In this document: in pieces, positions 1 to 48,812 of the stretch
Layout: each line of letters opens with the position of its first letter
Numbering within the stretch: the first letter of the stretch is position 1
DNA from: an uncultured Gammaproteobacteria bacterium
GTDB taxonomy: Bacteria; Patescibacteriota; Patescibacteriia; UBA2591; UBA6264
Direction of reading: 5' to 3'
DNA: 48,812 bases
Assembly (NCBI GenBank): GCA_964528795.1
Contig: CAZGUY010000002.1
Span: 1-48,812, forward strand
Notes under the pieces: generated by a model
The model's database searches: none
Seen by the model: only the letters and a program-made list of their open reading frames with translations
What the model was told of the DNA's origin: nothing
Made by a program: the position numbers and the translations under genes

Positions 1-80
1 TAAGGTTAACAGTTTTTGGTTAATCTCCTAACAGGTTGCACCTGCGAGGAGGTTGAGAGGGAGATCGAATCTCCCTATGG
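1..80. repeat. GC-rich modular hairpin element, copy 1 (modules A-B-C, cut by window edge)
   Basis: Stems AGGTTAAC/GTTAATCT (3-26), CAGGT-TGC-ACCTG (32-44) and GGGAGAT-CGA-ATCTCCC (59-75) lie in an AT-rich spacer 3' of the minus-strand gene ending at 172. The same modules recur at 2944, 4522, 6272 and 10829. Confidence 0.7.
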
Positions 81-131
81 TTCTCTATGATCTAGATTTT
101 AACATTTATCCACAGGATATCAACATATATT

Positions 132-166
132 ATAGATGTGTCATAGATGTGTCATAGATGTGTCAT
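132..166. repeat. 11-nt tandem repeat ATAGATGTGTC x3
   Basis: Three perfect head-to-tail copies read directly in the sequence, between hairpin element copy 1 and the stop codon at 172. Confidence 0.9.
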
Positions 167-171
167 TTCGC

Positions 172-1704
172 TTAAAAAAGGCCTGCTTGACCTTTATCTT
201 TTTTTTGATTTTTTTGAATATCTTTACTAAATATTTTTTTTGTAAGAGTATATTTTACATTTGGGCCTAGTTTTTTGTTTCTACTAACAATATCCCTTTT
301 TTCTAAACCACGTATTTTTCTTCTAATAGTAGGTCTTGATTTTTCTATTTCTTTTTGAAGATCAGAAGTTGTTCCTTCTTTATTCCGCAAAAGAAATCTT
401 ATTATTTTTTGCTCGTCTTTGTCTAATTTAGTAAATATATCTTTATTAATCTGTTCTTCTAATTTCTTTTTGTCGGTTGGTTCTCTTTCATTAATTTTAT
501 TATAAAGGGTAATTGTAAAGTTGATTGCTTCTTTATCATTATTAAGCTCAGGTTCAGGTAAATTCATTTCAAGCATTTCGTCCCTTACTCTATCTAGCCC
601 CTCACTAGCTTTTTTGACATAACCTAATTTTAAAAGTGCTTCCATAATTAAGGGGTTGCGAGGGTAGGTTTTTTTGTAGATATTTTTCTCGTTGACTATA
701 TGGGGAAGAGTGCCGGGACTAGTTACTTCTAATCTATTATCGAACATTCTTATAAAAATATTTTCATTTTTTATATCATATGCTCTATGGGCTATGGCAT
801 TAACTATTAGTTCTTCTCATGCAAAGGGAGGATATTCTGGTATAGTAGTAAATTTTCCATCTTCTTGTAAAAAGCTGAATTCTTTAATTTGATTTTTTAT
901 CATATCAGAGGCATCTTGTATTTGTTTAGTTATTGACCCTTTGAAAGTTTGATCTTTTATTATATTAGATTTTTTTCCAGTTAGTACTTTCTTCCCTTTA
1001 TACCTTAAAAATCTTATATGAGCTCCTGGTATGAAATTATCTGGTCTGTCATGAAATAAAAGTAGCCCTGCTTTATTAATTTGTATCTTATTGTTTTCTT
1101 TTTTGCCAAAATTATTATGTAATATAGTTTCTTTAATTCTAGGTTTTTTATTTAATGCATCTCTGTCTATCCACCCTTGTATAAATTCTTTAATTTTTTC
1201 TTTATTTAAATCATCTAATTTAAGATTAGGAACTGGCTCTTCTTCAAATCTACTTTCTCCTTTATCTTGTTTCATTAACTTTTTTTCTTCTGAGAGTAGT
1301 TCAATTCTTTCGTCACCAACCCTTTTATAAGCAGTACCGTCAGTTTTTTCTATTACCTTATTCCGAGAAAAATGTACATAAAAAAGAAGAAATTTATATT
1401 TATTGTTATTATATTTAGTAGAAAAGGTTTTATACTCAATCTGAGCATTAGGGCAAAAGTCTTTAGGAGCTTGCTCTAATTTGTTTTTTCTTTTGGTTCC
1501 AATACTTTGAAGGCCAACAACTTTAGTATCGTTTTTGATTCCTACAACTATTAAGCCCCCTTCAATGCTACTGTTAGCAAAAGCTGAAAAATATTCGGCC
1601 AGATCTTTTGGATTTATTTTAGCGGATTTTTTCTCAAAGTTTTGATCTTCGGTTTTTTGGATAAAAGTTTTAAGGTCTGGTTTTTTATATAATTTTTTAA
1701 TCAT
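172..1704 (-). pseudogene. AlbA_2 (Schlafen-like) + HATPase_c_4-like + wHTH putative DNA-binding regulator, interrupted by one in-frame TGA (817-819)
   Basis: ORFs 817..1704 and 172..747 are in the same frame. The 69 nt between them translate to EELIVNAIAHRAYDIKNENIFIR, which matches REAILNAIAHRDY of the intact paralogue 3037..4383. The N-terminus carries the AlbA_2 motif AFANSSIEGGLIVVG. Confidence 0.75.
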
Positions 1705-1844
1705 AATTTTTTTTATATTCCATATCTGAATTATATATTAGCCAAAGTTAAATATCAAGCTAAGTTTATATAAAAGGCGAACGTTTTGAATGAAAGTGGA
1801 TAGCGGTCAAATCGTCGAATAGTAATTAGATTGGTTGAATCTTT

Positions 1845-1887
1845 AAGGTTCGCTTTTGTGAACCTTTTGTGAACCCTTAAGGTTCAC
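1845..1887. repeat. Two GC-richer hairpins related to the modular element (AAGGTTC-N8-GAACCTT; GTGAACC-N5-GGTTCAC)
   Basis: Perfect 7-bp stems sharing the AAGGTT/GAACC words of module A. They lie 3' of minus-strand gene 1996..2784. Confidence 0.6.
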
Positions 1888-1995
1888 AGGTAGTTTATTT
1901 TCGTGCTAATTTATATATGTTATATGTTTATTTACAATGATTATTGTAAAATAATACAATAAAGTTGTTTTAGTAAAAGTGGTTATCAGTTTTTA

Positions 1996-2784
1996 TTAAT
2001 AAGCACTTACTTTAATAATAGAGTGGATCTTTCTATTTGTGGCTAATATTCCATTTTTGTTTTTTAATTGTTTTCTATTGTAAATATATTTTTGTCCATT
2101 AAGGTCAGTTAATTTACCTCCTGCTTGTTCAAGAATGATTTGGGGAGCACATATGTCCCATTGACCAGTTTTATTAGAAAGACTTATATATCCTTCAGCT
2201 TTACCTTCTACTATTTTACCTATTTTAACTCCTACACTACCAGTAGGGGTTATTTTTTTAACTTTATTATCTTGTAATACTTTTTTGGTTTTTTTATCTA
2301 AGTGGCTTCTACTAACAACAAAGTGTGACTTAGAAAGATCTGATATATTAGAAACTGTAAGTTTTTTAGGTTTTTGTTTGCCTTTTTTTAAATAAGTGCC
2401 TTGATTTTCCCTTGCAAAGTATAGTTTATCTTTAGTGGGTTGGTAAACTATTCCAAGGATAGGTCTTTTGTCCTTTACTAGTCCTATCATAATAGAGAAT
2501 TGGCCTGTTTTATCTAAAAGGTCATTAGTACCATCTAGGGGATCTATTATCCATACCTTTTCTTTATTTAAACGAGCCTTATTATCATCTTTTTCTTCTG
2601 ATAAAATACCGTAATTGAATTTTTTTAATTTTGAAAGAATTATCTTTTCAGAGATTAGGTCAGCTTCGGTAACAGGGGAGGTATCTTTTTTATAAAAAGT
2701 TTTGTAATCTTTTTGATATATTTTTAAGATTTTTTTACCAGCCTTCTTTATTGCCTTAATAGCTGTTTTAAGTTCTTTGTCCAT
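1996..2784 (-). CDS. cysQ: Inositol monophosphatase family protein, CysQ-like 3'(2'),5'-bisphosphate nucleotidase
   Basis: 262 aa. Motifs SPVTEAD, LSEE, WIIDPLDGT, VVSRSH and WDICA are colinear with my memory of E. coli CysQ. The symbol is tentative. Confidence 0.7.
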   Translation of the reverse strand: MDKELKTAIKAIKKAGKKILKIYQKDYKTFYKKDTSPVTEADLISEKIILSKLKKFNYGILSEEKDDNKARLNKEKVWIIDPLDGTNDLLDKTGQFSIMIGLVKDKRPILGIVYQPTKDKLYFARENQGTYLKKGKQKPKKLTVSNISDLSKSHFVVSRSHLDKKTKKVLQDNKVKKITPTGSVGVKIGKIVEGKAEGYISLSNKTGQWDICAPQIILEQAGGKLTDLNGQKYIYNRKQLKNKNGILATNRKIHSIIKVSAY

Positions 2785-2845
2785 TATGTTTTGAAATAAA
2801 AGATAAATTTTAAAGTATATAGATATTTTTAGTATTGATTGGCTA

Positions 2846-2908
2846 CTAAATACATATTCTCCGATATTTTGTATTTGTCAAATAACTTTTCTACAATTAA
2901 ACAATAAA
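2846..2908 (-). promoter_or_regulatory. 63-bp repeated promoter-like module, copy 1 (TTGACA at 2876-2881 on minus strand)
   Basis: About 90% identical to 5874-5936. It contains TTGACA with an A/T-rich -10-like hexamer 16-17 nt downstream and sits upstream of minus-strand gene 1996..2784. Confidence 0.45.
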
Positions 2909-2943
2909 AAGCAAGAATTTAATAAGAACCTCATTTGTGAATC

Positions 2944-3018
2944 CTTAAGGTTAACAGTCTTCGGTTAACCTCCTAACAGGTCGCACCTGCGAGGGGGTAG
3001 GGTGGTTTGACCGCCCTA
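2944..3018. repeat. GC-rich modular hairpin element, copy 2 (modules A-B-D)
   Basis: Stems AGGTTAAC-N8-GTTAACCT (2948-2971), CAGGT-CGC-ACCTG, and TAGGGTGGT-TTG-ACCGCCCTA (2998-3018). Located immediately 3' of gene 3037..4383. Confidence 0.75.
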
Positions 3019-3036
3019 TTGTATTGTATAATATGC

Positions 3037-4383
3037 TTAATTTTTAATAATTTCCCAATGTCCCCCTTTTTTAGAGCCAACCCGCTTAATTTTTTTTGCT
3101 CTTTTTAATTTGCGGATATTTTTTTCTATACCTCTTTGGGTGATATTTATTTTTTGTGCCATTTGCTCAGTGGTTATAGATGGATTTTCTTTTATTAGGC
3201 GTATAATTTTTTCCGAACTTTTTTCCGAACTTTTTTCCGAACTTTTTTCTCTATCTTCAATGCTTTTTTTTGCTAAGTCAGGACGTTTAAAAGATATGCT
3301 AAACCAATTTTTATCAGCTTTTATATTAGGAGAGGGGAGTTTATATGAAGACATTGCATTTTTAATTCTTAATAAACCAGAGCCTATCTTTTCTACTAAA
3401 TCCATCCTTTGCATTAAGCCAAAGAGTAAGGGGTTTCTTGAAATACTTCTGTTGTATAAATCTTTTACTTCTAAGTCACCTAAAAGACCACCTGGGTTTG
3501 TAATTTCAACTCTATTTTTAAAAACATCTATTTGAATATGAGCTGTAGAAAAATAATCTCTATGAGCTATAGCGTTTAAAATAGCTTCTCTTAGGGCTTG
3601 TTCTGGCAATTCTAATTTTTCTTCTCTGGGGCCTCCTTTTATAATGTACTCTGTATTAAGCTTAGAGGACAAAAATTGCATAGCATTTTTATAATTGGAA
3701 TAAATATCTGATTTAAATTCTTTTCTGTCTAAAATTTTATACTTATCTTTTCCTTGGTACAAAACACAAGTTATAGTGGCGCTTATAAAAAACTTTGTTA
3801 TATCATTTGAAAAAAGCAAGATCCCTGCATTTTTCATTTGATTGTTTTTTATTAATCTCAAATTTTTTAAAAGTTCTATTTTATTTAAGTTGTCAGTTGC
3901 ATTTATATTATTTAAAAACTGTTTAAATTTTTCTTGAGATAGATCAGTTTTTAAATTAAACTCTTTATTTAGCATTTCATCAAATCTTATTAGGTTTTCT
4001 CTTTTAAATAGCTGTTTTACTTCATCTGTTTTTAGCTTTTGGGAATTAGCACCTTGTCTTTGATAAAAAGTTCCTCCTAAAGAATAGGGTCGTTTTTCTC
4101 CCGTGGGTATTTCTACAATAATAATATTATTATGAGAAGAAACTGAAACTTTTAAAGAAGGATCTATATTTCTGGCATAATTTTGAATTTTTGACCCTAA
4201 AGAATTAGTGTCCTTAATGCCTTTTATTTTTCCTAAGTCGTTTACACCTAAAAGTATTTTTCCACCGTTACTATTAGCAAAAGCACAGATATCTTTACCA
4301 ATAGAGTCGCTTAAGGATTTTTTAAACTCTAAATTATATCCTTCTCCTTGTTTAATTAAAGCTTTTATTTTTTTAGTGCCCAT
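3037..4383 (-). CDS. AlbA_2 (Schlafen-like) + HATPase_c_4-like + C-terminal wHTH putative DNA-binding protein/regulator
   Basis: 448 aa. Motifs AFANSNGGKILLGV, REAILNAIAHRDY and VEITNPGGL, plus the C-terminal HTH ITTEQMAQKINITQRGIEKNIRKLK. Confidence 0.8.
   Translation of the reverse strand: MGTKKIKALIKQGEGYNLEFKKSLSDSIGKDICAFANSNGGKILLGVNDLGKIKGIKDTNSLGSKIQNYARNIDPSLKVSVSSHNNIIIVEIPTGEKRPYSLGGTFYQRQGANSQKLKTDEVKQLFKRENLIRFDEMLNKEFNLKTDLSQEKFKQFLNNINATDNLNKIELLKNLRLIKNNQMKNAGILLFSNDITKFFISATITCVLYQGKDKYKILDRKEFKSDIYSNYKNAMQFLSSKLNTEYIIKGGPREEKLELPEQALREAILNAIAHRDYFSTAHIQIDVFKNRVEITNPGGLLGDLEVKDLYNRSISRNPLLFGLMQRMDLVEKIGSGLLRIKNAMSSYKLPSPNIKADKNWFSISFKRPDLAKKSIEDREKSSEKSSEKSSEKIIRLIKENPSITTEQMAQKINITQRGIEKNIRKLKRAKKIKRVGSKKGGHWEIIKN
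3207..3242. repeat. 12-nt tandem repeat (TTTTTTCCGAAC x3) inside CDS 3037..4383
   Basis: Read directly. It encodes the SEKSSEKSSEKSSEK linker between the ATPase-like and HTH parts. Confidence 0.9.
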
Positions 4384-4407
4384 ATTATATTTTTAATAAA
4401 AGGGAGG

Positions 4408-4483
4408 TTACCAATCTTTTACTTTCTTTTTAGTTTTCTTTTTTAGCTTTCTGTAAAACTTTTTAGCTGTATCTTCAAATTCA
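4408..4483 (-). pseudogene. Truncated 3'-terminal fragment (about 25 codons) of the excisionase-family HTH gene 5940..6185
   Basis: 76 nt nearly identical to 5940-6015, the stop codon plus the ...EFEDTAKKFYRKLKKKTKEKVKDW tail. Similarity ends abruptly at 4483 and there is no start codon. Confidence 0.8.
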
Positions 4484-4521
4484 TAGAGTCAACTTAAATA
4501 AATGAAGTAATTCCTCTCCTT

Positions 4522-4613
4522 GTGCACGCTTAAGGTGCACAACCACTGCCAGGTCGCACCTGGCAACCAGGTTGAACCTGGTCTGTTATTGGGGAGATCG
4601 AATCTCCCTATGG
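4522..4613. repeat. GC-rich modular hairpin element, copy 3
   Basis: Stems GTGCAC-N7-GTGCAC (4522-4540), CCAGGT-CGC-ACCTGG (4549-4563), CCAGGT-TGA-ACCTGG (4567-4581) and GGGAGAT-CGA-ATCTCCC (4592-4608) followed by TATGG. Located 3' of gene 4632..5843. Confidence 0.75.
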
Positions 4614-4631
4614 CTCTTTCATGGTATAGAT

Positions 4632-5843
4632 TTAAAGTTCCCAAATTTCTTTTATTGGATATTTGATATTTAATTTATCTTTGTTAATATCTGAGGAAAC
4701 AATTGAGAGCTGAATATTCGGGTATTCTTTTTGAAATTTTTTATAGGAAGATTTTTTAATGCTTTTAGGGTTACTTTTAACTTCAAAAGCCTTTTTATTG
4801 TTCACAACAAAATCTATTTCTTTTTGGTCGCTTGTTCGCCAAAATTTTATTTTATCTTTATGATATTTTTCTAAAAGCTGTCTAAAGCTAGCATTTTCTA
4901 ATATTTTTCCTTTATCTTGTCTTTTTGTTAAGGGTTTAAAGTTAGAAACAAAAAAGTTTCTTAGCCCCAGGTCTGAAAAGTATACTTTGGGCATTTTAGT
5001 TAATTCTTTTCTTATATTACTGTGAAATGGTTTTACAATATTAATGTGAAATGATTTTTGCATTATATACAGATAATTATCAATTAATGTTTTTGAAACA
5101 TCTAAAGTATTTGATAGTTCAGAAGCATTAACTAAGTTGCCCGTCTGGGCGGCTAAAATTTTAAATAGTTTGTAAAAAACTTCATCTTGTTTAATATTAG
5201 ATTCATAAACATCTTTTTTAATATAGGAATATGCAATATCTCTTAAAATGTCTTTTTTTTGGTTAATAGGGGATAGTACTACACGAGGGTACCCTCCATA
5301 AATGAGATATTCTTGAAAATAAAAGGTGATTTTTTCTTTTTCAGATAAACTTAATTTATTGAAGTTTTTTTGAGCTAATTTATTTTTGTCTTTAAATCTT
5401 AGAAATTCTTTAAAAGATAGTGTTTTGACATTAAATATTTTTTTTCTGCCAACTAAAGAATCCTTAAATTTTTTATCCATATAAAAAGCAGAAGATCCAG
5501 ATGCTATGATTTTTATTTTTTTCTTATATTCGTCCCAAAAGTATTTTAAAAAATTTGTTGGATTATCTAAATATTGAATTTCATCAATAATAAGAAAGTT
5601 CTTTTCATTTAGATCAATAGTAAAAATTTTAAATAAATTTTTTGGAGACTTATTTAATAACTCAAGATAATCAGGGTCTTCAAGATTTAAAAAATAATTT
5701 GTTTTATCTTTTTTTTCTAAAAAGGACTGGAGCTGTTTGAGAATAGTTGTTTTACCTGCTTGTCTAGATCCTACTAAAAGCAAAATATCGTCATTATTAA
5801 AATATTTTTTAATTTTAATTGTTAAATCTCTTATTATACTCAT
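4632..5843 (-). CDS. AAA-family ATPase (AAA_14 + DUF4143-type architecture)
   Basis: 403 aa. Walker A GSRQAGKTT and Walker B-like LIIDEIQ. The C-terminal region is typical of DUF4143-containing ATP-binding proteins. Confidence 0.8.
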   Translation of the reverse strand: MSIIRDLTIKIKKYFNNDDILLLVGSRQAGKTTILKQLQSFLEKKDKTNYFLNLEDPDYLELLNKSPKNLFKIFTIDLNEKNFLIIDEIQYLDNPTNFLKYFWDEYKKKIKIIASGSSAFYMDKKFKDSLVGRKKIFNVKTLSFKEFLRFKDKNKLAQKNFNKLSLSEKEKITFYFQEYLIYGGYPRVVLSPINQKKDILRDIAYSYIKKDVYESNIKQDEVFYKLFKILAAQTGNLVNASELSNTLDVSKTLIDNYLYIMQKSFHINIVKPFHSNIRKELTKMPKVYFSDLGLRNFFVSNFKPLTKRQDKGKILENASFRQLLEKYHKDKIKFWRTSDQKEIDFVVNNKKAFEVKSNPKSIKKSSYKKFQKEYPNIQLSIVSSDINKDKLNIKYPIKEIWEL

Positions 5844-5873
5844 AAATTTGATTTTTTAAATATTAATTACTTT

Positions 5874-5936
5874 CTAAATACATTTTATCCGATATTTTGT
5901 ATTTGTCAAATAATTTTTCCACAATTAAACAATAAG
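5874..5936 (-). promoter_or_regulatory. 63-bp repeated promoter-like module, copy 2 (TTGACA-N16-TAAAAT on minus strand)
   Basis: About 90% identical to 2846-2908. TTGACA at 5904-5909 (reverse complement) and TAAAAT at 5882-5887 (reverse complement), upstream of gene 4632..5843. Confidence 0.5.
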
Positions 5937-5939
5937 TAG

Positions 5940-6185
5940 TTACCAGTCTTTTACTTTTTCTTTAGTTTTCTTTTTTAGCTTTCTGTAAAACTTTTTAGCT
6001 GTATCTTCAAATTCAGGTGAAACAGCTCTTAAAATTTCTATTCCTAGTATTCTATATCTACCTCCAACTTTGTTGGCTTTTATAATACCTTTTTTAAGCC
6101 AACGCTTAATAGTACTTTTAGAAACTTTTAAGTAATTTCTTGCTTCTTTTGTAGTATATACCTTACCTGGTTCAATTTTATTCAT
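5940..6185 (-). CDS. Excisionase-family / MerR-like helix-turn-helix DNA-binding protein
   Basis: 81 aa. YTTKEARNYLKVSKSTIKRWLKKGIIKANKVGGRYRI fits the HTH_17/excisionase pattern, followed by a basic tail. Confidence 0.7.
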   Translation of the reverse strand: MNKIEPGKVYTTKEARNYLKVSKSTIKRWLKKGIIKANKVGGRYRILGIEILRAVSPEFEDTAKKFYRKLKKKTKEKVKDW

Positions 6186-6271
6186 AAAAAATAATATAAA
6201 TTGATTATATTATTATTTTAAACGAAGTGTCATTAGGTGTCAATAAGTATTACTGTGTGGATAACTCAGTA

Positions 6272-6309
6272 GGGAGATCGAATCTCCGTATGGGGGTTAG
6301 ACCGCCCTA
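6272..6309. repeat. GC-rich modular hairpin element, copy 4 (modules C-D)
   Basis: GGGAGAT-CGA-ATCTCCG (6272-6288) followed by TATGGGGGT-TAG-ACCGCCCTA. Located 3' of gene 6319..7203. Confidence 0.7.
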
Positions 6310-6318
6310 TTATTTAAT

Positions 6319-7203
6319 TTATAATATATCAAGTATTTTCTGAGCAGGGTCAAAATTATTTGGTTGTCTACATTGAGCCATTTTTTCTATAATCTTTTTT
6401 ACATCTGAAGGGATTTCTATATCTTTATTTTTCTTAAGAAGTTTTAATAAAAGCCAAGCTGCTTTATTCCTGCAAATAGTAGAATGTTTTTTTATAAGAG
6501 CATAAATGGATTTGGGTTTTAATTCTGATTTATTTGTAGGTATATTTGATAAAGCAATAGCAGCATTGTTTGAAACTCCATAGGATGGATCTTTTTCTAG
6601 AGTTCTTGATAATATTTTACTAGTTTCATGATATTTTTCTTTTGAGGCCCAGTTTAAAAGATGGGCTGCTTGTATTCTATTTTTTTCATTTTTATCATTT
6701 AAGACAATCTTTCTTAATGTATCATAGTATTTTTTCACATGCTTGGTAAGTTTTCTTTCATAGTGTTTTAAGTTCTTGTCTTTTTTTGATGCTACAGACT
6801 CTCTATCTTTTTTATTAAATTCTTTTTGCATTGCTTTTTGGTAAGCTTTAAATGATTGTTTTAATTCCTTGGGTAATTTAAAAGTTTTTGTAAATTTTTT
6901 GAATTTTTTCTTTCTTTTTTTAGGGACGAGATTTATATCACAATAAATTTGTTGTTTAGCAGTTACTTTCCCCCTTTCATGAACAGTGCGATATATAATT
7001 GAATCAAAATTAATTTCTTTTTTAGGAAATTTCTCTTTTAGTATTTTTTTAGCCCCTTTTTTGAATTTGTCTTCTTTTTTATAAAATTTGTCTAAAGTTA
7101 TTTTTTGCCCTTCTTTAAGGCCAATTTTTTTGAATATTTTATCTTCATCTATATTATTTGCGCCCCAAATATTGCCTTTATGAATAGTATATTTTTTTGT
7201 CAT
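6319..7203 (-). CDS. Hypothetical protein with C-terminal HEAT/armadillo-like repeats (paralogue of 8662..9528)
   Basis: 294 aa. The N-terminal 25 aa are identical to 8662..9528. The C-terminal helical repeats (RIQAAHLLNW..., NNAAIALSNI..., CRNKAAWLLLKLL) resemble HEAT repeats. Confidence 0.65.
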   Translation of the reverse strand: MTKKYTIHKGNIWGANNIDEDKIFKKIGLKEGQKITLDKFYKKEDKFKKGAKKILKEKFPKKEINFDSIIYRTVHERGKVTAKQQIYCDINLVPKKRKKKFKKFTKTFKLPKELKQSFKAYQKAMQKEFNKKDRESVASKKDKNLKHYERKLTKHVKKYYDTLRKIVLNDKNEKNRIQAAHLLNWASKEKYHETSKILSRTLEKDPSYGVSNNAAIALSNIPTNKSELKPKSIYALIKKHSTICRNKAAWLLLKLLKKNKDIEIPSDVKKIIEKMAQCRQPNNFDPAQKILDIL

Positions 7204-7279
7204 AAGTTAAAAAGTTAGATTGATATATAATTTAGATCCTTTAAAAGGTTTTTTATGTGGAAATAGTGCAAATTAAAGG

Positions 7280-7308
7280 TTGACTTAATGATTTTATTAT
7301 GCTATTTT
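7280..7308 (+). promoter_or_regulatory. Putative promoter of the precursor gene (TTGACT-N17-TATTTT)
   Basis: -35 at 7280-7285 and a -10-like hexamer at 7303-7308, about 90 nt upstream of ATG 7397. Confidence 0.4.
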
Positions 7309-7396
7309 ATAGATAGTTAGTTCTTTAAATTGTTAGCAAGTAAGCCGGTATCTGCTAACTTTATTTAAACCGGATTTAAAAAAGGAGGTGGTGAAA

Positions 7397-7588
7397 ATGA
7401 GTAAAGCACCATTTATGGCTCGATTTGGAGAACACTATGATGGAGCATACCCTAGTAAAGGAAGTGGGGAGTATGATGGTGAAACGCAAATATACTGTCA
7501 AGACGAAAAAGAGCCCACTGTTTGCCCCACGCCTAGTGGTCCAAATGCCGACAAAGGTCATATAGATGACCAGAAAAGATGCGACTAA
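7397..7588 (+). CDS. Candidate graspetide (microviridin-like) RiPP precursor peptide, 63 aa
   Basis: GGAGG at 7384-7388, 8 nt before ATG 7397. The GTG at 7388 given in the ORF track lies inside the RBS. The leader APFMARF resembles the microviridin PFFARFL motif. The rest is rich in Ser/Thr/Lys and Asp/Glu and includes AYPSK..EYDGE. The gene lies directly upstream of an ATP-grasp gene. Confidence 0.7.
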   Translation: MSKAPFMARFGEHYDGAYPSKGSGEYDGETQIYCQDEKEPTVCPTPSGPNADKGHIDDQKRCD

Positions 7589-7598
7589 AAAAGTCAAT

Positions 7599-7634
7599 AG
7601 GTTGGACGGTGAAATAGCTGTCCAACCTCTTTTA
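7599..7634 (+). terminator. Intrinsic terminator/attenuator between precursor and ligase genes
   Basis: AGGTTGGAC (7599-7607) pairs with GTCCAACCT (7620-7628), followed by CTTTT. Confidence 0.6.
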
Positions 7635-7657
7635 AAAAGGAAAGAGGTGATTTAATT

Positions 7658-8632
7658 ATGAATGAAAAAATCATTTTAGTTGTTACTAGTAAATATGCTT
7701 CAGATGTTAATTCTGTAATAAAAGAATTGTATAAGATGGATGAAAAAGTAATAAGGCTTAATACTGAAGATTTTCCTAGTCAGATTGATTATAATTATAA
7801 ATCTAATGAAGAGAAAATGATTTTTAGCCTTCCCCATAATCGGATAGTATTACTTAAAGATATTAAATCTATTTTATATCGTAAAGAACAAGAACCTAAA
7901 ATTGATTCTGCAGTAAAAGAAGAATCATTAAGAGATTTTGCAAAGAGAGAAAGTAGGGTAGTGCTTAGAAGCTTTTATCAAAGTTTTAATGGGCTTTGGA
8001 TTAATCATCCTCTTAGAGTTAGAGCTGCTTCTCAGAAAATTTATCAACTACAAAAAGCTAAGGAGGTTGGTTTTAATATTCCTTCTACATTAGTAACAAA
8101 TCAACCAAAGGATTTGAAGGAATTTTATGATAAGCACAAGGAAACCGGTATAATAGTAAAGCCACTTAGTTTCCCTATAGCTGAAGGTCAGCAAGAATAT
8201 TATGCTTTCTCAACTGCACGAGTAACCGAGAAAGATATTGGCCATATGGAAGAAGTCCAATATTCTCCTACTCTTTTTCAGGAAGAGGTCCCTAAAAAGT
8301 ATGAATTAAGAATTACGGTTGTTGGTAATAAGGTCTTTCCCTGTAAAATTGATTCTCAAATATCTAGTAAAACAGAATTAGATTGGCGCTTTTTTGAGCC
8401 TGGTAAACCTGTTCCACATGAAGCAACTAGTATTCCATTAGAGATTGAAAAAAAGTGTGTAAAAATAGTAAAAAGTTTAGGATTGAAGTTTGGTGCTATT
8501 GATATGATATATACTCCTGATGAGAAATATGTTTTTTTGGAAATTAATCCTAGCGGAATGTGGGGATGGATAGAAGAACTTACTGGTTTGCCGATTTCAA
8601 AAGCTATAGCTCAGTTATTAGCCAACCACTAA
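7658..8632 (+). CDS. ATP-grasp ligase, MdnB/MdnC (graspetide macrocyclase)-like
   Basis: 324 aa, preceded by GAGGTG. The size and the motifs ELRITVVGNKVF, GAIDMIYTPDEKYVFLEINPSGMWGW and PISKAIAQLL match my recollection of microviridin-type ATP-grasp ligases of the RimK-like fold. Confidence 0.75.
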   Translation: MNEKIILVVTSKYASDVNSVIKELYKMDEKVIRLNTEDFPSQIDYNYKSNEEKMIFSLPHNRIVLLKDIKSILYRKEQEPKIDSAVKEESLRDFAKRESRVVLRSFYQSFNGLWINHPLRVRAASQKIYQLQKAKEVGFNIPSTLVTNQPKDLKEFYDKHKETGIIVKPLSFPIAEGQQEYYAFSTARVTEKDIGHMEEVQYSPTLFQEEVPKKYELRITVVGNKVFPCKIDSQISSKTELDWRFFEPGKPVPHEATSIPLEIEKKCVKIVKSLGLKFGAIDMIYTPDEKYVFLEINPSGMWGWIEELTGLPISKAIAQLLANH

Positions 8633-8663
8633 AATCCCTTGATTATAAATAATCAGGGGATTT
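8632..8663. terminator. Bidirectional hairpin between convergent genes
   Basis: AAATCCCTTGATTA / TAATCAGGGGATTT forms a stem of about 14 bp with one G-T pair and overlaps both stop codons. Confidence 0.6.
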
Positions 8664-9528
8664 ATTTTATTGTTTTAAGTAATTTATTAGCAGCTTCTCT
8701 GTGATTTGGCTGTCTACATTTAGACATTTTTTTTATAATCTTTTTTACATCTGAAGGGATTTCTATATTTTTATTTTGTTTAAAAAGTTTTAATAAGAGC
8801 CAAACTGCTTTATTTCTGCAAATACTGGAATTTATTTGAAATAAACTAAAAATGGGTTTAGGTTCTAGTTTTACCCCTTGCTGGTTTAATTGTAATAGAG
8901 AAAAGGCTGCATTGCTTAATGTCCAATGATCAAGCTCTGTATTTAATGATTTGAATAAAAGTTTTTTTGTTTGAGATAATTTTTCTTTTGGAACCCATTG
9001 TAAAAGTAGGGCTGCCTTTGCTCGTTTGTTGTTGTCTTTGTCATTTAAAAGAATTTGTTTTATTGTAGAAAAGTTTTTCTTAATGTGGTTTTCAAACCTT
9101 TTTTGAATTTTTTCTAAAGTTTTAGAAGAAATTTTTTTATTATTTTGTGTTTTCTTTCTTAATATTTGATAATAGTCCTGTAGGGTTATTTTTATTTCAT
9201 TGGGAAAAACAATATCTTTTTTAAATTCTTTTCTATCTTTAGGTTTTGGGTTTATATTTATATCGCAATAAATTTCATTTTGAATGATCTTATCATCTAT
9301 TTTTTGTTTGCCATGATAAAAAAGTGGGCTAAAGATAAATTTCTTTTTAGGTAGTTTATTTTGTAAAATTTCTCTAATTTTATCTTGCCATTTGTATCTT
9401 TTTTTACTAAATTCATCCAAGGTCATTTTCTGTCCCTCTTTCAAGCCAATTTGTTTAAATATTTTATCTTCGTCTATATTATTTGCCCCCCAAATGTTAC
9501 CTTTATGAATAGTATATTTTTTTGTCAT
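8662..9528 (-). CDS. Hypothetical protein with C-terminal HEAT-like repeats (paralogue of 6319..7203)
   Basis: 288 aa. It shares the first 25 aa, the 5' flank and the C-terminal block ICRNKA(A/V)WLLLKL...IEIPSDVKKII with its paralogue. The central part is diverged. Confidence 0.65.
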   Translation of the reverse strand: MTKKYTIHKGNIWGANNIDEDKIFKQIGLKEGQKMTLDEFSKKRYKWQDKIREILQNKLPKKKFIFSPLFYHGKQKIDDKIIQNEIYCDININPKPKDRKEFKKDIVFPNEIKITLQDYYQILRKKTQNNKKISSKTLEKIQKRFENHIKKNFSTIKQILLNDKDNNKRAKAALLLQWVPKEKLSQTKKLLFKSLNTELDHWTLSNAAFSLLQLNQQGVKLEPKPIFSLFQINSSICRNKAVWLLLKLFKQNKNIEIPSDVKKIIKKMSKCRQPNHREAANKLLKTIK

Positions 9529-9575
9529 AAGTTAAAAAGTTAGATTGATATATAATTTTCTACCATACTAGGTCG

Positions 9576-9596
9576 TAGGGTGGTTAGACTGTTCTA
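9576..9596. repeat. Module D hairpin, isolated copy
   Basis: TAGGGTGGT-TAG-ACTGTTCTA forms a 9-bp stem only if four G-T pairs on the plus strand are allowed. Located 3' of gene 9604..10641. Confidence 0.55.
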
Positions 9597-9603
9597 ACAG
9601 AGT

Positions 9604-10641
9604 TTAATGATATATTTTTATATTACTTTTAGTTATTTCCCAGTTTCCTACTTGAGGTGAGCCTCCTTTAATTTTCTTTTTTTCTTTATATTCTTTTATA
9701 TTCTTTCTTGTTTTTTTAACTTGTGTTACAAAATGTTTAGCTAATTTTTTAGTTGATCCTTCTCTAGCTTTGGCGATAGCAGAACAATAAGCTTGGTGGT
9801 TTTGATTAAAGAATATAACCGGCATAAACCCCTTTTCGTTTAAGAGGGCATTTAAAAGAATTCTACCCACCCTACCATTACCATCTTGAAAGGGATGAAT
9901 TGCCTCAAATCGCCAATGGAATTCTAAAGCTAAAATAGGGGGGTATACATTTTCCTTTTTATTCGTTTTAAGTGTTTGAAGTAGTTGTTTCATTTCTTTG
10001 CTTACTTTGTCAGGAGAGGTAGTAGTAGCTATTTTACCAGTCATATTATTGCCAGCAATAATGTTTTGTTTTTTGTATTGGCCAGCTTCTATCGGTTTTA
10101 AATCATGAAAAAGTATTTTATGTATTTTTTTAATAGTTTTTTGATTCCATTTCATATTGGGGGAGAAAGCAAAGTTTATAGCTTGAATAGAATTAATAAT
10201 TTCTTTGTCTATTCTTGTTTTAGGTTTTACTCTTTTTTTAGTTAAAATATTTTTTATATCTGGTTCTGCTACGTGTGAACCCTCAGCTCGATTTGAATTT
10301 AAAACAAAAAGCAAATAAAATAATTTTCTAAAAGTTTTAAATTCTTTTTTAAATAATTTATGTAAAAGACAAGTGTAATAAAAACGAGATTTTATAATAT
10401 GATTAATACCATGAGGTGGAAAATAGTTTTTAATATCTTTATTAATATTTTGGATAACAAAAGGAGAAATTTTTTCTTTAAAAAAAGAAAGCATTTCTTG
10501 CTTTAAATCTTTTTTAGGGGGGAGCTCTTTGCCAAGATAGTGAGATAAGTGTTTTTTCTCGTTATTTATAACACTTCTTAATACATATTGGAGGTAATAA
10601 TATTTTTTCCCTTTGACTTTTTTCTTTCTAATATATTTCAT
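9604..10641 (-). CDS. Fic-domain protein (AMPylase family) with intramolecular inhibitory motif
   Basis: 345 aa. Active-site motif HPFQDGNGRVGR (HxFx[DE]GNGRxxR). The upstream SNRAEG fits the [ST]xxxE[GN] inhibitory helix motif. Confidence 0.85.
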   Translation of the reverse strand: MKYIRKKKVKGKKYYYLQYVLRSVINNEKKHLSHYLGKELPPKKDLKQEMLSFFKEKISPFVIQNINKDIKNYFPPHGINHIIKSRFYYTCLLHKLFKKEFKTFRKLFYLLFVLNSNRAEGSHVAEPDIKNILTKKRVKPKTRIDKEIINSIQAINFAFSPNMKWNQKTIKKIHKILFHDLKPIEAGQYKKQNIIAGNNMTGKIATTTSPDKVSKEMKQLLQTLKTNKKENVYPPILALEFHWRFEAIHPFQDGNGRVGRILLNALLNEKGFMPVIFFNQNHQAYCSAIAKAREGSTKKLAKHFVTQVKKTRKNIKEYKEKKKIKGGSPQVGNWEITKSNIKIYH

Positions 10642-10764
10642 AATATATAGTTAGGCTAATAGAAATTGATTATTAGTTATTTTAAAAAAATTGTTATTTA
10701 TTATTTTCTTTATTTTTTTACCTTTATAAAGATAAATAATGTAATAAAAAGTTGGGCTAATGAA

Positions 10765-10793
10765 ATTCTAACATAACCTAATTTATCTGTCAA
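10765..10793 (-). promoter_or_regulatory. Putative promoter for Fic gene (TTGACA-N17-TAGAAT on minus strand)
   Basis: Reverse complement of 10788-10793 is TTGACA and of 10765-10770 is TAGAAT. Confidence 0.4.
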
Positions 10794-10828
10794 TATCGTT
10801 TTATTAATAATATATTAAAAGTTCATAG

Positions 10829-10950
10829 TAGGGCGATTGGATTGTCCTAACGTGTGAACTCTTAAGGTTAACTGTTTTTAATATCCTAACAGGTCGCAAT
10901 CTGTGAGGGGATGGGGGGGTGGACTCCGGGCGAGGGTTAGATCGTTCTAA
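10829..10950. repeat. GC-rich modular hairpin element, copy 6 (composite D-A-B-...-D)
   Basis: TAGGGCGAT-TGG-ATTGTCCTA (10829-10849), CTTAAGGTTAAC..ATCCTAAC, CAGGT-CGCA-ATCTG, a G-rich tract, and GAGGGTTAGATCGTTCTAAT. It is the most GC-rich spacer in the left part of the window. Confidence 0.7.
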
Positions 10951-10965
10951 TATGCCCTAATATAC

Positions 10966-10994
10966 TTGACAAAATTCAATTATCGTATTATATT
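10966..10994 (+). promoter_or_regulatory. Promoter TTGACA-N17-TATATT
   Basis: Consensus -35 at 10966-10971 and -10 at 10989-10994, 46 nt before ATG 11040. Confidence 0.6.
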
Positions 10995-11039
10995 TTAAAT
11001 ACTAGTTAATTTTAGTTTAACTTAAAAAGGAGGTAAAAA

Positions 11040-11297
11040 ATGGGAAAAAGTGCTAAGTACTGGAATCATAAAAGAAAAGGGTTTATTGATGGTAAGTTTG
11101 GCAATACCTATAATCCGCCAAATGGTGTTATTAATAAAGAGGCTTATAAGGAGGGCTTTAAAAGGGGACAAGCTTGGCTGAAAGGATATGAAGACGCCGT
11201 GGATGATTATAGGTTTGAGTTAAAACCTATAGACAATAAGGATAGTTATATGATTGGTTATCAAGCTGGGGCGGAAAAGGAAAGAGGACTTAGATAG
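11040..11297 (+). CDS. Small hypothetical protein (85 aa) with G[FY]xxG repeats; paralogue of 11565..11834
   Basis: AAAGGAGGT RBS. Shares GFI(D/H)GKFG(N/H)TY(N/D)PP, (K/R)GF, W(L/V)(K/L)GY and GYQAG blocks with the downstream paralogue. Confidence 0.75.
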   Translation: MGKSAKYWNHKRKGFIDGKFGNTYNPPNGVINKEAYKEGFKRGQAWLKGYEDAVDDYRFELKPIDNKDSYMIGYQAGAEKERGLR

Positions 11298-11320
11298 TTT
11301 TGTTAAAAAAAATAATAATT

Positions 11321-11351
11321 AGGTCAAGTATAGAATGCTTGACCTCTTTTT
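11321..11351 (+). terminator. Intrinsic terminator
   Basis: AGGTCAAG-N9-CTTGACCT followed by CTTTTT. Confidence 0.7.
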
Positions 11352-11487
11352 ATAAATTTAATTTTTAATATTGATTAATTGTTAAGTGTGTTTTATCCAA
11401 CATTTTGTATTTATTAAACAATCCTACAACTGGATAAACTTATTCTCAATAGAGCACTTAAATCACCCTAATATATCTTAGTTGTGT

Positions 11488-11516
11488 TTGACAAAGCCTG
11501 ATTTTGATATTATACT
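11488..11516 (+). promoter_or_regulatory. Promoter TTGACA-N17-TATACT
   Basis: -35 at 11488-11493 and -10 at 11511-11516, 49 nt before ATG 11565. Confidence 0.6.
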
Positions 11517-11564
11517 CTTAAAGTAAGTTCATTTTAATTGAACTTTTAAAAAGGAGGTAAAACA

Positions 11565-11834
11565 ATGGAAAAAGAGATTGATCTTTTCAAGATTAAAAAG
11601 CAAGGATTTATTCATGGTAAATTTGGCCATACCTATGATCCGCCAGATAAGAGCAAAAAAGAAGCTTTGACTGCCTATAGAAGAGGATTTGATATAGGAT
11701 ATAGTTGGGTATTAGGTTATAAAGATGCTAAACGCGGTTTTGATTTTGACCCTGAATCAGCAGAAAGTGAAGATGGTTATATTGTTGGTTACCAGGCTGG
11801 TGAGGAAGAAGATCAGGATTGGGTTAGTTTATAA
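11565..11834 (+). CDS. Small hypothetical protein (89 aa), paralogue of 11040..11297
   Basis: AAAGGAGGT RBS and colinear conserved blocks with 11040..11297. The C-terminus is acidic. Confidence 0.75.
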   Translation: MEKEIDLFKIKKQGFIHGKFGHTYDPPDKSKKEALTAYRRGFDIGYSWVLGYKDAKRGFDFDPESAESEDGYIVGYQAGEEEDQDWVSL

Positions 11835-11852
11835 AAACTTAGATTAATTAAT

Positions 11853-11885
11853 GAGTCGAGTATAAAATTCTCGACTCTTTTTTTA
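11853..11885 (+). terminator. Intrinsic terminator
   Basis: GAGTCGAG-N9-CTCGACTC followed by an 8-T run. Confidence 0.75.
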
Positions 11886-11898
11886 TATAAATTTAGTT

Positions 11899-12672
11899 TT
11901 ATTTACTTTTTAATTTTCTAATAATAAAACCTGGAATCTTCCAAGGCTTTTTTATTCCTTTTCTTATTAAGTTTTTAAATCTTTTCTTTTTTATTTCTTT
12001 TTTAGGTAGTATAAATTGAATTGCTTTTTCTTTTTGTTTTTGGGTTGGGTTTAAATTTAGAAAATCCATTATTTTTTCAATCTGATCTCTTTTTTTATTG
12101 TTAAGTTTTTTAAAATCAATATCTAACCTTTTTAAATTAGGGTTTTGTTTAAAAAAGCTTTTAATTGAACTTTTATATTGATTTATTATTTTTTTAATTT
12201 CTTTATCTGACATTTCTTTATCTCCTCTGTCAGCTATTCTTCTTTGAATTGAATCAATTACATCTTTGTCTTTTCTATGACAGATTAAAAAGTAAGGGTT
12301 TTTAAGATAGGGGAGAAATAGATCAATTGTAAGAGTTGTTCTTGGATCTTTAAATCCCCAAAGGGTAGATTCTTTTTTATTTATTAAATTTTTAATTTGT
12401 TTTTGAAATTTATTTTTTTGTTTTATTATATTTTCTTTTTTAGGAGGATTTTTCCAATCTCCGTTTGCTTTTTTTAGTATTTTTTTATTTAGTTTTTGAA
12501 AATCCCAATCTTCATAATGACCTAATGGGTTTGATATGTCATCTCTTTTTGATTCTTGATCTATAGATCGTCCCATATCAACTCCTAAACGAGCTAATGC
12601 TCCAGCTACTATAGAAGTGCCGGTTTTATGCATTCCTAAGATTACAATTGTTTTGATATCCTTATTTTTCAT
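11899..12672 (-). CDS. Sulfotransferase family protein
   Basis: 257 aa. The N-terminal P-loop-like PAPS 5'-phosphosulfate-binding motif is ILGMHKTGTS. The gene overlaps the upstream flippase gene by 11 nt, indicating an operon. Confidence 0.65.
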   Translation of the reverse strand: MKNKDIKTIVILGMHKTGTSIVAGALARLGVDMGRSIDQESKRDDISNPLGHYEDWDFQKLNKKILKKANGDWKNPPKKENIIKQKNKFQKQIKNLINKKESTLWGFKDPRTTLTIDLFLPYLKNPYFLICHRKDKDVIDSIQRRIADRGDKEMSDKEIKKIINQYKSSIKSFFKQNPNLKRLDIDFKKLNNKKRDQIEKIMDFLNLNPTQKQKEKAIQFILPKKEIKKKRFKNLIRKGIKKPWKIPGFIIRKLKSK

Positions 12673-14173
12673 TGTTTTTCATATTTTTTAATTTATTTTT
12701 TACATCTTTTAAAATTAGTTTGTCATCTTTATTAAATGATTTAGTAAAGTAGAGTAGGGTAAGATAAACGATTCCTAAGATAAAGATATAAATTATTAAA
12801 TCATAAAGTCCTGGGGCTCCAAAAAAGTATTTTAAAAGATAAGCTACAAGAGCTGTAATTAAAGCAGCTAAAATATAGGTTAGATTGTTTTTTGTATAAG
12901 GTTGAATTTTATAAAAATAATATATTTCTATTAAACCAACTATACCACCAATTGTTATAGCAGATGAGGTAGCTATAGCTGCCCCTACAGGACCAAATTT
13001 TGGAATAAGTAGTATATCTAAACCTAAGTTAATTAAAAGCATTATAAGAGCATTTAAAAGGTTTAACTTTGTTTTAGCAAAAGCTTCTAAAGTCATTCCT
13101 TCTGGACCAAAAGCAGAATTTAAAAATTTACCTATTGCTAATATAGATAAGGCTAAAGGAAAAGCAAGATATTCTTTTGTAAAAAGAATAGTAATGATAC
13201 TTGTCCCAAAAAACAAAAGAATTATTAAATTAAAAGCATTCATATTTATAATCCATCTTGTAACCCAAGAATAAATAGCTTTAACTTGTTTAATTTGTTT
13301 TTTAGAAATAAGTTCTGAAATAACTGGTTTGTAAATTTTAGCAAAAGAGGTTAAAACTATACCTAAAATTACTATTAAGGAGACATAAATCTTATAAACT
13401 CCAACTTCAGCTGATGATCTATAAATTCCTAATATTATAAAATCAATTTGGCTAAGAAATATTAAAATAGTAGTACTAAGGGTTAAAGGCCATGAAAATT
13501 TTAATATTTTTTTAAAAGAAACACTTTCTGGTTTAATTTTTGATAATGGAGAAAGTATTTTCTTTTTAACAAACCAAAGACTAGCCATAGCTGTTATAAA
13601 AATAGCTAAAACATAAAGCTTACTCCAAGCTAAAAGCCCCCAACTTAAAACTAAAAGATAAATAGTGAATAAGATTTTTAAACCTGGCCTTATAATCTCT
13701 CTAAAATAAATTCTATACCGCAATTCTTTAAAACCAATAAAAGAACTTGAACTTAGTCTAATGATAGCCCAAAAGGGGAGAGCAAAACTTAAAACTTTTA
13801 AAACAGAAACTAAATCAGGATTATTAAAAACTTTAACAGCTAAAAAATTAGATAATAAAAAAAGTATTATTGAAACAATAATACTTGAAATAATACCAAA
13901 CTTATAAATGGATTTTATTAAAGTTTTAGTTTTTCCTTTTTCACCTTTGCCATTAAAGTAGGGAATAAAGCGTTCTAGGGCCTTATGAGTACCTAAAAGA
14001 ACAAAAATTAAACAAAAAGTAACAATGGTATAGCCAAGAGTAAAAGTACCAAAGTCTTTTGGTATTAAAATTCTTGTTATAAGGATTAACCATACATAGG
14101 ATAAAATTTTTCCTAATACTTCGCCAGAAAAATTTATACCTGATTCTTTAACTATCTTTTTAAGATTATTCAT
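12662..14173 (-). CDS. Polysaccharide biosynthesis protein, Wzx/MOP-type flippase
   Basis: 503 aa, about 14 predicted hydrophobic helices, with the typical MOP-family organisation. It sits inside a glycosyltransferase operon. Confidence 0.75.
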   Translation of the reverse strand: MNNLKKIVKESGINFSGEVLGKILSYVWLILITRILIPKDFGTFTLGYTIVTFCLIFVLLGTHKALERFIPYFNGKGEKGKTKTLIKSIYKFGIISSIIVSIILFLLSNFLAVKVFNNPDLVSVLKVLSFALPFWAIIRLSSSSFIGFKELRYRIYFREIIRPGLKILFTIYLLVLSWGLLAWSKLYVLAIFITAMASLWFVKKKILSPLSKIKPESVSFKKILKFSWPLTLSTTILIFLSQIDFIILGIYRSSAEVGVYKIYVSLIVILGIVLTSFAKIYKPVISELISKKQIKQVKAIYSWVTRWIINMNAFNLIILLFFGTSIITILFTKEYLAFPLALSILAIGKFLNSAFGPEGMTLEAFAKTKLNLLNALIMLLINLGLDILLIPKFGPVGAAIATSSAITIGGIVGLIEIYYFYKIQPYTKNNLTYILAALITALVAYLLKYFFGAPGLYDLIIYIFILGIVYLTLLYFTKSFNKDDKLILKDVKNKLKNMKNNEK

Positions 14174-14261
14174 TTATGTAGAGAAGTTTAGCTTATTTCT
14201 TACATTATATCTTACTATGTCAGGTTAAAATGTCAATAAACAAAAACCCACAAGGTTTAGC

Positions 14262-15374
14262 TTACAGGTTTAATTTTTTTATAGTTTTTAAATATTTGTT
14301 AACTATTTTTTTAGAATCAAAATCCTTTGCTCTTTTTTTGATTGCTTCTTCTTTTATGCTTGGTTTATTTAATGTTTTTATAATTGCCTGAGCTAGTTTC
14401 TTATAATTTTTAACAGGTACTAATTCTCCATATTTACCTGCCTTTAATGCTTCATATGGGCCACTTGGGCAATTAGTACTAACTATTTGTGTGCCACAAG
14501 CCATTGCTTCTATTAAAACCATTGGAAACCCTTCCCAATTTGACGGAAGGGCAAATAAATCGGATTGAGACATGTATTTGTAAGGGTTTTTTACAGCCCC
14601 AATTAAGTTGACTTTATTTTGAAGGTTTAATTCTTTTATTAATTGTTTTAAATTTTTTCTTTCCTCACCTTTGCCTAATATAATTAATTTTGTTTCTGGT
14701 ATATTATTGTTAACTCTTTTAAAAGCTTTAATTAAATTAGAAAAGTTTTTACGTTTTATTAATCTTCCGCATCCTAATATAATTTTATTGTTTTTATTAT
14801 TAAAAAAGGGATGCTTAATTTTTTCTTTAGATTTTTCTTGTATTTTTTTAAAGTCTATTGGGTTGTAAATAACTTTAATTTTATCTTTTTTTATATTAAA
14901 ATTTGTAATCAAGTCTTTTTTAATTGCTTTTGAAACTGCAATAATTTTTTTAGCCCTATTATAGAATAGTTTAATCATTATTTTTTGAATTATTCCGTAA
15001 AGGTTGTTTGGTATGTCAATAGATTGAAAGTTATGAATCGTAAGAATGGCGTCTTGATTGATTAAAGCATTAAAAATATTAGAATTTCTTACAAAGCTAA
15101 TAATAACCTTTTCTTTTTCTTTGTTTAATGTTTTTTTTATTTTATATATTCTTTTAAAAAAGTAATATATTTTAAGAAAAAAATTATTTGTTTTTGGTGT
15201 GTTTAAAATAACTTTTTCTCCATTGTACGGATAATATATATCAGGTTCAAATAATATTATCGTTTGTTTAATATTTTTTGGTAGATTTAAGGATAAGGTA
15301 GATAAGACTCTTTCTGCTCCCCCCATTTGTAAACTACTTGATAAAAAATATATTTTTTTGGCATGTTTTGTCAT
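14262..15374 (-). CDS. Glycosyltransferase family 4 (GT-B)
   Basis: 370 aa with the EGFPMVLIEAMACG (E-x7-E) motif. Confidence 0.85.
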   Translation of the reverse strand: MTKHAKKIYFLSSSLQMGGAERVLSTLSLNLPKNIKQTIILFEPDIYYPYNGEKVILNTPKTNNFFLKIYYFFKRIYKIKKTLNKEKEKVIISFVRNSNIFNALINQDAILTIHNFQSIDIPNNLYGIIQKIMIKLFYNRAKKIIAVSKAIKKDLITNFNIKKDKIKVIYNPIDFKKIQEKSKEKIKHPFFNNKNNKIILGCGRLIKRKNFSNLIKAFKRVNNNIPETKLIILGKGEERKNLKQLIKELNLQNKVNLIGAVKNPYKYMSQSDLFALPSNWEGFPMVLIEAMACGTQIVSTNCPSGPYEALKAGKYGELVPVKNYKKLAQAIIKTLNKPSIKEEAIKKRAKDFDSKKIVNKYLKTIKKLNL

Positions 15375-15432
15375 GTTAAAGTGTTTAGTGATTTATATTC
15401 TTTTAAAATATTTTCAGTAAAAAGCGATTCTT

Positions 15433-16677
15433 TTATTTTCTTAATTTTTCATTGTTAATCAGTTTTTTATATAATGCTAAATAATTATTTTCAAATTGTT
15501 TAACTGAATAATTGTTTAAAGCTCTTTCTCTACAATTTTTAGAGAATTTATTTTTTAGTTGATCATTGTTTAAAACTTTACTAATTGCTTGGGCTAACTT
15601 TTTAGTATTTTTCTTTTCTACTAATATACCACAATCTTTTGTAACCTGTTCTGGTATACCGCCAGTTTTAAAGCCAACTATAGGAGCACCGCTTGAAAGG
15701 GCTTCGTTTACAGTAGTGGGGAGGTTATCAAAAAGAGAAGTAATACAAAAGAGATCAGTCGTATTGTATATTTTGGCGATTTTAGAACGATTGGATATAT
15801 AACCTATTTGTTTAATGTTAATATTATTGTCGATTTTATTTAAATCTATTTTTTTTCCTACCGTAACAACCATCCAGTTTTTAGCCTGTATCTTATTTAA
15901 AGATTCAAAGAAATATTTTGCCCCCTTTATTTTATTTTCTAAGTCAGCTGCTACAAATAATATAATTTTTTTATTTTTAGGTAAATTAAATTCTTTTCTA
16001 ATTTTTTCTTTATTTCTTGGTTTAAAAAGGTTTGTATCAATTCCATTTGGAATTACTTGTATATTACAATTTTTTAAAAAAGATGTTTTTATTTTTTTAG
16101 ACAACCACAAAGAGGGGGTAACAATTGTAGGGTTCCAATTTTTAGTAAAAATTTGTTTTTTCTTTTGCCACATATAAGAGGATAAGTCAAAATATGTCTT
16201 TGGTAAACGACCCCTTTTAGGGCAGTCCCCGCAACCATTTTGCCATTTTTTACATTCAAATGGGTAAATACAATTTCCAGTGATAGGCCAAGCGTCATGA
16301 AAAGTCCAAACTACAGGTATATTTATTTTTTTAAGGAAGCTTATAAAACTAAGATTAATATAATAGCCATGGAGGTTGTGAAGGTGAATTAGATCAAAGT
16401 TATTTTTTTTAATATATCTTTCTAGTTTTTTAGTTGAAAAATAGCTGCCATATCCTTGTAAACCAAAAACTCTAGATATTAAAAAATGAAAAATTACTTC
16501 AGTTTTAAAAGAAAATTTAAATGATTTTTTACTTTTATTTTTGCCTTTTCTTCCATAAGCAAAGAAACTGGAAACATTTGGTTCTTTATTGAGTGTTTTA
16601 TGTAATAGTCGAGTAATTTCTTCTGTTCCTCCTCCTCCTTTATAGGCATTGTTTATAGTAAGTATTTTAATTTTCAT
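15433..16677 (-). CDS. Glycosyltransferase, GT4-like
   Basis: 414 aa. N-terminal GGGGTEE, and a C-terminal FDNLPTTVNEALSSGAPIVGFKTGGIPE donor-binding region. Confidence 0.8.
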   Translation of the reverse strand: MKIKILTINNAYKGGGGTEEITRLLHKTLNKEPNVSSFFAYGRKGKNKSKKSFKFSFKTEVIFHFLISRVFGLQGYGSYFSTKKLERYIKKNNFDLIHLHNLHGYYINLSFISFLKKINIPVVWTFHDAWPITGNCIYPFECKKWQNGCGDCPKRGRLPKTYFDLSSYMWQKKKQIFTKNWNPTIVTPSLWLSKKIKTSFLKNCNIQVIPNGIDTNLFKPRNKEKIRKEFNLPKNKKIILFVAADLENKIKGAKYFFESLNKIQAKNWMVVTVGKKIDLNKIDNNINIKQIGYISNRSKIAKIYNTTDLFCITSLFDNLPTTVNEALSSGAPIVGFKTGGIPEQVTKDCGILVEKKNTKKLAQAISKVLNNDQLKNKFSKNCRERALNNYSVKQFENNYLALYKKLINNEKLRK

Positions 16678-16716
16678 TAATAAATTGTTTAATCTATGCT
16701 ATTTATCTTTATTTTT

Positions 16717-17640
16717 TTATTTTAACCAATGGCTCAGATCTTTATTAATTAATTCTTCTAATTTTTTAATATCTTTTTTATAATAATTTTTTAAATATTT
16801 TTTATCTTCTTCATTAATTTTCCCCTTTTTGAGATTATTATTAGAGAGTTTTAATGAGATTTTTTTAAGTTGGTTAGGGAAGAGATGTAATGTCTTTACT
16901 ATCTTTTTTATGGTTTTTTTAAATATATTTGGTTTATTTAATAAGTTATGAATTATCTTTGAGCGATGTTTTCCTGAGGCATTGTGTTTTGTTATAAGTT
17001 TTGGAATAAAACTTGGATCAATGTCCAAGAACTTATAAGCGTCTTTTATTAACTTTTTAGGATTTTCTTTTAGTTCCTTAAAAAGGTAAATTTTAACCTG
17101 GTCAAAATTTTCAAGATAAGATTTTACTTGTTTGTAGTAAAGTCCTACATCTTTGTAATACCAAATAAAATCTCTTGGTTGTTTTATTCTTTGTCCTTCA
17201 GCTTTTAAAGCCTCTTTAAAGTTTGATTTTTTTTCTCGGTCGCATCCTTTTAAAAACCAATATGCAGAATATGCTCTCTCTGTTGGGTTTCGTAATATGA
17301 TAATGATTTTAGGGTTTCCTAAATATTTTTTAATTTTTTTAGGGGCTTGTTTGTGATAATATAAGGTATCAGTACTTGCTTCTCCGATAACAGTCTCATC
17401 TGTAACTTTATTATATAATTTTTTATAGTTGTTAAAATTTTTAATAATGTTTGATTCTGACTTTTGATCACCCTTTCCAATGAAAGGAAATTTTAAAAAG
17501 GTAGAAGTAATAAATTTTGGTTCTTTGTGTTCGGGCAAAAAAACTTCCGGATGCTCTCTAAGATAATGATACAAAGAAGTAGTACCACTTCGAGCGGCTC
17601 CAATTATCAAAAAATTTGGCAAATTATTTTGATTATTCAT
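16717..17640 (-). CDS. Sulfotransferase (PAPS-dependent, Sulfotransfer_1/3-like)
   Basis: 307 aa. 5'-PSB motif IIGAARSGTTSL and 3'-PB motif ILRNPTERAYS. Confidence 0.85.
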   Translation of the reverse strand: MNNQNNLPNFLIIGAARSGTTSLYHYLREHPEVFLPEHKEPKFITSTFLKFPFIGKGDQKSESNIIKNFNNYKKLYNKVTDETVIGEASTDTLYYHKQAPKKIKKYLGNPKIIIILRNPTERAYSAYWFLKGCDREKKSNFKEALKAEGQRIKQPRDFIWYYKDVGLYYKQVKSYLENFDQVKIYLFKELKENPKKLIKDAYKFLDIDPSFIPKLITKHNASGKHRSKIIHNLLNKPNIFKKTIKKIVKTLHLFPNQLKKISLKLSNNNLKKGKINEEDKKYLKNYYKKDIKKLEELINKDLSHWLK

Positions 17641-17741
17641 GTATATAGCTATTAAGTATAATTAATTATATCGTTTATATTGAAGTATTTGTATTCTTTC
17701 AGCTTTCCTTTAAGCTAGGTGTTTTAAATTCTTTAGCTTTT

Positions 17742-18629
17742 TTATACTTTTTTAAATACAAAATTTTCAAAAACATCTATCTGATTAAAATTAATTTCAT
17801 TAATTTTAATTAATTCACCTTTTTTGTTTATCTTATAAGGTCTATAATATAAATCTTTTAACAGTTTAGAGGCTTTTTTGTATATATTATTATTTTTCAT
17901 TTCTATAGCTATAATAGGGGAGTGTCTTTTTAATGTCTTTTTCCCGCCTAATAAAACTCTATATTCTCCTCCTTCGATATCTATTTTTATAAAGTCTGGC
18001 TTAACTTTGTTTTTTTTACAATAACTATCAAGCTTACTACATTTTACTTTGTTTTCTTTAACCCCTCCCTTTACTTGGTTTTTTATTAAACTACTTCCAC
18101 CACTGTGTAATTCCTTGAAATTGTTATAAAAGTGATTTGTTCCGTTCTTATCTGATAAAGCTAATTTATTAAGATTAGCTTTAGTTGATTGAAAGGTTAA
18201 TTTAAGAGCTTTATAAACATCAGGGTTTGGTTCAAAAAGGTGAATATTTTTTTCTTTAAGGACTTGTTTAGCTAATAGGGAGTAAAAGCCGTAGTTTGCT
18301 CCTATGTCGAAAAATATATCTTTTTTTGTTAGGTTTTTACAAAGAAAAAAAACTAATGAAAATTCCTTTTTACCTAGGTTCCCCAGGAGATAAAGGGGGA
18401 GGAAATCAAGGTCCCAAAAATAGCCCCATATCTCTTCATTAAAAAATAAATCAGTTTTAATAATTTGCTTTTTATTATATAAACCGATTTTTCCAATTAA
18501 AGGTCGTAGTATCTTGATATAAAAATAATGTTTTGGTCTTTTTAATAATCGTTTCAATTTAGATTCAGTAAAAAAGAAACCTTTTTCTTTTGCTTCCTTT
18601 TTAATTTGGTTAATAATATCTTGGTTCAT
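17742..18629 (-). CDS. FkbM-family SAM-dependent methyltransferase
   Basis: 295 aa with the motifs FFDIGANYGFYS and FIKIDIEGGEYRVL. Confidence 0.8.
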   Translation of the reverse strand: MNQDIINQIKKEAKEKGFFFTESKLKRLLKRPKHYFYIKILRPLIGKIGLYNKKQIIKTDLFFNEEIWGYFWDLDFLPLYLLGNLGKKEFSLVFFLCKNLTKKDIFFDIGANYGFYSLLAKQVLKEKNIHLFEPNPDVYKALKLTFQSTKANLNKLALSDKNGTNHFYNNFKELHSGGSSLIKNQVKGGVKENKVKCSKLDSYCKKNKVKPDFIKIDIEGGEYRVLLGGKKTLKRHSPIIAIEMKNNNIYKKASKLLKDLYYRPYKINKKGELIKINEINFNQIDVFENFVFKKV

Positions 18630-18766
18630 GTTTTTTATATTTTATAGTTATGATTCTAGCAAGCTTCTCTTTTATTTTATTTAATTTAAGGTTAAATGTC
18701 AATTAATTAAGGTAAAATTAATAATTTTTAGTTTAAGGTAAGAATAAATATGTTAAAATATAGAGT

Positions 18767-19090
18767 ATGGATTATTTTAATATTATAATTTTAATCATTT
18801 TTACCTTTATTGGATATTTTGTTCAAAGCTTATATTCGGGCAAATATCCAGGTGATAAAATAGAAAAGTCATTAAGATTTTTAATTAATGACTATTATAT
18901 TCATATTCATCATTGGTTATGGTCTTTGGTTTTAATTATTCTATTTATTATTCTTGGTTTTTATAATCCTGTAGTTTTTGGAATTTTAATAGGCTTTACA
19001 ATTCAAGGTTTAACCTACAAAGATCGGTTTGTATTTTTTTATCATAAAGATAATTGTTCTGATATTTATAATAAATGGAAATCAGATTAA
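18767..19090 (+). CDS. Small integral membrane protein, hypothetical
   Basis: 107 aa with three hydrophobic helices. No recognisable motif. Confidence 0.55.
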   Translation: MDYFNIIILIIFTFIGYFVQSLYSGKYPGDKIEKSLRFLINDYYIHIHHWLWSLVLIILFIILGFYNPVVFGILIGFTIQGLTYKDRFVFFYHKDNCSDIYNKWKSD

Positions 19091-19095
19091 AACAA

Positions 19096-19122
19096 AAACC
19101 CGCAAGTTTAACTTACGGGTTT
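19096..19122 (-). terminator. Repeated terminator hairpin, copy a (AAACCCGCAAGT-TTA-ACTTACGGGTTT)
   Basis: 12-bp stem. The single mismatch is a G-U pair on the minus-strand transcript, which is followed by UUUUUGUUUU. Identical copies lie at 21171 and 23550. Confidence 0.75.
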
Positions 19123-19128
19123 AATTTT

Positions 19129-19602
19129 TTATGGTTTTTTAAGGCGAGAGGGCAGGTAAAGAGTGTAGGTTTTTTGGGTTGTATCCGAACCCGACTTTAT
19201 ATCGCTTGGGTAAAATAATTTCCAGGTTGAACTTATTTTTTTTACCTTTTTAATGTGGTAATGTATAACAACTTCTGGAGTTTTTCCGTATTTTGTTTCT
19301 GTTGAGTATTTATCCAAAAGGACCCTAGCTGTATCTTTGCCATCTTTATACTGAATAAAGGTCTGAATCTTGTCTCTATATTCGATTTCCATCTTATTGA
19401 TCAGTTTCTTGGGTTTAGAATGATCTATGTAGTGATCAGTGTTTTCCATGATAGCTATATCTTTTATAAATTCAAGAGCAAAGACAGACACCATTAATCC
19501 TACAACAATACAAATTACTAGATCACCTTTAGTTGGTATACTTTTTTGTATAGCATACATTAATAAAAATGATATAACCACACAACCAATTACAGTAACC
19601 AT
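19129..19602 (-). CDS. Small membrane-anchored hypothetical protein (157 aa), paralogue of 23594..24082
   Basis: AGGAGG RBS. The first 10 codons (MVTVIGCVVI) are identical at nucleotide level to 23594..24082. Two N-terminal TM helices and the shared block IAI(M/A)ENT(D/S)HY..HSKPKKLI. Confidence 0.7.
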   Translation of the reverse strand: MVTVIGCVVISFLLMYAIQKSIPTKGDLVICIVVGLMVSVFALEFIKDIAIMENTDHYIDHSKPKKLINKMEIEYRDKIQTFIQYKDGKDTARVLLDKYSTETKYGKTPEVVIHYHIKKVKKISSTWKLFYPSDIKSGSDTTQKTYTLYLPSRLKKP

Positions 19603-19662
19603 AATTTTCCTCCTTTTATAAATTAATTGTAAATATCTAAATTTATTTATTTAACTATCCTT

Positions 19663-19691
19663 AATATAGCAAAAATTAATGATTTTGTCAA
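19663..19691 (-). promoter_or_regulatory. Repeated promoter, copy a (TTGACA-N17-TATATT on minus strand)
   Basis: Reverse complement of 19686-19691 is TTGACA and of 19663-19668 is TATATT. It is part of a conserved promoter+leader module of about 85 nt also found at 21341-21425 and 24083-24167. Confidence 0.65.
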
Positions 19692-19706
19692 GATTTTAGA
19701 ACAGTA

Positions 19707-19839
19707 CTTGTTTACAAGTTTTTAGAAATTTTTTAAGTTAAACTTGTAAACTATCTTTTAAGGGTTAAATTCTTTATATTAAAGGTAAAATTAGCTTGTT
19801 TACAAGTTTTTTAAAATATGTTAAATTAAACTTGTAAAC
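19707..19839 (+). promoter_or_regulatory. Two 45-bp direct repeats (19707-19751, 19795-19839), each with 9-bp inverted arms GTTTACAAG...CTTGTAAAC; candidate operators/promoters
   Basis: Read directly. Each repeat contains TTTACA-N17-TAA(G/A)TT. The second ends 13 nt before ATG 19853. Confidence 0.5.
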
Positions 19840-19852
19840 AAAAATAGAATTT

Positions 19853-20881
19853 ATGGATATTAAAGAAAAGATTTTAAATTTATTAAAAAAACAGGGTGAC
19901 CTTCAAGTAGCGGACATTGTAGAAGCTACGGGCTTTTCCCGTGTTTATCTTAGTCGTGTTTTGAAAAAAATGCGGGAAAAAGATAAAGTTCGTTTAATAG
20001 GGCATACAAACAGGGCAACCTATGTTATACCTAATACTAAAGCTGAAAAAGAAGTTAAAAAGAGTATTTTAGATACCCAAAAAGAGTTAAACTTAAAAGG
20101 TTTAGAAGAGGATAAGGTCTTGGATGATATTAAAAAAGAAACAGGGATCTTTCTAGATCTTAAAGAGAATATAAAAAAAATCGTAGAATATTCTTTTTCT
20201 GAAATCCTAAATAATGCTATTGAACACTCTGGGTCTAAGAAAGGGAAGGTTAAACTTAAAAAAGGAGAGAAAAAATTAATTTTTCAAGTTAATGATTTTG
20301 GGGTTGGTATTTTTAACCATATTAAAGAAAAAAGAAATCTAGATAATGTATTAGATGCTATTGGTTGTTTAATAAAAGGGAAACAAACCACTGATCCCGA
20401 GTCACATAGCGGGGAGGGTATATTCTTTGTATCACGTTTAATGGATAAATTGATTATTAAAAGTTTTAATAAAAAACTTGTTTTTGATAATAATAAGGAA
20501 GATATTTTTATTTCTGATATTAACAATAAAAAAGGAACTGAAGTAATAGGAAAAATTGATTTACATTCATCTAAAAAAATATCAAAAGTATTTGATGATT
20601 ATACTGATGAAAATTATTCTTTTGATAAAACAGAAATAGTTGTAAATATTTTTAATAAAAAAGGACCACATATGTCTCGTTCAGAAGCAAGAAGAATTTT
20701 GTCAGGATTAGAAAAATTTCAAAGAATAGAATTTGACTTTAAAAATGTCTCAAGTATTGGTCAGGCTTTTGCTGATGAAATATTTAGGGTTTGGGCTAAT
20801 AAGCATCCTGATATTGAATTGGATTACAAAAATGTAAATGAAAATGTTAAATTTATGATCCAGCATGCTTTAAATAAGTAA
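19853..20881 (+). CDS. wHTH + GHKL (HATPase_c-like) + C-terminal STAS-like (DUF4325-type) protein
   Basis: 342 aa. N-terminal HTH VADIVEATGFSRVYLSRVLKKM, N-box-like EILNNAIEH, G-boxes NDFGVGI and GEGIFF, and a C-terminal SRSEARRILSGL...IEFDFKNVSSIGQAFADEIF typical of STAS-like DUF4325. Confidence 0.7.
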   Translation: MDIKEKILNLLKKQGDLQVADIVEATGFSRVYLSRVLKKMREKDKVRLIGHTNRATYVIPNTKAEKEVKKSILDTQKELNLKGLEEDKVLDDIKKETGIFLDLKENIKKIVEYSFSEILNNAIEHSGSKKGKVKLKKGEKKLIFQVNDFGVGIFNHIKEKRNLDNVLDAIGCLIKGKQTTDPESHSGEGIFFVSRLMDKLIIKSFNKKLVFDNNKEDIFISDINNKKGTEVIGKIDLHSSKKISKVFDDYTDENYSFDKTEIVVNIFNKKGPHMSRSEARRILSGLEKFQRIEFDFKNVSSIGQAFADEIFRVWANKHPDIELDYKNVNENVKFMIQHALNK

Positions 20882-21004
20882 TATTTATTGACCTTTTTTG
20901 AATTTTTGTTATTTTAAAAATAATAATTAATATAATTCTAAATTTTATGCGTTTTAGATTTTTGATTCCAAGAACAGCCAATTGTTCTGATGGCTGTTGA
21001 ATAT

Positions 21005-21035
21005 GCCGGGGACCCTTAGTTCCCGGCTTTTATTT
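21005..21035 (+). terminator. Intrinsic terminator, probably for 19853..20881
   Basis: GCCGGGGAC-N5-GTTCCCGGC followed by TTTTATTT. It is preceded by a second hairpin AACAGCCA-N10-TGGCTGTT (20973-20998). Confidence 0.65.
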
Positions 21036-21088
21036 AATCTTGGTTAAATGTCTGAAGTAATTTTATTTTTTAAACAAAAACCTAAGGA

Positions 21089-21125
21089 GGAGATCAAATC
21101 TCCCCTTTACCAGGTGTCACCTGGT
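21089..21125. repeat. GC-rich hairpin element, copy 7 (C-like + B-like)
   Basis: GGAGAT-CAA-ATCTCC (21089-21103) and ACCAGGTG-T-CACCTGGT (21109-21125). Confidence 0.6.
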
Positions 21126-21170
21126 AAATATCCAACAAAGAGCTTAATATGGCTTGTTAATCAAAAACAA

Positions 21171-21197
21171 AAACCCGCAAGTTTAACTTACGGGTTT
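21171..21197 (-). terminator. Repeated terminator hairpin, copy b
   Basis: Identical to 19096-19122. Located 3' of the 33-codon ORF. Confidence 0.75.
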
Positions 21198-21238
21198 AAT
21201 TTTTAAGGAAAAAAGCTGTAGCATCATTCATGGGATTA

Positions 21239-21340
21239 TCACAAGCATCCTAGCATTCCTAGGATTGTCCAACCCCCCATAAAGGCTACAAAACCAAAAA
21301 GAACAGCTATTGCTATTTTGTAAAGAGTGTTCGTGTCCAT
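21239..21340 (-). CDS. 33-aa hydrophobic peptide (MDTNTLYKIAIAVLFGFVAFMGGWTILGMLGCL)
   Basis: Not in the ORF track because it is too short. It sits exactly where the repeated promoter+leader+AGGAGG module places a start codon (ATG at 21340-21338) and is followed by the repeated terminator. It has a single TM-like segment. Confidence 0.6.
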   Translation of the reverse strand: MDTNTLYKIAIAVLFGFVAFMGGWTILGMLGCL

Positions 21341-21392
21341 AATTTCCTCCTTTTATAAATTAAGGTTTAATTGTAAATATCTAACTATCCTT

Positions 21393-21421
21393 AATATAGC
21401 AAAAATTAACGTTTTTGTCAA
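21393..21421 (-). promoter_or_regulatory. Repeated promoter, copy b (TTGACA-N17-TATATT)
   Basis: Reverse complement of 21416-21421 is TTGACA and of 21393-21398 is TATATT. Confidence 0.65.
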
Positions 21422-21432
21422 TATTAAAAACA

Positions 21433-21465
21433 AAACCCGTAAGTTTAACTTATACTTACGAATTT
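21433..21465 (-). repeat. Decayed copy of the repeated terminator hairpin
   Basis: AAACCCGTAAGT..ACTTACGAATTT. The left arm is intact and the right arm is mutated. It lies immediately upstream of promoter copy b. Confidence 0.5.
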
Positions 21466-21470
21466 TAAAT

Positions 21471-21535
21471 ATATTGTAATGGCATTGCAATATATTTCCC
21501 AAAACATTGTAATCACATTACAATATTATTATAAT
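21471..21535 (+). promoter_or_regulatory. Two palindromes (ATATTGTAAT-GGC-ATTGCAATAT; ATTGTAAT-CAC-ATTACAAT) overlapping a TTGTAA-N17-TATAAT promoter
   Basis: Read directly. The perfect 8-3-8 palindrome at 21506-21524 spans the -35 (21507-21512). The -10 TATAAT is at 21530-21535. Confidence 0.5.
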
Positions 21536-21541
21536 ACTAAT

Positions 21542-21727
21542 TAAAAAGAAACTTACTCGTATGTGGATAGCTTGTCAGGATTGGCTAGGATTGGTCAGAG
21601 AGGTGTTGTTAACCCTAAAGGTACACATACACAAGAAACTTGTTCCTATGGACGAGGTCCAACCTCGTCTTTGGTAGATAAAAACTGTATAAAAAATTAC
21701 CTCGGGCAAAATGCCCGAGTTCTTTTT
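21542..21727 (+). ncRNA. Candidate small RNA or leaderless micro-ORF transcript (about 185 nt), unknown family
   Basis: Bounded by the promoter above and by terminator CTCGGGCA-AAA-TGCCCGAG+TTCTTTTT (21701-21727). Internal stems are GTATGTG(21559)/CACATAC(21624) and GACGAGGT-CCA-ACCTCGTC (21651-21669). GC content is locally elevated and there is no SD for the 38-codon ORF inside. Confidence 0.35.
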
Positions 21728-21942
21728 ATATAACTTATAATAAATAATTAGGTTTAATTTATAATAAATGTTTGTTGATTTAAAGTAAAATAAATTTGTT
21801 TTTTTACTTTAATAAAAGGTTAATTTCTTTATTTTTGTATATTCTAATTTTAAAAAGTGGGAAAATATTTTGACAATATTGCTTTATTTTTATATAATTT
21901 ATAATAAATAATTAGGTTTAATTTATAATAAATGTTTGTTAA
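21728..21942 (+). repeat. 52-bp direct repeat x2 (21728-21779 and 21891-21942) flanking a promoter
   Basis: TATAA(C/T)TTATAATAAATAATTAGGTTTAATTTATAATAAATGTTTGTT occurs twice. The second copy forms the leader of Fic gene 21949. Confidence 0.85.
21870..21898 (+). promoter_or_regulatory. Promoter TTGACA-N17-TATAAT for Fic gene
   Basis: Perfect consensus hexamers at 21870-21875 and 21893-21898. Confidence 0.6.
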
Positions 21943-21948
21943 TTTTAT

Positions 21949-23475
21949 ATGGCTAAAAAATCCAAAATAGAACAAAAATCAATTAACTGGTGGGCTGAGA
22001 TGTTAAGAAGGGGGAGGGTAGTATTTCTTAGCTCCGAGTTTCCAAATAATTATCAAAAACGTTTTTTAAAAAAGCAAGGGCTTGCTTTTCCAATAAAAAG
22101 GGGTTTGTGGTTATTAAAAAAAGAGCAAGAAAAACCAAAAGAACAATTTCTAATATATTATTGGGAAATAATCTCTAAAGTACTTTCTCGTTATAACGAT
22201 TGGTCAATTAGGGGTAAGACCGCCATTAATCTTTTATTAGGTAAACAAAATATTCCCAAAGAGATAAAGGTAAGGATCTCTGATAAAGTAATTCATACCA
22301 TAGAATTAAAGTTTGGTTTTAAAATTTTTGTGAATCATGATTCCCGTTTTAATTCTGATTTGGTGCAAAAAGTAGAGTTATCTGGTTCTGATATTTTCGT
22401 TGATATACCCGAAAGATTGCTTTTAGAATATAAAAACAAAGATCAAAGTTTTGTCCGTTTAATTAAAAGCCAATCTTTTGATAAAAGAATAATAGATACC
22501 CTTTATCAAGAAAAGCCAACCCCTAAATCATTTAAAAGAGTTATTCAAACCCTTAATCAGCATAAAAGATTTGATTTTGTAAAGGATTTTAAAGAAATTG
22601 TAAAGCGCTATACCCATTATCATGTTCCAAAAATAAAATCTGTTAAAACCAATAATGATATATATAATAAGAATATTTCTCCTGATAAACCCTGGGTTAT
22701 TAGACAAAAAGAGCAGGTTAAAGGTTTTTCTAATGATATTGAGGAAAAATTTAAATTAAAAATTAAAGATATTCCTAAGTATAATTTAGATCATCTCTTA
22801 AATCAGGCCAGAGATTCTAAACAATATGATATTTATCATTCTACCACTATTGAAGGATATCAGATTACACCAGAAGAAGTTTCTGAGGTTTTATTAAAAT
22901 ACAAAGATAAAAAAGAAATGAAAGGAGGAATTAAAAAAAGAAAAGAATTAAAAAATAAAATGGCTATATTGGGGTATGCCAATGCTTTTGATCTTATTTT
23001 GGAAAAAGTTAAAAAAGATTATCCAAACCCTCAAGTTTCTAATGAGTTAATTAAAGACATATTTTATCAGCTTTTTAAACCAACAGCAGATGCAGGAATT
23101 TTAGATAAAATGTCTTTAACTCGTTGGCGTAAGACGCAGAATTTTATTAGAAGTAGTCGCCACATTCCACCCTCTCCAAATAAAGTCCCTGATTTAATGG
23201 AGGATTTTGAAAGATCAGTCCAAAAAATTTCTAACCCAATTATTAAATCTATAATTAGCCATTGGTTATTTACTTCAATTCATCCATATATGGATGGTAA
23301 TGGTAGAACAGCAAGGTTGTTAATGAATTATATTTTTCTTTCCAGTGGTTACTCTTGGCTTACTATTAAAGCCGAGCAAAGAGAAAAATATTTTAACAGT
23401 TTAGAAAAAGCTAATATAGAAAACGATATTTTACCATTTTCTGATTTTATAGTTAGTTTACTTTTAAATTTATAA
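21949..23475 (+). CDS. Fic-domain protein with long N-terminal extension
   Basis: 508 aa. Active site HPYMDGNGRTAR, and an upstream STTIEG that fits the [ST]xxxE[GN] inhibitory motif. Confidence 0.8.
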   Translation: MAKKSKIEQKSINWWAEMLRRGRVVFLSSEFPNNYQKRFLKKQGLAFPIKRGLWLLKKEQEKPKEQFLIYYWEIISKVLSRYNDWSIRGKTAINLLLGKQNIPKEIKVRISDKVIHTIELKFGFKIFVNHDSRFNSDLVQKVELSGSDIFVDIPERLLLEYKNKDQSFVRLIKSQSFDKRIIDTLYQEKPTPKSFKRVIQTLNQHKRFDFVKDFKEIVKRYTHYHVPKIKSVKTNNDIYNKNISPDKPWVIRQKEQVKGFSNDIEEKFKLKIKDIPKYNLDHLLNQARDSKQYDIYHSTTIEGYQITPEEVSEVLLKYKDKKEMKGGIKKRKELKNKMAILGYANAFDLILEKVKKDYPNPQVSNELIKDIFYQLFKPTADAGILDKMSLTRWRKTQNFIRSSRHIPPSPNKVPDLMEDFERSVQKISNPIIKSIISHWLFTSIHPYMDGNGRTARLLMNYIFLSSGYSWLTIKAEQREKYFNSLEKANIENDILPFSDFIVSLLLNL

Positions 23476-23505
23476 TATGTCAGAAGGAAGAGAGTCTATA
23501 TTTTA

Positions 23506-23539
23506 CTTAGGAGCAAGGCTCCTAAGTAAGGCTCCTAAG
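23506..23539. repeat. GC-richer hairpin CTTAGGAGC-AAG-GCTCCTAAG with duplicated right arm
   Basis: 9-bp perfect stem with a 3-nt loop. The unit TAAGGCTCCTAAG is repeated, giving alternative pairings. Confidence 0.6.
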
Positions 23540-23549
23540 TTGAAAACAA

Positions 23550-23576
23550 AAACCCGCAAGTTTAACTTACGGGTTT
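23550..23576 (-). terminator. Repeated terminator hairpin, copy c
   Basis: Identical to 19096-19122. Located 3' of gene 23594..24082 and also usable by the plus-strand Fic gene. Confidence 0.75.
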
Positions 23577-23593
23577 AATTTTTTATGGTTTTA

Positions 23594-24082
23594 TTATTTT
23601 GGCAGTTTGAGGATATAGCTTGTTTCAAGAGTGTCTTTACTATAATTATTGCGTTCAGAAGGAATAATTATCCAAGGGTACCATTTGTCATCAGGTTGTT
23701 TTGTAGTTCTTACATAATATTTTTCAACTAAGACGGGAGTGGTAACTTTTTTAGATCTTTTAGTTTCTACATTTTGATTTTCTATAATTTTGGTGTTTAA
23801 ATTACCTTCATCTTCGTAACAGAAAAGGTAAAATTTCTCTTCTTTATATTCAAGATCAATTTTCTTTTGACTGTTCAAAGAAATCAGTTTTTTTGGTTTA
23901 GAGTGGGTAGTATAATGACTAGTGTTTTCGGCTATAGCTATCTGTCTTATAATACCAGACAAAAAAAGGCCCAGCATTAATGCTAATATCAGTGCGACTA
24001 TAAAAGGTCTCATTTGAAACTCGTCGCACACTGCAAATGTTACAAAAAGTACTATAACCACACAACCAATTACAGTAACCAT
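23594..24082 (-). CDS. Small membrane-anchored hypothetical protein (162 aa), paralogue of 19129..19602
   Basis: AGGAGG RBS, identical first 10 codons, two TM helices, then a diverged soluble domain. Confidence 0.7.
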   Translation of the reverse strand: MVTVIGCVVIVLFVTFAVCDEFQMRPFIVALILALMLGLFLSGIIRQIAIAENTSHYTTHSKPKKLISLNSQKKIDLEYKEEKFYLFCYEDEGNLNTKIIENQNVETKRSKKVTTPVLVEKYYVRTTKQPDDKWYPWIIIPSERNNYSKDTLETSYILKLPK

Positions 24083-24134
24083 AATTTCCTCCTTTTATAA
24101 ATTAAAGTTTAATTGTAAATATCTAACTATCCTT

Positions 24135-24163
24135 AATATAGCAAAAATTAATGATTTTGTCAA
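24135..24163 (-). promoter_or_regulatory. Repeated promoter, copy c (TTGACA-N17-TATATT)
   Basis: Reverse complement of 24158-24163 is TTGACA and of 24135-24140 is TATATT. Confidence 0.65.
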
Positions 24164-24299
24164 GGTCAAAATTTATAAACTTATTTTTGCTTTGAAATAA
24201 ATTTTAAATTTTATTGTATTAAATAATGTAAGTACAGATTGGTATTTTATTAATATTTATCCTGAAATATGATCAGGGTAATTTGATTATATAAAAATT

Positions 24300-26192
24300 A
24301 TGTTGAAAAAACCCTTGTCTAAAACTGCTAAAATATTGTTTTTAGCAATAGTATTTTTATTAATTACCGGGGGAATTTATTTTGTTCACAAAATTTTTAC
24401 AAAAGAAGAAAAAATAAAAGAACCAAAAACTATTATTCTAGAGAAACAAACAATCAAAAAAACTATTTCTGCTACTGGTCAAGTGAAAAATTTAAAAGAA
24501 ATTGATATTACACCTGAAGTATCAGGCAAGGTTGATTTTGTTAATGTTGAAGTAGGTGACAAAGTTAAAAGGGGAGATATTATTTTAAAACTTGATACTA
24601 GTGATGCTTTGAAAGAAATTAATAATACTAGAACCGATCTAGAAACAGCTAAATTAGAATTAGAAGAGATGATTTCTCCTCCTGACGATTATGAACTTAT
24701 GCAAGCTGAACATAAATTAGAAAATGCTAGAAATTCTTTGGAAAAGTTAAAAAGAGAACAAGCCTCTGAACAAAGAGAGGCTAAAAATAATAAGCGTAAA
24801 GCTAATGATGATTTAGAAACAACTTATGAAGATGCTTTTAATAATGTTTCCAATGCTTATTTAGATTTACCTGATATTATGTCTAATTTAGAAGATATAT
24901 TAGATAGCTATGAAATAGGAGAAAATAATCTCTTAGTGTCTGAAAATCAAGATAATACCAGTGTCCTTATTAATTCTACTTATAAAGATTACAAAAATGA
25001 TATGAAGGGGTTGGTGGATATAGCAGTGTCTGATTATAATAATTCCAGAGAAAAATATGAAGATACTTATAAGGATTATAAAAATACTAGTCGCTATTCA
25101 GAAAATAGTAAAGTAGAGAATTTATTAAGTGAAAGCATATCAACAATTAAATCAGTTTCTCAGGCTATAAAAAGTATTACTAATATGATAGATTCTTGGA
25201 AAGATTATAGAACTCAAAAAGATTGGCCTATTTTTCAAAAAGTAGAAGATTATAGAACAAAACTTTCTTCATTCACTGCTACAACAAACAATCATTTAAC
25301 CTCTCTTTTATCTATTGAACAAAATATTGAAACTTATAAAGAAAACAAAGAGGATGCTATTTATAATTTAGAAGAAATGGAGGAAAACCATCCAATTAAA
25401 ATAAAAGAACAAGAACAGACCATAGAAGAGCTTGAACAATCTTTAAAGGATTTAAAATTAGGTGCTACTAATTTAGAAATAAGAAAACAGAAAATAGTAA
25501 TTCAAGAAAAAGAAGACGTCTTGCAAGAGGCAAGGGAAAATTTTAATGACCATTATATAAAAGCCTCATTTAATGGGAAAATTGGAGAAATTAATATTGA
25601 GGAGGGAGAGTCAGTATCTAATTCTAATAGTATTGCAATCCTGATTTCCAACGAGAAAGTAGCTGAATTAACCTTAAATGAAGTTGATGTTGCAAAAGTA
25701 GAAAAAGGGGACAAGGTTGAGTTTAGTTTTGATGCAATAGAAAATTTAAAAATGACTGGTGAAGTGATGTCTATTGATACTATAGGAGAAGTTAGTCAGG
25801 GAGTGGTAAATTATGGGTTTAAAATGAATTTTGATAAACATAATGATCAAATAAAACCTGGTATGACAGTTGTTTGTGATATTATAATTGATCAGAGTAA
25901 AGACGCGATTGTAGTTAGTAGTTCATTAATCAAATCAAAGGGTCAAGCAAAATTTATTCAAATTCTTGATAACGAAAAACCAGTTTTAAAGAAAATTGAA
26001 ACTGGTATATCAAATGAAACTAAAACAGAAATTACCAAAGGTTTAGAAGTAGGTGATAAAATAATAACAAATACAGCCTTTTCCCCGGATAATAATTCTA
26101 ATTCGCAAGGTAACGATTCTAATTCACAGGGTGACATAAATAATAAGCCCCAAAATATGCCTGGTTCGGGCATGATGCGAATGATGCGTTAA
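24300..26192 (+). CDS. HlyD/MacA-type periplasmic adaptor (membrane fusion protein) with very long coiled-coil insert
   Basis: 630 aa. N-terminal TM, lipoyl-like ATGQVKNLKEIDITPEVSGKVDFVNVEVGDKVKRGDIILKLD, about 300 aa of heptad-like charged sequence, a C-terminal beta-barrel region, and an NSNSQGNDSNSQG low-complexity tail. Confidence 0.8.
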   Translation: MLKKPLSKTAKILFLAIVFLLITGGIYFVHKIFTKEEKIKEPKTIILEKQTIKKTISATGQVKNLKEIDITPEVSGKVDFVNVEVGDKVKRGDIILKLDTSDALKEINNTRTDLETAKLELEEMISPPDDYELMQAEHKLENARNSLEKLKREQASEQREAKNNKRKANDDLETTYEDAFNNVSNAYLDLPDIMSNLEDILDSYEIGENNLLVSENQDNTSVLINSTYKDYKNDMKGLVDIAVSDYNNSREKYEDTYKDYKNTSRYSENSKVENLLSESISTIKSVSQAIKSITNMIDSWKDYRTQKDWPIFQKVEDYRTKLSSFTATTNNHLTSLLSIEQNIETYKENKEDAIYNLEEMEENHPIKIKEQEQTIEELEQSLKDLKLGATNLEIRKQKIVIQEKEDVLQEARENFNDHYIKASFNGKIGEINIEEGESVSNSNSIAILISNEKVAELTLNEVDVAKVEKGDKVEFSFDAIENLKMTGEVMSIDTIGEVSQGVVNYGFKMNFDKHNDQIKPGMTVVCDIIIDQSKDAIVVSSSLIKSKGQAKFIQILDNEKPVLKKIETGISNETKTEITKGLEVGDKIITNTAFSPDNNSNSQGNDSNSQGDINNKPQNMPGSGMMRMMR

Positions 26193-26196
26193 ATTT

Positions 26197-26907
26197 ATGT
26201 TAGAAGCACAAAATGTAACTAAAATATATAAAACTAAAGCTATTGAAACAAAAGCCCTTAAAAACGTTTCTTTAAAAATTAAAAAGGGTGAATTTGTTGC
26301 TATTATGGGGCCATCTGGGTCCGGAAAATCAACTTTAATGCACATTATAGGTTGCTTAGACATTCCAACAAGTGGAAAAGTTTTTTTTAATGAGAAAGAC
26401 GTTTCTACTTTATCTGATGAAGAATTAACAGAAATTCGTTTAAAAGAAATTGGTTTTGTTTTTCAGGCTTTTAATTTATTGCCCAGAACAACGGTTTTAA
26501 GAAATGTAACTTTACCTTTAATTTATGGTGAGGTGCCTAAAGCCAAAAGAATAGAACTAGCTAAAAAATCTTTAACTGAAGCGGGTTTAAGTAAAGATAA
26601 TTTTAAACATCTTTCAAATCAAATTTCAGGAGGTCAAAGACAAAGAGTTGCTATTGCTCGAGCTTTAGTTAATAACCCCACAATTATTCTAGCTGATGAG
26701 CCAACTGGTAATTTAGATACAAAAACAGGAGAAATTATTTTAAAAACCTTTCAAAGATTAAATAGGGATTATGGGAGAACAATTGCTTTAATTACTCATG
26801 AAAAATACGTAGCCGAACATGCTAATCGAATAGTTCATATTCTTGATGGGAAAATAAAGCGGGATAGTAAAAATAAAAATCAAAGAATTATTTATAAAAA
26901 TTTATGA
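26197..26907 (+). CDS. ABC transporter ATP-binding protein, MacB/LolD-like
   Basis: Walker A GPSGSGKST, signature ISGGQRQRVAIARAL, and Walker B ILADEPTGNLD. Confidence 0.9.
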   Translation: MLEAQNVTKIYKTKAIETKALKNVSLKIKKGEFVAIMGPSGSGKSTLMHIIGCLDIPTSGKVFFNEKDVSTLSDEELTEIRLKEIGFVFQAFNLLPRTTVLRNVTLPLIYGEVPKAKRIELAKKSLTEAGLSKDNFKHLSNQISGGQRQRVAIARALVNNPTIILADEPTGNLDTKTGEIILKTFQRLNRDYGRTIALITHEKYVAEHANRIVHILDGKIKRDSKNKNQRIIYKNL

Positions 26908-28121
26908 AAATAGGAGATTTGTTAAAAGAAACTACAATTTCACTTTCTATGAATAGGGTTAGGAGCGGTTTAACTATGCTCGGCATTATTATCGGAGTAG
27001 GGGCGGTAGTTGCTCTTATTTCTATTGGTCAAGGGGTTCAATTTTCTATTGAAGAAAGGATTCAAGGTTTAGGAACTAATTTATTATCTATTTATCCTGG
27101 CGCTCAGAAAAATTTTGGTAAGGCAAGTACTGGTAGGGGTTCTGCTCAAACTTTAACAATAGAGGATGCTAATGCTATTTTGGAAAATATTAATCATGTA
27201 CAAGCAGTAGCTCCTTATATTTCTGGCAATTATCAAATTATTGTAAAAGGATCTAATACTAATACTAGTGTTTATGGTGTATCTAATTCTTATTTAGAAG
27301 TTAATAATTTAAAAACATCTCAAGGTGGTTTTATTAATGAAAAAGATTTAAATAGTATGTCTAAAATAGCTGTATTAGGGGATACTACCGCTAGTGATTT
27401 ATTTGAAAAAGAAGATATTATTGGAAAAAGAATAAGAATTAATAATCTTATTTTTACCGTTATTGGAAAAATGGAAGAACAGGGAGGAGGTGGTTTTAAT
27501 AATCAGGATGATAGGTTATATATTCCAATAACAAGTTTTGAACAATATTTATCTGGGGCTGATTATGTTAACAATATTAGTGTCCAAGTCGAAGGTAAAG
27601 AGTATATGGAGGCTACTCAAAGTAAAATTAAACAATTACTTTTGGCTAGACATGATATAGAAAATATAGAAAATGCGGATTTTCAAATTATGAATCAAAA
27701 AGATATGTTAGAAACTGCTAGTTCTGTATCTCAAACCTTAACAATGTTTTTAGGTGCTATTGCAGGAATTTCTTTATTAGTGGGGGGCATTGGTATCATG
27801 AATATGATGCTTACTACCGTAACTGAAAGAATTAAAGAGATTGGGCTGAGGAAATCAATTGGAGCTAAGAAAAAAGATATTTCAAGGCAATTTTTAGCAG
27901 AATCAGTTACTCTTACTTTTTTAGGGGGGATAATAGGGATAGGACTGGGTTGGCTTACTTCTATTCTAGTTGCTAAGTTTAGTGATATGCAAACAGTAGT
28001 AACCTTACAGTCTATTTTTTGGGCTTTTTCAATATCAGCTATTATTGGTATTGTGTTTGGTTATTACCCAGCTAAAAAGGCAGCTCGTTTAAATCCTATT
28101 GAGGCTTTAAGGTATGAATAA
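26904..28121 (+). CDS. ABC transporter permease, MacB_PCD + FtsX-like
   Basis: 405 aa. ATGA overlap with the ATPase gene, four TM helices with a large extracytoplasmic loop, and a C-terminal FtsX-like block GYYPAKKAARLNPIEALR. Confidence 0.9.
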   Translation: MKIGDLLKETTISLSMNRVRSGLTMLGIIIGVGAVVALISIGQGVQFSIEERIQGLGTNLLSIYPGAQKNFGKASTGRGSAQTLTIEDANAILENINHVQAVAPYISGNYQIIVKGSNTNTSVYGVSNSYLEVNNLKTSQGGFINEKDLNSMSKIAVLGDTTASDLFEKEDIIGKRIRINNLIFTVIGKMEEQGGGGFNNQDDRLYIPITSFEQYLSGADYVNNISVQVEGKEYMEATQSKIKQLLLARHDIENIENADFQIMNQKDMLETASSVSQTLTMFLGAIAGISLLVGGIGIMNMMLTTVTERIKEIGLRKSIGAKKKDISRQFLAESVTLTFLGGIIGIGLGWLTSILVAKFSDMQTVVTLQSIFWAFSISAIIGIVFGYYPAKKAARLNPIEALRYE

Positions 28122-28163
28122 TCTAATTTTTTGCTATAATGATTGAGTGATTAATGTAAAAAT

Positions 28164-28757
28164 ATGATTTCAAAAAATCAGGATATTAAAAATAGAGAAG
28201 ATAAAGAAATAGCTTTTTATGTTCAACAGGGTAAAGATCAACTTTTTAGTATTTTAATTGATAGATATCAGACCAAATTATTGCGATATGGTAAAAAATT
28301 TTTAAATTCTAATGAAGATATTGAGGACATAGTCCAAAAAGTCTTTATAAAAGTTTACAAAAATATAAAATCGTATAATCATAATAAAAAATTTTCTTCA
28401 TGGATATATAGGGTTGCCCATAATGAATTTGTTAATAAAATTAAAAAGAAAAGTAAATCTCCGCTTCGATTTTTTGATCCAGATATGATTTTTCCTCATC
28501 TTTTAAAATCAGATGAAAACCCTAATAAAAAGAGAATAAAAAAAGAATTATCTTCTACCCTTGATAAGCATCTTAAAAAATTAAAGCCTAAATATAGAGA
28601 AGTAGTAATTTTATATTATTTTGAAGGTTTAAGTTATAAAGAAATTGCTCATATCTTAAAGATTCCCATTGCTACGGTTGGAACAAGATTGTCTAGAGCC
28701 AAAAAAATTTTAAAAGATAAATTTCCTAAAATGAAAAATTTTTATGAAAAAGAATAA
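28164..28757 (+). CDS. ECF-type RNA polymerase sigma-70 family factor
   Basis: 197 aa. Region 2 (DIVQKVFIKVY...FSSWIYRVAHNEF) and region 4 HTH (LSYKEIAHILKIPIATVGTRLSRAK). Confidence 0.85.
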   Translation: MISKNQDIKNREDKEIAFYVQQGKDQLFSILIDRYQTKLLRYGKKFLNSNEDIEDIVQKVFIKVYKNIKSYNHNKKFSSWIYRVAHNEFVNKIKKKSKSPLRFFDPDMIFPHLLKSDENPNKKRIKKELSSTLDKHLKKLKPKYREVVILYYFEGLSYKEIAHILKIPIATVGTRLSRAKKILKDKFPKMKNFYEKE

Positions 28758-29535
28758 AAATAATAAAATTAAAAAATATATTTTAAATGAAATAAAAAAG
28801 GGGAAATTAACCCCTAAGCCTAAAATATATTTTATAATTAAGGGGTCTTTTGTTATATTGGGATTGATTTTTAGTGTTTTGGTTTTTATATATTTAGTAA
28901 GTTTTATCATATATTTTTTAAAACAAAGTGGAGTTTCATATTTACCCAAATTTGGTTTAAGAGGAATATGGGCTTTTCTCTCTTCTTTCCCATGGTTTTT
29001 AGGTATTTTAGGAGTTTTATTGTTATTGACAATTGGGGTTATCTCTCGTCGTTATTCTTTTAATTATAAAATGCCCATTATATATTTTATTTTTATTGTT
29101 TTAATTTTAATAATAACTGGAGGTTATTTAATTAATAAAACAGGTATTCATCCTTATCTTCATAAGCTATCTTATCATAAAAAACTACCAGGCCTTGGGG
29201 GGGTGTATAGATCTTATGAAAAATTTAGCCCCCCTAGACCCATAATAGGTAAAGTAATTAAAATTTTAGATAATAAAATTATTTTACAAGACAGGTCAGA
29301 AAAAAAGATTGAAGTTATAATAGATGATTTTACTCGAACCAATTTTAAAAATAAGCTTCAAAATGATGATTTAGTCTTAATTATGGGAGAAAAGAATAAA
29401 GACCAAATTAAAGCTTTTGGTATTAGAAAATTACCTGAAAAAGATTCTTCTTTTAGGCGCGATTTTTATATGCACCCGCCATTTCCTCCTAAACATCCTC
29501 TGTTTAAAAATAAAGGATGCAAGGAGTGTTTTTAA
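28744..29535 (+). CDS. Membrane protein, possible anti-sigma partner (by position only)
   Basis: 263 aa, overlaps the sigma gene by 14 nt, and has about 4 TM helices. No recognisable anti-sigma domain. Confidence 0.55.
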   Translation: MKKNKNNKIKKYILNEIKKGKLTPKPKIYFIIKGSFVILGLIFSVLVFIYLVSFIIYFLKQSGVSYLPKFGLRGIWAFLSSFPWFLGILGVLLLLTIGVISRRYSFNYKMPIIYFIFIVLILIITGGYLINKTGIHPYLHKLSYHKKLPGLGGVYRSYEKFSPPRPIIGKVIKILDNKIILQDRSEKKIEVIIDDFTRTNFKNKLQNDDLVLIMGEKNKDQIKAFGIRKLPEKDSSFRRDFYMHPPFPPKHPLFKNKGCKECF

Positions 29536-29624
29536 AATTTTAATATCTATTTTTTTGAAATAAATATAAAAAATTATTGTATTAATTATTAAAGGTCTAA
29601 AAATTAATTAAATTAGTAAAAGAT

Positions 29625-30125
29625 ATGAAAAAATATATAATTTTATCTTTGATAGGTTTAGTGCTTATTGTTGTAACTAGCAACGCCTTTGCTATGAAAC
29701 CTTTTCGGGGTTATAAAGATGATAGTAATCTCTCGCCCATAATGAAAGGATTAATTGAAAAATTTAACCTTGATGAAAATAAGGTACAAGAGTTTGTGAA
29801 TAATTTTAGGCAGGAACAAAAACAAAAAAAGCAAGAATCTGTAGAAAAAATATTTGCGAAAAGACTAGATCAAGCATTAGAAAAAGGAGAGATTAATGAG
29901 GAGCAAAAACAAGCTTTAATAAAAAAGCATAATGAAATTCAAAACACAATAGAAAACTTAAGGCAGTCAGACAAAAAAGAAGAAAATTTTGAAGAAATAA
30001 AGAAAATAAGAAAAGAAATGAAAGATTGTTCTGAAAAGGAAAATATTGATTTTAAGGTTTTTGGACCTTCTGGGAAATCTGGTTTTCATGGCTTAAAGCA
30101 CGGATTTAGGTCTGTTAAAAAGTAA
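29625..30125 (+). CDS. Secreted coiled-coil protein, hypothetical
   Basis: 166 aa. Signal peptide ending SNAFA, followed by charged helical sequence. Confidence 0.6.
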   Translation: MKKYIILSLIGLVLIVVTSNAFAMKPFRGYKDDSNLSPIMKGLIEKFNLDENKVQEFVNNFRQEQKQKKQESVEKIFAKRLDQALEKGEINEEQKQALIKKHNEIQNTIENLRQSDKKEENFEEIKKIRKEMKDCSEKENIDFKVFGPSGKSGFHGLKHGFRSVKK

Positions 30126-30179
30126 AAGTTAAGGTATTATAAAAATTAGGTTAAAATTAGAATTATATTTTATCTAAAA

Positions 30180-30220
30180 ACAGGAAGCAGAGTTTTAAAA
30201 TTCTGCTTCCTGTTTTTTTG
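30180..30220 (+). terminator. Intrinsic terminator
   Basis: ACAGGAAGCAGA-N10-TCTGCTTCCTGT (12-bp stem) followed by a 7-T run. Confidence 0.8.
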
Positions 30221-30272
30221 CGTATTAAATCAAAGTATTTGTTTTTTTGTTAAGGTATGGTATTATAATAAT

Positions 30273-32297
30273 ATGTCAGAAGGAAAAGAATCTATAATCT
30301 CAAATATTATTAAATGGGGAATAGTAGTAGTTCTACTTTTACCAATTTTTGTTTACAAGCCTGTTTTATATCCTTATATTTTTTCTAAAGTACTTTTACT
30401 TCAATTAATAGTAGAAGTACTTTTTGTTTTATGGTTATATTTAAGATTTTTTTCTAAAAATAAAGAAAAATACAAAATTAAATGGAAACACCCTTTAGTT
30501 TTATTTGTTAGTTTGTTTGTAGGTGTCTTGTTTATAAGTGCTATATTTGGAGCTAATTTTTATAAAAGCTTTTGGAGTACTCAAGAAAGAATGACTGGTC
30601 TTTTAACTATATCTCATTTATATGGTTTGTTTTTAATTCTTATTAGCTGTTTTAAAAAAGAAAAACATTGGAAGTTTTTCTTATGGAGCACATTAATTGT
30701 TTCTTTTTTGGTTGGTCTTTATGGTATAGGTCAAAAACTAGGTTTAAAGTTTTTATTACATGGTAATATTCGAAGAATGAGTTCTACTTTAGGCAACCCT
30801 GACTTTTTAGGGGTTTATGCGATGATGCATGTCTTTTTAGGTAGTTTCTTATTTTTAAATCAAAAAAGGTTAATTGGAAAAATTTTTAGTATTGTTTTTG
30901 CTTTGTTTAATTTAGTCGTCATGCTTTTGACTGGAACTAGGGCTTCGTTACTTGGTCTTTTAATTGGGATATTTTTCTTTTTAGCTTATTTGATTTTTAA
31001 TAAAAATGTAAAAACTATTTTAAGGGTTGGCTTATTAGTATTTTTAATTTTGATAATTGGATTCTTTGCTTTTGTAAGAATAAATCAAGATTCAAAATTA
31101 GTAAAAAATTCACCAGTTGCTATAAGGCGGTTGGCTAATACAAGCATAAAAGGATCAAAGGCAAGGCTTTTGTCTTGGCAATCTGGCTTAAAAGGTTTTT
31201 TAAATCGTCCTGTTTTAGGCTGGGGAATAGAAAACTATAATTTAGTTTTTAATAAATTTTATAACCCTTGGCATTTAACTAGAGGAGTGGCTACTACTTG
31301 GTTTGATAAATCACACAATCAAGTTATAGATCTTTTGGCTTTGTCAGGAGTTTTAGGGACTCTAATGTATCTTTTAATATTTGGTTCTATATTTTATGTT
31401 TTATTTAAAAAGAAAAGAACTGATATTCAAAAGAAAAAACAAGATAATCTAAAAAAGATTAATAAGATAAAAGCAGGTAAGGTAATTTTATTTGTTTTCT
31501 TTATAGCTTATTTTATTCAAAACTTATTTGTTTTTGATACTCCAGCTCCTTTAATTGTATTTTATTTTAGTTTAGGTTTAGCTTATTTTGTTTCTACAAA
31601 AGGTTTAAGAAATAAACAAGATAATAAAAATAAAAAAGAAGAGAAAAGCCAATCTAAAATACCTTTGCCTGTATTTGTGGTTTTGGCAATTTTATTTTTA
31701 ATAATTAGCATTTATAATTTCAATATTATACCTTTTAAATCTTCTAAACTAGGGGTTAAAGCTATAAATATATCAAAAAAGGATCTAATGTCAGGTTTGA
31801 ATTATTTTCAAAAATCTTTAAATTATCCCAATTTTACTAATTTAGAGATTAGAAGAGAACTAGCTAAAAGATTAACTAAAGAATACAAAAGTACAGATTT
31901 TGATCCCCAAATATTAGGCAAAATGACAGAATTTGCTATTTCAGAATACAAAAAGTCAATTAAAACCTATCCTAAAAATGCTCGGGTTTTATTATATTTT
32001 GGAAAAATTTATAATCTAGCTTCCCGCTATAATAAAGATTATACAAAAGATGCTAAAAAAATGTTAGAAAAAGCTCTAGAATTTTCCCCAAAAAGACAAC
32101 AAATTTATTTTGAATTAGCTAACAGCTATATTTTAGAAGGGAATTACAAAAAAGGTTTGGACTTGTACAAAAGAGGGGTTGAGCTTGAGCCAAAAGCTGG
32201 AATTTCAAAAAGAAATTTTAAACAATTAATAAATCAGTTAAAAGATAAAAAGCCTGATTTAATAAAACCTTATCAAAAATATTTAAAAAGTTTGTAA
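30273..32297 (+). CDS. O-antigen ligase/polymerase (Wzy_C-like) membrane protein with C-terminal TPR repeats
   Basis: 674 aa with at least 10 TM helices, the loop motif LLTGTRASLLGLLIG, and C-terminal TPR-like repeats (YPKNARVLLYFGKIY..., ALEFSPKRQQIYFELANSY...). Confidence 0.75.
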   Translation: MSEGKESIISNIIKWGIVVVLLLPIFVYKPVLYPYIFSKVLLLQLIVEVLFVLWLYLRFFSKNKEKYKIKWKHPLVLFVSLFVGVLFISAIFGANFYKSFWSTQERMTGLLTISHLYGLFLILISCFKKEKHWKFFLWSTLIVSFLVGLYGIGQKLGLKFLLHGNIRRMSSTLGNPDFLGVYAMMHVFLGSFLFLNQKRLIGKIFSIVFALFNLVVMLLTGTRASLLGLLIGIFFFLAYLIFNKNVKTILRVGLLVFLILIIGFFAFVRINQDSKLVKNSPVAIRRLANTSIKGSKARLLSWQSGLKGFLNRPVLGWGIENYNLVFNKFYNPWHLTRGVATTWFDKSHNQVIDLLALSGVLGTLMYLLIFGSIFYVLFKKKRTDIQKKKQDNLKKINKIKAGKVILFVFFIAYFIQNLFVFDTPAPLIVFYFSLGLAYFVSTKGLRNKQDNKNKKEEKSQSKIPLPVFVVLAILFLIISIYNFNIIPFKSSKLGVKAINISKKDLMSGLNYFQKSLNYPNFTNLEIRRELAKRLTKEYKSTDFDPQILGKMTEFAISEYKKSIKTYPKNARVLLYFGKIYNLASRYNKDYTKDAKKMLEKALEFSPKRQQIYFELANSYILEGNYKKGLDLYKRGVELEPKAGISKRNFKQLINQLKDKKPDLIKPYQKYLKSL

Positions 32298-32304
32298 TAA
32301 AGGG

Positions 32305-32351
32305 TTGACAAATCTACGCTTTGTGTATAAAATTAACGATGAGAGCGTTAA
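32305..32351 (+). promoter_or_regulatory. Promoter TTGACA-N17-TAAAAT with inverted repeat TTAACG-N7-CGTTAA at the start site
   Basis: -35 at 32305-32310, -10 at 32328-32333, and inverted repeat at 32333-32351, directly upstream of the AbiEi-like gene. Confidence 0.5.
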
Positions 32352-32375
32352 TTCTTTTAACAAATAGTAGTTTTT

Positions 32376-33197
32376 ATGAAAAATCCCAAAACTATTGGCA
32401 CAACAAGCGCAAATCTTATTAAAGAGCTTTACAATAAAGATAAGGTTATTTTTGATATTAAAGATGTGGAAAAAATCACTGGTTTAAGTTATTTTTCAGC
32501 TGGAAGATTAATTTCAGAACTAAAAAAAAGGAATATTATTTCTTCACTTAAAAAGGGTAAACATATAATAGTCCCCCAAAATTTTAACAGTGTTAAAAAA
32601 TATCTTGGTAATTGGTTTGTTGCAGCTAAAAATATTATTAACTCTAAATATTATTATATTGGTTTTTATACTGCTATGGATTTTTGGGGCATGTTAACCC
32701 ATCCAGTAAACAAGGTTATAATTGCTTCTTCTAAACGTCAATCTTGCCCCAAGGATTTAGAAGATGTATTTCAGTTTGTTTTTCTTAATGGAAAATTTAT
32801 TTTTGGGGTTACTAATGAATGGGTGAAAAAAGACACAAAGGTTCGTTTTTCAAGCATAGAAAAAACAATTTTGGATGGTTTATTTCATCCAAAATATTGT
32901 GGAGGAATTTCAGAAATAGCAACAGGAATATATTTAGTTAAAGATAAAATAGATTTTCAAAGCTTGATGAAGTATGTTGAGAAGTATAATAAAAATGTTA
33001 TAGCTAAACGATTGGGATATATTTTGGAAATTTTAGAATTAGGCAATAAGGAAATTTATAAAAAACTGCAACAGTATGTTAAGGAAAGGTATGATTTATT
33101 TGACCCTAGCTTAGAAAGAGAAAGTTTAAATAGGAACAGGTGGCATATAATTGATAATGTCAGCCCTGAACAGATTAAAAAAAATATCAAAAACTAA
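32376..33197 (+). CDS. AbiEi-like antitoxin/transcriptional regulator (type IV TA)
   Basis: 273 aa. N-terminal wHTH (DVEKITGLSYFSAGRLISELKKRNII) and a position immediately upstream of an AbiEii-type nucleotidyltransferase. Confidence 0.7.
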   Translation: MKNPKTIGTTSANLIKELYNKDKVIFDIKDVEKITGLSYFSAGRLISELKKRNIISSLKKGKHIIVPQNFNSVKKYLGNWFVAAKNIINSKYYYIGFYTAMDFWGMLTHPVNKVIIASSKRQSCPKDLEDVFQFVFLNGKFIFGVTNEWVKKDTKVRFSSIEKTILDGLFHPKYCGGISEIATGIYLVKDKIDFQSLMKYVEKYNKNVIAKRLGYILEILELGNKEIYKKLQQYVKERYDLFDPSLERESLNRNRWHIIDNVSPEQIKKNIKN

Positions 33198-33199
33198 CT

Positions 33200-33991
33200 A
33201 TGATAAATTATAATCAGGTTCAAAAAATTGCTTCTGATTTATCGTTACCAGAAAAAACTATTGAAAAAGATTATTTTATTGAGTTATTACTTTATTATAT
33301 TTCCCTAAACAATGATTTAGAGGAATTAATTTTTCGTGGTGGCACTTGTTTAAAAAAGATATATTTTCCAAATTATCGTTTTTCAGAAGATCTAGATTTT
33401 TTAGTTAAAAGTAATTTAACTGATTTAACAAAGTATGTATCAAAAGTTTTAAACGGCCTTAATAGTGATTTTCCTGTGGAATCTGAAGAAATAAAAGAAA
33501 AGAGAGTATTAAAAAATAATCGTCTTCAGATATTTTTTACATATAATATCGTGCCAGAAATTTTATCTAAAAAGGAAAAAATATTAAAAGTAGATATTGT
33601 AAAAGATAATTTTATACCCCCTATAAAAGATAGATCACTTAAGTTTAGTTACAAGGATCTAAAAGGTCTAAAATCAAGTTTATTAAGTTATGATTTAGAA
33701 TCTATTATAGCAGACAAAATTGGACGATTATTAGATGTTGTTAATGAACCACGAGATATATATGATTTGTGGAAATTAATGAAAAAAGATTTAGACTTTG
33801 AAAAGATATTAAAAGTATTTGAGAATAAACATGGCTACTCCTTAAATATTAATGCTTTAATATCAGAAGTTCAAAAGTCAAATTATATGGTCGACTGGGA
33901 AAGAAGATTATCACATCAGATTGCTGATCTGCCAGATTTTAAAAAGGTAAGATTGGAACTTAGAAATTTAATTAAACAAAAATTAGATTAA
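33200..33991 (+). CDS. AbiEii/AbiGii-family nucleotidyltransferase toxin
   Basis: 263 aa with EKDYFIE and FRGGTCLKKIY..YRFSEDLDF motifs typical of the family. Confidence 0.8.
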   Translation: MINYNQVQKIASDLSLPEKTIEKDYFIELLLYYISLNNDLEELIFRGGTCLKKIYFPNYRFSEDLDFLVKSNLTDLTKYVSKVLNGLNSDFPVESEEIKEKRVLKNNRLQIFFTYNIVPEILSKKEKILKVDIVKDNFIPPIKDRSLKFSYKDLKGLKSSLLSYDLESIIADKIGRLLDVVNEPRDIYDLWKLMKKDLDFEKILKVFENKHGYSLNINALISEVQKSNYMVDWERRLSHQIADLPDFKKVRLELRNLIKQKLD

Positions 33992-34017
33992 TAGAAAAGT
34001 AAGTTTTGGTTGAGTGT

Positions 34018-34120
34018 TACCTGTGAGGTAGTGGTTAACCTCTAGGGTTCACTATATAAATAATAATTCGAATCTCCACTTGAGTGTGGAGGTCTTTCCT
34101 CCGAAGGAGGTGAGTCCTCC
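34018..34120. repeat. GC-rich hairpin cluster, copy 8
   Basis: TACCT-GTG-AGGTA, GGTTAACC, CTCCAC-N6-GTGGAG (34074-34091), CCTCC-GAA-GGAGG (34098-34110) and GGAGG-N5-CCTCC (34106-34120). Confidence 0.6.
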
Positions 34121-34143
34121 AGAGTTAAATAAATAATAATTTT

Positions 34144-35268
34144 ATGAAAACAATTAAAAATATTAAAAACTTAAAAGATAAAAAAGTTTTAATAAGAGTT
34201 GATTTTAATTGCCCAATTAAAGACGGCAAAGTAATAAATGATTTTAGAATTAAAAAAGCTTTACCTACTATAAAGTATTTAAAAGAAAATCAAGCTAAAA
34301 TTATCTTAATGACCCATTTAGGCAGGCCTAAAGGAAAAAGAAATGAAAAGTTTAGTTTAAAACCAGTTTATAAAGCCCTTAAAAATTATTTACCACAAGC
34401 AAAGTTTGTAAATGATTGTCTTGGCAAAAAAGTAGATAAAAAAATAAATGATTTAAATTCGGGCCAAGTTTTACTTTTAGAAAATTTAAGATTTTATCCT
34501 GGTGAAAAACAAAATGATTTAGAATTTGCTAAAAAATTAGCTCAAGGAAAAGATTTATTTGTAAATGATGCTTTTGGGGTGAGTCATAGAAAGCATGCTT
34601 CAGTTTATGGCATTTTAAATCACCTACCCCATGTAGCTGGTCTTCTTTTAGAAAAGGAAGTCAAAAATTTAAAAGAGATTTTAGAAAAACAAAAACATCC
34701 CTTTGTAGTTTTAATGGGGGGAGTTAAAGTTTCTACTAAAATCAAAACAATTGAAAAATTATTAGAAAAAGCTGATAAAATTCTTTTAGGGGGTGGTTTG
34801 GCTAATACTTTTGCAAAAGCTAAAGGAATTGATATAAAATCTTCAGTTTTTGAGCCGGATATGGTTGAAAAAGCAAGTAAACTTTTACAAAATAACAAAA
34901 TTATACTACCCCAAGATTTTAAAAAGACCCAAGGTGAAAATCCTAAATTTTATGATATAGGAGAAAAAACAATTGATAGTTTTTCAAACCTTTTAAAAAG
35001 TGCTAAAATGATACTATGGAATGGACCAATAGGTTACTTTGAAAAACAAGTTTTTGCTAAGGGAACTAAGAGCTTAGCAAATGTTATTTTACAAAATCAA
35101 AAGTCAAAAACAGTAATTGGGGGAGGAGAGACAATTAGTTCACTTTTTAAGTTAACTGATTATAAAGAAGAAAAATATAAAAATGTCTTTGTTTCAACTG
35201 GGGGCGGTTCTCTTTTAGAATTTTTATCAAATGGAACCCTGCCTACAATTGAAAAGTTAAAAAAATAA
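34144..35268 (+). CDS. pgk: Phosphoglycerate kinase
   Basis: 374 aa. RVDFNCPI, MTHLGRPKG and the C-terminal GGGETI...STGGGSLLEFL motifs. Confidence 0.95.
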   Translation: MKTIKNIKNLKDKKVLIRVDFNCPIKDGKVINDFRIKKALPTIKYLKENQAKIILMTHLGRPKGKRNEKFSLKPVYKALKNYLPQAKFVNDCLGKKVDKKINDLNSGQVLLLENLRFYPGEKQNDLEFAKKLAQGKDLFVNDAFGVSHRKHASVYGILNHLPHVAGLLLEKEVKNLKEILEKQKHPFVVLMGGVKVSTKIKTIEKLLEKADKILLGGGLANTFAKAKGIDIKSSVFEPDMVEKASKLLQNNKIILPQDFKKTQGENPKFYDIGEKTIDSFSNLLKSAKMILWNGPIGYFEKQVFAKGTKSLANVILQNQKSKTVIGGGETISSLFKLTDYKEEKYKNVFVSTGGGSLLEFLSNGTLPTIEKLKK

Positions 35269-35278
35269 TTTATAAATT

Positions 35279-36541
35279 ATGTCTAAAATAAAAAATATAA
35301 AAGCAAGAGAAATTTTAAATGCTAGAAGCATTCCTACTCTTGAAGTTAAGATTGAGCTTGAAAACGGAGTTATAGCTAACGCTAGTGTTCCTTCTGGTTC
35401 TTCAACAGGTGAGTGGGAGGCTCATGAGCTAAGAGATAAAGACTCAAAAAGGTTTAATGGCAAAGGAGTTGAATCAGCTGTTTTTAATGTAAATGAGAAA
35501 ATTGGGCCTGAAATTAAGGGCTTAGAACCTAACCCGAAAAAAATAGATGATATTATGCTTGACCTTGATGGAACAGAAAACAAAACTCAGCTTGGTGCTA
35601 ATTCTATTTTAGGGGTTTCTTTGGCTGTTACGCGCGTTTCAGCTAAAGATCAGGGTTTGCCTTTATATAAGTTTATAAGGCATGCTTTTGATTTATCAGA
35701 ACTAAATTTTGAATTACCAACCCCTCTTTTTAATGTTGTAAATGGAGGAGTTCATGCTGATTCAGGCTTGGATGTTCAAGAGCATACTTTAGTTCCAAAA
35801 GGACCTAAAACTTTTTCTGAAAAATTACAAGTTGGAGTAGAAGCTTTTTGGTCTTTAAAGCGACTTTTGCAAAACCAAGGCTTAAGTACTGGGGTAGGTT
35901 ATGAAGGGGGCTTTGCTCCAAGACTTGGTTCTACAATTGATGTTTTTGAAATGCTGGTAAGAGCAATTGAATTAGCAAGACTGAAAATAGGAGATGACAT
36001 TTACTTTGGATTAGATGTAGCTGCTTCAGAACTTTATAATGAAAAAAATAAAAGATATGATTTTGAAGGCAAAAAAAGAAAAGCTAAAGATATGCTTAAA
36101 ATTTATAATAAATGGATTAAAAGATATCCAGTTTGTTTAATAGAAGACCCTTTTGATGAAGATGATTGGGAGCCCTGGACTCAGTTTACTCAAAAAATGA
36201 GAAGAATTGATAAAGATTTCTTAATTATTGGAGATGATTTGTTTACTACAAATACTGATCGTTTGGTTTTAGGCCTTGAAAGGGATGCAGCTAATTCTAT
36301 TTTAATAAAACCAAATCAAATTGGAACTTTAACAGAAACTATTGACTGTATAAAAATGGCTAAAGAAAATAATTTTGAATTTGTTATCTCACATAGATCC
36401 GGAGAAACAAATGATTCCTTTATAGCCGACCTGTCAGTTGCTACTAACGCCCCTTATATCAAGGCTGGTGCCCCAAATAGGGGAGAAAGGGTAGCAAAAT
36501 ATAATAGGTTGTTAGAAATAGAAAATGAGTTAAATAAATAA
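35279..36541 (+). CDS. eno: Enolase
   Basis: 420 aa. SVPSGSSTGEWEAHELRD, IKPNQIGTLTET and SHRSGETNDSFIADL. Confidence 0.95.
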   Translation: MSKIKNIKAREILNARSIPTLEVKIELENGVIANASVPSGSSTGEWEAHELRDKDSKRFNGKGVESAVFNVNEKIGPEIKGLEPNPKKIDDIMLDLDGTENKTQLGANSILGVSLAVTRVSAKDQGLPLYKFIRHAFDLSELNFELPTPLFNVVNGGVHADSGLDVQEHTLVPKGPKTFSEKLQVGVEAFWSLKRLLQNQGLSTGVGYEGGFAPRLGSTIDVFEMLVRAIELARLKIGDDIYFGLDVAASELYNEKNKRYDFEGKKRKAKDMLKIYNKWIKRYPVCLIEDPFDEDDWEPWTQFTQKMRRIDKDFLIIGDDLFTTNTDRLVLGLERDAANSILIKPNQIGTLTETIDCIKMAKENNFEFVISHRSGETNDSFIADLSVATNAPYIKAGAPNRGERVAKYNRLLEIENELNK

Positions 36542-36545
36542 ACTT

Positions 36546-38135
36546 ATGTTTGATAAATCAAAAATAAATAAAAAAGTACTTTTAATGATTTTAGATGGCT
36601 GGGGCTTGGCTCCACCTGGAGAAGGTAATGCTATTGCAAGAGCTAATACTCCGTTTTTTGATTCTTTAAAAACAGATCATAGTTTTACAAAACTTTGTGC
36701 TCATGGTGAGTGTGTTGGTTTACCAGAAGGTCAGCCAGGTAATTCTGAAGCAGGTCATCTAAATTTAGGAGCAGGAAGAGTTGTTTTAGATGATGCCGTT
36801 CATATTACAAATACAATTGAAAATGGTAAGTTTTTTAAAAATAAAGCATTTTTAAAAGGAATTGATTATATTAAAGATACTAAGGGCAAGGTTCATTTAA
36901 TGGGTCTTGTTACAGAAGATAATTCCCCTCATTCATGTCCAAAACATTGGTTAGCTATGATAGACTTTTTAGAACAAAAAGGAATTGATGAGGTCTTTTT
37001 ACATCTTTTTACTGATGGTAGGGATTCGGGTCAACATGCTGCTCCAAAAATTTTAGAAAGATTTGAAAACAAAATTATTTGTCGTCGCCAAGAAAACAAT
37101 GGTAGTCATTGTATTGAGGTAAAAATAGCTAGTATAGCAGGTCGTTTTTATGCTATGGATCGAACCAAACATTGGGAAAGAATTAAAAAGGTTTATAAAA
37201 TGCTTACCCAAGGAAAAGGTTTTAAAGCTGATTCAGGCAAAGAAGCTATCCTCCAAGGTTACAATAGGGGAGAAACTGATGAATTTATAAAACCAACCGT
37301 AGTCACAAAAGATAAAAAACCAGTTGCTAAAGTTGAAGACGGAGATTTGATAGCTTTTTTAAACCTTCGTTCTGATAGAGCTAGAGAACTTACTAAAGCT
37401 TTTGTTCAAGATGATTTTTTAGATGACAACCCTAATGCTTTTAAAAGAGAAAAATATCCAGATACATTTTTTATAGCTTTAACTGATTTCGGACCTGATT
37501 TAGATGATATAAAGACAGCCTATCCTTCCAAGCCAGTTAAAAAAAGTTTACCAGTTGTTTTAGACGGTTTAAGACAATTATATATTTCAGAAACCGAAAA
37601 GTATGCCCATGTTACCTTTTTCTTTAATGGTGGACATGCTGATCCGGTTTTTGGTGAGGATAGAGTTTTAATTCCTTCTCCTGAAGTTCAGTCTTATAAA
37701 GATGCTCCTTTTATGAGAGCTGATAAAATTACTGACACTATTATCAAAAAAGCTCAAAAACAGGATTATTCTTTTATAACAGTAAATTACCCTAATGGAG
37801 ACATGTTAGGTCATACTGGAGATATAGATGCAGCAGTTAAGGGTCTTACATTTTTAGATAAAAAAGCTAAGTATTTAACAGAAAAAATGAGAGAAAAAGG
37901 TTATATTGTAATTGTAACAGCTGATCATGGTGGGCCAGAAGAAATGATTAATCCTGAAACACAAGAGCCAGAAACTAGACATACTGTAAATAAAGTTCCT
38001 TTTGCTATTATTTCAGATAAAGATTATAAATTAAAAGACAAAGGTAAATTAGGTAATGTTGCTCCAACAATTTTAGATATTTTTGGAATTGAAAAGCCTG
38101 ATATAATGACAGGTAAATCTTTAATTGAAAAATAA
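36546..38135 (+). CDS. gpmI: 2,3-bisphosphoglycerate-independent phosphoglycerate mutase, copy 1 (divergent)
   Basis: 529 aa. LDGWG, GNSEAGHLNLGAGR, TDGRD, YAHVTFFFNGG, GDMLGHTG and TADHGG. Confidence 0.85.
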   Translation: MFDKSKINKKVLLMILDGWGLAPPGEGNAIARANTPFFDSLKTDHSFTKLCAHGECVGLPEGQPGNSEAGHLNLGAGRVVLDDAVHITNTIENGKFFKNKAFLKGIDYIKDTKGKVHLMGLVTEDNSPHSCPKHWLAMIDFLEQKGIDEVFLHLFTDGRDSGQHAAPKILERFENKIICRRQENNGSHCIEVKIASIAGRFYAMDRTKHWERIKKVYKMLTQGKGFKADSGKEAILQGYNRGETDEFIKPTVVTKDKKPVAKVEDGDLIAFLNLRSDRARELTKAFVQDDFLDDNPNAFKREKYPDTFFIALTDFGPDLDDIKTAYPSKPVKKSLPVVLDGLRQLYISETEKYAHVTFFFNGGHADPVFGEDRVLIPSPEVQSYKDAPFMRADKITDTIIKKAQKQDYSFITVNYPNGDMLGHTGDIDAAVKGLTFLDKKAKYLTEKMREKGYIVIVTADHGGPEEMINPETQEPETRHTVNKVPFAIISDKDYKLKDKGKLGNVAPTILDIFGIEKPDIMTGKSLIEK

Positions 38136-38138
38136 TTT

Positions 38139-39713
38139 ATGGAAAATAAAAAAATTAAGCCAGCTTTACTTTTAATATTAGATGGTTATGGAATTGCTCC
38201 CCCAAGTCAAGGTAATGCTGTTTCTTTGGCTGATAAGCCTGTATTAGATAAATTACTTTGTAATTTTCCAAGCTTTACTCTTCAATCTTCTGGAGAATCA
38301 GTTGGTCTAAGTTGGGGAGAGCCAGGAAATTCAGAAGTGGGTCATTTAAATTTAGGAGCTGGTAAAATTATTTGGCAAAAACTACCCCGAATTAATCGTG
38401 CTATAAGAAGGGGTAGTTTTTTAGAAAATAAAGAATTTTTAAATGCTATAAGTCACGTAAAAAAACATGACTCAAACCTTCATATAATGGGGCTTTGCTC
38501 TAATGGGGGAGTTCATTCTTCAATTTTGCATATGTTTGCTCTTTTAGAAATGGCTAAAAAAGAAAATGTAAAAAATGTTTATATTCATGTTTTTTTAGAT
38601 GGTAGAGACACTGACAAAAAAGCAGGCAAAGCTCAAGTCAAAGAAATTGTTAAAAAATGCAAAAGTTTAGGAGTAGGAGAAATTGCCACTATATCGGGTC
38701 GTGCTTTTGCTATGGATAGGGACCAAAATTGGGATAGAATTGAAACAGCTTATTTAGCTATGGCTAAGGGGGTAGCCCAAGATGAATTTGAAGACCCAAT
38801 AAAAGCTATTGAGTCTTCTTATAAATCTGGTATTTATGATGAAAGTTTTAAACCAGTTATAATAGCTAAACATAATAAACCAAAAGCTACAATTTCTAAT
38901 AATGATAGTTTAATATTTTTTAATTTTAGAGGAGATAGAGCTAGAGAAATTAGCCAAGTTTTTAATAAAAAAGACTTTAATAAATTTAAAAGAAAAGATA
39001 TTAAAAATTTATATTTTGTAGGTATGAATGAATACGGGGATGGCTTACCTAAACATGTTGCTTTTCCACCTATAAAAATTGATAATCCAATTTCTAAAAT
39101 TATATCTGACAAAAGTTTTAGTCAATTTCATATTGCTGAAAGTGAAAAGTATGCCCATGTAACTTATTTTTTCAATGGGGGTAGGGAAGAGGCTTTTAAG
39201 GGTGAAAAAAGGGTGGTAATTCCTTCTCCTAAGGTTAGCTCGTACGATAAAAAACCTAAAATGGCTGCTAAAGAATTACTTCACCAAACTCTTTGGGCAA
39301 TAGATTCTGGAAAATATAAATTTATAGTTTTAAATTTTGCTAATCCTGATATGGTAGGTCATACTGGCAATCTTCAAGCGACTGTAAAATCAATTGAATA
39401 TCTTGATTTTGCAATAGGAGAAATTGCTAAAATGACCTTAAAGCAAGGTTGGTCTTTAGTTATAACAGCTGATCATGGTAATGCTGAGGTTTTAGTGGAT
39501 CCTATGACAGGAGAAATAGATAAAAAGCATAATAAAAGTCCAGTTCCCTTTATAGTAGTAGATAATGATTTTAAAAAAGAAAAACCTCTTGACGAAATAC
39601 CAAAATTATATAATATAACACCTAGTGGAGTGTTGGCTGATGTTTCCCCAACAATCCTTAGGTTAATGGGAATTAAAATTCCCAATGATATGACTGGAAC
39701 CAGTCTATTATAA
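38139..39713 (+). CDS. gpmI: 2,3-bisphosphoglycerate-independent phosphoglycerate mutase, copy 2 (canonical motifs)
   Basis: 524 aa. LDGYG, GNSEVGHLNLGAGK, LDGRD, YAHVTYFFNGG, PDMVGHTG and TADHGN. Confidence 0.9.
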   Translation: MENKKIKPALLLILDGYGIAPPSQGNAVSLADKPVLDKLLCNFPSFTLQSSGESVGLSWGEPGNSEVGHLNLGAGKIIWQKLPRINRAIRRGSFLENKEFLNAISHVKKHDSNLHIMGLCSNGGVHSSILHMFALLEMAKKENVKNVYIHVFLDGRDTDKKAGKAQVKEIVKKCKSLGVGEIATISGRAFAMDRDQNWDRIETAYLAMAKGVAQDEFEDPIKAIESSYKSGIYDESFKPVIIAKHNKPKATISNNDSLIFFNFRGDRAREISQVFNKKDFNKFKRKDIKNLYFVGMNEYGDGLPKHVAFPPIKIDNPISKIISDKSFSQFHIAESEKYAHVTYFFNGGREEAFKGEKRVVIPSPKVSSYDKKPKMAAKELLHQTLWAIDSGKYKFIVLNFANPDMVGHTGNLQATVKSIEYLDFAIGEIAKMTLKQGWSLVITADHGNAEVLVDPMTGEIDKKHNKSPVPFIVVDNDFKKEKPLDEIPKLYNITPSGVLADVSPTILRLMGIKIPNDMTGTSLL

Positions 39714-39736
39714 CTTAAACATAAAGGAGGAAATTT

Positions 39737-39898
39737 GTGAAATTTAAAAAAGGGGATAAGATATCTCTTGAAAAACTGAAAGAAAAAGGTTGGAAAAAGC
39801 TTGATAGAACTAAAAATACTTTTGGATTATATGGAAAAGGTAAAAGTAGATTATTGTATGATTATGATAGAGAAAAAGTAAGAGTAGTTTGGGATTGA
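39737..39898 (+). CDS. Small basic hypothetical protein (53 aa, GTG start)
   Basis: AAGGAGG 7 nt upstream of GTG 39737, and a terminator follows immediately. Absent from the ORF track because of its length. Confidence 0.5.
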   Translation: MKFKKGDKISLEKLKEKGWKKLDRTKNTFGLYGKGKSRLLYDYDREKVRVVWD

Positions 39899-39912
39899 TT
39901 GAACATTAAAAT

Positions 39913-39950
39913 GGGTAAGTTTAAATAAAAACTTACCCTTAATTTTTTTT
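39913..39950 (+). terminator. Intrinsic terminator of the glycolytic operon
   Basis: GGGTAAGTTT-N6-AAACTTACCC followed by TTAATTTTTTTT. Confidence 0.75.
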
Positions 39951-39987
39951 GATTTTTAAAAATTTTATAAATTAAAACAAAAAACTT

Positions 39988-48812: not shown

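What the first reader, a model, noticed from the sequence alone, without database searches (positions are those of the whole stretch)
2944..3018. Family of modular GC-rich short-hairpin elements placed immediately 3' of accessory genes
Seen: in a genome of roughly 30% GC, short GC-rich spacers recur at 1-80, 1845-1887, 2944-3018, 4522-4613, 6272-6309, 9576-9596, 10829-10950, 21089-21125, 23506-23539 and 34018-34120. They are built from a small vocabulary of perfect 5-9 bp stems, mostly with 3-nt loops, combined in different orders. The vocabulary is: module A AGGTTAAC-N8-GTTAACCT; module B CAGGT-(C/T)GC-ACCTG within CTCCT..AGGAG; module C GGGAGAT-CGA-ATCTCCC+TATGG (three near-identical copies); module D TAGGGTGGT-TTG-ACCGCCCTA (four variants); and additionally CCAGGT-TGA-ACCTGG and CTTAGGAGC-AAG-GCTCCTAAG. 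Six of them sit within 5-30 nt of the stop codon of a minus-strand accessory gene. Inference: this is a REP/MITE-like palindromic element family or a 3'-end RNA stabiliser family. The combinatorial module order is unusual and I cannot assign it to a named family. No RAYT/IS200-type transposase is present in the window.
Basis: partly seen in the sequence, partly recalled or inferred. Interest (0 to 1): 0.65.

Follow-up and report, generated by a model that had tools for sequence, protein, structure and literature searches.

The report
GC-rich hairpin repeat family in Patescibacteria
A tiny AT-rich bacterial genome carries short GC-rich, hairpin-forming repeats between its accessory genes; they are real and also occur in a sister species, but they resemble the REP/BIME and BOX repeats long known in other bacteria.

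Summary
The repeats are real. The window is 28% GC Patescibacteria DNA. It holds 11 perfect GC-rich hairpins against about 0.9 expected, and modules B, C, D and 'hp1' recur with none expected by chance.

The 'combinatorial vocabulary' is mostly one colinear unit of about 90-100 nt: hp1/A, then B, then C or D. There are three full copies (1-80 plus left flank, 2933-3020, 10850-10951) and one divergent copy (4519-4613). The rest are truncated, duplicated or recombined pieces. 21088-21125 is an inverted member, 34019-34120 is marginal and 23506-23539 is unrelated.

ARAGORN and Rfam find nothing, and no recombinase or transposase gene is present.

A sister species (about 91% nt identity, GCA_035269445.1) carries the same modules. 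It has them at orthologous sites with different internal modules, and in at least two other contexts.

Copies are 89% identical where the neighbouring paralogous genes are only 29% identical in protein. Other copies are visibly decaying.

C and D differ by compensatory changes, so the hairpin is the conserved unit.

Best reading: a lineage-specific REP/BIME- or BOX-like interspersed palindromic repeat family lying at the ends of accessory-gene cassettes, probably acting as transcript-end or insulator hairpins. How it spreads is unresolved. It is a new member of a known kind, of modest interest.

The parts
1..80 (+). e1: right-hand 80 nt of a full copy (A, B, C). The window starts inside it. 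The whole copy, with hp1 and a further GC-rich hairpin to its left, is seen in Logan contig L011 1007-1140.
   Evidence: nhmmer E=7.5e-23; 89% identical to e2944 over 65 nt
1835..1890 (+). e1845: partial copy made of two hp1-type hairpins (AAGGTTCGC-TTTT-GTGAACCTT and GTGAACC-CTTAA-GGTTCAC)
   Evidence: E=0.0034
2933..3020 (+). e2944 (the finding): full copy with hp1 2937-2955, A 2947-2971 (shares GGTTAAC with hp1), B 2972-2994 and D 2998-3018. The stop of the SLFN/AlbA_2 gene is at 3037.
   Evidence: E=2.8e-26. Synteny with the sister species ends at 2997, between D and B.
4485..4513 (+). 29-nt remnant of the last 9 codons of a plus-strand SNase gene, ending 5 nt before e4522
   Evidence: 96.6% identical to L019 6619-6647 and L020 1924-1952
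4519..4613 (+). e4522: divergent full copy with an hp1 variant (GTGCAC-GCTTAAG-GTGCAC), B, a second B (CCAGGT-TGA-ACCTGG) and C. The ATPase stop is at 4632.
   Evidence: -48.5 kcal/mol, z=-6.3; E=0.0017
6270..6309 (+). e6272: partial copy with C (6270-6290) overlapping a degenerate D (6289-6309). The stop of the HEAT gene is at 6319. The ortholog in the sister species is L019 4773-4812.
9576..9596 (+). e9576: lone, decayed D hairpin with four G.T pairs, 7 nt from the Fic stop (9604)
10829..10951 (+). e10829: D (10829-10849) followed by a decayed full copy (hp1 10854-10872, degenerate A and B, extra G-rich insert, D' 10930-10950). It lies between a minus-strand promoter-like site (10793-10765) and a plus-strand one (10966-10994).
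   Evidence: (E=3.3e-21)
21088..21125 (-). Inverted partial member: C-like AGGAGAT-CAA-ATCTCCC followed by B-like CCAGGT-GTC-ACCTGG
34019..34120 (-). Marginal member: an inverted hp1 variant (34034-34052) equal to the hp1' variant of the sister species apart from one extra A, followed by unrelated GC-rich hairpins. It sits 26 nt after the AbiEii stop.
   Evidence: (E=1.6, not significant)
23506..23539 (.). Not a family member. A 9-bp stem with 3-nt loop (CTTAGGAGC-AAG-GCTCCTAAG) plus a 13-nt direct repeat, next to a canonical terminator.
   Evidence: (no hit)

Best explanation
What it is: a lineage-specific family of short interspersed palindromic repeats, of the same kind as enterobacterial REP/BIME clusters or pneumococcal BOX elements.

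The basic unit is one GC-rich stem-loop of 5-9 bp with a loop of mostly 3 nt. Three or four such hairpins form a composite of about 90-100 nt: hp1/A, then B, then C or D. Copies arise by copy-and-paste or recombination independently of the neighbouring genes. They are exchanged module by module, and then decay by point mutation in the AT-rich genome.

The copies accumulate at the boundaries of accessory and defence-type gene cassettes. These include SLFN/AlbA_2, DUF4143 ATPase, Fic, HEAT, AbiE and CysQ. In the ancestral arrangement the element lies between a cargo gene and a convergent SNase gene.

Shown:
- It is a repeat family.
- It is colinear.
- The hairpin is conserved through compensatory change.
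- It occurs in a sister species, with module turnover there.
- It belongs to no known RNA family.
- No recombinase lies nearby.

Inferred: the hairpins act in RNA as transcript-end structures, that is, blocks to exonucleases, read-through or antisense transcription between cassettes. The strand is probably the window's plus strand, which is sense to the ancestral SNase gene and antisense to the present minus-strand cargo genes.

Not resolved: how new copies are made.
For: Repeat family beyond chance.

Colinear unit. Three full copies give nhmmer E-values of 1e-21 to 1e-28.

Copies are more alike than their neighbours. e1 and e2944 are 89% identical over 65 nt. The SLFN paralogs just upstream of them share only 29% protein identity.

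Hairpin conservation. In 18 C/D hairpins, 84.6% of cells are paired against 77% in shuffles (0 of 500 shuffles reach this). Columns 6:16 (A-U 6, C-G 5, U-G 4) and 8:14 (A-U 7, G-C 6) covary.

Sister species, about 91% nt identity in shared genes (GCA_035269445.1, plus ENA and JGI contigs):
- A perfect D (TAGGGCGGTCTAACCGCCCTA) occurs at two loci in L019 (4773-4793 and 6538-6558). Its first 18 nt recur at a third locus in L014 (71-88).
- hp1 at the lepA-upstream locus is identical 20/20 to e10829.
- One 148-nt stretch occurs at 99% identity with two different right flanks (L015 and L017).

Module turnover. At the orthologous site downstream of SLFN the window has D, B, A, hp1. The sister species has D, C'', C', hp1'.

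Decay. The window's orthologous D at 6289 has two mismatches where the sister's D is perfect. e9576 and e10829 are degenerate.

Location. All 9 member sites flank accessory genes. None lies in the polysaccharide, transporter, glycolysis or Sec gene blocks. e34018 lies at the 3' end of the AbiEi/AbiEii pair, which sits between Wzy_C and PGK here; those two genes are adjacent in L001.

Plus-strand sense. A 29-nt SNase 3' remnant precedes e4522. Seven of eight window copies fold better on the plus strand. Wobble pairs in the window copies are 12 G.T against 1 A.C. The simple scan flags D and hp1 as terminator-like on the plus strand only.

Hairpins of the same style lie between the ATPase and a convergent SNase gene in a more distant relative: A-like, B-like and GTAGGG...CCCTAC. 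They show compensatory changes between strains.

Not a known RNA and not a known mobile element.
Against: - The genome-wide copy number is unknown. Apart from two sites, all window copies lie within 13 kb of one accessory island, so the family may be a local by-product of rearrangement rather than a dispersed repeat.
- No transposase or RAYT gene, and no terminal repeats or target-site duplications, were seen.
- The strand signal is not consistent. In the sister species the wobble count is 4 G.T against 7 A.C in the same orientation, and its largest cluster folds better on the other strand.
- The genome also has perfectly canonical terminators, one repeat family with 5 copies. The GC-rich hairpins are therefore not its standard terminator.
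- No U-tract follows them on the sense strand of the adjacent minus-strand genes.
- e10829 lies between divergent promoter-like sites, where a transcript-end role makes no sense.
- No expression data exist.
Confidence: 0.5

Rival explanations
1. Passive copies. The unit is simply the 3' flank and terminator region of a convergent SNase-cargo gene pair. It has been duplicated and scrambled with the cassettes by homologous and illegitimate recombination in a hypervariable island. The elements have no mobility of their own.
For: - An SNase 3' remnant lies next to e4522, and the sister species has SNase convergent on SLFN with the element in between.
- Cassette indels are bracketed by repeats of the HTH_17 gene or its 3' end, not by the hairpins. 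These repeats are 77 nt in the window, 327 nt in L019 against L024, and about 21-30 nt in L003 against L004.
- The promoter module 2822-2907 / 5850-5935 is repeated too.
Against: - Elements are 89% identical next to genes that share only 29% protein identity.
- hp1, B and D modules also occur upstream of lepA and of an RHH antitoxin gene in the sister species. The 8 kb around the lepA locus (L014) holds no SNase or HTH_17 gene among its ORFs; L017 is too short to say.
- e34018 and e21089 lie outside the island.
Confidence: 0.2
2. True non-autonomous mobile elements (REPIN- or PATE-like). Their hairpins are recognised and moved as single-stranded DNA by a Y1/HUH transposase (RAYT or IS200/IS605 TnpA) encoded elsewhere in the genome.
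For: - GTAG directly precedes and overlaps the palindrome (GTAGGG...) in four window copies and two copies in the sister species.
- An inverted D doublet, GGCGGTCTAACCGCC-gggt-GGCGGTTAGACCGCC, occurs in the sister species and resembles a REPIN.
- Identical copies occur at several loci.
- Assembly contigs start or end inside elements: the window start, L012, L014 and L017.
Against: - No Y1 transposase gene in the 48.8 kb window or in the ORFs checked on the related contigs (Pfam scans of the window and precomputed Pfam tables for the loci).
- The GTAG is missing from the best-preserved C copies.
- No REP, REPIN or RAYT report that mentions Patescibacteria was found in the paper library.
Confidence: 0.15
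3. DNA-level protein-binding sites. The palindromes (GGTTAACC twice, GTGCAC twice, GTGAAC..GTTAAC, TAGGG..CCCTA) are operators for dimeric HTH proteins of the island, such as HTH_17 or the wHTH domain of the SLFN/AlbA_2 proteins.
For: - hp1 keeps a conserved G/T asymmetry (GTGAAC against GTTAAC) in five copies and is identical across species, which suggests sequence-specific rather than purely structural constraint.
- e10829 lies between divergent promoters.
- Covariation of the two arms is also what an inverted-repeat operator would show.
Against: - Stems are contiguous, with loops of only 3 nt.
- There are many different stem sequences.
- Mismatches are dominated by G.T wobble in the window.
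- Most copies lie at gene ends rather than at promoters.
Confidence: 0.08
4. Small structured RNA genes on the plus strand, about 110-125 nt long, ending at the D hairpin with its U-rich tail and acting antisense to, or as regulators of, the cassettes.
For: - Fold and wobble bias towards the plus strand in the window.
- D followed by a UAUUGUAUU-type tail is flagged as terminator-like on the plus strand.
Against: - By eye, no conserved promoter or shared upstream sequence among the copies.
- Copies are truncated at arbitrary module boundaries.
- The strand bias is reversed in the sister species.
- No Rfam hit.
Confidence: 0.05
5. Site-specific recombination sites (integron attC-like) that define gene cassettes.
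For: - The cargo genes are co-oriented, each followed by a structured element.
- GTTAGAC / GTCTAAC in D fits the GTTRRRY / RYYYAAC consensus (read directly from the sequence).
- Cassette content varies between strains.
Against: - No integrase.
- The element is several independent perfect hairpins, not one long imperfect hairpin with core sites at its base. The core-like heptamer spans the loop.
- The cassettes carry their own promoter-like modules.
- Indel boundaries lie in HTH_17 repeats, not in the hairpins.
Confidence: 0.02

Closest known systems
REP sequences and BIME clusters of Enterobacteria (and REPIN-RAYT systems of Pseudomonas)
   Same: - Short GC-rich imperfect palindromes that are extragenic and often just 3' of genes.
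- They occur singly or as mosaic clusters of different hairpin types.
- A GTAG lies at the 5' edge of several copies.
- An inverted doublet occurs in the sister species.
- Copies decay after they arise.
- The proposed role as an mRNA 3'-end hairpin is the role classically attributed to REP elements.
   Different: - No sequence similarity.
- Stems are shorter (5-9 bp) and mostly perfect, with 3-nt loops.
- The GTAG is part of the stem and is absent from the C copies.
- Copy number is unknown.
- No RAYT was seen.
- The host is a Patescibacteria genome, where the paper search found no report of such repeats.
BOX elements of Streptococcus pneumoniae (boxA-boxB(n)-boxC)
   Same: - A composite of a few modules in fixed order, with modules missing or duplicated.
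- It folds into stable stem-loops.
- It is intergenic and sits in an AT-rich genome.
- No transposase of its own.
   Different: - The modules here are single small hairpins, not 45-59-nt boxes.
- Sequence relation was not tested, because no BOX model is available in the tools.
- The association with accessory-gene cassettes is stronger here.
Rho-independent (intrinsic) terminators
   Same: - A GC-rich stem-loop at gene ends.
- The very stem TAGGGAGAT-NNN-ATCTCCCTA serves as a lone canonical terminator, with A- and T-tracts, in unrelated AT-rich phage contigs.
- D followed by a U-rich tail is terminator-like on the plus strand.
   Different: - No U-tract on the sense strand of the adjacent genes.
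- Three or four hairpins in a row.
- The genome has a separate canonical terminator family.
Integron attC sites
   Same: Structured elements 3' of co-oriented accessory gene cassettes.
   Different: - No integrase.
- A different architecture of several perfect hairpins.
- Cassettes with their own promoters.
- Indel boundaries lie elsewhere.

Membership tests
REP / BIME | Short (about 20-40 nt) GC-rich imperfect palindromes located outside genes | tested here: met
   Nine of 11 GC-rich perfect hairpins are intergenic, and all family members are intergenic.
REP / BIME | Clusters that combine different palindrome types with linkers (mosaic structure) | tested here: met
   The unit is hp1/A, B, C or D, with module loss, duplication and exchange.
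REP / BIME | Conserved GTAG tetranucleotide at the 5' side of the palindrome | tested here: inconclusive
   GTAGGG is present at 2996, 6268, 9574 and 10827, and in both D copies of L019. It is absent from C at 57 and 4590 and from the L014 copies.
REP / BIME | Tens to hundreds of copies dispersed over the chromosome | not testable with these tools
   Only about 51 kb of this genome and about 25 kb of the sister species could be read.
REPIN-RAYT | A single-copy Y1 transposase (RAYT) gene in the genome, flanked by the repeats | not testable with these tools
   None in the window ORFs scanned, nor in the ORFs checked on the fetched loci. The rest of the genome is out of reach.
REPIN-RAYT | Two REPs in inverted orientation separated by a short spacer as the mobile unit | tested here: inconclusive
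   One D doublet in the sister species (L014 74-105). None in the window.
MITE | Terminal inverted repeats and target-site duplications flanking each copy | tested here: not met
   The flanks of e1, e2944, e10829 and the L015/L017 copy show neither, by visual comparison only.
Integron attC | One long imperfect hairpin with RYYYAAC / GTTRRRY core sites at its base, next to an intI gene | tested here: not met
   The element is several independent perfect hairpins, the heptamer match lies in the D loop, and no integrase is present.
Intrinsic terminator | GC-rich hairpin directly followed by a U-tract on the sense strand of the upstream gene | tested here: not met
   The simple scan lists no minus-strand site at the elements. 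Five plus-strand sites overlap them, with interrupted T tails.
tRNA / rRNA fragment or any Rfam family | A match to a tRNA model or to an Rfam covariance model | tested here: not met
   ARAGORN finds 0 genes. Rfam at gathering threshold gives 0 hits in the window, and only true tRNAs in the five related loci scanned (L003, L011, L014, L017, L019). Permissive scans give only chance-level hits of 6-25 bits against cut-offs of 36-112.

The most novel reading that the evidence does not exclude
The hairpin clusters may be an active part of a cassette-shuffling system peculiar to these Patescibacteria. In this reading, accessory and defence genes travel as [HTH_17 gene or its 3' end, promoter module, cargo, hairpin cluster] units. 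The hairpin clusters serve as strand-specific insulators that let cassettes be stacked head to tail, and as preferred breakpoints for module-by-module exchange, without any linked integrase or transposase.
Probability: 0.12. Interest if true: 0.6.

Novelty: new member of a known kind. Interest (0 to 1): 0.3.

Why it matters
Patescibacteria (CPR) have very small genomes. The paper library searched here held no report of interspersed repeats in them. A REP/BIME-like family would show that even these reduced genomes maintain short repeats, or are parasitised by them.

The family also marks the boundaries of a fast-evolving island of defence-type genes. That makes it a handle for studying how such islands are rearranged.

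In practice these repeats break assemblies of such MAGs. They could also serve as strain-typing markers.

The finding does not open a new class of element.

Tried and rejected
- tRNA or T-arm fragments. C resembles a T-arm (GGGAG-ATCGAAT-CTCCC), but ARAGORN and Rfam are negative and no cloverleaf can be drawn.
- T-box motif. AGGGTGG..ACCGC in D resembles it, but there is no Rfam hit and no downstream gene on that strand.
- Integron attC: rejected on architecture, absence of an integrase and the position of indel boundaries.
- Exact module C pattern in GTDB genomes and in JGI metagenomes: 0 hits each.
- Contigs of ATPase homologs at 76-77% identity (L001-L008) lack the family downstream of the gene. 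They only have hairpins of similar style.
- Viral contigs. The hp1 hit L018 is a chance match in GC-rich DNA and the B pattern gives 0 hits. The D and C stem patterns hit lone terminators in unrelated phage and giant-virus contigs; the D hit (L033) and the 24-29% GC phage contigs carry A/T tracts. None of these contigs has a tblastn match to the window's HEAT proteins.
- Phage and plasmid collections: no blastn match to e2944.
- CysQ/IMPase homologs reach only 63% identity, so there is no orthologous context for the left half of e2944.
- The look-up of P0132 returned unrelated contigs, a clustering artefact.
- Strand assignment from wobble pairs is clear in the window but contradicted in the sister species. 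A leading-strand C-to-T bias cannot be inferred, because GC skew here follows gene orientation.
- DnaA-box or oriC idea. Two exact TTATCCACA sites lie next to elements, but one-mismatch boxes are not enriched (17 found, 13.4 expected).

Full report
**Context.** The window is 28.3% GC. Protein homologs identify it as Patescibacteria (CPR, Parcubacteria-like) DNA. It comes from a 52,859-nt contig of an NCBI MAG.
- The left 24 kb carries accessory genes, mostly on the minus strand. They include two SLFN/AlbA_2-HATPase_c_4-wHTH genes (one split), CysQ/IMPase, an AAA_14/DUF4143 ATPase, an 81-aa HTH_17 gene, two HEAT paralogs, an MvdD-like ATP-grasp gene, two Fic genes and a polysaccharide/sulfotransferase operon.
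- The right half carries transporter, PGK, enolase, iPGM, SecA and SecDF genes.
- No integrase or transposase is present.

- All quoted strings are at the stated coordinates.
- Module C occurs three times with at most 1 mismatch and B twice, against 0 in shuffles. The D pattern gives 9 matches against 0.04 expected. A fourth motif, GTGAAYYCTTAAGGTTMAC ('hp1'), gives 9 against 0.08.
- Perfect hairpins of at least 7 bp and at least 50% GC number 11, against 0.9 expected. Nine of them lie in the 12.5% of the window that is intergenic.

**Anatomy.** MAFFT, all-against-all blastn and an nhmmer profile show that the 'vocabulary' is one colinear unit of about 90-100 nt. Its order is:
- hp1 (TTTGTGAAYYCTTAAGGTTMAC);
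- A (GGTTAAC-N8-GTTAACC, which re-uses the GGTTAAC of hp1, so the two pairings exclude each other);
- B (CCTAACAGGTYGCACCTGCGAGG);

Copies in the window:
- Full copies are e1, e2944 and e10829. e1 covers window 1-80 and continues to the left; it is seen whole in Logan contig L011 from the same organism.
- e4522 is a divergent full copy with B duplicated.
- e1845 (hp1 twice), e6272 (C plus D) and e9576 (D) are fragments.
- 21088-21125 is an inverted C-plus-B fragment.
- 34019-34120 is marginal.
- 23506-23539 is unrelated in sequence.

**Known families.** ARAGORN finds no tRNA. Rfam finds nothing at gathering thresholds. Permissive scans of 11.5 kb and of the two best copies alone give only chance-level hits. 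Phage and plasmid collections give no match.

**Relatives.**
- Exact module C is absent from the GTDB species genomes and from JGI metagenomes.
- The degenerate hp1 pattern hits one Patescibacteria MAG (SMAG_U9134, GCA_035269445.1) and three JGI contigs of the same species.
- Protein-guided retrieval then gave many contigs of this species (L019-L028). They are about 91% identical in DNA to the window over shared genes.

This sister species carries the family at several places:
1. Upstream of lepA there are two B-like hairpins, an inverted D doublet, an hp1 identical to that of e10829, and a C/D-like hairpin.
2. The same 148 nt occur at 99% identity in front of an RHH antitoxin gene. Identity ends sharply after ...AAGTTATCCACAG.
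3. An ortholog of e6272 is present.
4. Downstream of the SLFN ortholog, the element lies between SLFN and a convergent SNase gene.

At this last site the D hairpin next to SLFN is shared. The rest differs: D, C'', C', hp1' in the sister, against D, B, A, hp1 in the window. Synteny ends at window 2997, between two hairpins. The single hairpin is therefore the unit of exchange.

**Independent spread and decay.**
- e1 and e2944 are 89% identical over 65 nt, yet the SLFN paralogs upstream of them share only 29% protein identity. The similarity is therefore not a by-product of a recent gene duplication.
- In the sister species D is a perfect palindrome at two loci, and its first 18 nt recur at a third.
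- In the window the orthologous D at 6289 has two mismatches, and e9576 and e10829 are degenerate.
- This birth-and-decay pattern fits a repeat family rather than a strongly selected RNA gene.

**Structure.**
- In an ungapped alignment of 18 C/D hairpins, 84.6% of cells pair, against 77% after shuffling (0 of 500 shuffles reach this).
- Two stem positions covary between the C and D types: A-U, C-G and U-G at 6:16, and A-U and G-C at 8:14.
- The copies are related, so these represent few independent events. They still show that the palindrome is what is kept.
- This alone cannot separate an RNA or ssDNA hairpin from an inverted-repeat protein site.

**Which strand?**
- In the window, seven of eight copies fold better on the plus strand.
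- The window's C/D hairpins show 12 G.T against 1 A.C.
- The simple scan flags D and hp1 as terminator-like only on the plus strand, with tails such as UAUUGUAUU.
- A 29-nt remnant of the 3' end of a plus-strand SNase gene lies directly left of e4522. In the sister species an intact SNase gene reads into the element.
- In a more distant relative the ATPase gene is likewise followed by a convergent SNase gene. A-like, B-like and GTAGGG...CCCTAC hairpins lie in between, with compensatory differences between strains.
- The ancestral setting is therefore the space between a cargo gene and a convergent SNase gene, and the plus strand is SNase-sense.

The strand signal is not robust, however. In the sister species the count is 4 G.T against 7 A.C in the same orientation, and its largest cluster folds better on the other strand.

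**Position.**
- Four elements lie 7-18 nt from the stop of a minus-strand gene. Two listed sites lie 26-30 nt after plus-strand stops.
- e1 and e1845 are about 100 nt from a stop.
- e10829 lies between two divergent promoter-like sites.
- All nine member sites flank accessory genes, and none lies inside the core-gene blocks.
- e34018 lies at the 3' end of the AbiEi/AbiEii pair, which sits between Wzy_C and PGK here; those two genes are adjacent in L001.
- The genome also has a separate family of canonical terminators with five copies.

**Cassette dynamics.**
- The island is a patchwork of repeated pieces: the HTH_17 gene, a promoter module (2822-2907 and 5850-5935, which is 97.6% identical in the sister) and the hairpin elements.
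- Indels between strains and species are bracketed by direct repeats of HTH_17 or its 3' end, not by the hairpins. These repeats are 77 nt in the window, 327 nt in L019 against L024, and about 21-30 nt in L003 against L004.
- This argues against the hairpins being site-specific recombination sites.

**Conclusion.**
- The best-supported reading is a lineage-specific REP/BIME- or BOX-like interspersed palindromic repeat family at the ends of accessory-gene cassettes.
- Its most likely role is as transcript-end or insulator hairpins.
- The mechanism of spread is unresolved. It could be passive recombination or an unlinked Y1 transposase.
- This is a new member of a known kind.
The 'unusual combinatorial order', the count of six sites near stops and the simple 3'-stabiliser reading for the minus-strand genes are not.

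Noticed in passing
window 14233-14287, 19084-19138, 21159-21213, 21421-21475, 23538-23592: A separate five-copy repeat family that is a canonical, probably bidirectional, intrinsic terminator: AAAAACCCGCAAGTTTAACTTACGGGTTTAATTTTTT.
   Followed up: partly
window 2822-2907, 5850-5935 (86%), 11358-11443 (60%); L019 3623-3706 (97.6%): A repeated promoter-like module containing TTGACA, found upstream of the CysQ and ATPase genes. In the sister species it precedes a nucleotidyltransferase/HEPN pair instead.
   Followed up: partly
window 4407-4483 and 5939-6015; L019 vs L024; L003 vs L004: A 77-nt direct repeat of the HTH_17 gene's 3' end brackets [promoter module, ATPase, e4522, SNase remnant]. Cassette indels in relatives are also bracketed by HTH_17 repeats that end 1-4 nt after its stop codon. 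This suggests cargo is gained and lost by recombination at HTH_17.
   Followed up: partly
window 106-114 (+), 6256-6264 (-); L014 ~205-213; L017; L019 ~4819-4827: Exact TTATCCACA (the DnaA-box consensus) recurs 7-26 nt from C-type hairpins and 7-13 nt upstream of -35-like hexamers. It marks the sharp right end of the element in the sister species. One-mismatch boxes are not enriched in the window.
   Followed up: partly
window 132-166; L011 3239-3268; window 3207-3249: Perfect 11-nt tandem repeats (3.2 and 2.7 copies), with different units, lie directly after the stop codons of two SLFN/AlbA_2 paralogs. A 12-nt repeat of 3.6 copies lies in frame inside a third.
   Followed up: no
window 7388-7588 and 7658-8632: An MvdD-like ATP-grasp gene is preceded by a GC-rich 66-aa ORF with no Pfam hit. 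This may be a graspetide (microviridin-like) precursor-ligase pair.
   Followed up: no
window 172-747 and 817-1704: An SLFN/AlbA_2-HATPase_c_4-HTH gene is split into two ORFs, probably a pseudogene or frameshift.
   Followed up: no
window 6319-7233 vs 8665-9558: Two HEAT-repeat paralogs with their upstream regions are 80-88% identical in DNA. Only one is followed by a family element; the other ends at an ordinary AT-rich hairpin at 8632-8663.
   Followed up: partly
window 20882-21948: About 1 kb holds no ORF of 60 aa or more. It is packed with repeats (families D3 and D9), two terminator copies, hairpins, and a small unlisted minus-strand ORF. The 5' part of the repeated segment resembles the starts of genes 19129-19602 and 23594-24082.
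   Followed up: no
L014 ~245-350 (also L015, L016): A promoter-like site is followed by a roughly 100-nt stretch, GGTGCTGG...CCAGCACC, and a T-run. It lies between the element and lepA and looks like a small structured RNA. It has no Rfam hit.
   Followed up: no
window 32376-33991: An AbiEi/AbiEii toxin-antitoxin pair lies between Wzy_C and PGK here; those two genes are adjacent in the relative L001.
   Followed up: partly
window 36546-38135 and 38139-39713: Two tandem genes for cofactor-independent phosphoglycerate mutase (iPGM).
   Followed up: no

What the first reader, a model, noticed from the sequence alone, without database searches (positions are those of the whole stretch)
7280..8663. 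Minimal graspetide (microviridin-like) RiPP cassette: PFxARF-leader precursor, leaky terminator, single ATP-grasp ligase
Seen: a 63-codon ORF starts at ATG 7397 with GGAGG 8 nt upstream. It encodes MSKAPFMARFGEHYDGAYPSKGSGEYDGETQIYCQDEKEPTVCPTPSGPNADKGHIDDQKRCD. A 9-bp GC hairpin plus T-run follows at 7599-7634, and 24 nt later a 324-aa ATP-grasp ORF with its own GAGGTG RBS begins. Established: microviridin-class graspetide precursors carry a PFFARFL leader helix that docks on the MdnB/MdnC ATP-grasp ligases, and a KYPSD-type core whose Thr/Ser/Lys side chains are ligated to Asp/Glu. Here the leader reads PFMARF. The downstream part has AYPSK..EYDGE plus a second Thr/Ser/Lys/Asp/Glu-rich stretch containing three Cys. 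The ligase size and C-terminal motifs (ELRITVVG, GAIDMIYTPDEKYVFLEINPSG) match my recollection of that family. Inference: the intergenic hairpin would give a high precursor:enzyme ratio. There is only one ligase, no acetyltransferase, and no adjacent exporter or protease. The putative core does not match the canonical TxKYPSDWEE pattern, so the ring topology could be new (possibly with disulfides), and the host looks like a reduced CPR-like genome.
Basis: partly seen in the sequence, partly recalled or inferred. Interest (0 to 1): 0.8.

Follow-up and report, generated by a model that had tools for sequence, protein, structure and literature searches.

The report
CPR graspetide cassette with helical-repeat partner
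This is a real two-gene cassette for a ring-crosslinked ribosomal peptide (a graspetide) of a type already predicted in candidate-phyla-radiation bacteria in 2022; what looks new is a conserved cysteine pair in the peptide and an orphan helical-repeat gene that always sits next to the cassette.

Summary
The 63-codon ORF (7397-7588), the intergenic stem-loop and the 324-aa ATP-grasp ORF (7658-8632) are all present.

The ligase is a graspetide maturase, not RimK or glutathione synthetase. Its NCBIfam matches to maturase models have E about 1e-70, against 1e-14 for RimK. The closest solved structure is MdnC.

The peptide is a genuine precursor. Relatives lie directly upstream of an MvdD-type ligase in all 10 loci examined and are under purifying selection. 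They share PFxxxF, YDxxxQ, TxxxT and a C-terminal Asp.

The core is C-terminal, PTVCPTPSG...IDDQKRCD.

The cassette is not a microviridin. It fails the core motif, the two-ligase rule and the equivalog cut-offs. It belongs to the CPR "Branch 1" graspetide loci of Makarova et al. 2022.

Three features seem new:
- a subclade with a conserved Cys pair;
- a convergent orphan HEAT-like gene in 5 of 5 subclade loci where the downstream sequence is available, duplicated on both sides of the cassette here;
- a positionally conserved intergenic stem-loop.

Verdict: new member of a known, chemically uncharacterised kind; moderate interest.

The parts
7280..7308 (+). Promoter-like site TTGACT-17 nt-TATTTT (with TG) upstream of the precursor gene
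   Evidence: It is a consensus match only: 5 sites were found in the region against 7.3 expected by chance, so this alone is weak.
7384..7388 (+). GGAGG ribosome-binding site of the precursor gene, 8 nt before the ATG
   Evidence: read directly from the sequence.
7397..7588 (+). Graspetide precursor gene, 63 aa: MSKAPFMARFGEHYDGAYPSKGSGEYDGETQIYCQDEKEPTVCPTPSGPNADKGHIDDQKRCD
   Evidence: Homologues lie upstream of ligase genes in 10 of 10 loci. A profile search of 1.84 billion proteins found 19 hits, and the short ones are precursors. pN/pS is 0.18 between relatives. GC is 44% against 28% for the window.
7409..7426 (+). Leader motif 1, P5-F-M-A-R-F10 (PFxxxF, the 'Phhx(1,2)h' helix motif)
   Evidence: P5 and F6 are invariant in alignments A2, A3 and A6. 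It corresponds to the microviridin PFFARFL motif that docks on MdnC (PMC7823629; PMC8939145).
7472..7489 (+). Leader motif 2, Y26-D-G-E-T-Q31 (YDxxxQ)
   Evidence: Y26 and Q31 are invariant. The two-part PFxxxF...YDxxxQ leader was found next to related ligases in 22 of 89 loci scanned, across several phyla.
7517..7585 (+). Predicted core, T41-VCPT45-PS47-GPNADKGHI-D57D58-QKRC62-D63. Donors are T41, T45 and possibly S47; acceptors are D57, D58 and D63; the Cys pair is C43/C62.
   Evidence: T41, T45 and D63 are invariant across the family. T41, P44, I56, D57, D58 and D63 are invariant in the subclade, and Cys is at position 43 or 47 plus C62 in 7 of 8 members. In the core, pN is 0.04 against pS 0.64. 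It fits the Branch-1 signature TxxxTx(6-10)Dx(1-4)D.
7600..7633 (+). Intergenic stem-loop (10 bp) followed by UCUUUU; candidate attenuator or transcript-stabilising element
   Evidence: z = -5.4. A strong stem-loop is in the same position in 8 of 9 loci with an intergenic spacer. A U-run follows it in the window, L089, L092 and L093 only.
7625..7648 (+). Second hairpin, in which the U-run (CCUCUUU) pairs with the ligase ribosome-binding region (AAAGAGG)
   Evidence: The same arrangement is predicted in L089 and L093. Its effect on translation is inferred.
7658..8632 (+). Graspetide ATP-grasp ligase (MdnC/MvdD-like), 324 aa, with its own GAGGTG ribosome-binding site at 7644-7649
   Evidence: Pfam PF21068, E = 5e-14. 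NCBIfam TIGR04187/04184/04185, E about 1e-70, against RimK at 1e-14. PDB sequence search: MdnC 5ig9, E = 2.7e-55. AF2 model pLDDT 94.7. The Foldseek top 32 hits are all graspetide ligases, with MdnC at TM 0.85.
8632..8663 (.). 14-bp hairpin between the convergent ligase and HEAT-like genes; terminator-like, and usable from both strands
8662..9528 (-). HEAT-like repeat protein B (288 aa), convergent with the ligase; a conserved neighbour of this cassette type
   Evidence: Homologues are convergent downstream of the ligase in L089, L092, L093 and L095. The AF2 model (pLDDT 78) shows an N-terminal alpha/beta domain plus helical repeats. There are only weak HEAT/alphaRep structural matches and a weak Pfam HEAT_2 match.
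6319..7203 (-). HEAT-like repeat protein A (294 aa), a paralogue of B, on the other side of the cassette
   Evidence: It is 46% identical to B (E = 1e-87). The gene ends are 80-88% identical at the DNA level and the middle is diverged. Pfam HEAT_2, E = 1.5e-4.

Best explanation
The region encodes a graspetide (omega-ester-crosslinked RiPP) biosynthetic cassette of the CPR/Patescibacteria 'Branch 1' type.

Proposed mechanism:
1. The 63-aa precursor has a two-part leader, a PFMARF helix plus a YDGETQ motif, which recruits and activates the single MdnC-like ATP-grasp ligase.
2. The ligase uses ATP to phosphorylate the side-chain carboxylates of D57, D58 and/or D63.
3. The hydroxyls of T41, T45 and possibly S47 attack, giving two or three macrolactone rings in the C-terminal core PTVCPTPSG...IDDQKRCD. 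No conserved Lys is present, so no lactam is expected.
4. C43 and C62 probably add a disulfide after export.
5. The stem-loop between the genes keeps precursor mRNA in excess over ligase mRNA and partly masks the ligase ribosome-binding site.
6. The leader is removed and the peptide exported by functions not encoded in the cassette.
7. The product is most likely a protease-inhibitor-like peptide.
8. The conserved convergent HEAT-like protein acts with the cassette as a binding, immunity or partner protein.

Shown here: gene identities, family placement, the conserved residues, and the synteny. Inferred: ring chemistry and connectivity, the disulfide, attenuation, bioactivity, and the role of the HEAT-like protein.
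For: Ligase:
- Graspetide maturase HMMs match at E = 3.6e-72 to 6.7e-70, against RimK at 1.5e-14 and glutathione synthase at 1.5e-8.
- The MvdD pre-ATP-grasp domain PF21068 is present.
- MdnC, MdnB, AMdnB and CdnC are the best PDB sequence hits.
- The AF2 model has pLDDT 94.7. Its 32 best structural matches are all graspetide ligases; RimK appears only from rank 33.
- The residues invariant across the 32 aligned ligases, including the D282/E295/N297 positions where I expect the Mg-binding residues, are all present in the window protein.

Precursor:
- Homologous small ORFs lie 13-108 nt upstream of the ligase in 10 of 10 loci. Four of these (L092-L095) were found from the peptide profile alone.
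- Invariant residues are P5, F6, Y26, Q31, T41, T45 and D63.
- pN/pS is 0.18 overall. In the core, pN is 0.04 against pS 0.64.

Family:
- P0005 (52% identical) is listed as 'Branch_1' in Makarova et al. 2022. Its precursor is their cluster6190, which aligns with the window peptide.

Stem-loop: z-scores are -3.4 to -7.2 in 8 of 9 loci.

HEAT-like neighbour: present in 5 of 5 subclade loci with downstream sequence available.

Chemistry and bioactivity precedent: microviridin, marinostatin and plesiocin (PMC7823629; PMC11626197).
Against: - No chemistry was tested. The ring count, the connectivity and the disulfide are read from conservation only.
- The ligase scores below the curated cut-off of every named NCBIfam maturase model, so it is not an equivalog of any characterised enzyme.
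- Of the MdnC residues that contact the leader Arg, only the Asp (window D193) is kept. E191 aligns with a Lys here, and the leader Arg itself is not conserved in relatives. Docking may therefore differ in detail.
- No leader peptidase or exporter is adjacent. The window peptide lacks the small-residue pair before 'PT' that relatives have.
- A U-run follows the stem-loop in only 4 loci, so termination is not a family-wide property.
- The HEAT-like gene is convergent and not co-transcribed, and has no detectable catalytic family.
Confidence: 0.85

Rival explanations
1. The cassette is a true microviridin or marinostatin (group 1) cluster. The 'AYPSK...EYDGE' stretch would be a degenerate KYPSD-type core that is cyclised as in microviridin.
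For: - The leader PFMARF resembles PFFARFL.
- MdnC is the closest solved structure.
- A single-ligase, ester-only relative of microviridin exists: marinostatin.
Against: - AYPSK is not conserved in any of 16 related precursors. EYDGETQ aligns with the invariant YDxxxQ leader motif, which lies N-terminal of the conserved core.
- There is no TxKxPSD motif.
- The MvdD and MvdC equivalog scores are 240 and 236 bits against cut-offs of 475 and 425.
- No MdnB partner, GNAT acetyltransferase or ABC transporter gene is adjacent.
Confidence: 0.04
2. The ATP-grasp protein is a primary-metabolism or protein-modifying ligase (RimK, glutathione synthetase or LysX-like), and the small ORF is a chance or unrelated ORF.
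For: Weak Pfam matches to GSH-S_ATP (4e-6) and RimK (1e-3). Some sources name relatives 'glutathione synthase/RimK-type ligase'.
Against: - The graspetide maturase models score about 55 orders of magnitude better in E-value.
- The structure search ranks all graspetide ligases ahead of RimK.
- The small ORF is conserved, linked to the ligase and under purifying selection.
Confidence: 0.02
3. The functional unit has three components. The HEAT-like protein would be an obligatory partner of the ligase (scaffold or activator, as MirC is for rosaritide), or the leader-processing or immunity component. The cassette would then not be 'minimal'.
For: - The gene is convergent downstream of the ligase in 5 of 5 subclade loci with sequence available. 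These loci span ligases only 42% identical, so the gene tracks the IDDExxCD core type.
- It is duplicated on both sides of the cassette in the window.
- The sister subclade has an unrelated Tiki/ChaN-like gene in the same place.
- Partner-dependent graspetide synthetases are now known (PMC13097080).
- The N-terminal domain has conserved His, Cys and Asp residues in the motifs YTxHxGNIWG and CDIN.
Against: - It is not co-transcribed with the ligase.
- No catalytic family or significant structural match was found.
- Only five loci are known, most on short contigs.
- Characterised relatives such as MdnC work without a partner.
Confidence: 0.3

Closest known systems
CPR 'Branch 1' graspetide loci of Makarova et al. 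2022 (Biol Direct 17:7), e.g. Parcubacteria GW2011_GWC1_45_9 ATP-grasp with precursor cluster6190
   Same: - The ligase is 52% identical (P0005), and P0005 is listed as Branch_1.
- The precursors are homologous: the same PFxAxF and YDExxQ leader motifs, TxxxT, and an acidic C-terminal tail ending in Asp.
- The precursor lies directly upstream of a single ligase.
- The host group is CPR.
- It fits the published signatures Phhx(1,2)h and TxxxTx(6-10)Dx(1-4)D.
   Different: - The window subclade has the core PTxCPTHSG..IDDExxCD with a conserved Cys pair.
- Its conserved neighbour is an orphan HEAT-like protein. The GW2011 locus instead has a Tiki/ChaN-like protein and two HExxH proteins.
- None of these loci has been characterised chemically.
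Microviridin pathway (MdnA precursor, MdnC ester ligase, MdnB amide ligase, MdnD acetyltransferase, MdnE transporter)
   Same: - The ligase fold and sequence are closest to MdnC (33-34% identity in the structural alignment, TM 0.85).
- The leader helix motif PFMARF resembles PFFARFL.
- As in known graspetides, nucleophiles precede acids in the core.
   Different: - There is no TxKxPSD core and no conserved Lys.
- There is one ligase instead of two, and no GNAT or ABC gene.
- The equivalog cut-offs are not reached.
- There is an extra YDxxxQ leader motif, and the core sits at the extreme C-terminus with Cys residues.
Marinostatin-type single-ligase, ester-only graspetides
   Same: A single ATP-grasp ligase, a PF-type leader, and only ester rings expected.
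   Different: The core motif and ring spacing differ, and the host phylum differs. This comparison rests on the review text, not on sequences tested here.
Rosaritide (partner-protein-dependent graspetide; Carter et al. 2026, PMC13097080)
   Same: A strictly co-occurring non-catalytic-looking protein sits next to a graspetide synthetase.
   Different: The rosaritide partner is a PpiC-like protein, and that paper shows it forms a catalytically active complex with the synthetase. Here the neighbour is a HEAT-like repeat protein, convergently transcribed, with an untested role.
RODEO graspetide group 43 (Microcoleus sp.)
   Same: The same two-part leader architecture, VPFTLSF...YDPETQ.
   Different: A longer core with different T/S/D spacing, a cyanobacterial host, and different neighbouring genes.

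Membership tests
Graspetide (ATP-grasp-modified RiPP) biosynthetic cluster | ATP-grasp ligase of the MvdD/MdnC type with the pre-ATP-grasp domain | tested here: met
   PF21068 at 52.8 bits, above its cut-off of 27. TIGR04187/04184/04185 at E about 1e-70. MdnC is the best PDB match by sequence and by fold.
Graspetide (ATP-grasp-modified RiPP) biosynthetic cluster | Adjacent small precursor with a conserved leader and a core in which Thr/Ser/Lys precede Asp/Glu | tested here: met
   The 63-aa ORF has leader motifs PFxxxF and YDxxxQ, and a core in which T41/T45 precede D57/D58/D63.
Graspetide (ATP-grasp-modified RiPP) biosynthetic cluster | Precursor and ligase co-occur in relatives | tested here: met
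   10 of 10 loci, four of them reached from the peptide profile alone.
Graspetide (ATP-grasp-modified RiPP) biosynthetic cluster | Side-chain macrolactone or macrolactam cross-links in the product | not testable with these tools
   This needs co-expression and mass spectrometry.
Microviridin class (graspetide group 1) | PFFARFL-type leader helix | tested here: met
   PFMARF matches 5 of the first 6 positions. P and F are invariant in relatives, but the Arg is not.
Microviridin class (graspetide group 1) | Core motif TxKxPSD(x)(D/E)(D/E) | tested here: not met
   The motif is absent from the peptide. 'AYPSK' is not conserved and lies in the leader spacer.
Microviridin class (graspetide group 1) | Ligase passes the MvdD or MvdC equivalog models | tested here: not met
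   239.8 bits against a cut-off of 475 (TIGR04184), and 235.7 bits against 425 (TIGR04185).
Microviridin class (graspetide group 1) | Two ligases (ester-forming MdnC plus amide-forming MdnB) | tested here: not met
   Only one ATP-grasp gene was found among the 41 of the 44 ORFs of at least 90 aa that were scanned. The three not scanned are two short ORFs nested inside larger genes and the last ORF, 47820-48722. No Lys is conserved in the core.
CPR 'Branch 1' graspetide loci (Makarova et al. 2022) | Ligase groups with Branch 1 ATP-grasp enzymes | tested here: met
   The Branch_1 member P0005 is 52% identical and is the fifth-ranked hit (fourth after the self-hit) of 610. The NJ tree places the window ligase in the sister clade to P0005's clade. 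The authors' own tree was not recomputed.
CPR 'Branch 1' graspetide loci (Makarova et al. 2022) | Leader motif Phhx(1,2)h within the first 30 residues | tested here: met
   P5-F-M-A-R-F10.
CPR 'Branch 1' graspetide loci (Makarova et al. 2022) | Core signature TxxxTx(6-10)Dx(1-4)D | tested here: met
   T41-x3-T45-x6-D52-x4-D57 matches literally. However, the acceptors conserved across the family are D57/D58 and D63, which gives TxxxTx11DDx4D.
RimK / glutathione synthetase / LysX primary-metabolism ATP-grasp ligases | Best match to, and passing the cut-off of, the family models | tested here: not met
   RimK family: 54 bits against a cut-off of 143. Glutathione synthase: 34 bits against 272. LysX: 30 bits against 276. 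RimK structures rank below all graspetide ligases.

The most novel reading that the evidence does not exclude
The Cys-pair subclade (core PTxCPTHSG..IDDExxCD-COOH) makes a graspetide of unprecedented topology: two or three nested Thr/Ser-Asp lactones reaching the C-terminal residue, locked by a disulfide. Its biosynthesis, self-protection or delivery depends on the orphan HEAT-like protein, which tracks this core type and is duplicated around the cassette here. In a CPR episymbiont, inside a defence-gene island, such a peptide could act on host or phage proteases rather than as a classical antibiotic.
Probability: 0.2. Interest if true: 0.7.

Novelty: new member of a known kind. Interest (0 to 1): 0.4.

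Why it matters
No graspetide from a CPR/Patescibacteria genome appears to have been characterised chemically. Makarova et al. 2022 explicitly flagged the role of these clusters in episymbiont-host relations as open.

This locus offers a compact, well-delimited test case: a 63-aa precursor, one ligase, and one conserved neighbour. It comes with a precise, falsifiable prediction of donor and acceptor residues, plus a candidate partner protein.

It does not change what is known about graspetide enzymology, and the cluster type itself is already in the literature.

Tried and rejected
- **Co-folding leader and ligase.** The only route was to translate 7397-8629 as one chain, since the two genes are in the same frame. 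No leader-ligase interface was therefore predicted.
- **Relatives of the HEAT-like protein.** The word-indexed search of 5.8 billion proteins found only the two window paralogues. Two JGI metagenome scans found nothing. PHROGs and PADLOC gave no hits. Foldseek gave only weak HEAT/alphaRep matches at E about 0.01. Relatives were found only by looking beside ligase genes.
- **HEAT-like versus Tiki-like homology.** This was tested and rejected.
- **A structured 5' UTR** (7312-7399) was rejected: z = 0.16.
- **Promoter.** The consensus match is no better than chance.
- **Placement in RODEO groups 27 or 42**, the groups said to hold candidate-phyla clusters, was rejected. Their representative leaders are different. 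The group number of this locus remains undetermined because Ramesh et al. 2021 is not held.
- **Host taxonomy.** The sample could not be identified, and no exact match was in the genome collection. 'CPR' rests on the relatives and on composition only.
- **Literature on natural disulfide-bearing graspetides.** The full-text search for 'graspetide' plus 'disulfide' listed 15 of 18 papers holding both words, but the two words rarely co-occurred more than once or twice and I opened none of them, so whether such a natural product is known is unchecked.
Full report
**1. Observation**

- GGAGG (7384-7388) lies 8 nt before ATG 7397. This opens a 63-codon ORF ending at TAA 7586-7588, with the quoted translation.
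- A 10-bp stem (7600-7609 pairing with 7618-7627, one G-U) is followed by TCTTTT.
- GAGGTG (7644-7649) lies 8 nt before ATG 7658 of a 324-aa ORF ending at 8632.

The 69-nt intergenic RNA folds at -23.8 kcal/mol, z = -5.4, with 0 of 200 shuffles as stable. It forms two hairpins. In the second, the U-run pairs with the ligase ribosome-binding region. A 14-bp hairpin at 8632-8663 closes the unit. The promoter-like TTGACT-17-TATTTT at 7280-7308 is not better than chance.

**2. The ligase**

- Pfam finds the MvdD pre-ATP-grasp domain (PF21068, 52.8 bits, cut-off 27).
- NCBIfam graspetide maturase models match end to end at E = 3.6e-72 (TIGR04187), 4e-71 (MvdD) and 6.7e-70 (MvdC). RimK matches at 1.5e-14 and glutathione synthase at 1.5e-8. 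All the maturase scores are below the curated cut-offs, so this is no named equivalog.
- The best solved relatives are MdnC (5ig9, E = 2.7e-55), MdnB, AMdnB and CdnC.
- An AlphaFold2 model built on 32 homologues has pLDDT 94.7. Its 32 best PDB matches are all graspetide ligases (MdnC TM 0.85, then AMdnB, CdnC, MdnB, PruB, PsnB). RimK appears only from rank 33.

Of the MdnC residues reported to hold the leader Arg (E191, D192, N195; PMC7823629), only the Asp is kept (window D193). E191 aligns with a Lys.

**3. The peptide**

Small ORFs upstream of the closest ligases (58-45% identical) are homologous to the window peptide.

A profile of nine precursors was searched against 1.84 billion representative proteins. 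It returned 19 hits, and the short ones are further precursors. I looked up five of the precursors found by the peptide profiles. Four lie 67-76 nt upstream of an MvdD-type ATP-grasp gene. The fifth sits on a contig that ends 140 nt after it. In all, 10 of 10 loci with enough sequence show the precursor-ligase pair.

Between two close relatives the ORF has pN/pS = 0.18. In the last 23 codons pS is 0.64 and pN is 0.04. The gene has 44% GC in a 28% GC window.

Invariant residues across the family are P5, F6, Y26, Q31, T41, T45 and the C-terminal D63.

This gives three parts:
- a leader helix motif PFxxxF;
- a second leader motif YDxxxQ;
- a C-terminal core.

The two-part leader also occurs next to related ligases in Uhrbacteria, Ryanbacteria, Saccharibacteria, Microgenomates, Acidobacteriota and Chloroflexus (22 of 89 loci with a strict pattern). 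It also occurs in RODEO group 43.

Neither is a KYPSD-like core.

**4. The core and the likely chemistry**

Eight precursors form a subclade with the window peptide. In it T41, P44, I56, D57, D58 and D63 are invariant, and position 45 is Thr or Ser. The consensus is PTxCPTHSG(x2-8)IDDExxCD-COOH.

No Lys is conserved, so only ester rings are expected: two or three lactones from T41, T45 and possibly S47 to D57, D58 and D63. This follows the known acyl-phosphate mechanism of MdnC-type enzymes (established knowledge; PMC7823629). The connectivity is inferred and could be nested.

A Cys sits at position 43 or 47, and another at 62, in 7 of 8 members. The N-terminal Cys shifts position while C62 stays fixed. 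This suggests a structural disulfide, but that is inference. C34 of the window peptide is not conserved.

**5. What is known**

Makarova et al. 2022 (PMC8939145) described two branches of ATP-grasp loci from CPR bacteria. For Branch 1 they reported:
- leaders with Phhx(1,2)h;
- cores with TxxxTx(6-10)Dx(1-4)D;
- associated TPR proteins, an uncharacterised 'cluster 23', and zincin and Tiki/TraB peptidases.

Their tables list the Parcubacteria GW2011_GWC1_45_9 ligase as Branch_1, with precursor cluster6190. That ligase is my P0005, 52% identical to the window ligase. That precursor is identical to the peptide I found in L002, which aligns with the window peptide.

The window cassette is therefore a new member of a published, still uncharacterised kind. 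It is not a microviridin: the core motif, the two-ligase rule and the equivalog cut-offs all fail.

The 2026 RODEO update lists 43 groups. Its representative candidate-phyla groups 27 and 42 have different leaders. I could not determine the group number of this locus.

**6. What seems new**

(a) The Cys-pair core type described above.

(b) A conserved third gene.
- The window cassette is flanked by two paralogous genes on the minus strand, 6319-7203 and 8662-9528. They are 46% identical as proteins. Their ends are 80-88% identical as DNA and their middles are diverged.
- A homologue is convergent downstream of the ligase in L089, L092, L093 and L095 (L095 is full length, 301 aa). Counting the window, that is 5 of 5 subclade loci with sequence there.
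- In a neighbour-joining tree, L095 and L094 fall outside the clade that unites the window group with the Tiki-associated group. The gene therefore tracks the core type rather than one ligase clade.
- The protein has an N-terminal alpha/beta domain with the conserved motifs YTxHxGNIWG and CDIN, plus HEAT-like repeats (AF2 pLDDT 78; weak HEAT_2 and alphaRep matches).
- No other relatives were found, and its motifs are absent from the held supplement of Makarova et al..
- The sister subclade (L002, L008, L090) has an unrelated Tiki/ChaN-like gene in the same place.
- Partner-dependent graspetide synthetases have recently been shown (PMC13097080). A partner, immunity or processing role is therefore plausible but untested.

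(c) The stem-loop between precursor and ligase is conserved in position, not in sequence, in 8 of 9 loci (z from -3.4 to -7.2). A U-run follows it in four. I read it as an attenuator or transcript-stabilising element, as in many RiPP operons. 'Leaky terminator' is plausible for the window but not shown.

**7. Context**

The window is chromosomal. It carries phosphoglycerate kinase, enolase, phosphoglycerate mutases, SecA and SecD.

The cassette sits in a stretch rich in defence-type genes:
- PDC-S01-type AAA_14/DUF4143 ATPase;
- two SoFic-like Fic proteins;
- AbiEi/AbiEii;
- Schlafen/AlbA_2 proteins.

No peptidase or exporter is adjacent. A HlyD-ABC-MacB set lies 16 kb away.

The host is inferred to be CPR from the relatives and the 28% GC. 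This was not shown directly.

**8. Verdict**

It is wrong on which residues form the core, and it overestimated novelty. Interest is moderate: this is a clean test case for the first CPR graspetide and for a possible new partner protein.

Noticed in passing
window 6319-7203 (-) and 8662-9528 (-): The two HEAT-like paralogues flanking the cassette have a mosaic pattern. The first ~170 nt and last ~200 nt of the genes are 80-88% identical at the DNA level, while the middle has diverged (46% protein identity overall). This suggests gene conversion at the ends or diversification of the middle.
   Followed up: partly
window 172-5843, 9604-10641, 19853-23475, 32376-33991: The cassette lies among defence-type genes: Schlafen/AlbA_2 proteins, a PADLOC PDC-S01-type AAA_14/DUF4143 ATPase (E = 2e-97), two SoFic/PDC-S04-like Fic proteins, an HATPase/DUF4325 protein and an AbiEi/AbiEii pair.
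   Followed up: partly
window 24300-28121 (+): A HlyD-like membrane-fusion protein, an ABC ATPase and a MacB/FtsX permease lie in a row. This is the only candidate peptide exporter in the window, 16 kb from the cassette.
   Followed up: no
window 11040-11297 (+) and 11565-11834 (+): Two tandem small paralogous ORFs (85 and 89 aa, sharing GFI(D/H)GKFG.TY(N/D)PP and GYQAG motifs) have no match in Pfam (first ORF) or PHROGs (both).
   Followed up: no
window 36546-38135 and 38139-39713 (+); 46127-47818 (+): Two cofactor-independent phosphoglycerate mutase paralogues lie in tandem. There is also a SecD protein carrying a PpiC-type rotamase domain.
   Followed up: no
L006 / L007 (contig NODE_5470, ranges 10251-19231 and 20032-29012): One metagenome contig carries the related precursor-ligase-Tiki-like locus twice, about 9.8 kb apart. 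Each copy has two radical SAM/SPASM genes divergent upstream, although that precursor has no Cys.
   Followed up: no
P0134, P0139, P0143, P0146 (hits of the precursor profile): The precursor profile also matches repeats in giant proteins of up to 3043 aa. In P0134 and P0139 the repeats read 'GSYDLKTGDWTGADLPAGATVTLTL', which looks like DUF11/Cna-B-type repeat strands. The second leader motif plus spacer of some precursors (G-x-YD-xxx-Q-x-W-x-G-A..AT.T.T) resembles these. Whether this is chance or shared ancestry is unknown.
   Followed up: partly
L002 1873-2616 and 2774-3517 (+); L091 2019-2441 (+): Related CPR loci carry other accessory genes: two HExxH (zincin-like) 247-aa paralogues upstream of the precursor in the Parcubacteria locus, and a DUF6624 protein overlapping the ligase stop in L091. 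DUF6624 was flagged in the 2026 RODEO survey as enriched in several graspetide groups.
   Followed up: no

What the first reader, a model, noticed from the sequence alone, without database searches (positions are those of the whole stretch)
19096..24167. Triplicated promoter-leader-RBS ... terminator expression cassette carrying different small membrane-protein cargos
Seen: three minus-strand units are present, at 19096-19691, 21171-21421 and 23550-24163. They share an ~85-nt promoter+leader (TTGACAAAA(T/C)(C/G)(A/T)TTAATTTTTGCTATATTAAGGATAGTTA...TTTATAAAAGGAGGAAA(A)TTATG). They also share an identical 27-nt terminator hairpin (AAACCCGCAAGT-TTA-ACTTACGGGTTT, better paired on the minus strand). 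The cargos are a 157-aa protein, a 33-aa hydrophobic peptide and a 162-aa protein. The two larger ones share their first 30 nt exactly (MVTVIGCVVI) and a short block IAIxENTxHY..HSKPKKLI, and otherwise diverge. Decayed terminator copies lie at 21433-21465 and 14244-14271. Inference: this is a portable expression cassette, with conserved ends and a variable middle, that diversifies small membrane-anchored proteins. The units are interleaved with a regulator, a candidate sRNA and a Fic gene. The function is unknown, and surface variation, exclusion/immunity or toxin-like roles are speculation. I know of no described system with this layout.
Basis: partly seen in the sequence, partly recalled or inferred. 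Interest (0 to 1): 0.7.

Follow-up and report, generated by a model that had tools for sequence, protein, structure and literature searches.

The report
Three small genes sharing identical promoter and terminator
Three stand-alone small membrane-protein genes in an uncultivated AT-rich bacterium carry near-identical promoter-leader and terminator modules around very diverged coding regions, most likely because the regulatory ends of an old, fast-evolving gene pair are kept alike by recombination; a tidy example of a known kind of genome behaviour, not a new system.

Summary
Three minus-strand units carry the same sigma-70 extended -10 promoter, leader and Shine-Dalgarno site, and an identical 27-nt terminator. 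Two weaker terminator copies lie at 21433-21465 and 14244-14271.

- The 157-aa and 162-aa cargos are full-length paralogs (34% identity, E 8e-27) of an orphan family with two membrane helices. Only four clusters exist among 1.84 billion representatives.
- The terminator is bidirectional and sits between convergent genes.
- Comparable layouts are described: T4-phage PeSL cassettes and Mycoplasma vsp genes.

Synonymous sites in the coding interiors are near saturation (dS about 1.2), yet the flanks and first ten codons are identical. The flanks have therefore been homogenised.

A related genome (L003) has the two paralogs in tandem, between a glycosyltransferase and the flippase of the same surface-glycan cluster, with non-identical flanks. 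At that junction the window holds an extra glycosyltransferase gene followed by a lone terminator copy. Neighbouring proteins are 46-83% identical between the genomes, the cargos at most 28%.

Best reading: autonomous one-gene units for fast-evolving membrane proteins, with regulatory ends under concerted evolution and perhaps serving as recombination handles. No recombinase, no strain-level cargo swapping and no wider genome count were found. Protein function is unknown.

The parts
19603..19691 (-). Unit 1 promoter (-35 at 19686-19691, extended -10) plus leader and Shine-Dalgarno site. Relative to unit 3 it carries a 14-nt insertion, a 7-nt deletion and one extra A.
19129..19602 (-). Unit 1 CDS, 157 aa: two N-terminal membrane helices and a beta-rich C-terminal domain. 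It is the B-type paralog. Its last codons (KKP, then stop) read into the conserved 3' module.
19084..19134 (-). Unit 1 3' module: A-tract, 27-nt hairpin (19096-19122) and T-tract. It is a bidirectional terminator shared with the convergent 107-aa ORF.
21341..21421 (-). Unit 2 promoter and leader, with 3 substitutions relative to unit 3.
21239..21340 (-). Unit 2 CDS: a 33-aa hydrophobic peptide with no homolog on record.
21171..21197 (-). Unit 2 terminator hairpin, identical to those of units 1 and 3.
21433..21465 (-). Orphan terminator copy 6 nt upstream of the unit 2 -35. It still folds (-12.4 kcal/mol, z -4.2). This is a terminator-then-promoter junction like the T_A/P_B junction in L003.
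24083..24163 (-). Unit 3 promoter and leader.
23594..24082 (-). Unit 3 CDS, 162 aa, the A-type paralog.
23538..23588 (-). Unit 3 3' module (hairpin 23550-23576). It is a bidirectional terminator, convergent with the Fic gene.
14244..14271 (-). Lone terminator copy just upstream of the flippase promoter. The last codons and stop of the 370-aa glycosyltransferase lie inside it. In L003 the two family genes lie upstream of this promoter, directly after the ortholog of the 414-aa glycosyltransferase.
11899..18629 (-). Surface-glycan gene cluster: FkbM methyltransferase, two sulfotransferases, two GT4 glycosyltransferases and a Wzx-type flippase. It is syntenic with L003 and is the genomic home of the family.
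19853..20881 (+). Interleaved gene: winged-HTH + HATPase_c_2 + DUF4325 (STAS-like) protein. No tested link to the units.
19692..19852 (.). Two copies of a roughly 45-nt inverted repeat (CTTGTTTACAAG cores) between the regulator gene and the unit 1 promoter. Probably the regulator's own operators. They are absent upstream of units 2 and 3.
21542..21730 (+). Candidate structured small RNA (MFE -57 kcal/mol, z -4.5) with its own promoter at 21507-21535 and terminator at 21701-21719. Palindromes ATTGTAAT-N3-ATTACAAT at 21506-21524 and 21473-21491 overlap its promoter. No Rfam match.
21949..23475 (+). Interleaved Fic-domain protein (508 aa). Its C-terminal half resembles the SoFic / PDC-S04 defence models.
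18767..19090 (+). 107-aa membrane-protein ORF convergent with unit 1. It uses the same terminator from the other side.

Best explanation
The three units are autonomous one-gene transcription units. Each has a near-consensus sigma-70 promoter with a TG extended -10, an unstructured AU-rich leader of about 55-70 nt, an AAAGGAGG ribosome-binding site, and a bidirectional intrinsic terminator.

Units 3 and 1 encode the A-type and B-type members of an old pair of paralogs. The pair belongs to an orphan family of about 160 aa, with two N-terminal membrane helices and a beta-rich C-terminal domain. The family travels with a surface-glycan biosynthesis cluster. Unit 2 encodes a 33-aa hydrophobic peptide under the same control elements.

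The near-identity of the flanks is not left over from a recent duplication. It comes from homologous recombination or gene conversion between the regulatory modules of the copies within this genome (concerted evolution). The conversion stops where the coding regions become too different.

The same modules probably also serve as breakpoints for local rearrangement, as PeSL modules do in T4-type phages. That would explain why the pair sits elsewhere in the sister genome, why a lone terminator copy remains just upstream of the flippase promoter, and why a terminator copy sits directly in front of the unit 2 promoter.

The proteins evolve much faster than their neighbours. That fits an envelope role under arms-race or niche selection, such as phage exclusion or surface interaction. 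This last point is inference; the biochemical function is unknown.
For: Shown:
- The promoter, leader and terminator repeats are far beyond chance.
- The cargos are paralogs.
- For codons 11 to the end, dS is 1.24 and dN is 0.71. The first 10 codons have 0 differences.
- The 5' and 3' modules are identical apart from indels, with alignment scores of 103-153 and 82-92 against null maxima of 35 and 33.
- In L003 the two paralogs lie in tandem between the GT and the flippase, each with its own, non-identical promoter and terminator. Identity of the flanks is therefore not required by function.
- Nucleotide homology between the two genomes resumes right after the lone terminator, at window 14240.
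- In the C-terminal domain the pairing U3-A plus U1-B scores 190, against 176 for U3-U1 plus A-B. In the linker block U1 and U3 are 74% identical. This mosaic pattern is what partial gene conversion between old paralogs would give.
- The L003 unit A leader and the A-tract of its 3' module resemble the window's modules (score 60 against a null maximum of about 35). Each unit is therefore inherited as a whole.
- Neighbouring proteins are 46-83% identical between the genomes, while the cargos are at most 28%.
- An independent assembly of SRR12088346 breaks exactly inside the promoter and terminator repeats.
- The leader has no predicted structure.

Inferred:
- The recombination mechanism.
- The role of the modules as rearrangement handles.
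- The envelope or arms-race role of the proteins.
Against: - No recombination intermediate or polymorphism was observed. Only one strain of this lineage is available.
- The conserved blocks start exactly at the -35 and end exactly at the T-tract. This points to selection on function at least as much as to conversion tracts.
- The sister lineage shows essentially no cargo variation across its four fetched contigs, so any shuffling is slow.
- The A/B orthology rests on short proteins at about 25% identity, and the quartet margin is small (190 against 176).
- The membrane topology is ambiguous, so surface exposure of the C-terminal domain is not established.
- The structure models are poor, with pLDDT 53-54.
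Confidence: 0.6

Rival explanations
1. Selection alone explains the identity. The three genes must respond identically to one sequence-specific factor that reads the promoter spacer, the leader and the first codons, and purifying selection keeps the flanks identical without any recombination.
For: - The conserved blocks coincide exactly with the functional elements, from the -35 to the start region and from the A-tract to the T-tract.
- The leader motif TAGATATTTAMAA, 9-10 nt after the -10, recurs in L003 unit A and in L004.
- Another paralog pair in the window (85 and 89 aa, 39% identical) also keeps similar flanks, with compensatory changes in its terminator stem.
Against: - There are zero substitutions across roughly 115 + 50 nt, including spacer positions and about 8 synonymous sites, while dS elsewhere is 1.24.
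- Unit 1 tolerates a 14-nt insertion and a 7-nt deletion in the leader, so the leader is not under base-by-base constraint.
- The L003 A and B flanks differ from each other.
- No complementary RNA partner was found.
Confidence: 0.15
2. This is a dedicated portable cassette system. The promoter and terminator ends act as handles of a specialised mechanism that captures and spreads unrelated small-protein cargos around the genome.
For: - Unit 2 carries a cargo with no detectable relation to the other two.
- In L004 a similar promoter-leader drives an unrelated 159-aa protein with one membrane helix.
- The units sit at different places in the two genomes.
- The Fic and small-RNA segment is bracketed by two terminator copies in direct orientation, at 21433 and 23550.
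Against: - No recombinase, integrase or attachment-site-like repeat is present in 48.8 kb.
- There are only three promoter copies, and two of the three cargos are old paralogs.
- The pattern is absent from 185,579 species-representative genomes and from IMG/VR. The single metagenome match is an unrelated palindrome.
- The L004 promoter resembles the generic strong promoter of the 275-aa gene even more closely (score 62).
- The sister lineage shows no cargo variation.
Confidence: 0.12
3. The units arose by recent duplication, followed by extremely fast divergence of the coding region only (positive selection or targeted mutation). The flanks are identical simply because they are young.
For: U1 and U3 are each other's best match overall (86 bits). 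The interior dN/dS is fairly high (0.57).
Against: - Synonymous sites are near saturation (dS 1.24; third-position identity 43% against 30% expected by chance). Selection on the protein cannot produce that.
- Similarity in the C-terminal domain pairs U3 with A and U1 with B.
- No diversity-generating retroelement or similar mutator is present nearby (Pfam scans).
Confidence: 0.06
4. Unit 2 is a type I toxin-like gene, and the units are membrane-toxin modules of a defence island that also holds the Fic gene, the regulator and the small RNA.
For: - The product is a 33-aa hydrophobic peptide behind a strong promoter.
- Neighbours include a SoFic-like Fic protein and a structured small RNA.
- AbiE and Schlafen-type genes lie elsewhere in the window.
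- There is a weak match of the family to a phage protein family of unknown function (phrog_8077: E 3.7e-7 for P0003 and 0.18 for P0001).
Against: - No antisense or complementary RNA to the leader or start region was found.
- The units give no PADLOC hit.
- In L003 the family sits inside the glycan cluster without a Fic gene or the regulator.
- The C-terminal domains show purifying selection, with dN/dS about 0.35.
Confidence: 0.05
5. The layout is an assembly artefact. Repeats misjoined a metagenome-assembled contig, so the interleaved order is not real.
For: A second assembly of the same sample breaks at every repeat.
Against: The repeats themselves, and each unique junction to its cargo, are sequence facts. 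The modules are 50-115 nt, short enough for single reads to span. Units 1 and 3 keep the A-then-B order seen in L003.
Confidence: 0.02

Closest known systems
PeSL (promoter-early stem-loop) regulatory cassettes of T4-type phages (Arbiol et al. 2010, PMC2839356; Comeau et al. 2014, PMC4122927)
   Same: - Repeated composite modules made of a strong sigma-70 consensus promoter and a terminator hairpin flank small genes of unknown function.
- Sequence conservation over about 100 bp is proposed to make them preferred sites of homologous exchange.
- Related genomes differ by presence or absence of a flanked gene, with a single module left behind.
- Each gene brings its own promoter and terminator.
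   Different: - PeSLs occur about 50 times per phage genome, in hyperplastic regions. Here there are 3 promoters and 5 terminators in a cellular chromosome.
- In PeSLs the stem-loop and promoter form one intergenic unit. Here that junction is seen only at unit 2 (and in L003), and the modules otherwise sit at opposite ends of a gene.
- Mini-circles were shown for the phages. Nothing of the kind could be tested here.
- Two of the three cargos here are paralogs, not unrelated orphan genes.
Mycoplasma variable surface lipoprotein gene families (vsp of M. bovis, vpma of M. agalactiae; PMC3365025)
   Same: Clustered paralogs each have a highly conserved non-coding stretch of about 70 bp upstream and a conserved N-terminal coding segment. 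The rest of the protein is divergent.
   Different: - vsp products are lipoproteins with a 31-aa signal peptide and internal tandem repeats.
- Switching depends on an adjacent site-specific recombinase.
- None of these features is present here. In addition, the 3' end is also conserved here, and all copies carry a full promoter.
Borrelia hermsii vmp upstream and downstream homology sequences (PMC6011951)
   Same: Short conserved sequences around the start codon and downstream of the gene bracket highly divergent coding regions and serve as crossover points for gene conversion.
   Different: That system has one expression site and about 60 promoterless silent copies on plasmids. Here every copy is a complete expressed unit and there is no archive.
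Prophage 'morons' and integron gene cassettes (from general knowledge, not tested against a reference here)
   Same: Morons are small autonomous promoter-gene-terminator units added between other genes. Integron cassettes are small mobile units with varied cargo.
   Different: There is no prophage context: SecA, SecDF, glycolysis genes and a glycan cluster surround the region. Integron cassettes lack promoters and need attC sites and an IntI integrase, and none is present here.

Membership tests
PeSL regulatory cassettes (T4-type phages) | Composite intergenic motif: a strong sigma-70-like promoter combined with a stable terminator stem-loop | tested here: inconclusive
   Both elements are present and repeated. 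They form a contiguous terminator-then-promoter junction only at 21433-21421 (unit 2) and at T_A/P_B in L003. Elsewhere they sit at opposite ends of a gene.
PeSL regulatory cassettes (T4-type phages) | Many copies, concentrated in the hyperplastic regions of a phage genome | tested here: not met
   There are 3 promoter and 5 terminator copies within 10 kb of a cellular chromosome that carries SecA, SecDF, glycolysis genes and a glycan cluster. The leader pattern has no match in IMG/VR.
PeSL regulatory cassettes (T4-type phages) | Insertions and deletions between related genomes are bounded by the motifs, leaving a single motif at the empty site | tested here: inconclusive
   There is one case. 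L003 has two units between the GT and the flippase promoter. The window has a terminator copy at that junction, and homology resumes right after it. However, the window also has an extra GT gene there, so the event is not a clean excision.
PeSL regulatory cassettes (T4-type phages) | Formation of circular excision products (mini-circles) | not testable with these tools
   This needs the raw reads of SRR12088346, or PCR across the predicted circular junction.
Mycoplasma vsp/vpma-type variable surface gene family | Highly conserved 5' untranslated region plus a conserved N-terminal coding segment among clustered paralogs | tested here: met
   About 85 nt upstream and the first 30 coding nt are identical between units 1 and 3.
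Mycoplasma vsp/vpma-type variable surface gene family | Lipoprotein signal peptide, and tandem repeats in the variable part | tested here: not met
   The N-terminus runs straight into a membrane helix. VIGC at residues 4-7 lacks the charged and hydrophobic segments of a lipoprotein signal peptide (read from the sequence). No tandem repeats were found in the coding regions.
Mycoplasma vsp/vpma-type variable surface gene family | Adjacent site-specific recombinase that drives inversions or switching | tested here: not met
   No recombinase domain was found in the non-nested ORFs of 90 aa or more that were scanned. All units have the same orientation.
Integron gene cassettes | Promoterless cassettes bounded by attC sites next to an intI integrase | tested here: not met
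   Each unit has its own promoter. There is no integrase and no attC-like imperfect inverted repeat beyond the terminator.
Borrelia-type expression-site gene conversion (UHS/DHS) | A single promoter-bearing expression site plus an archive of silent promoterless copies | tested here: not met
   All three copies carry the full promoter.
Type I toxin-antitoxin (for unit 2) | A small hydrophobic toxin peptide plus an antisense or overlapping small RNA that pairs with its mRNA | tested here: inconclusive
   The peptide is present (33 aa, one hydrophobic helix). No complementary stretch beyond AT-rich chance matches was found, and duplex energies with the neighbouring candidate RNAs gave no consistent signal. 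Toxicity cannot be tested with these tools.

The most novel reading that the evidence does not exclude
Promoter and terminator modules act as recombination handles in a cellular chromosome, a bacterial counterpart of phage PeSL shuffling. They would move autonomous one-gene units for fast-evolving membrane proteins around a surface-glycan locus. They would also pick up new cargo, such as the 33-aa peptide and the Fic/small-RNA segment that is bracketed by terminator copies. A related promoter-leader would be reused for unrelated small membrane proteins in neighbouring lineages (L004).
Probability: 0.2. Interest if true: 0.65.

Novelty: new variant of a known kind. Interest (0 to 1): 0.4.

Why it matters
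If the reading is right, this is a clean cellular example of regulatory modules evolving in concert while the proteins they drive diverge past recognition. It also hints that promoter/terminator repeats can guide local gene shuffling outside phages.

It defines a new orphan family of small membrane proteins tied to a surface-glycan cluster in a poorly sampled AT-rich lineage. The family evolves several times faster than its neighbours, which makes it a candidate for envelope-level conflict with phages or partner cells.

In practical terms, these repeats break short-read assemblies and can mislead synteny-based annotation of such genomes.

Tried and rejected
- **Collection scans with the terminator pattern.** There was no match in the species-representative genomes. 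The one metagenome match (L001) is an unrelated perfect palindrome beside a glycoside-hydrolase-like gene.
- **Scans with the three-part promoter-leader pattern.** There was one genome match (L004) and none in IMG/VR. The L004 cargo is unrelated to the family by profile comparison. Its promoter is as close to the window's generic 275-aa gene promoter as to the three units, so it is only weak evidence for cargo swapping.
- **Homolog searches.** Only four clusters were found worldwide. There were no Pfam, NCBIfam or PADLOC hits and no significant PDB sequence hit (best E 1.6). A weak match to phrog_8077 was not backed by tblastn against GenBank phages or by IMG/VR searches.
- **Structure.** Two AlphaFold runs gave pLDDT 53-54. 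A Foldseek search of the PDB gave nothing below E 0.6. No fold assignment was made.
- **A trans-acting RNA that pairs with the shared leader and first codons.** Duplex energies gave no consistent signal, and only AT-rich k-mer matches were found. Rejected for lack of support.
- **Rfam.** There was nothing at the gathering threshold. Only terminator-like sub-threshold hits appeared in the region.
- **Lipoprotein reading of MVTVIGC.** Rejected because there is no signal-peptide body.
- **Regulator operators as the shared element.** The CTTGTTTACAAG repeats occur only upstream of the regulator gene and unit 1.
- **Strain comparison.** The only other contigs of this lineage come from the same sample and break at the repeats. 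The sister-lineage contigs are about 99% identical to each other.
- **Source metadata.** None was found in the literature. The taxonomy of the organism could not be established. One related contig (L004) carries a 'Gammaproteobacteria' label, which I suspect is a binning artefact given its 29% GC.

Full report
**1. What is in the sequence**

The window is 28% GC. It carries ordinary chromosomal genes: SecA, SecDF, Fpg, PGK, enolase, two iPGM copies, an ECF sigma factor and a MacAB-type exporter. It also carries many conflict-type genes: two Fic genes, AbiE, Schlafen/AlbA_2 and DUF4143 ATPases. It is therefore a cellular genome, not a phage.

The three minus-strand units are exactly as described.
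- The 40-nt promoter string occurs at 19652-19691, 21382-21421 and 24124-24163 with 0, 2 and 0 mismatches. None was expected by chance.
- Each copy is TTGACA-17-TATATT with a TG extended -10.
- The 27-nt hairpin is identical at 19096-19122, 21171-21197 and 23550-23576.
- ORFs of 157, 33 and 162 aa lie between promoter and terminator.
- Weaker terminator copies lie at 14244-14271 and 21433-21465.

**2. Anatomy of the shared modules**

An alignment of the three units shows that similarity begins at the -35 hexamer. Between units 1 and 3 it runs through the leader, the AAAGGAGG site and the first 30 coding nt. Unit 1 differs only by a 14-nt insertion, a 7-nt deletion and one extra A. Similarity then collapses and resumes about 15 nt before the hairpin. 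It ends at the last T of the T-tract.

The 3' module is an A-tract, a hairpin and a T-tract. It folds on both strands, at -17.4 and -11.6 kcal/mol. In every unit it lies between convergent genes: the 107-aa ORF and unit 1, the regulator side and unit 2, and Fic and unit 3. It is therefore a bidirectional terminator.

The leader has no predicted structure.

Within the window the promoter-leader is specific to these units. Three other stand-alone strong promoters share the generic TTGACAAA...AAGGAGG layout. They belong to the 85-aa, 89-aa and 275-aa genes. They score only 22-31 against the three units, inside the null range, whereas the units score 103-153 against each other. The terminator is less exclusive, because a clear relative closes the 370-aa glycosyltransferase gene.

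**3. The cargos**

The 157-aa and 162-aa proteins align over their whole length at 34% identity, E 8e-27. Both have two N-terminal hydrophobic helices and a beta-rich C-terminal part in low-confidence models (pLDDT 53-54).

The family is nearly unique. A profile search of 1.84 billion representatives found only these two proteins plus P0003 (163 aa) and P0004 (168 aa). Word-indexed searches of 5.8 billion clusters agreed. There is no Pfam, NCBIfam, PADLOC or PDB match. The only outside hint is a weak collinear match to the phage family phrog_8077, of unknown function. Direct searches of phage collections did not confirm it.

The 33-aa product of unit 2 is one hydrophobic helix with no relatives on record.

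**4. Why the flanks are identical**

A codon alignment of units 1 and 3 gives dS 1.24 and dN 0.71 for codons 11 to the end, and no difference at all in the first ten codons. Synonymous sites are thus close to saturation, while about 115 nt at the 5' end and about 50 nt at the 3' end differ only by indels. A recent duplication cannot give that pattern, and selection on protein sequence cannot saturate synonymous sites. The flanks must have been homogenised, or be held by extraordinary constraint.

Constraint alone is unlikely for two reasons. Unit 1 tolerates sizeable indels in the leader. In the sister genome, the two family genes have clearly different promoters and terminators.

**5. Comparison with a related genome**

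P0003-like and P0004-like genes lie in tandem on L003 (GCA_964634345.1, an 8.8-kb contig). They sit between a GT4 glycosyltransferase and a Wzx-type flippase, in a cluster syntenic with window 11899-18629. Between the two genomes the flippase is 83% identical, the GT 72%, the sulfotransferase 71% and the methyltransferase 46%. The family proteins are at most 28% identical. The small proteins therefore evolve several times faster than their neighbours.

Nucleotide homology between the genomes runs from the flippase promoter onward and starts at window 14240, immediately after the lone terminator copy. In L003 the two units follow directly after the ortholog of the 414-aa GT. In the window that interval is instead filled by an extra 370-aa GT gene, whose last codons and stop lie inside the terminator copy. 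The pair itself lies 5-10 kb away in the window, upstream of the cluster. It keeps the A-then-B order but is separated by about 4 kb that holds Fic, a candidate small RNA, unit 2 and the regulator.

A segment-wise comparison gives the following.
- In the C-terminal domain, the pairing U3-A plus U1-B scores 190. The pairing U3-U1 plus A-B scores 176.
- In the linker block, U1 and U3 are 74% identical to each other, against about 25% to A or B.

That mosaic is what old paralogs with partial gene conversion would show, although the data are thin.

The unit A leader in L003 (...AAATAAATCTAGATATTTAAAACTTAATTTAAAGGAGG) and the start of its 3' module (TAAAAAATTAAAC...) resemble the window's modules well above background (score 60 against a maximum of about 35). 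Promoter, gene and terminator have therefore been inherited as one unit.

**6. Evidence bearing on portability**

For portability:
- The units sit at different sites in the two genomes.
- A lone terminator copy lies just upstream of the flippase promoter.
- A terminator lies 6 nt upstream of the unit 2 promoter, the same kind of junction as T_A/P_B in L003.
- The Fic and small-RNA segment lies between two directly oriented terminator copies.
- In another genome (L004), a promoter-leader with the same TAGATATTTAAAA motif drives an unrelated 159-aa protein with one membrane helix, beside an epimerase gene and a Fic gene.

Against portability:
- No recombinase is present anywhere in the window.
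- There are only three promoter copies.
- Two of the three cargos are old paralogs.
- The L004 promoter is as similar to the generic promoter of the window's 275-aa gene as to the three units.
- The four fetched contigs of the sister lineage (L002, L003, L007, L008) carry virtually identical units.
- The only other contigs of this lineage come from the same sample and merely break at the repeats.

**7. Interpretation**

The best-supported account is an old pair of fast-evolving membrane-protein genes plus one mini-gene. Each is an autonomous strong-promoter, strong-RBS, bidirectional-terminator unit. Their regulatory ends undergo concerted evolution within this genome. The use of those ends as breakpoints for rearrangement is plausible but unproven.

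This works like the PeSL cassettes of T4-type phages (PMC2839356, PMC4122927). It resembles the conserved 5' regions of Mycoplasma vsp/vpma genes (PMC3365025) and the homology sequences that flank Borrelia vmp genes (PMC6011951). It fails the defining features of each of those families: phage context and copy number, lipoprotein signal and recombinase, and a silent archive, respectively.

Protein function remains unknown. Linkage to a glycan cluster, membrane anchoring, rapid divergence and the weak phage-family match make an envelope or phage-interaction role the most likely guess. I give it only about 30% confidence.

**8. Verdict**

In novelty terms this is a new variant of a known kind, carrying a new orphan protein family. 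Interest is moderate.

Noticed in passing
window 1-95, 2929-3036, 4540-4631, 6215-6310, 10846-10960 (+ strand) and 21087-21140 (- strand): A repeated, GC-richer non-coding module with consensus ...TGTGAAnnCTTAAGGTTAACAG...CCTAACAGGTyGCACCTGCGAGG...GGGAGATCGAATCTCCCTATGG. It forms two hairpins, with some compensatory changes across copies, and ends in a hairpin that looks like a tRNA T-arm. ARAGORN finds no tRNA and Rfam finds nothing. The copies lie beside Schlafen/AlbA_2-HATPase_c_4, DUF4143 ATPase and Fic genes. One degenerate copy lies just downstream of the unit 2 terminator. Its nature is unknown.
   Followed up: partly
window 21473-21730 (+): A candidate structured RNA of about 190 nt (MFE -57 kcal/mol, z -4.5) with its own promoter and terminator. 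Two palindromes, ATTGTAAT-N3-ATTACAAT, overlap or precede the promoter and look like operator sites. The RNA lies upstream of the Fic gene. It has no Rfam match and no copy elsewhere in the window or in the related loci.
   Followed up: partly
window 21720-21781 and 21884-21945: A 62-nt direct repeat, 95% identical, spaced 164 nt apart. It lies between the small-RNA terminator and the Fic start codon. The second copy carries the -10 of a perfect consensus promoter at 21870-21898.
   Followed up: no
window 10966-11357 and 11488-11894 (+): Two paralogous small soluble-protein genes (85 and 89 aa, 39% identical, no Pfam match). Each has its own TTGACAAA promoter and hairpin terminator. Their flanks are still similar (scores 61 and 37), and the terminator stems differ by compensatory changes. 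This is a second, less homogenised example of the same gene-unit style in this genome.
   Followed up: partly
window 41268-42233 (-): A 275-aa protein with two N-terminal membrane helices and roughly a dozen repeats of a G-x-x-x-YQ-like motif, with no Pfam match. It is expressed from another stand-alone consensus promoter, strong RBS and terminator unit. Its promoter-leader is the closest match to the one in L004.
   Followed up: partly
window 19692-19852: Two copies of a roughly 45-nt inverted repeat with CTTGTTTACAAG cores, upstream of the winged-HTH/HATPase_c_2/DUF4325 gene. They are likely autoregulatory operators. The domain combination, an anti-sigma-kinase-like ATPase fused to a STAS-like domain and a DNA-binding domain, is unusual and uncharacterised.
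   Followed up: partly
window 5971-6252 vs L003 8474-8755: A 283-nt stretch, largely non-coding in the window, is 83% identical between the two genomes although the gene neighbourhoods differ. It overlaps the repeated structured module.
   Followed up: no
window 14262-15374 (-): The extra 370-aa glycosyltransferase is absent from L003. It passes the Pfam threshold for 'GT4-conflict', a family of glycosyltransferases found in conflict systems (29.9 bits against a cut-off of 26), in addition to the general GT4/GT1 families.
   Followed up: no
window 36546-38135 and 38139-39713 (+): Two tandem, diverged copies of cofactor-independent phosphoglycerate mutase follow PGK and enolase.
   Followed up: no
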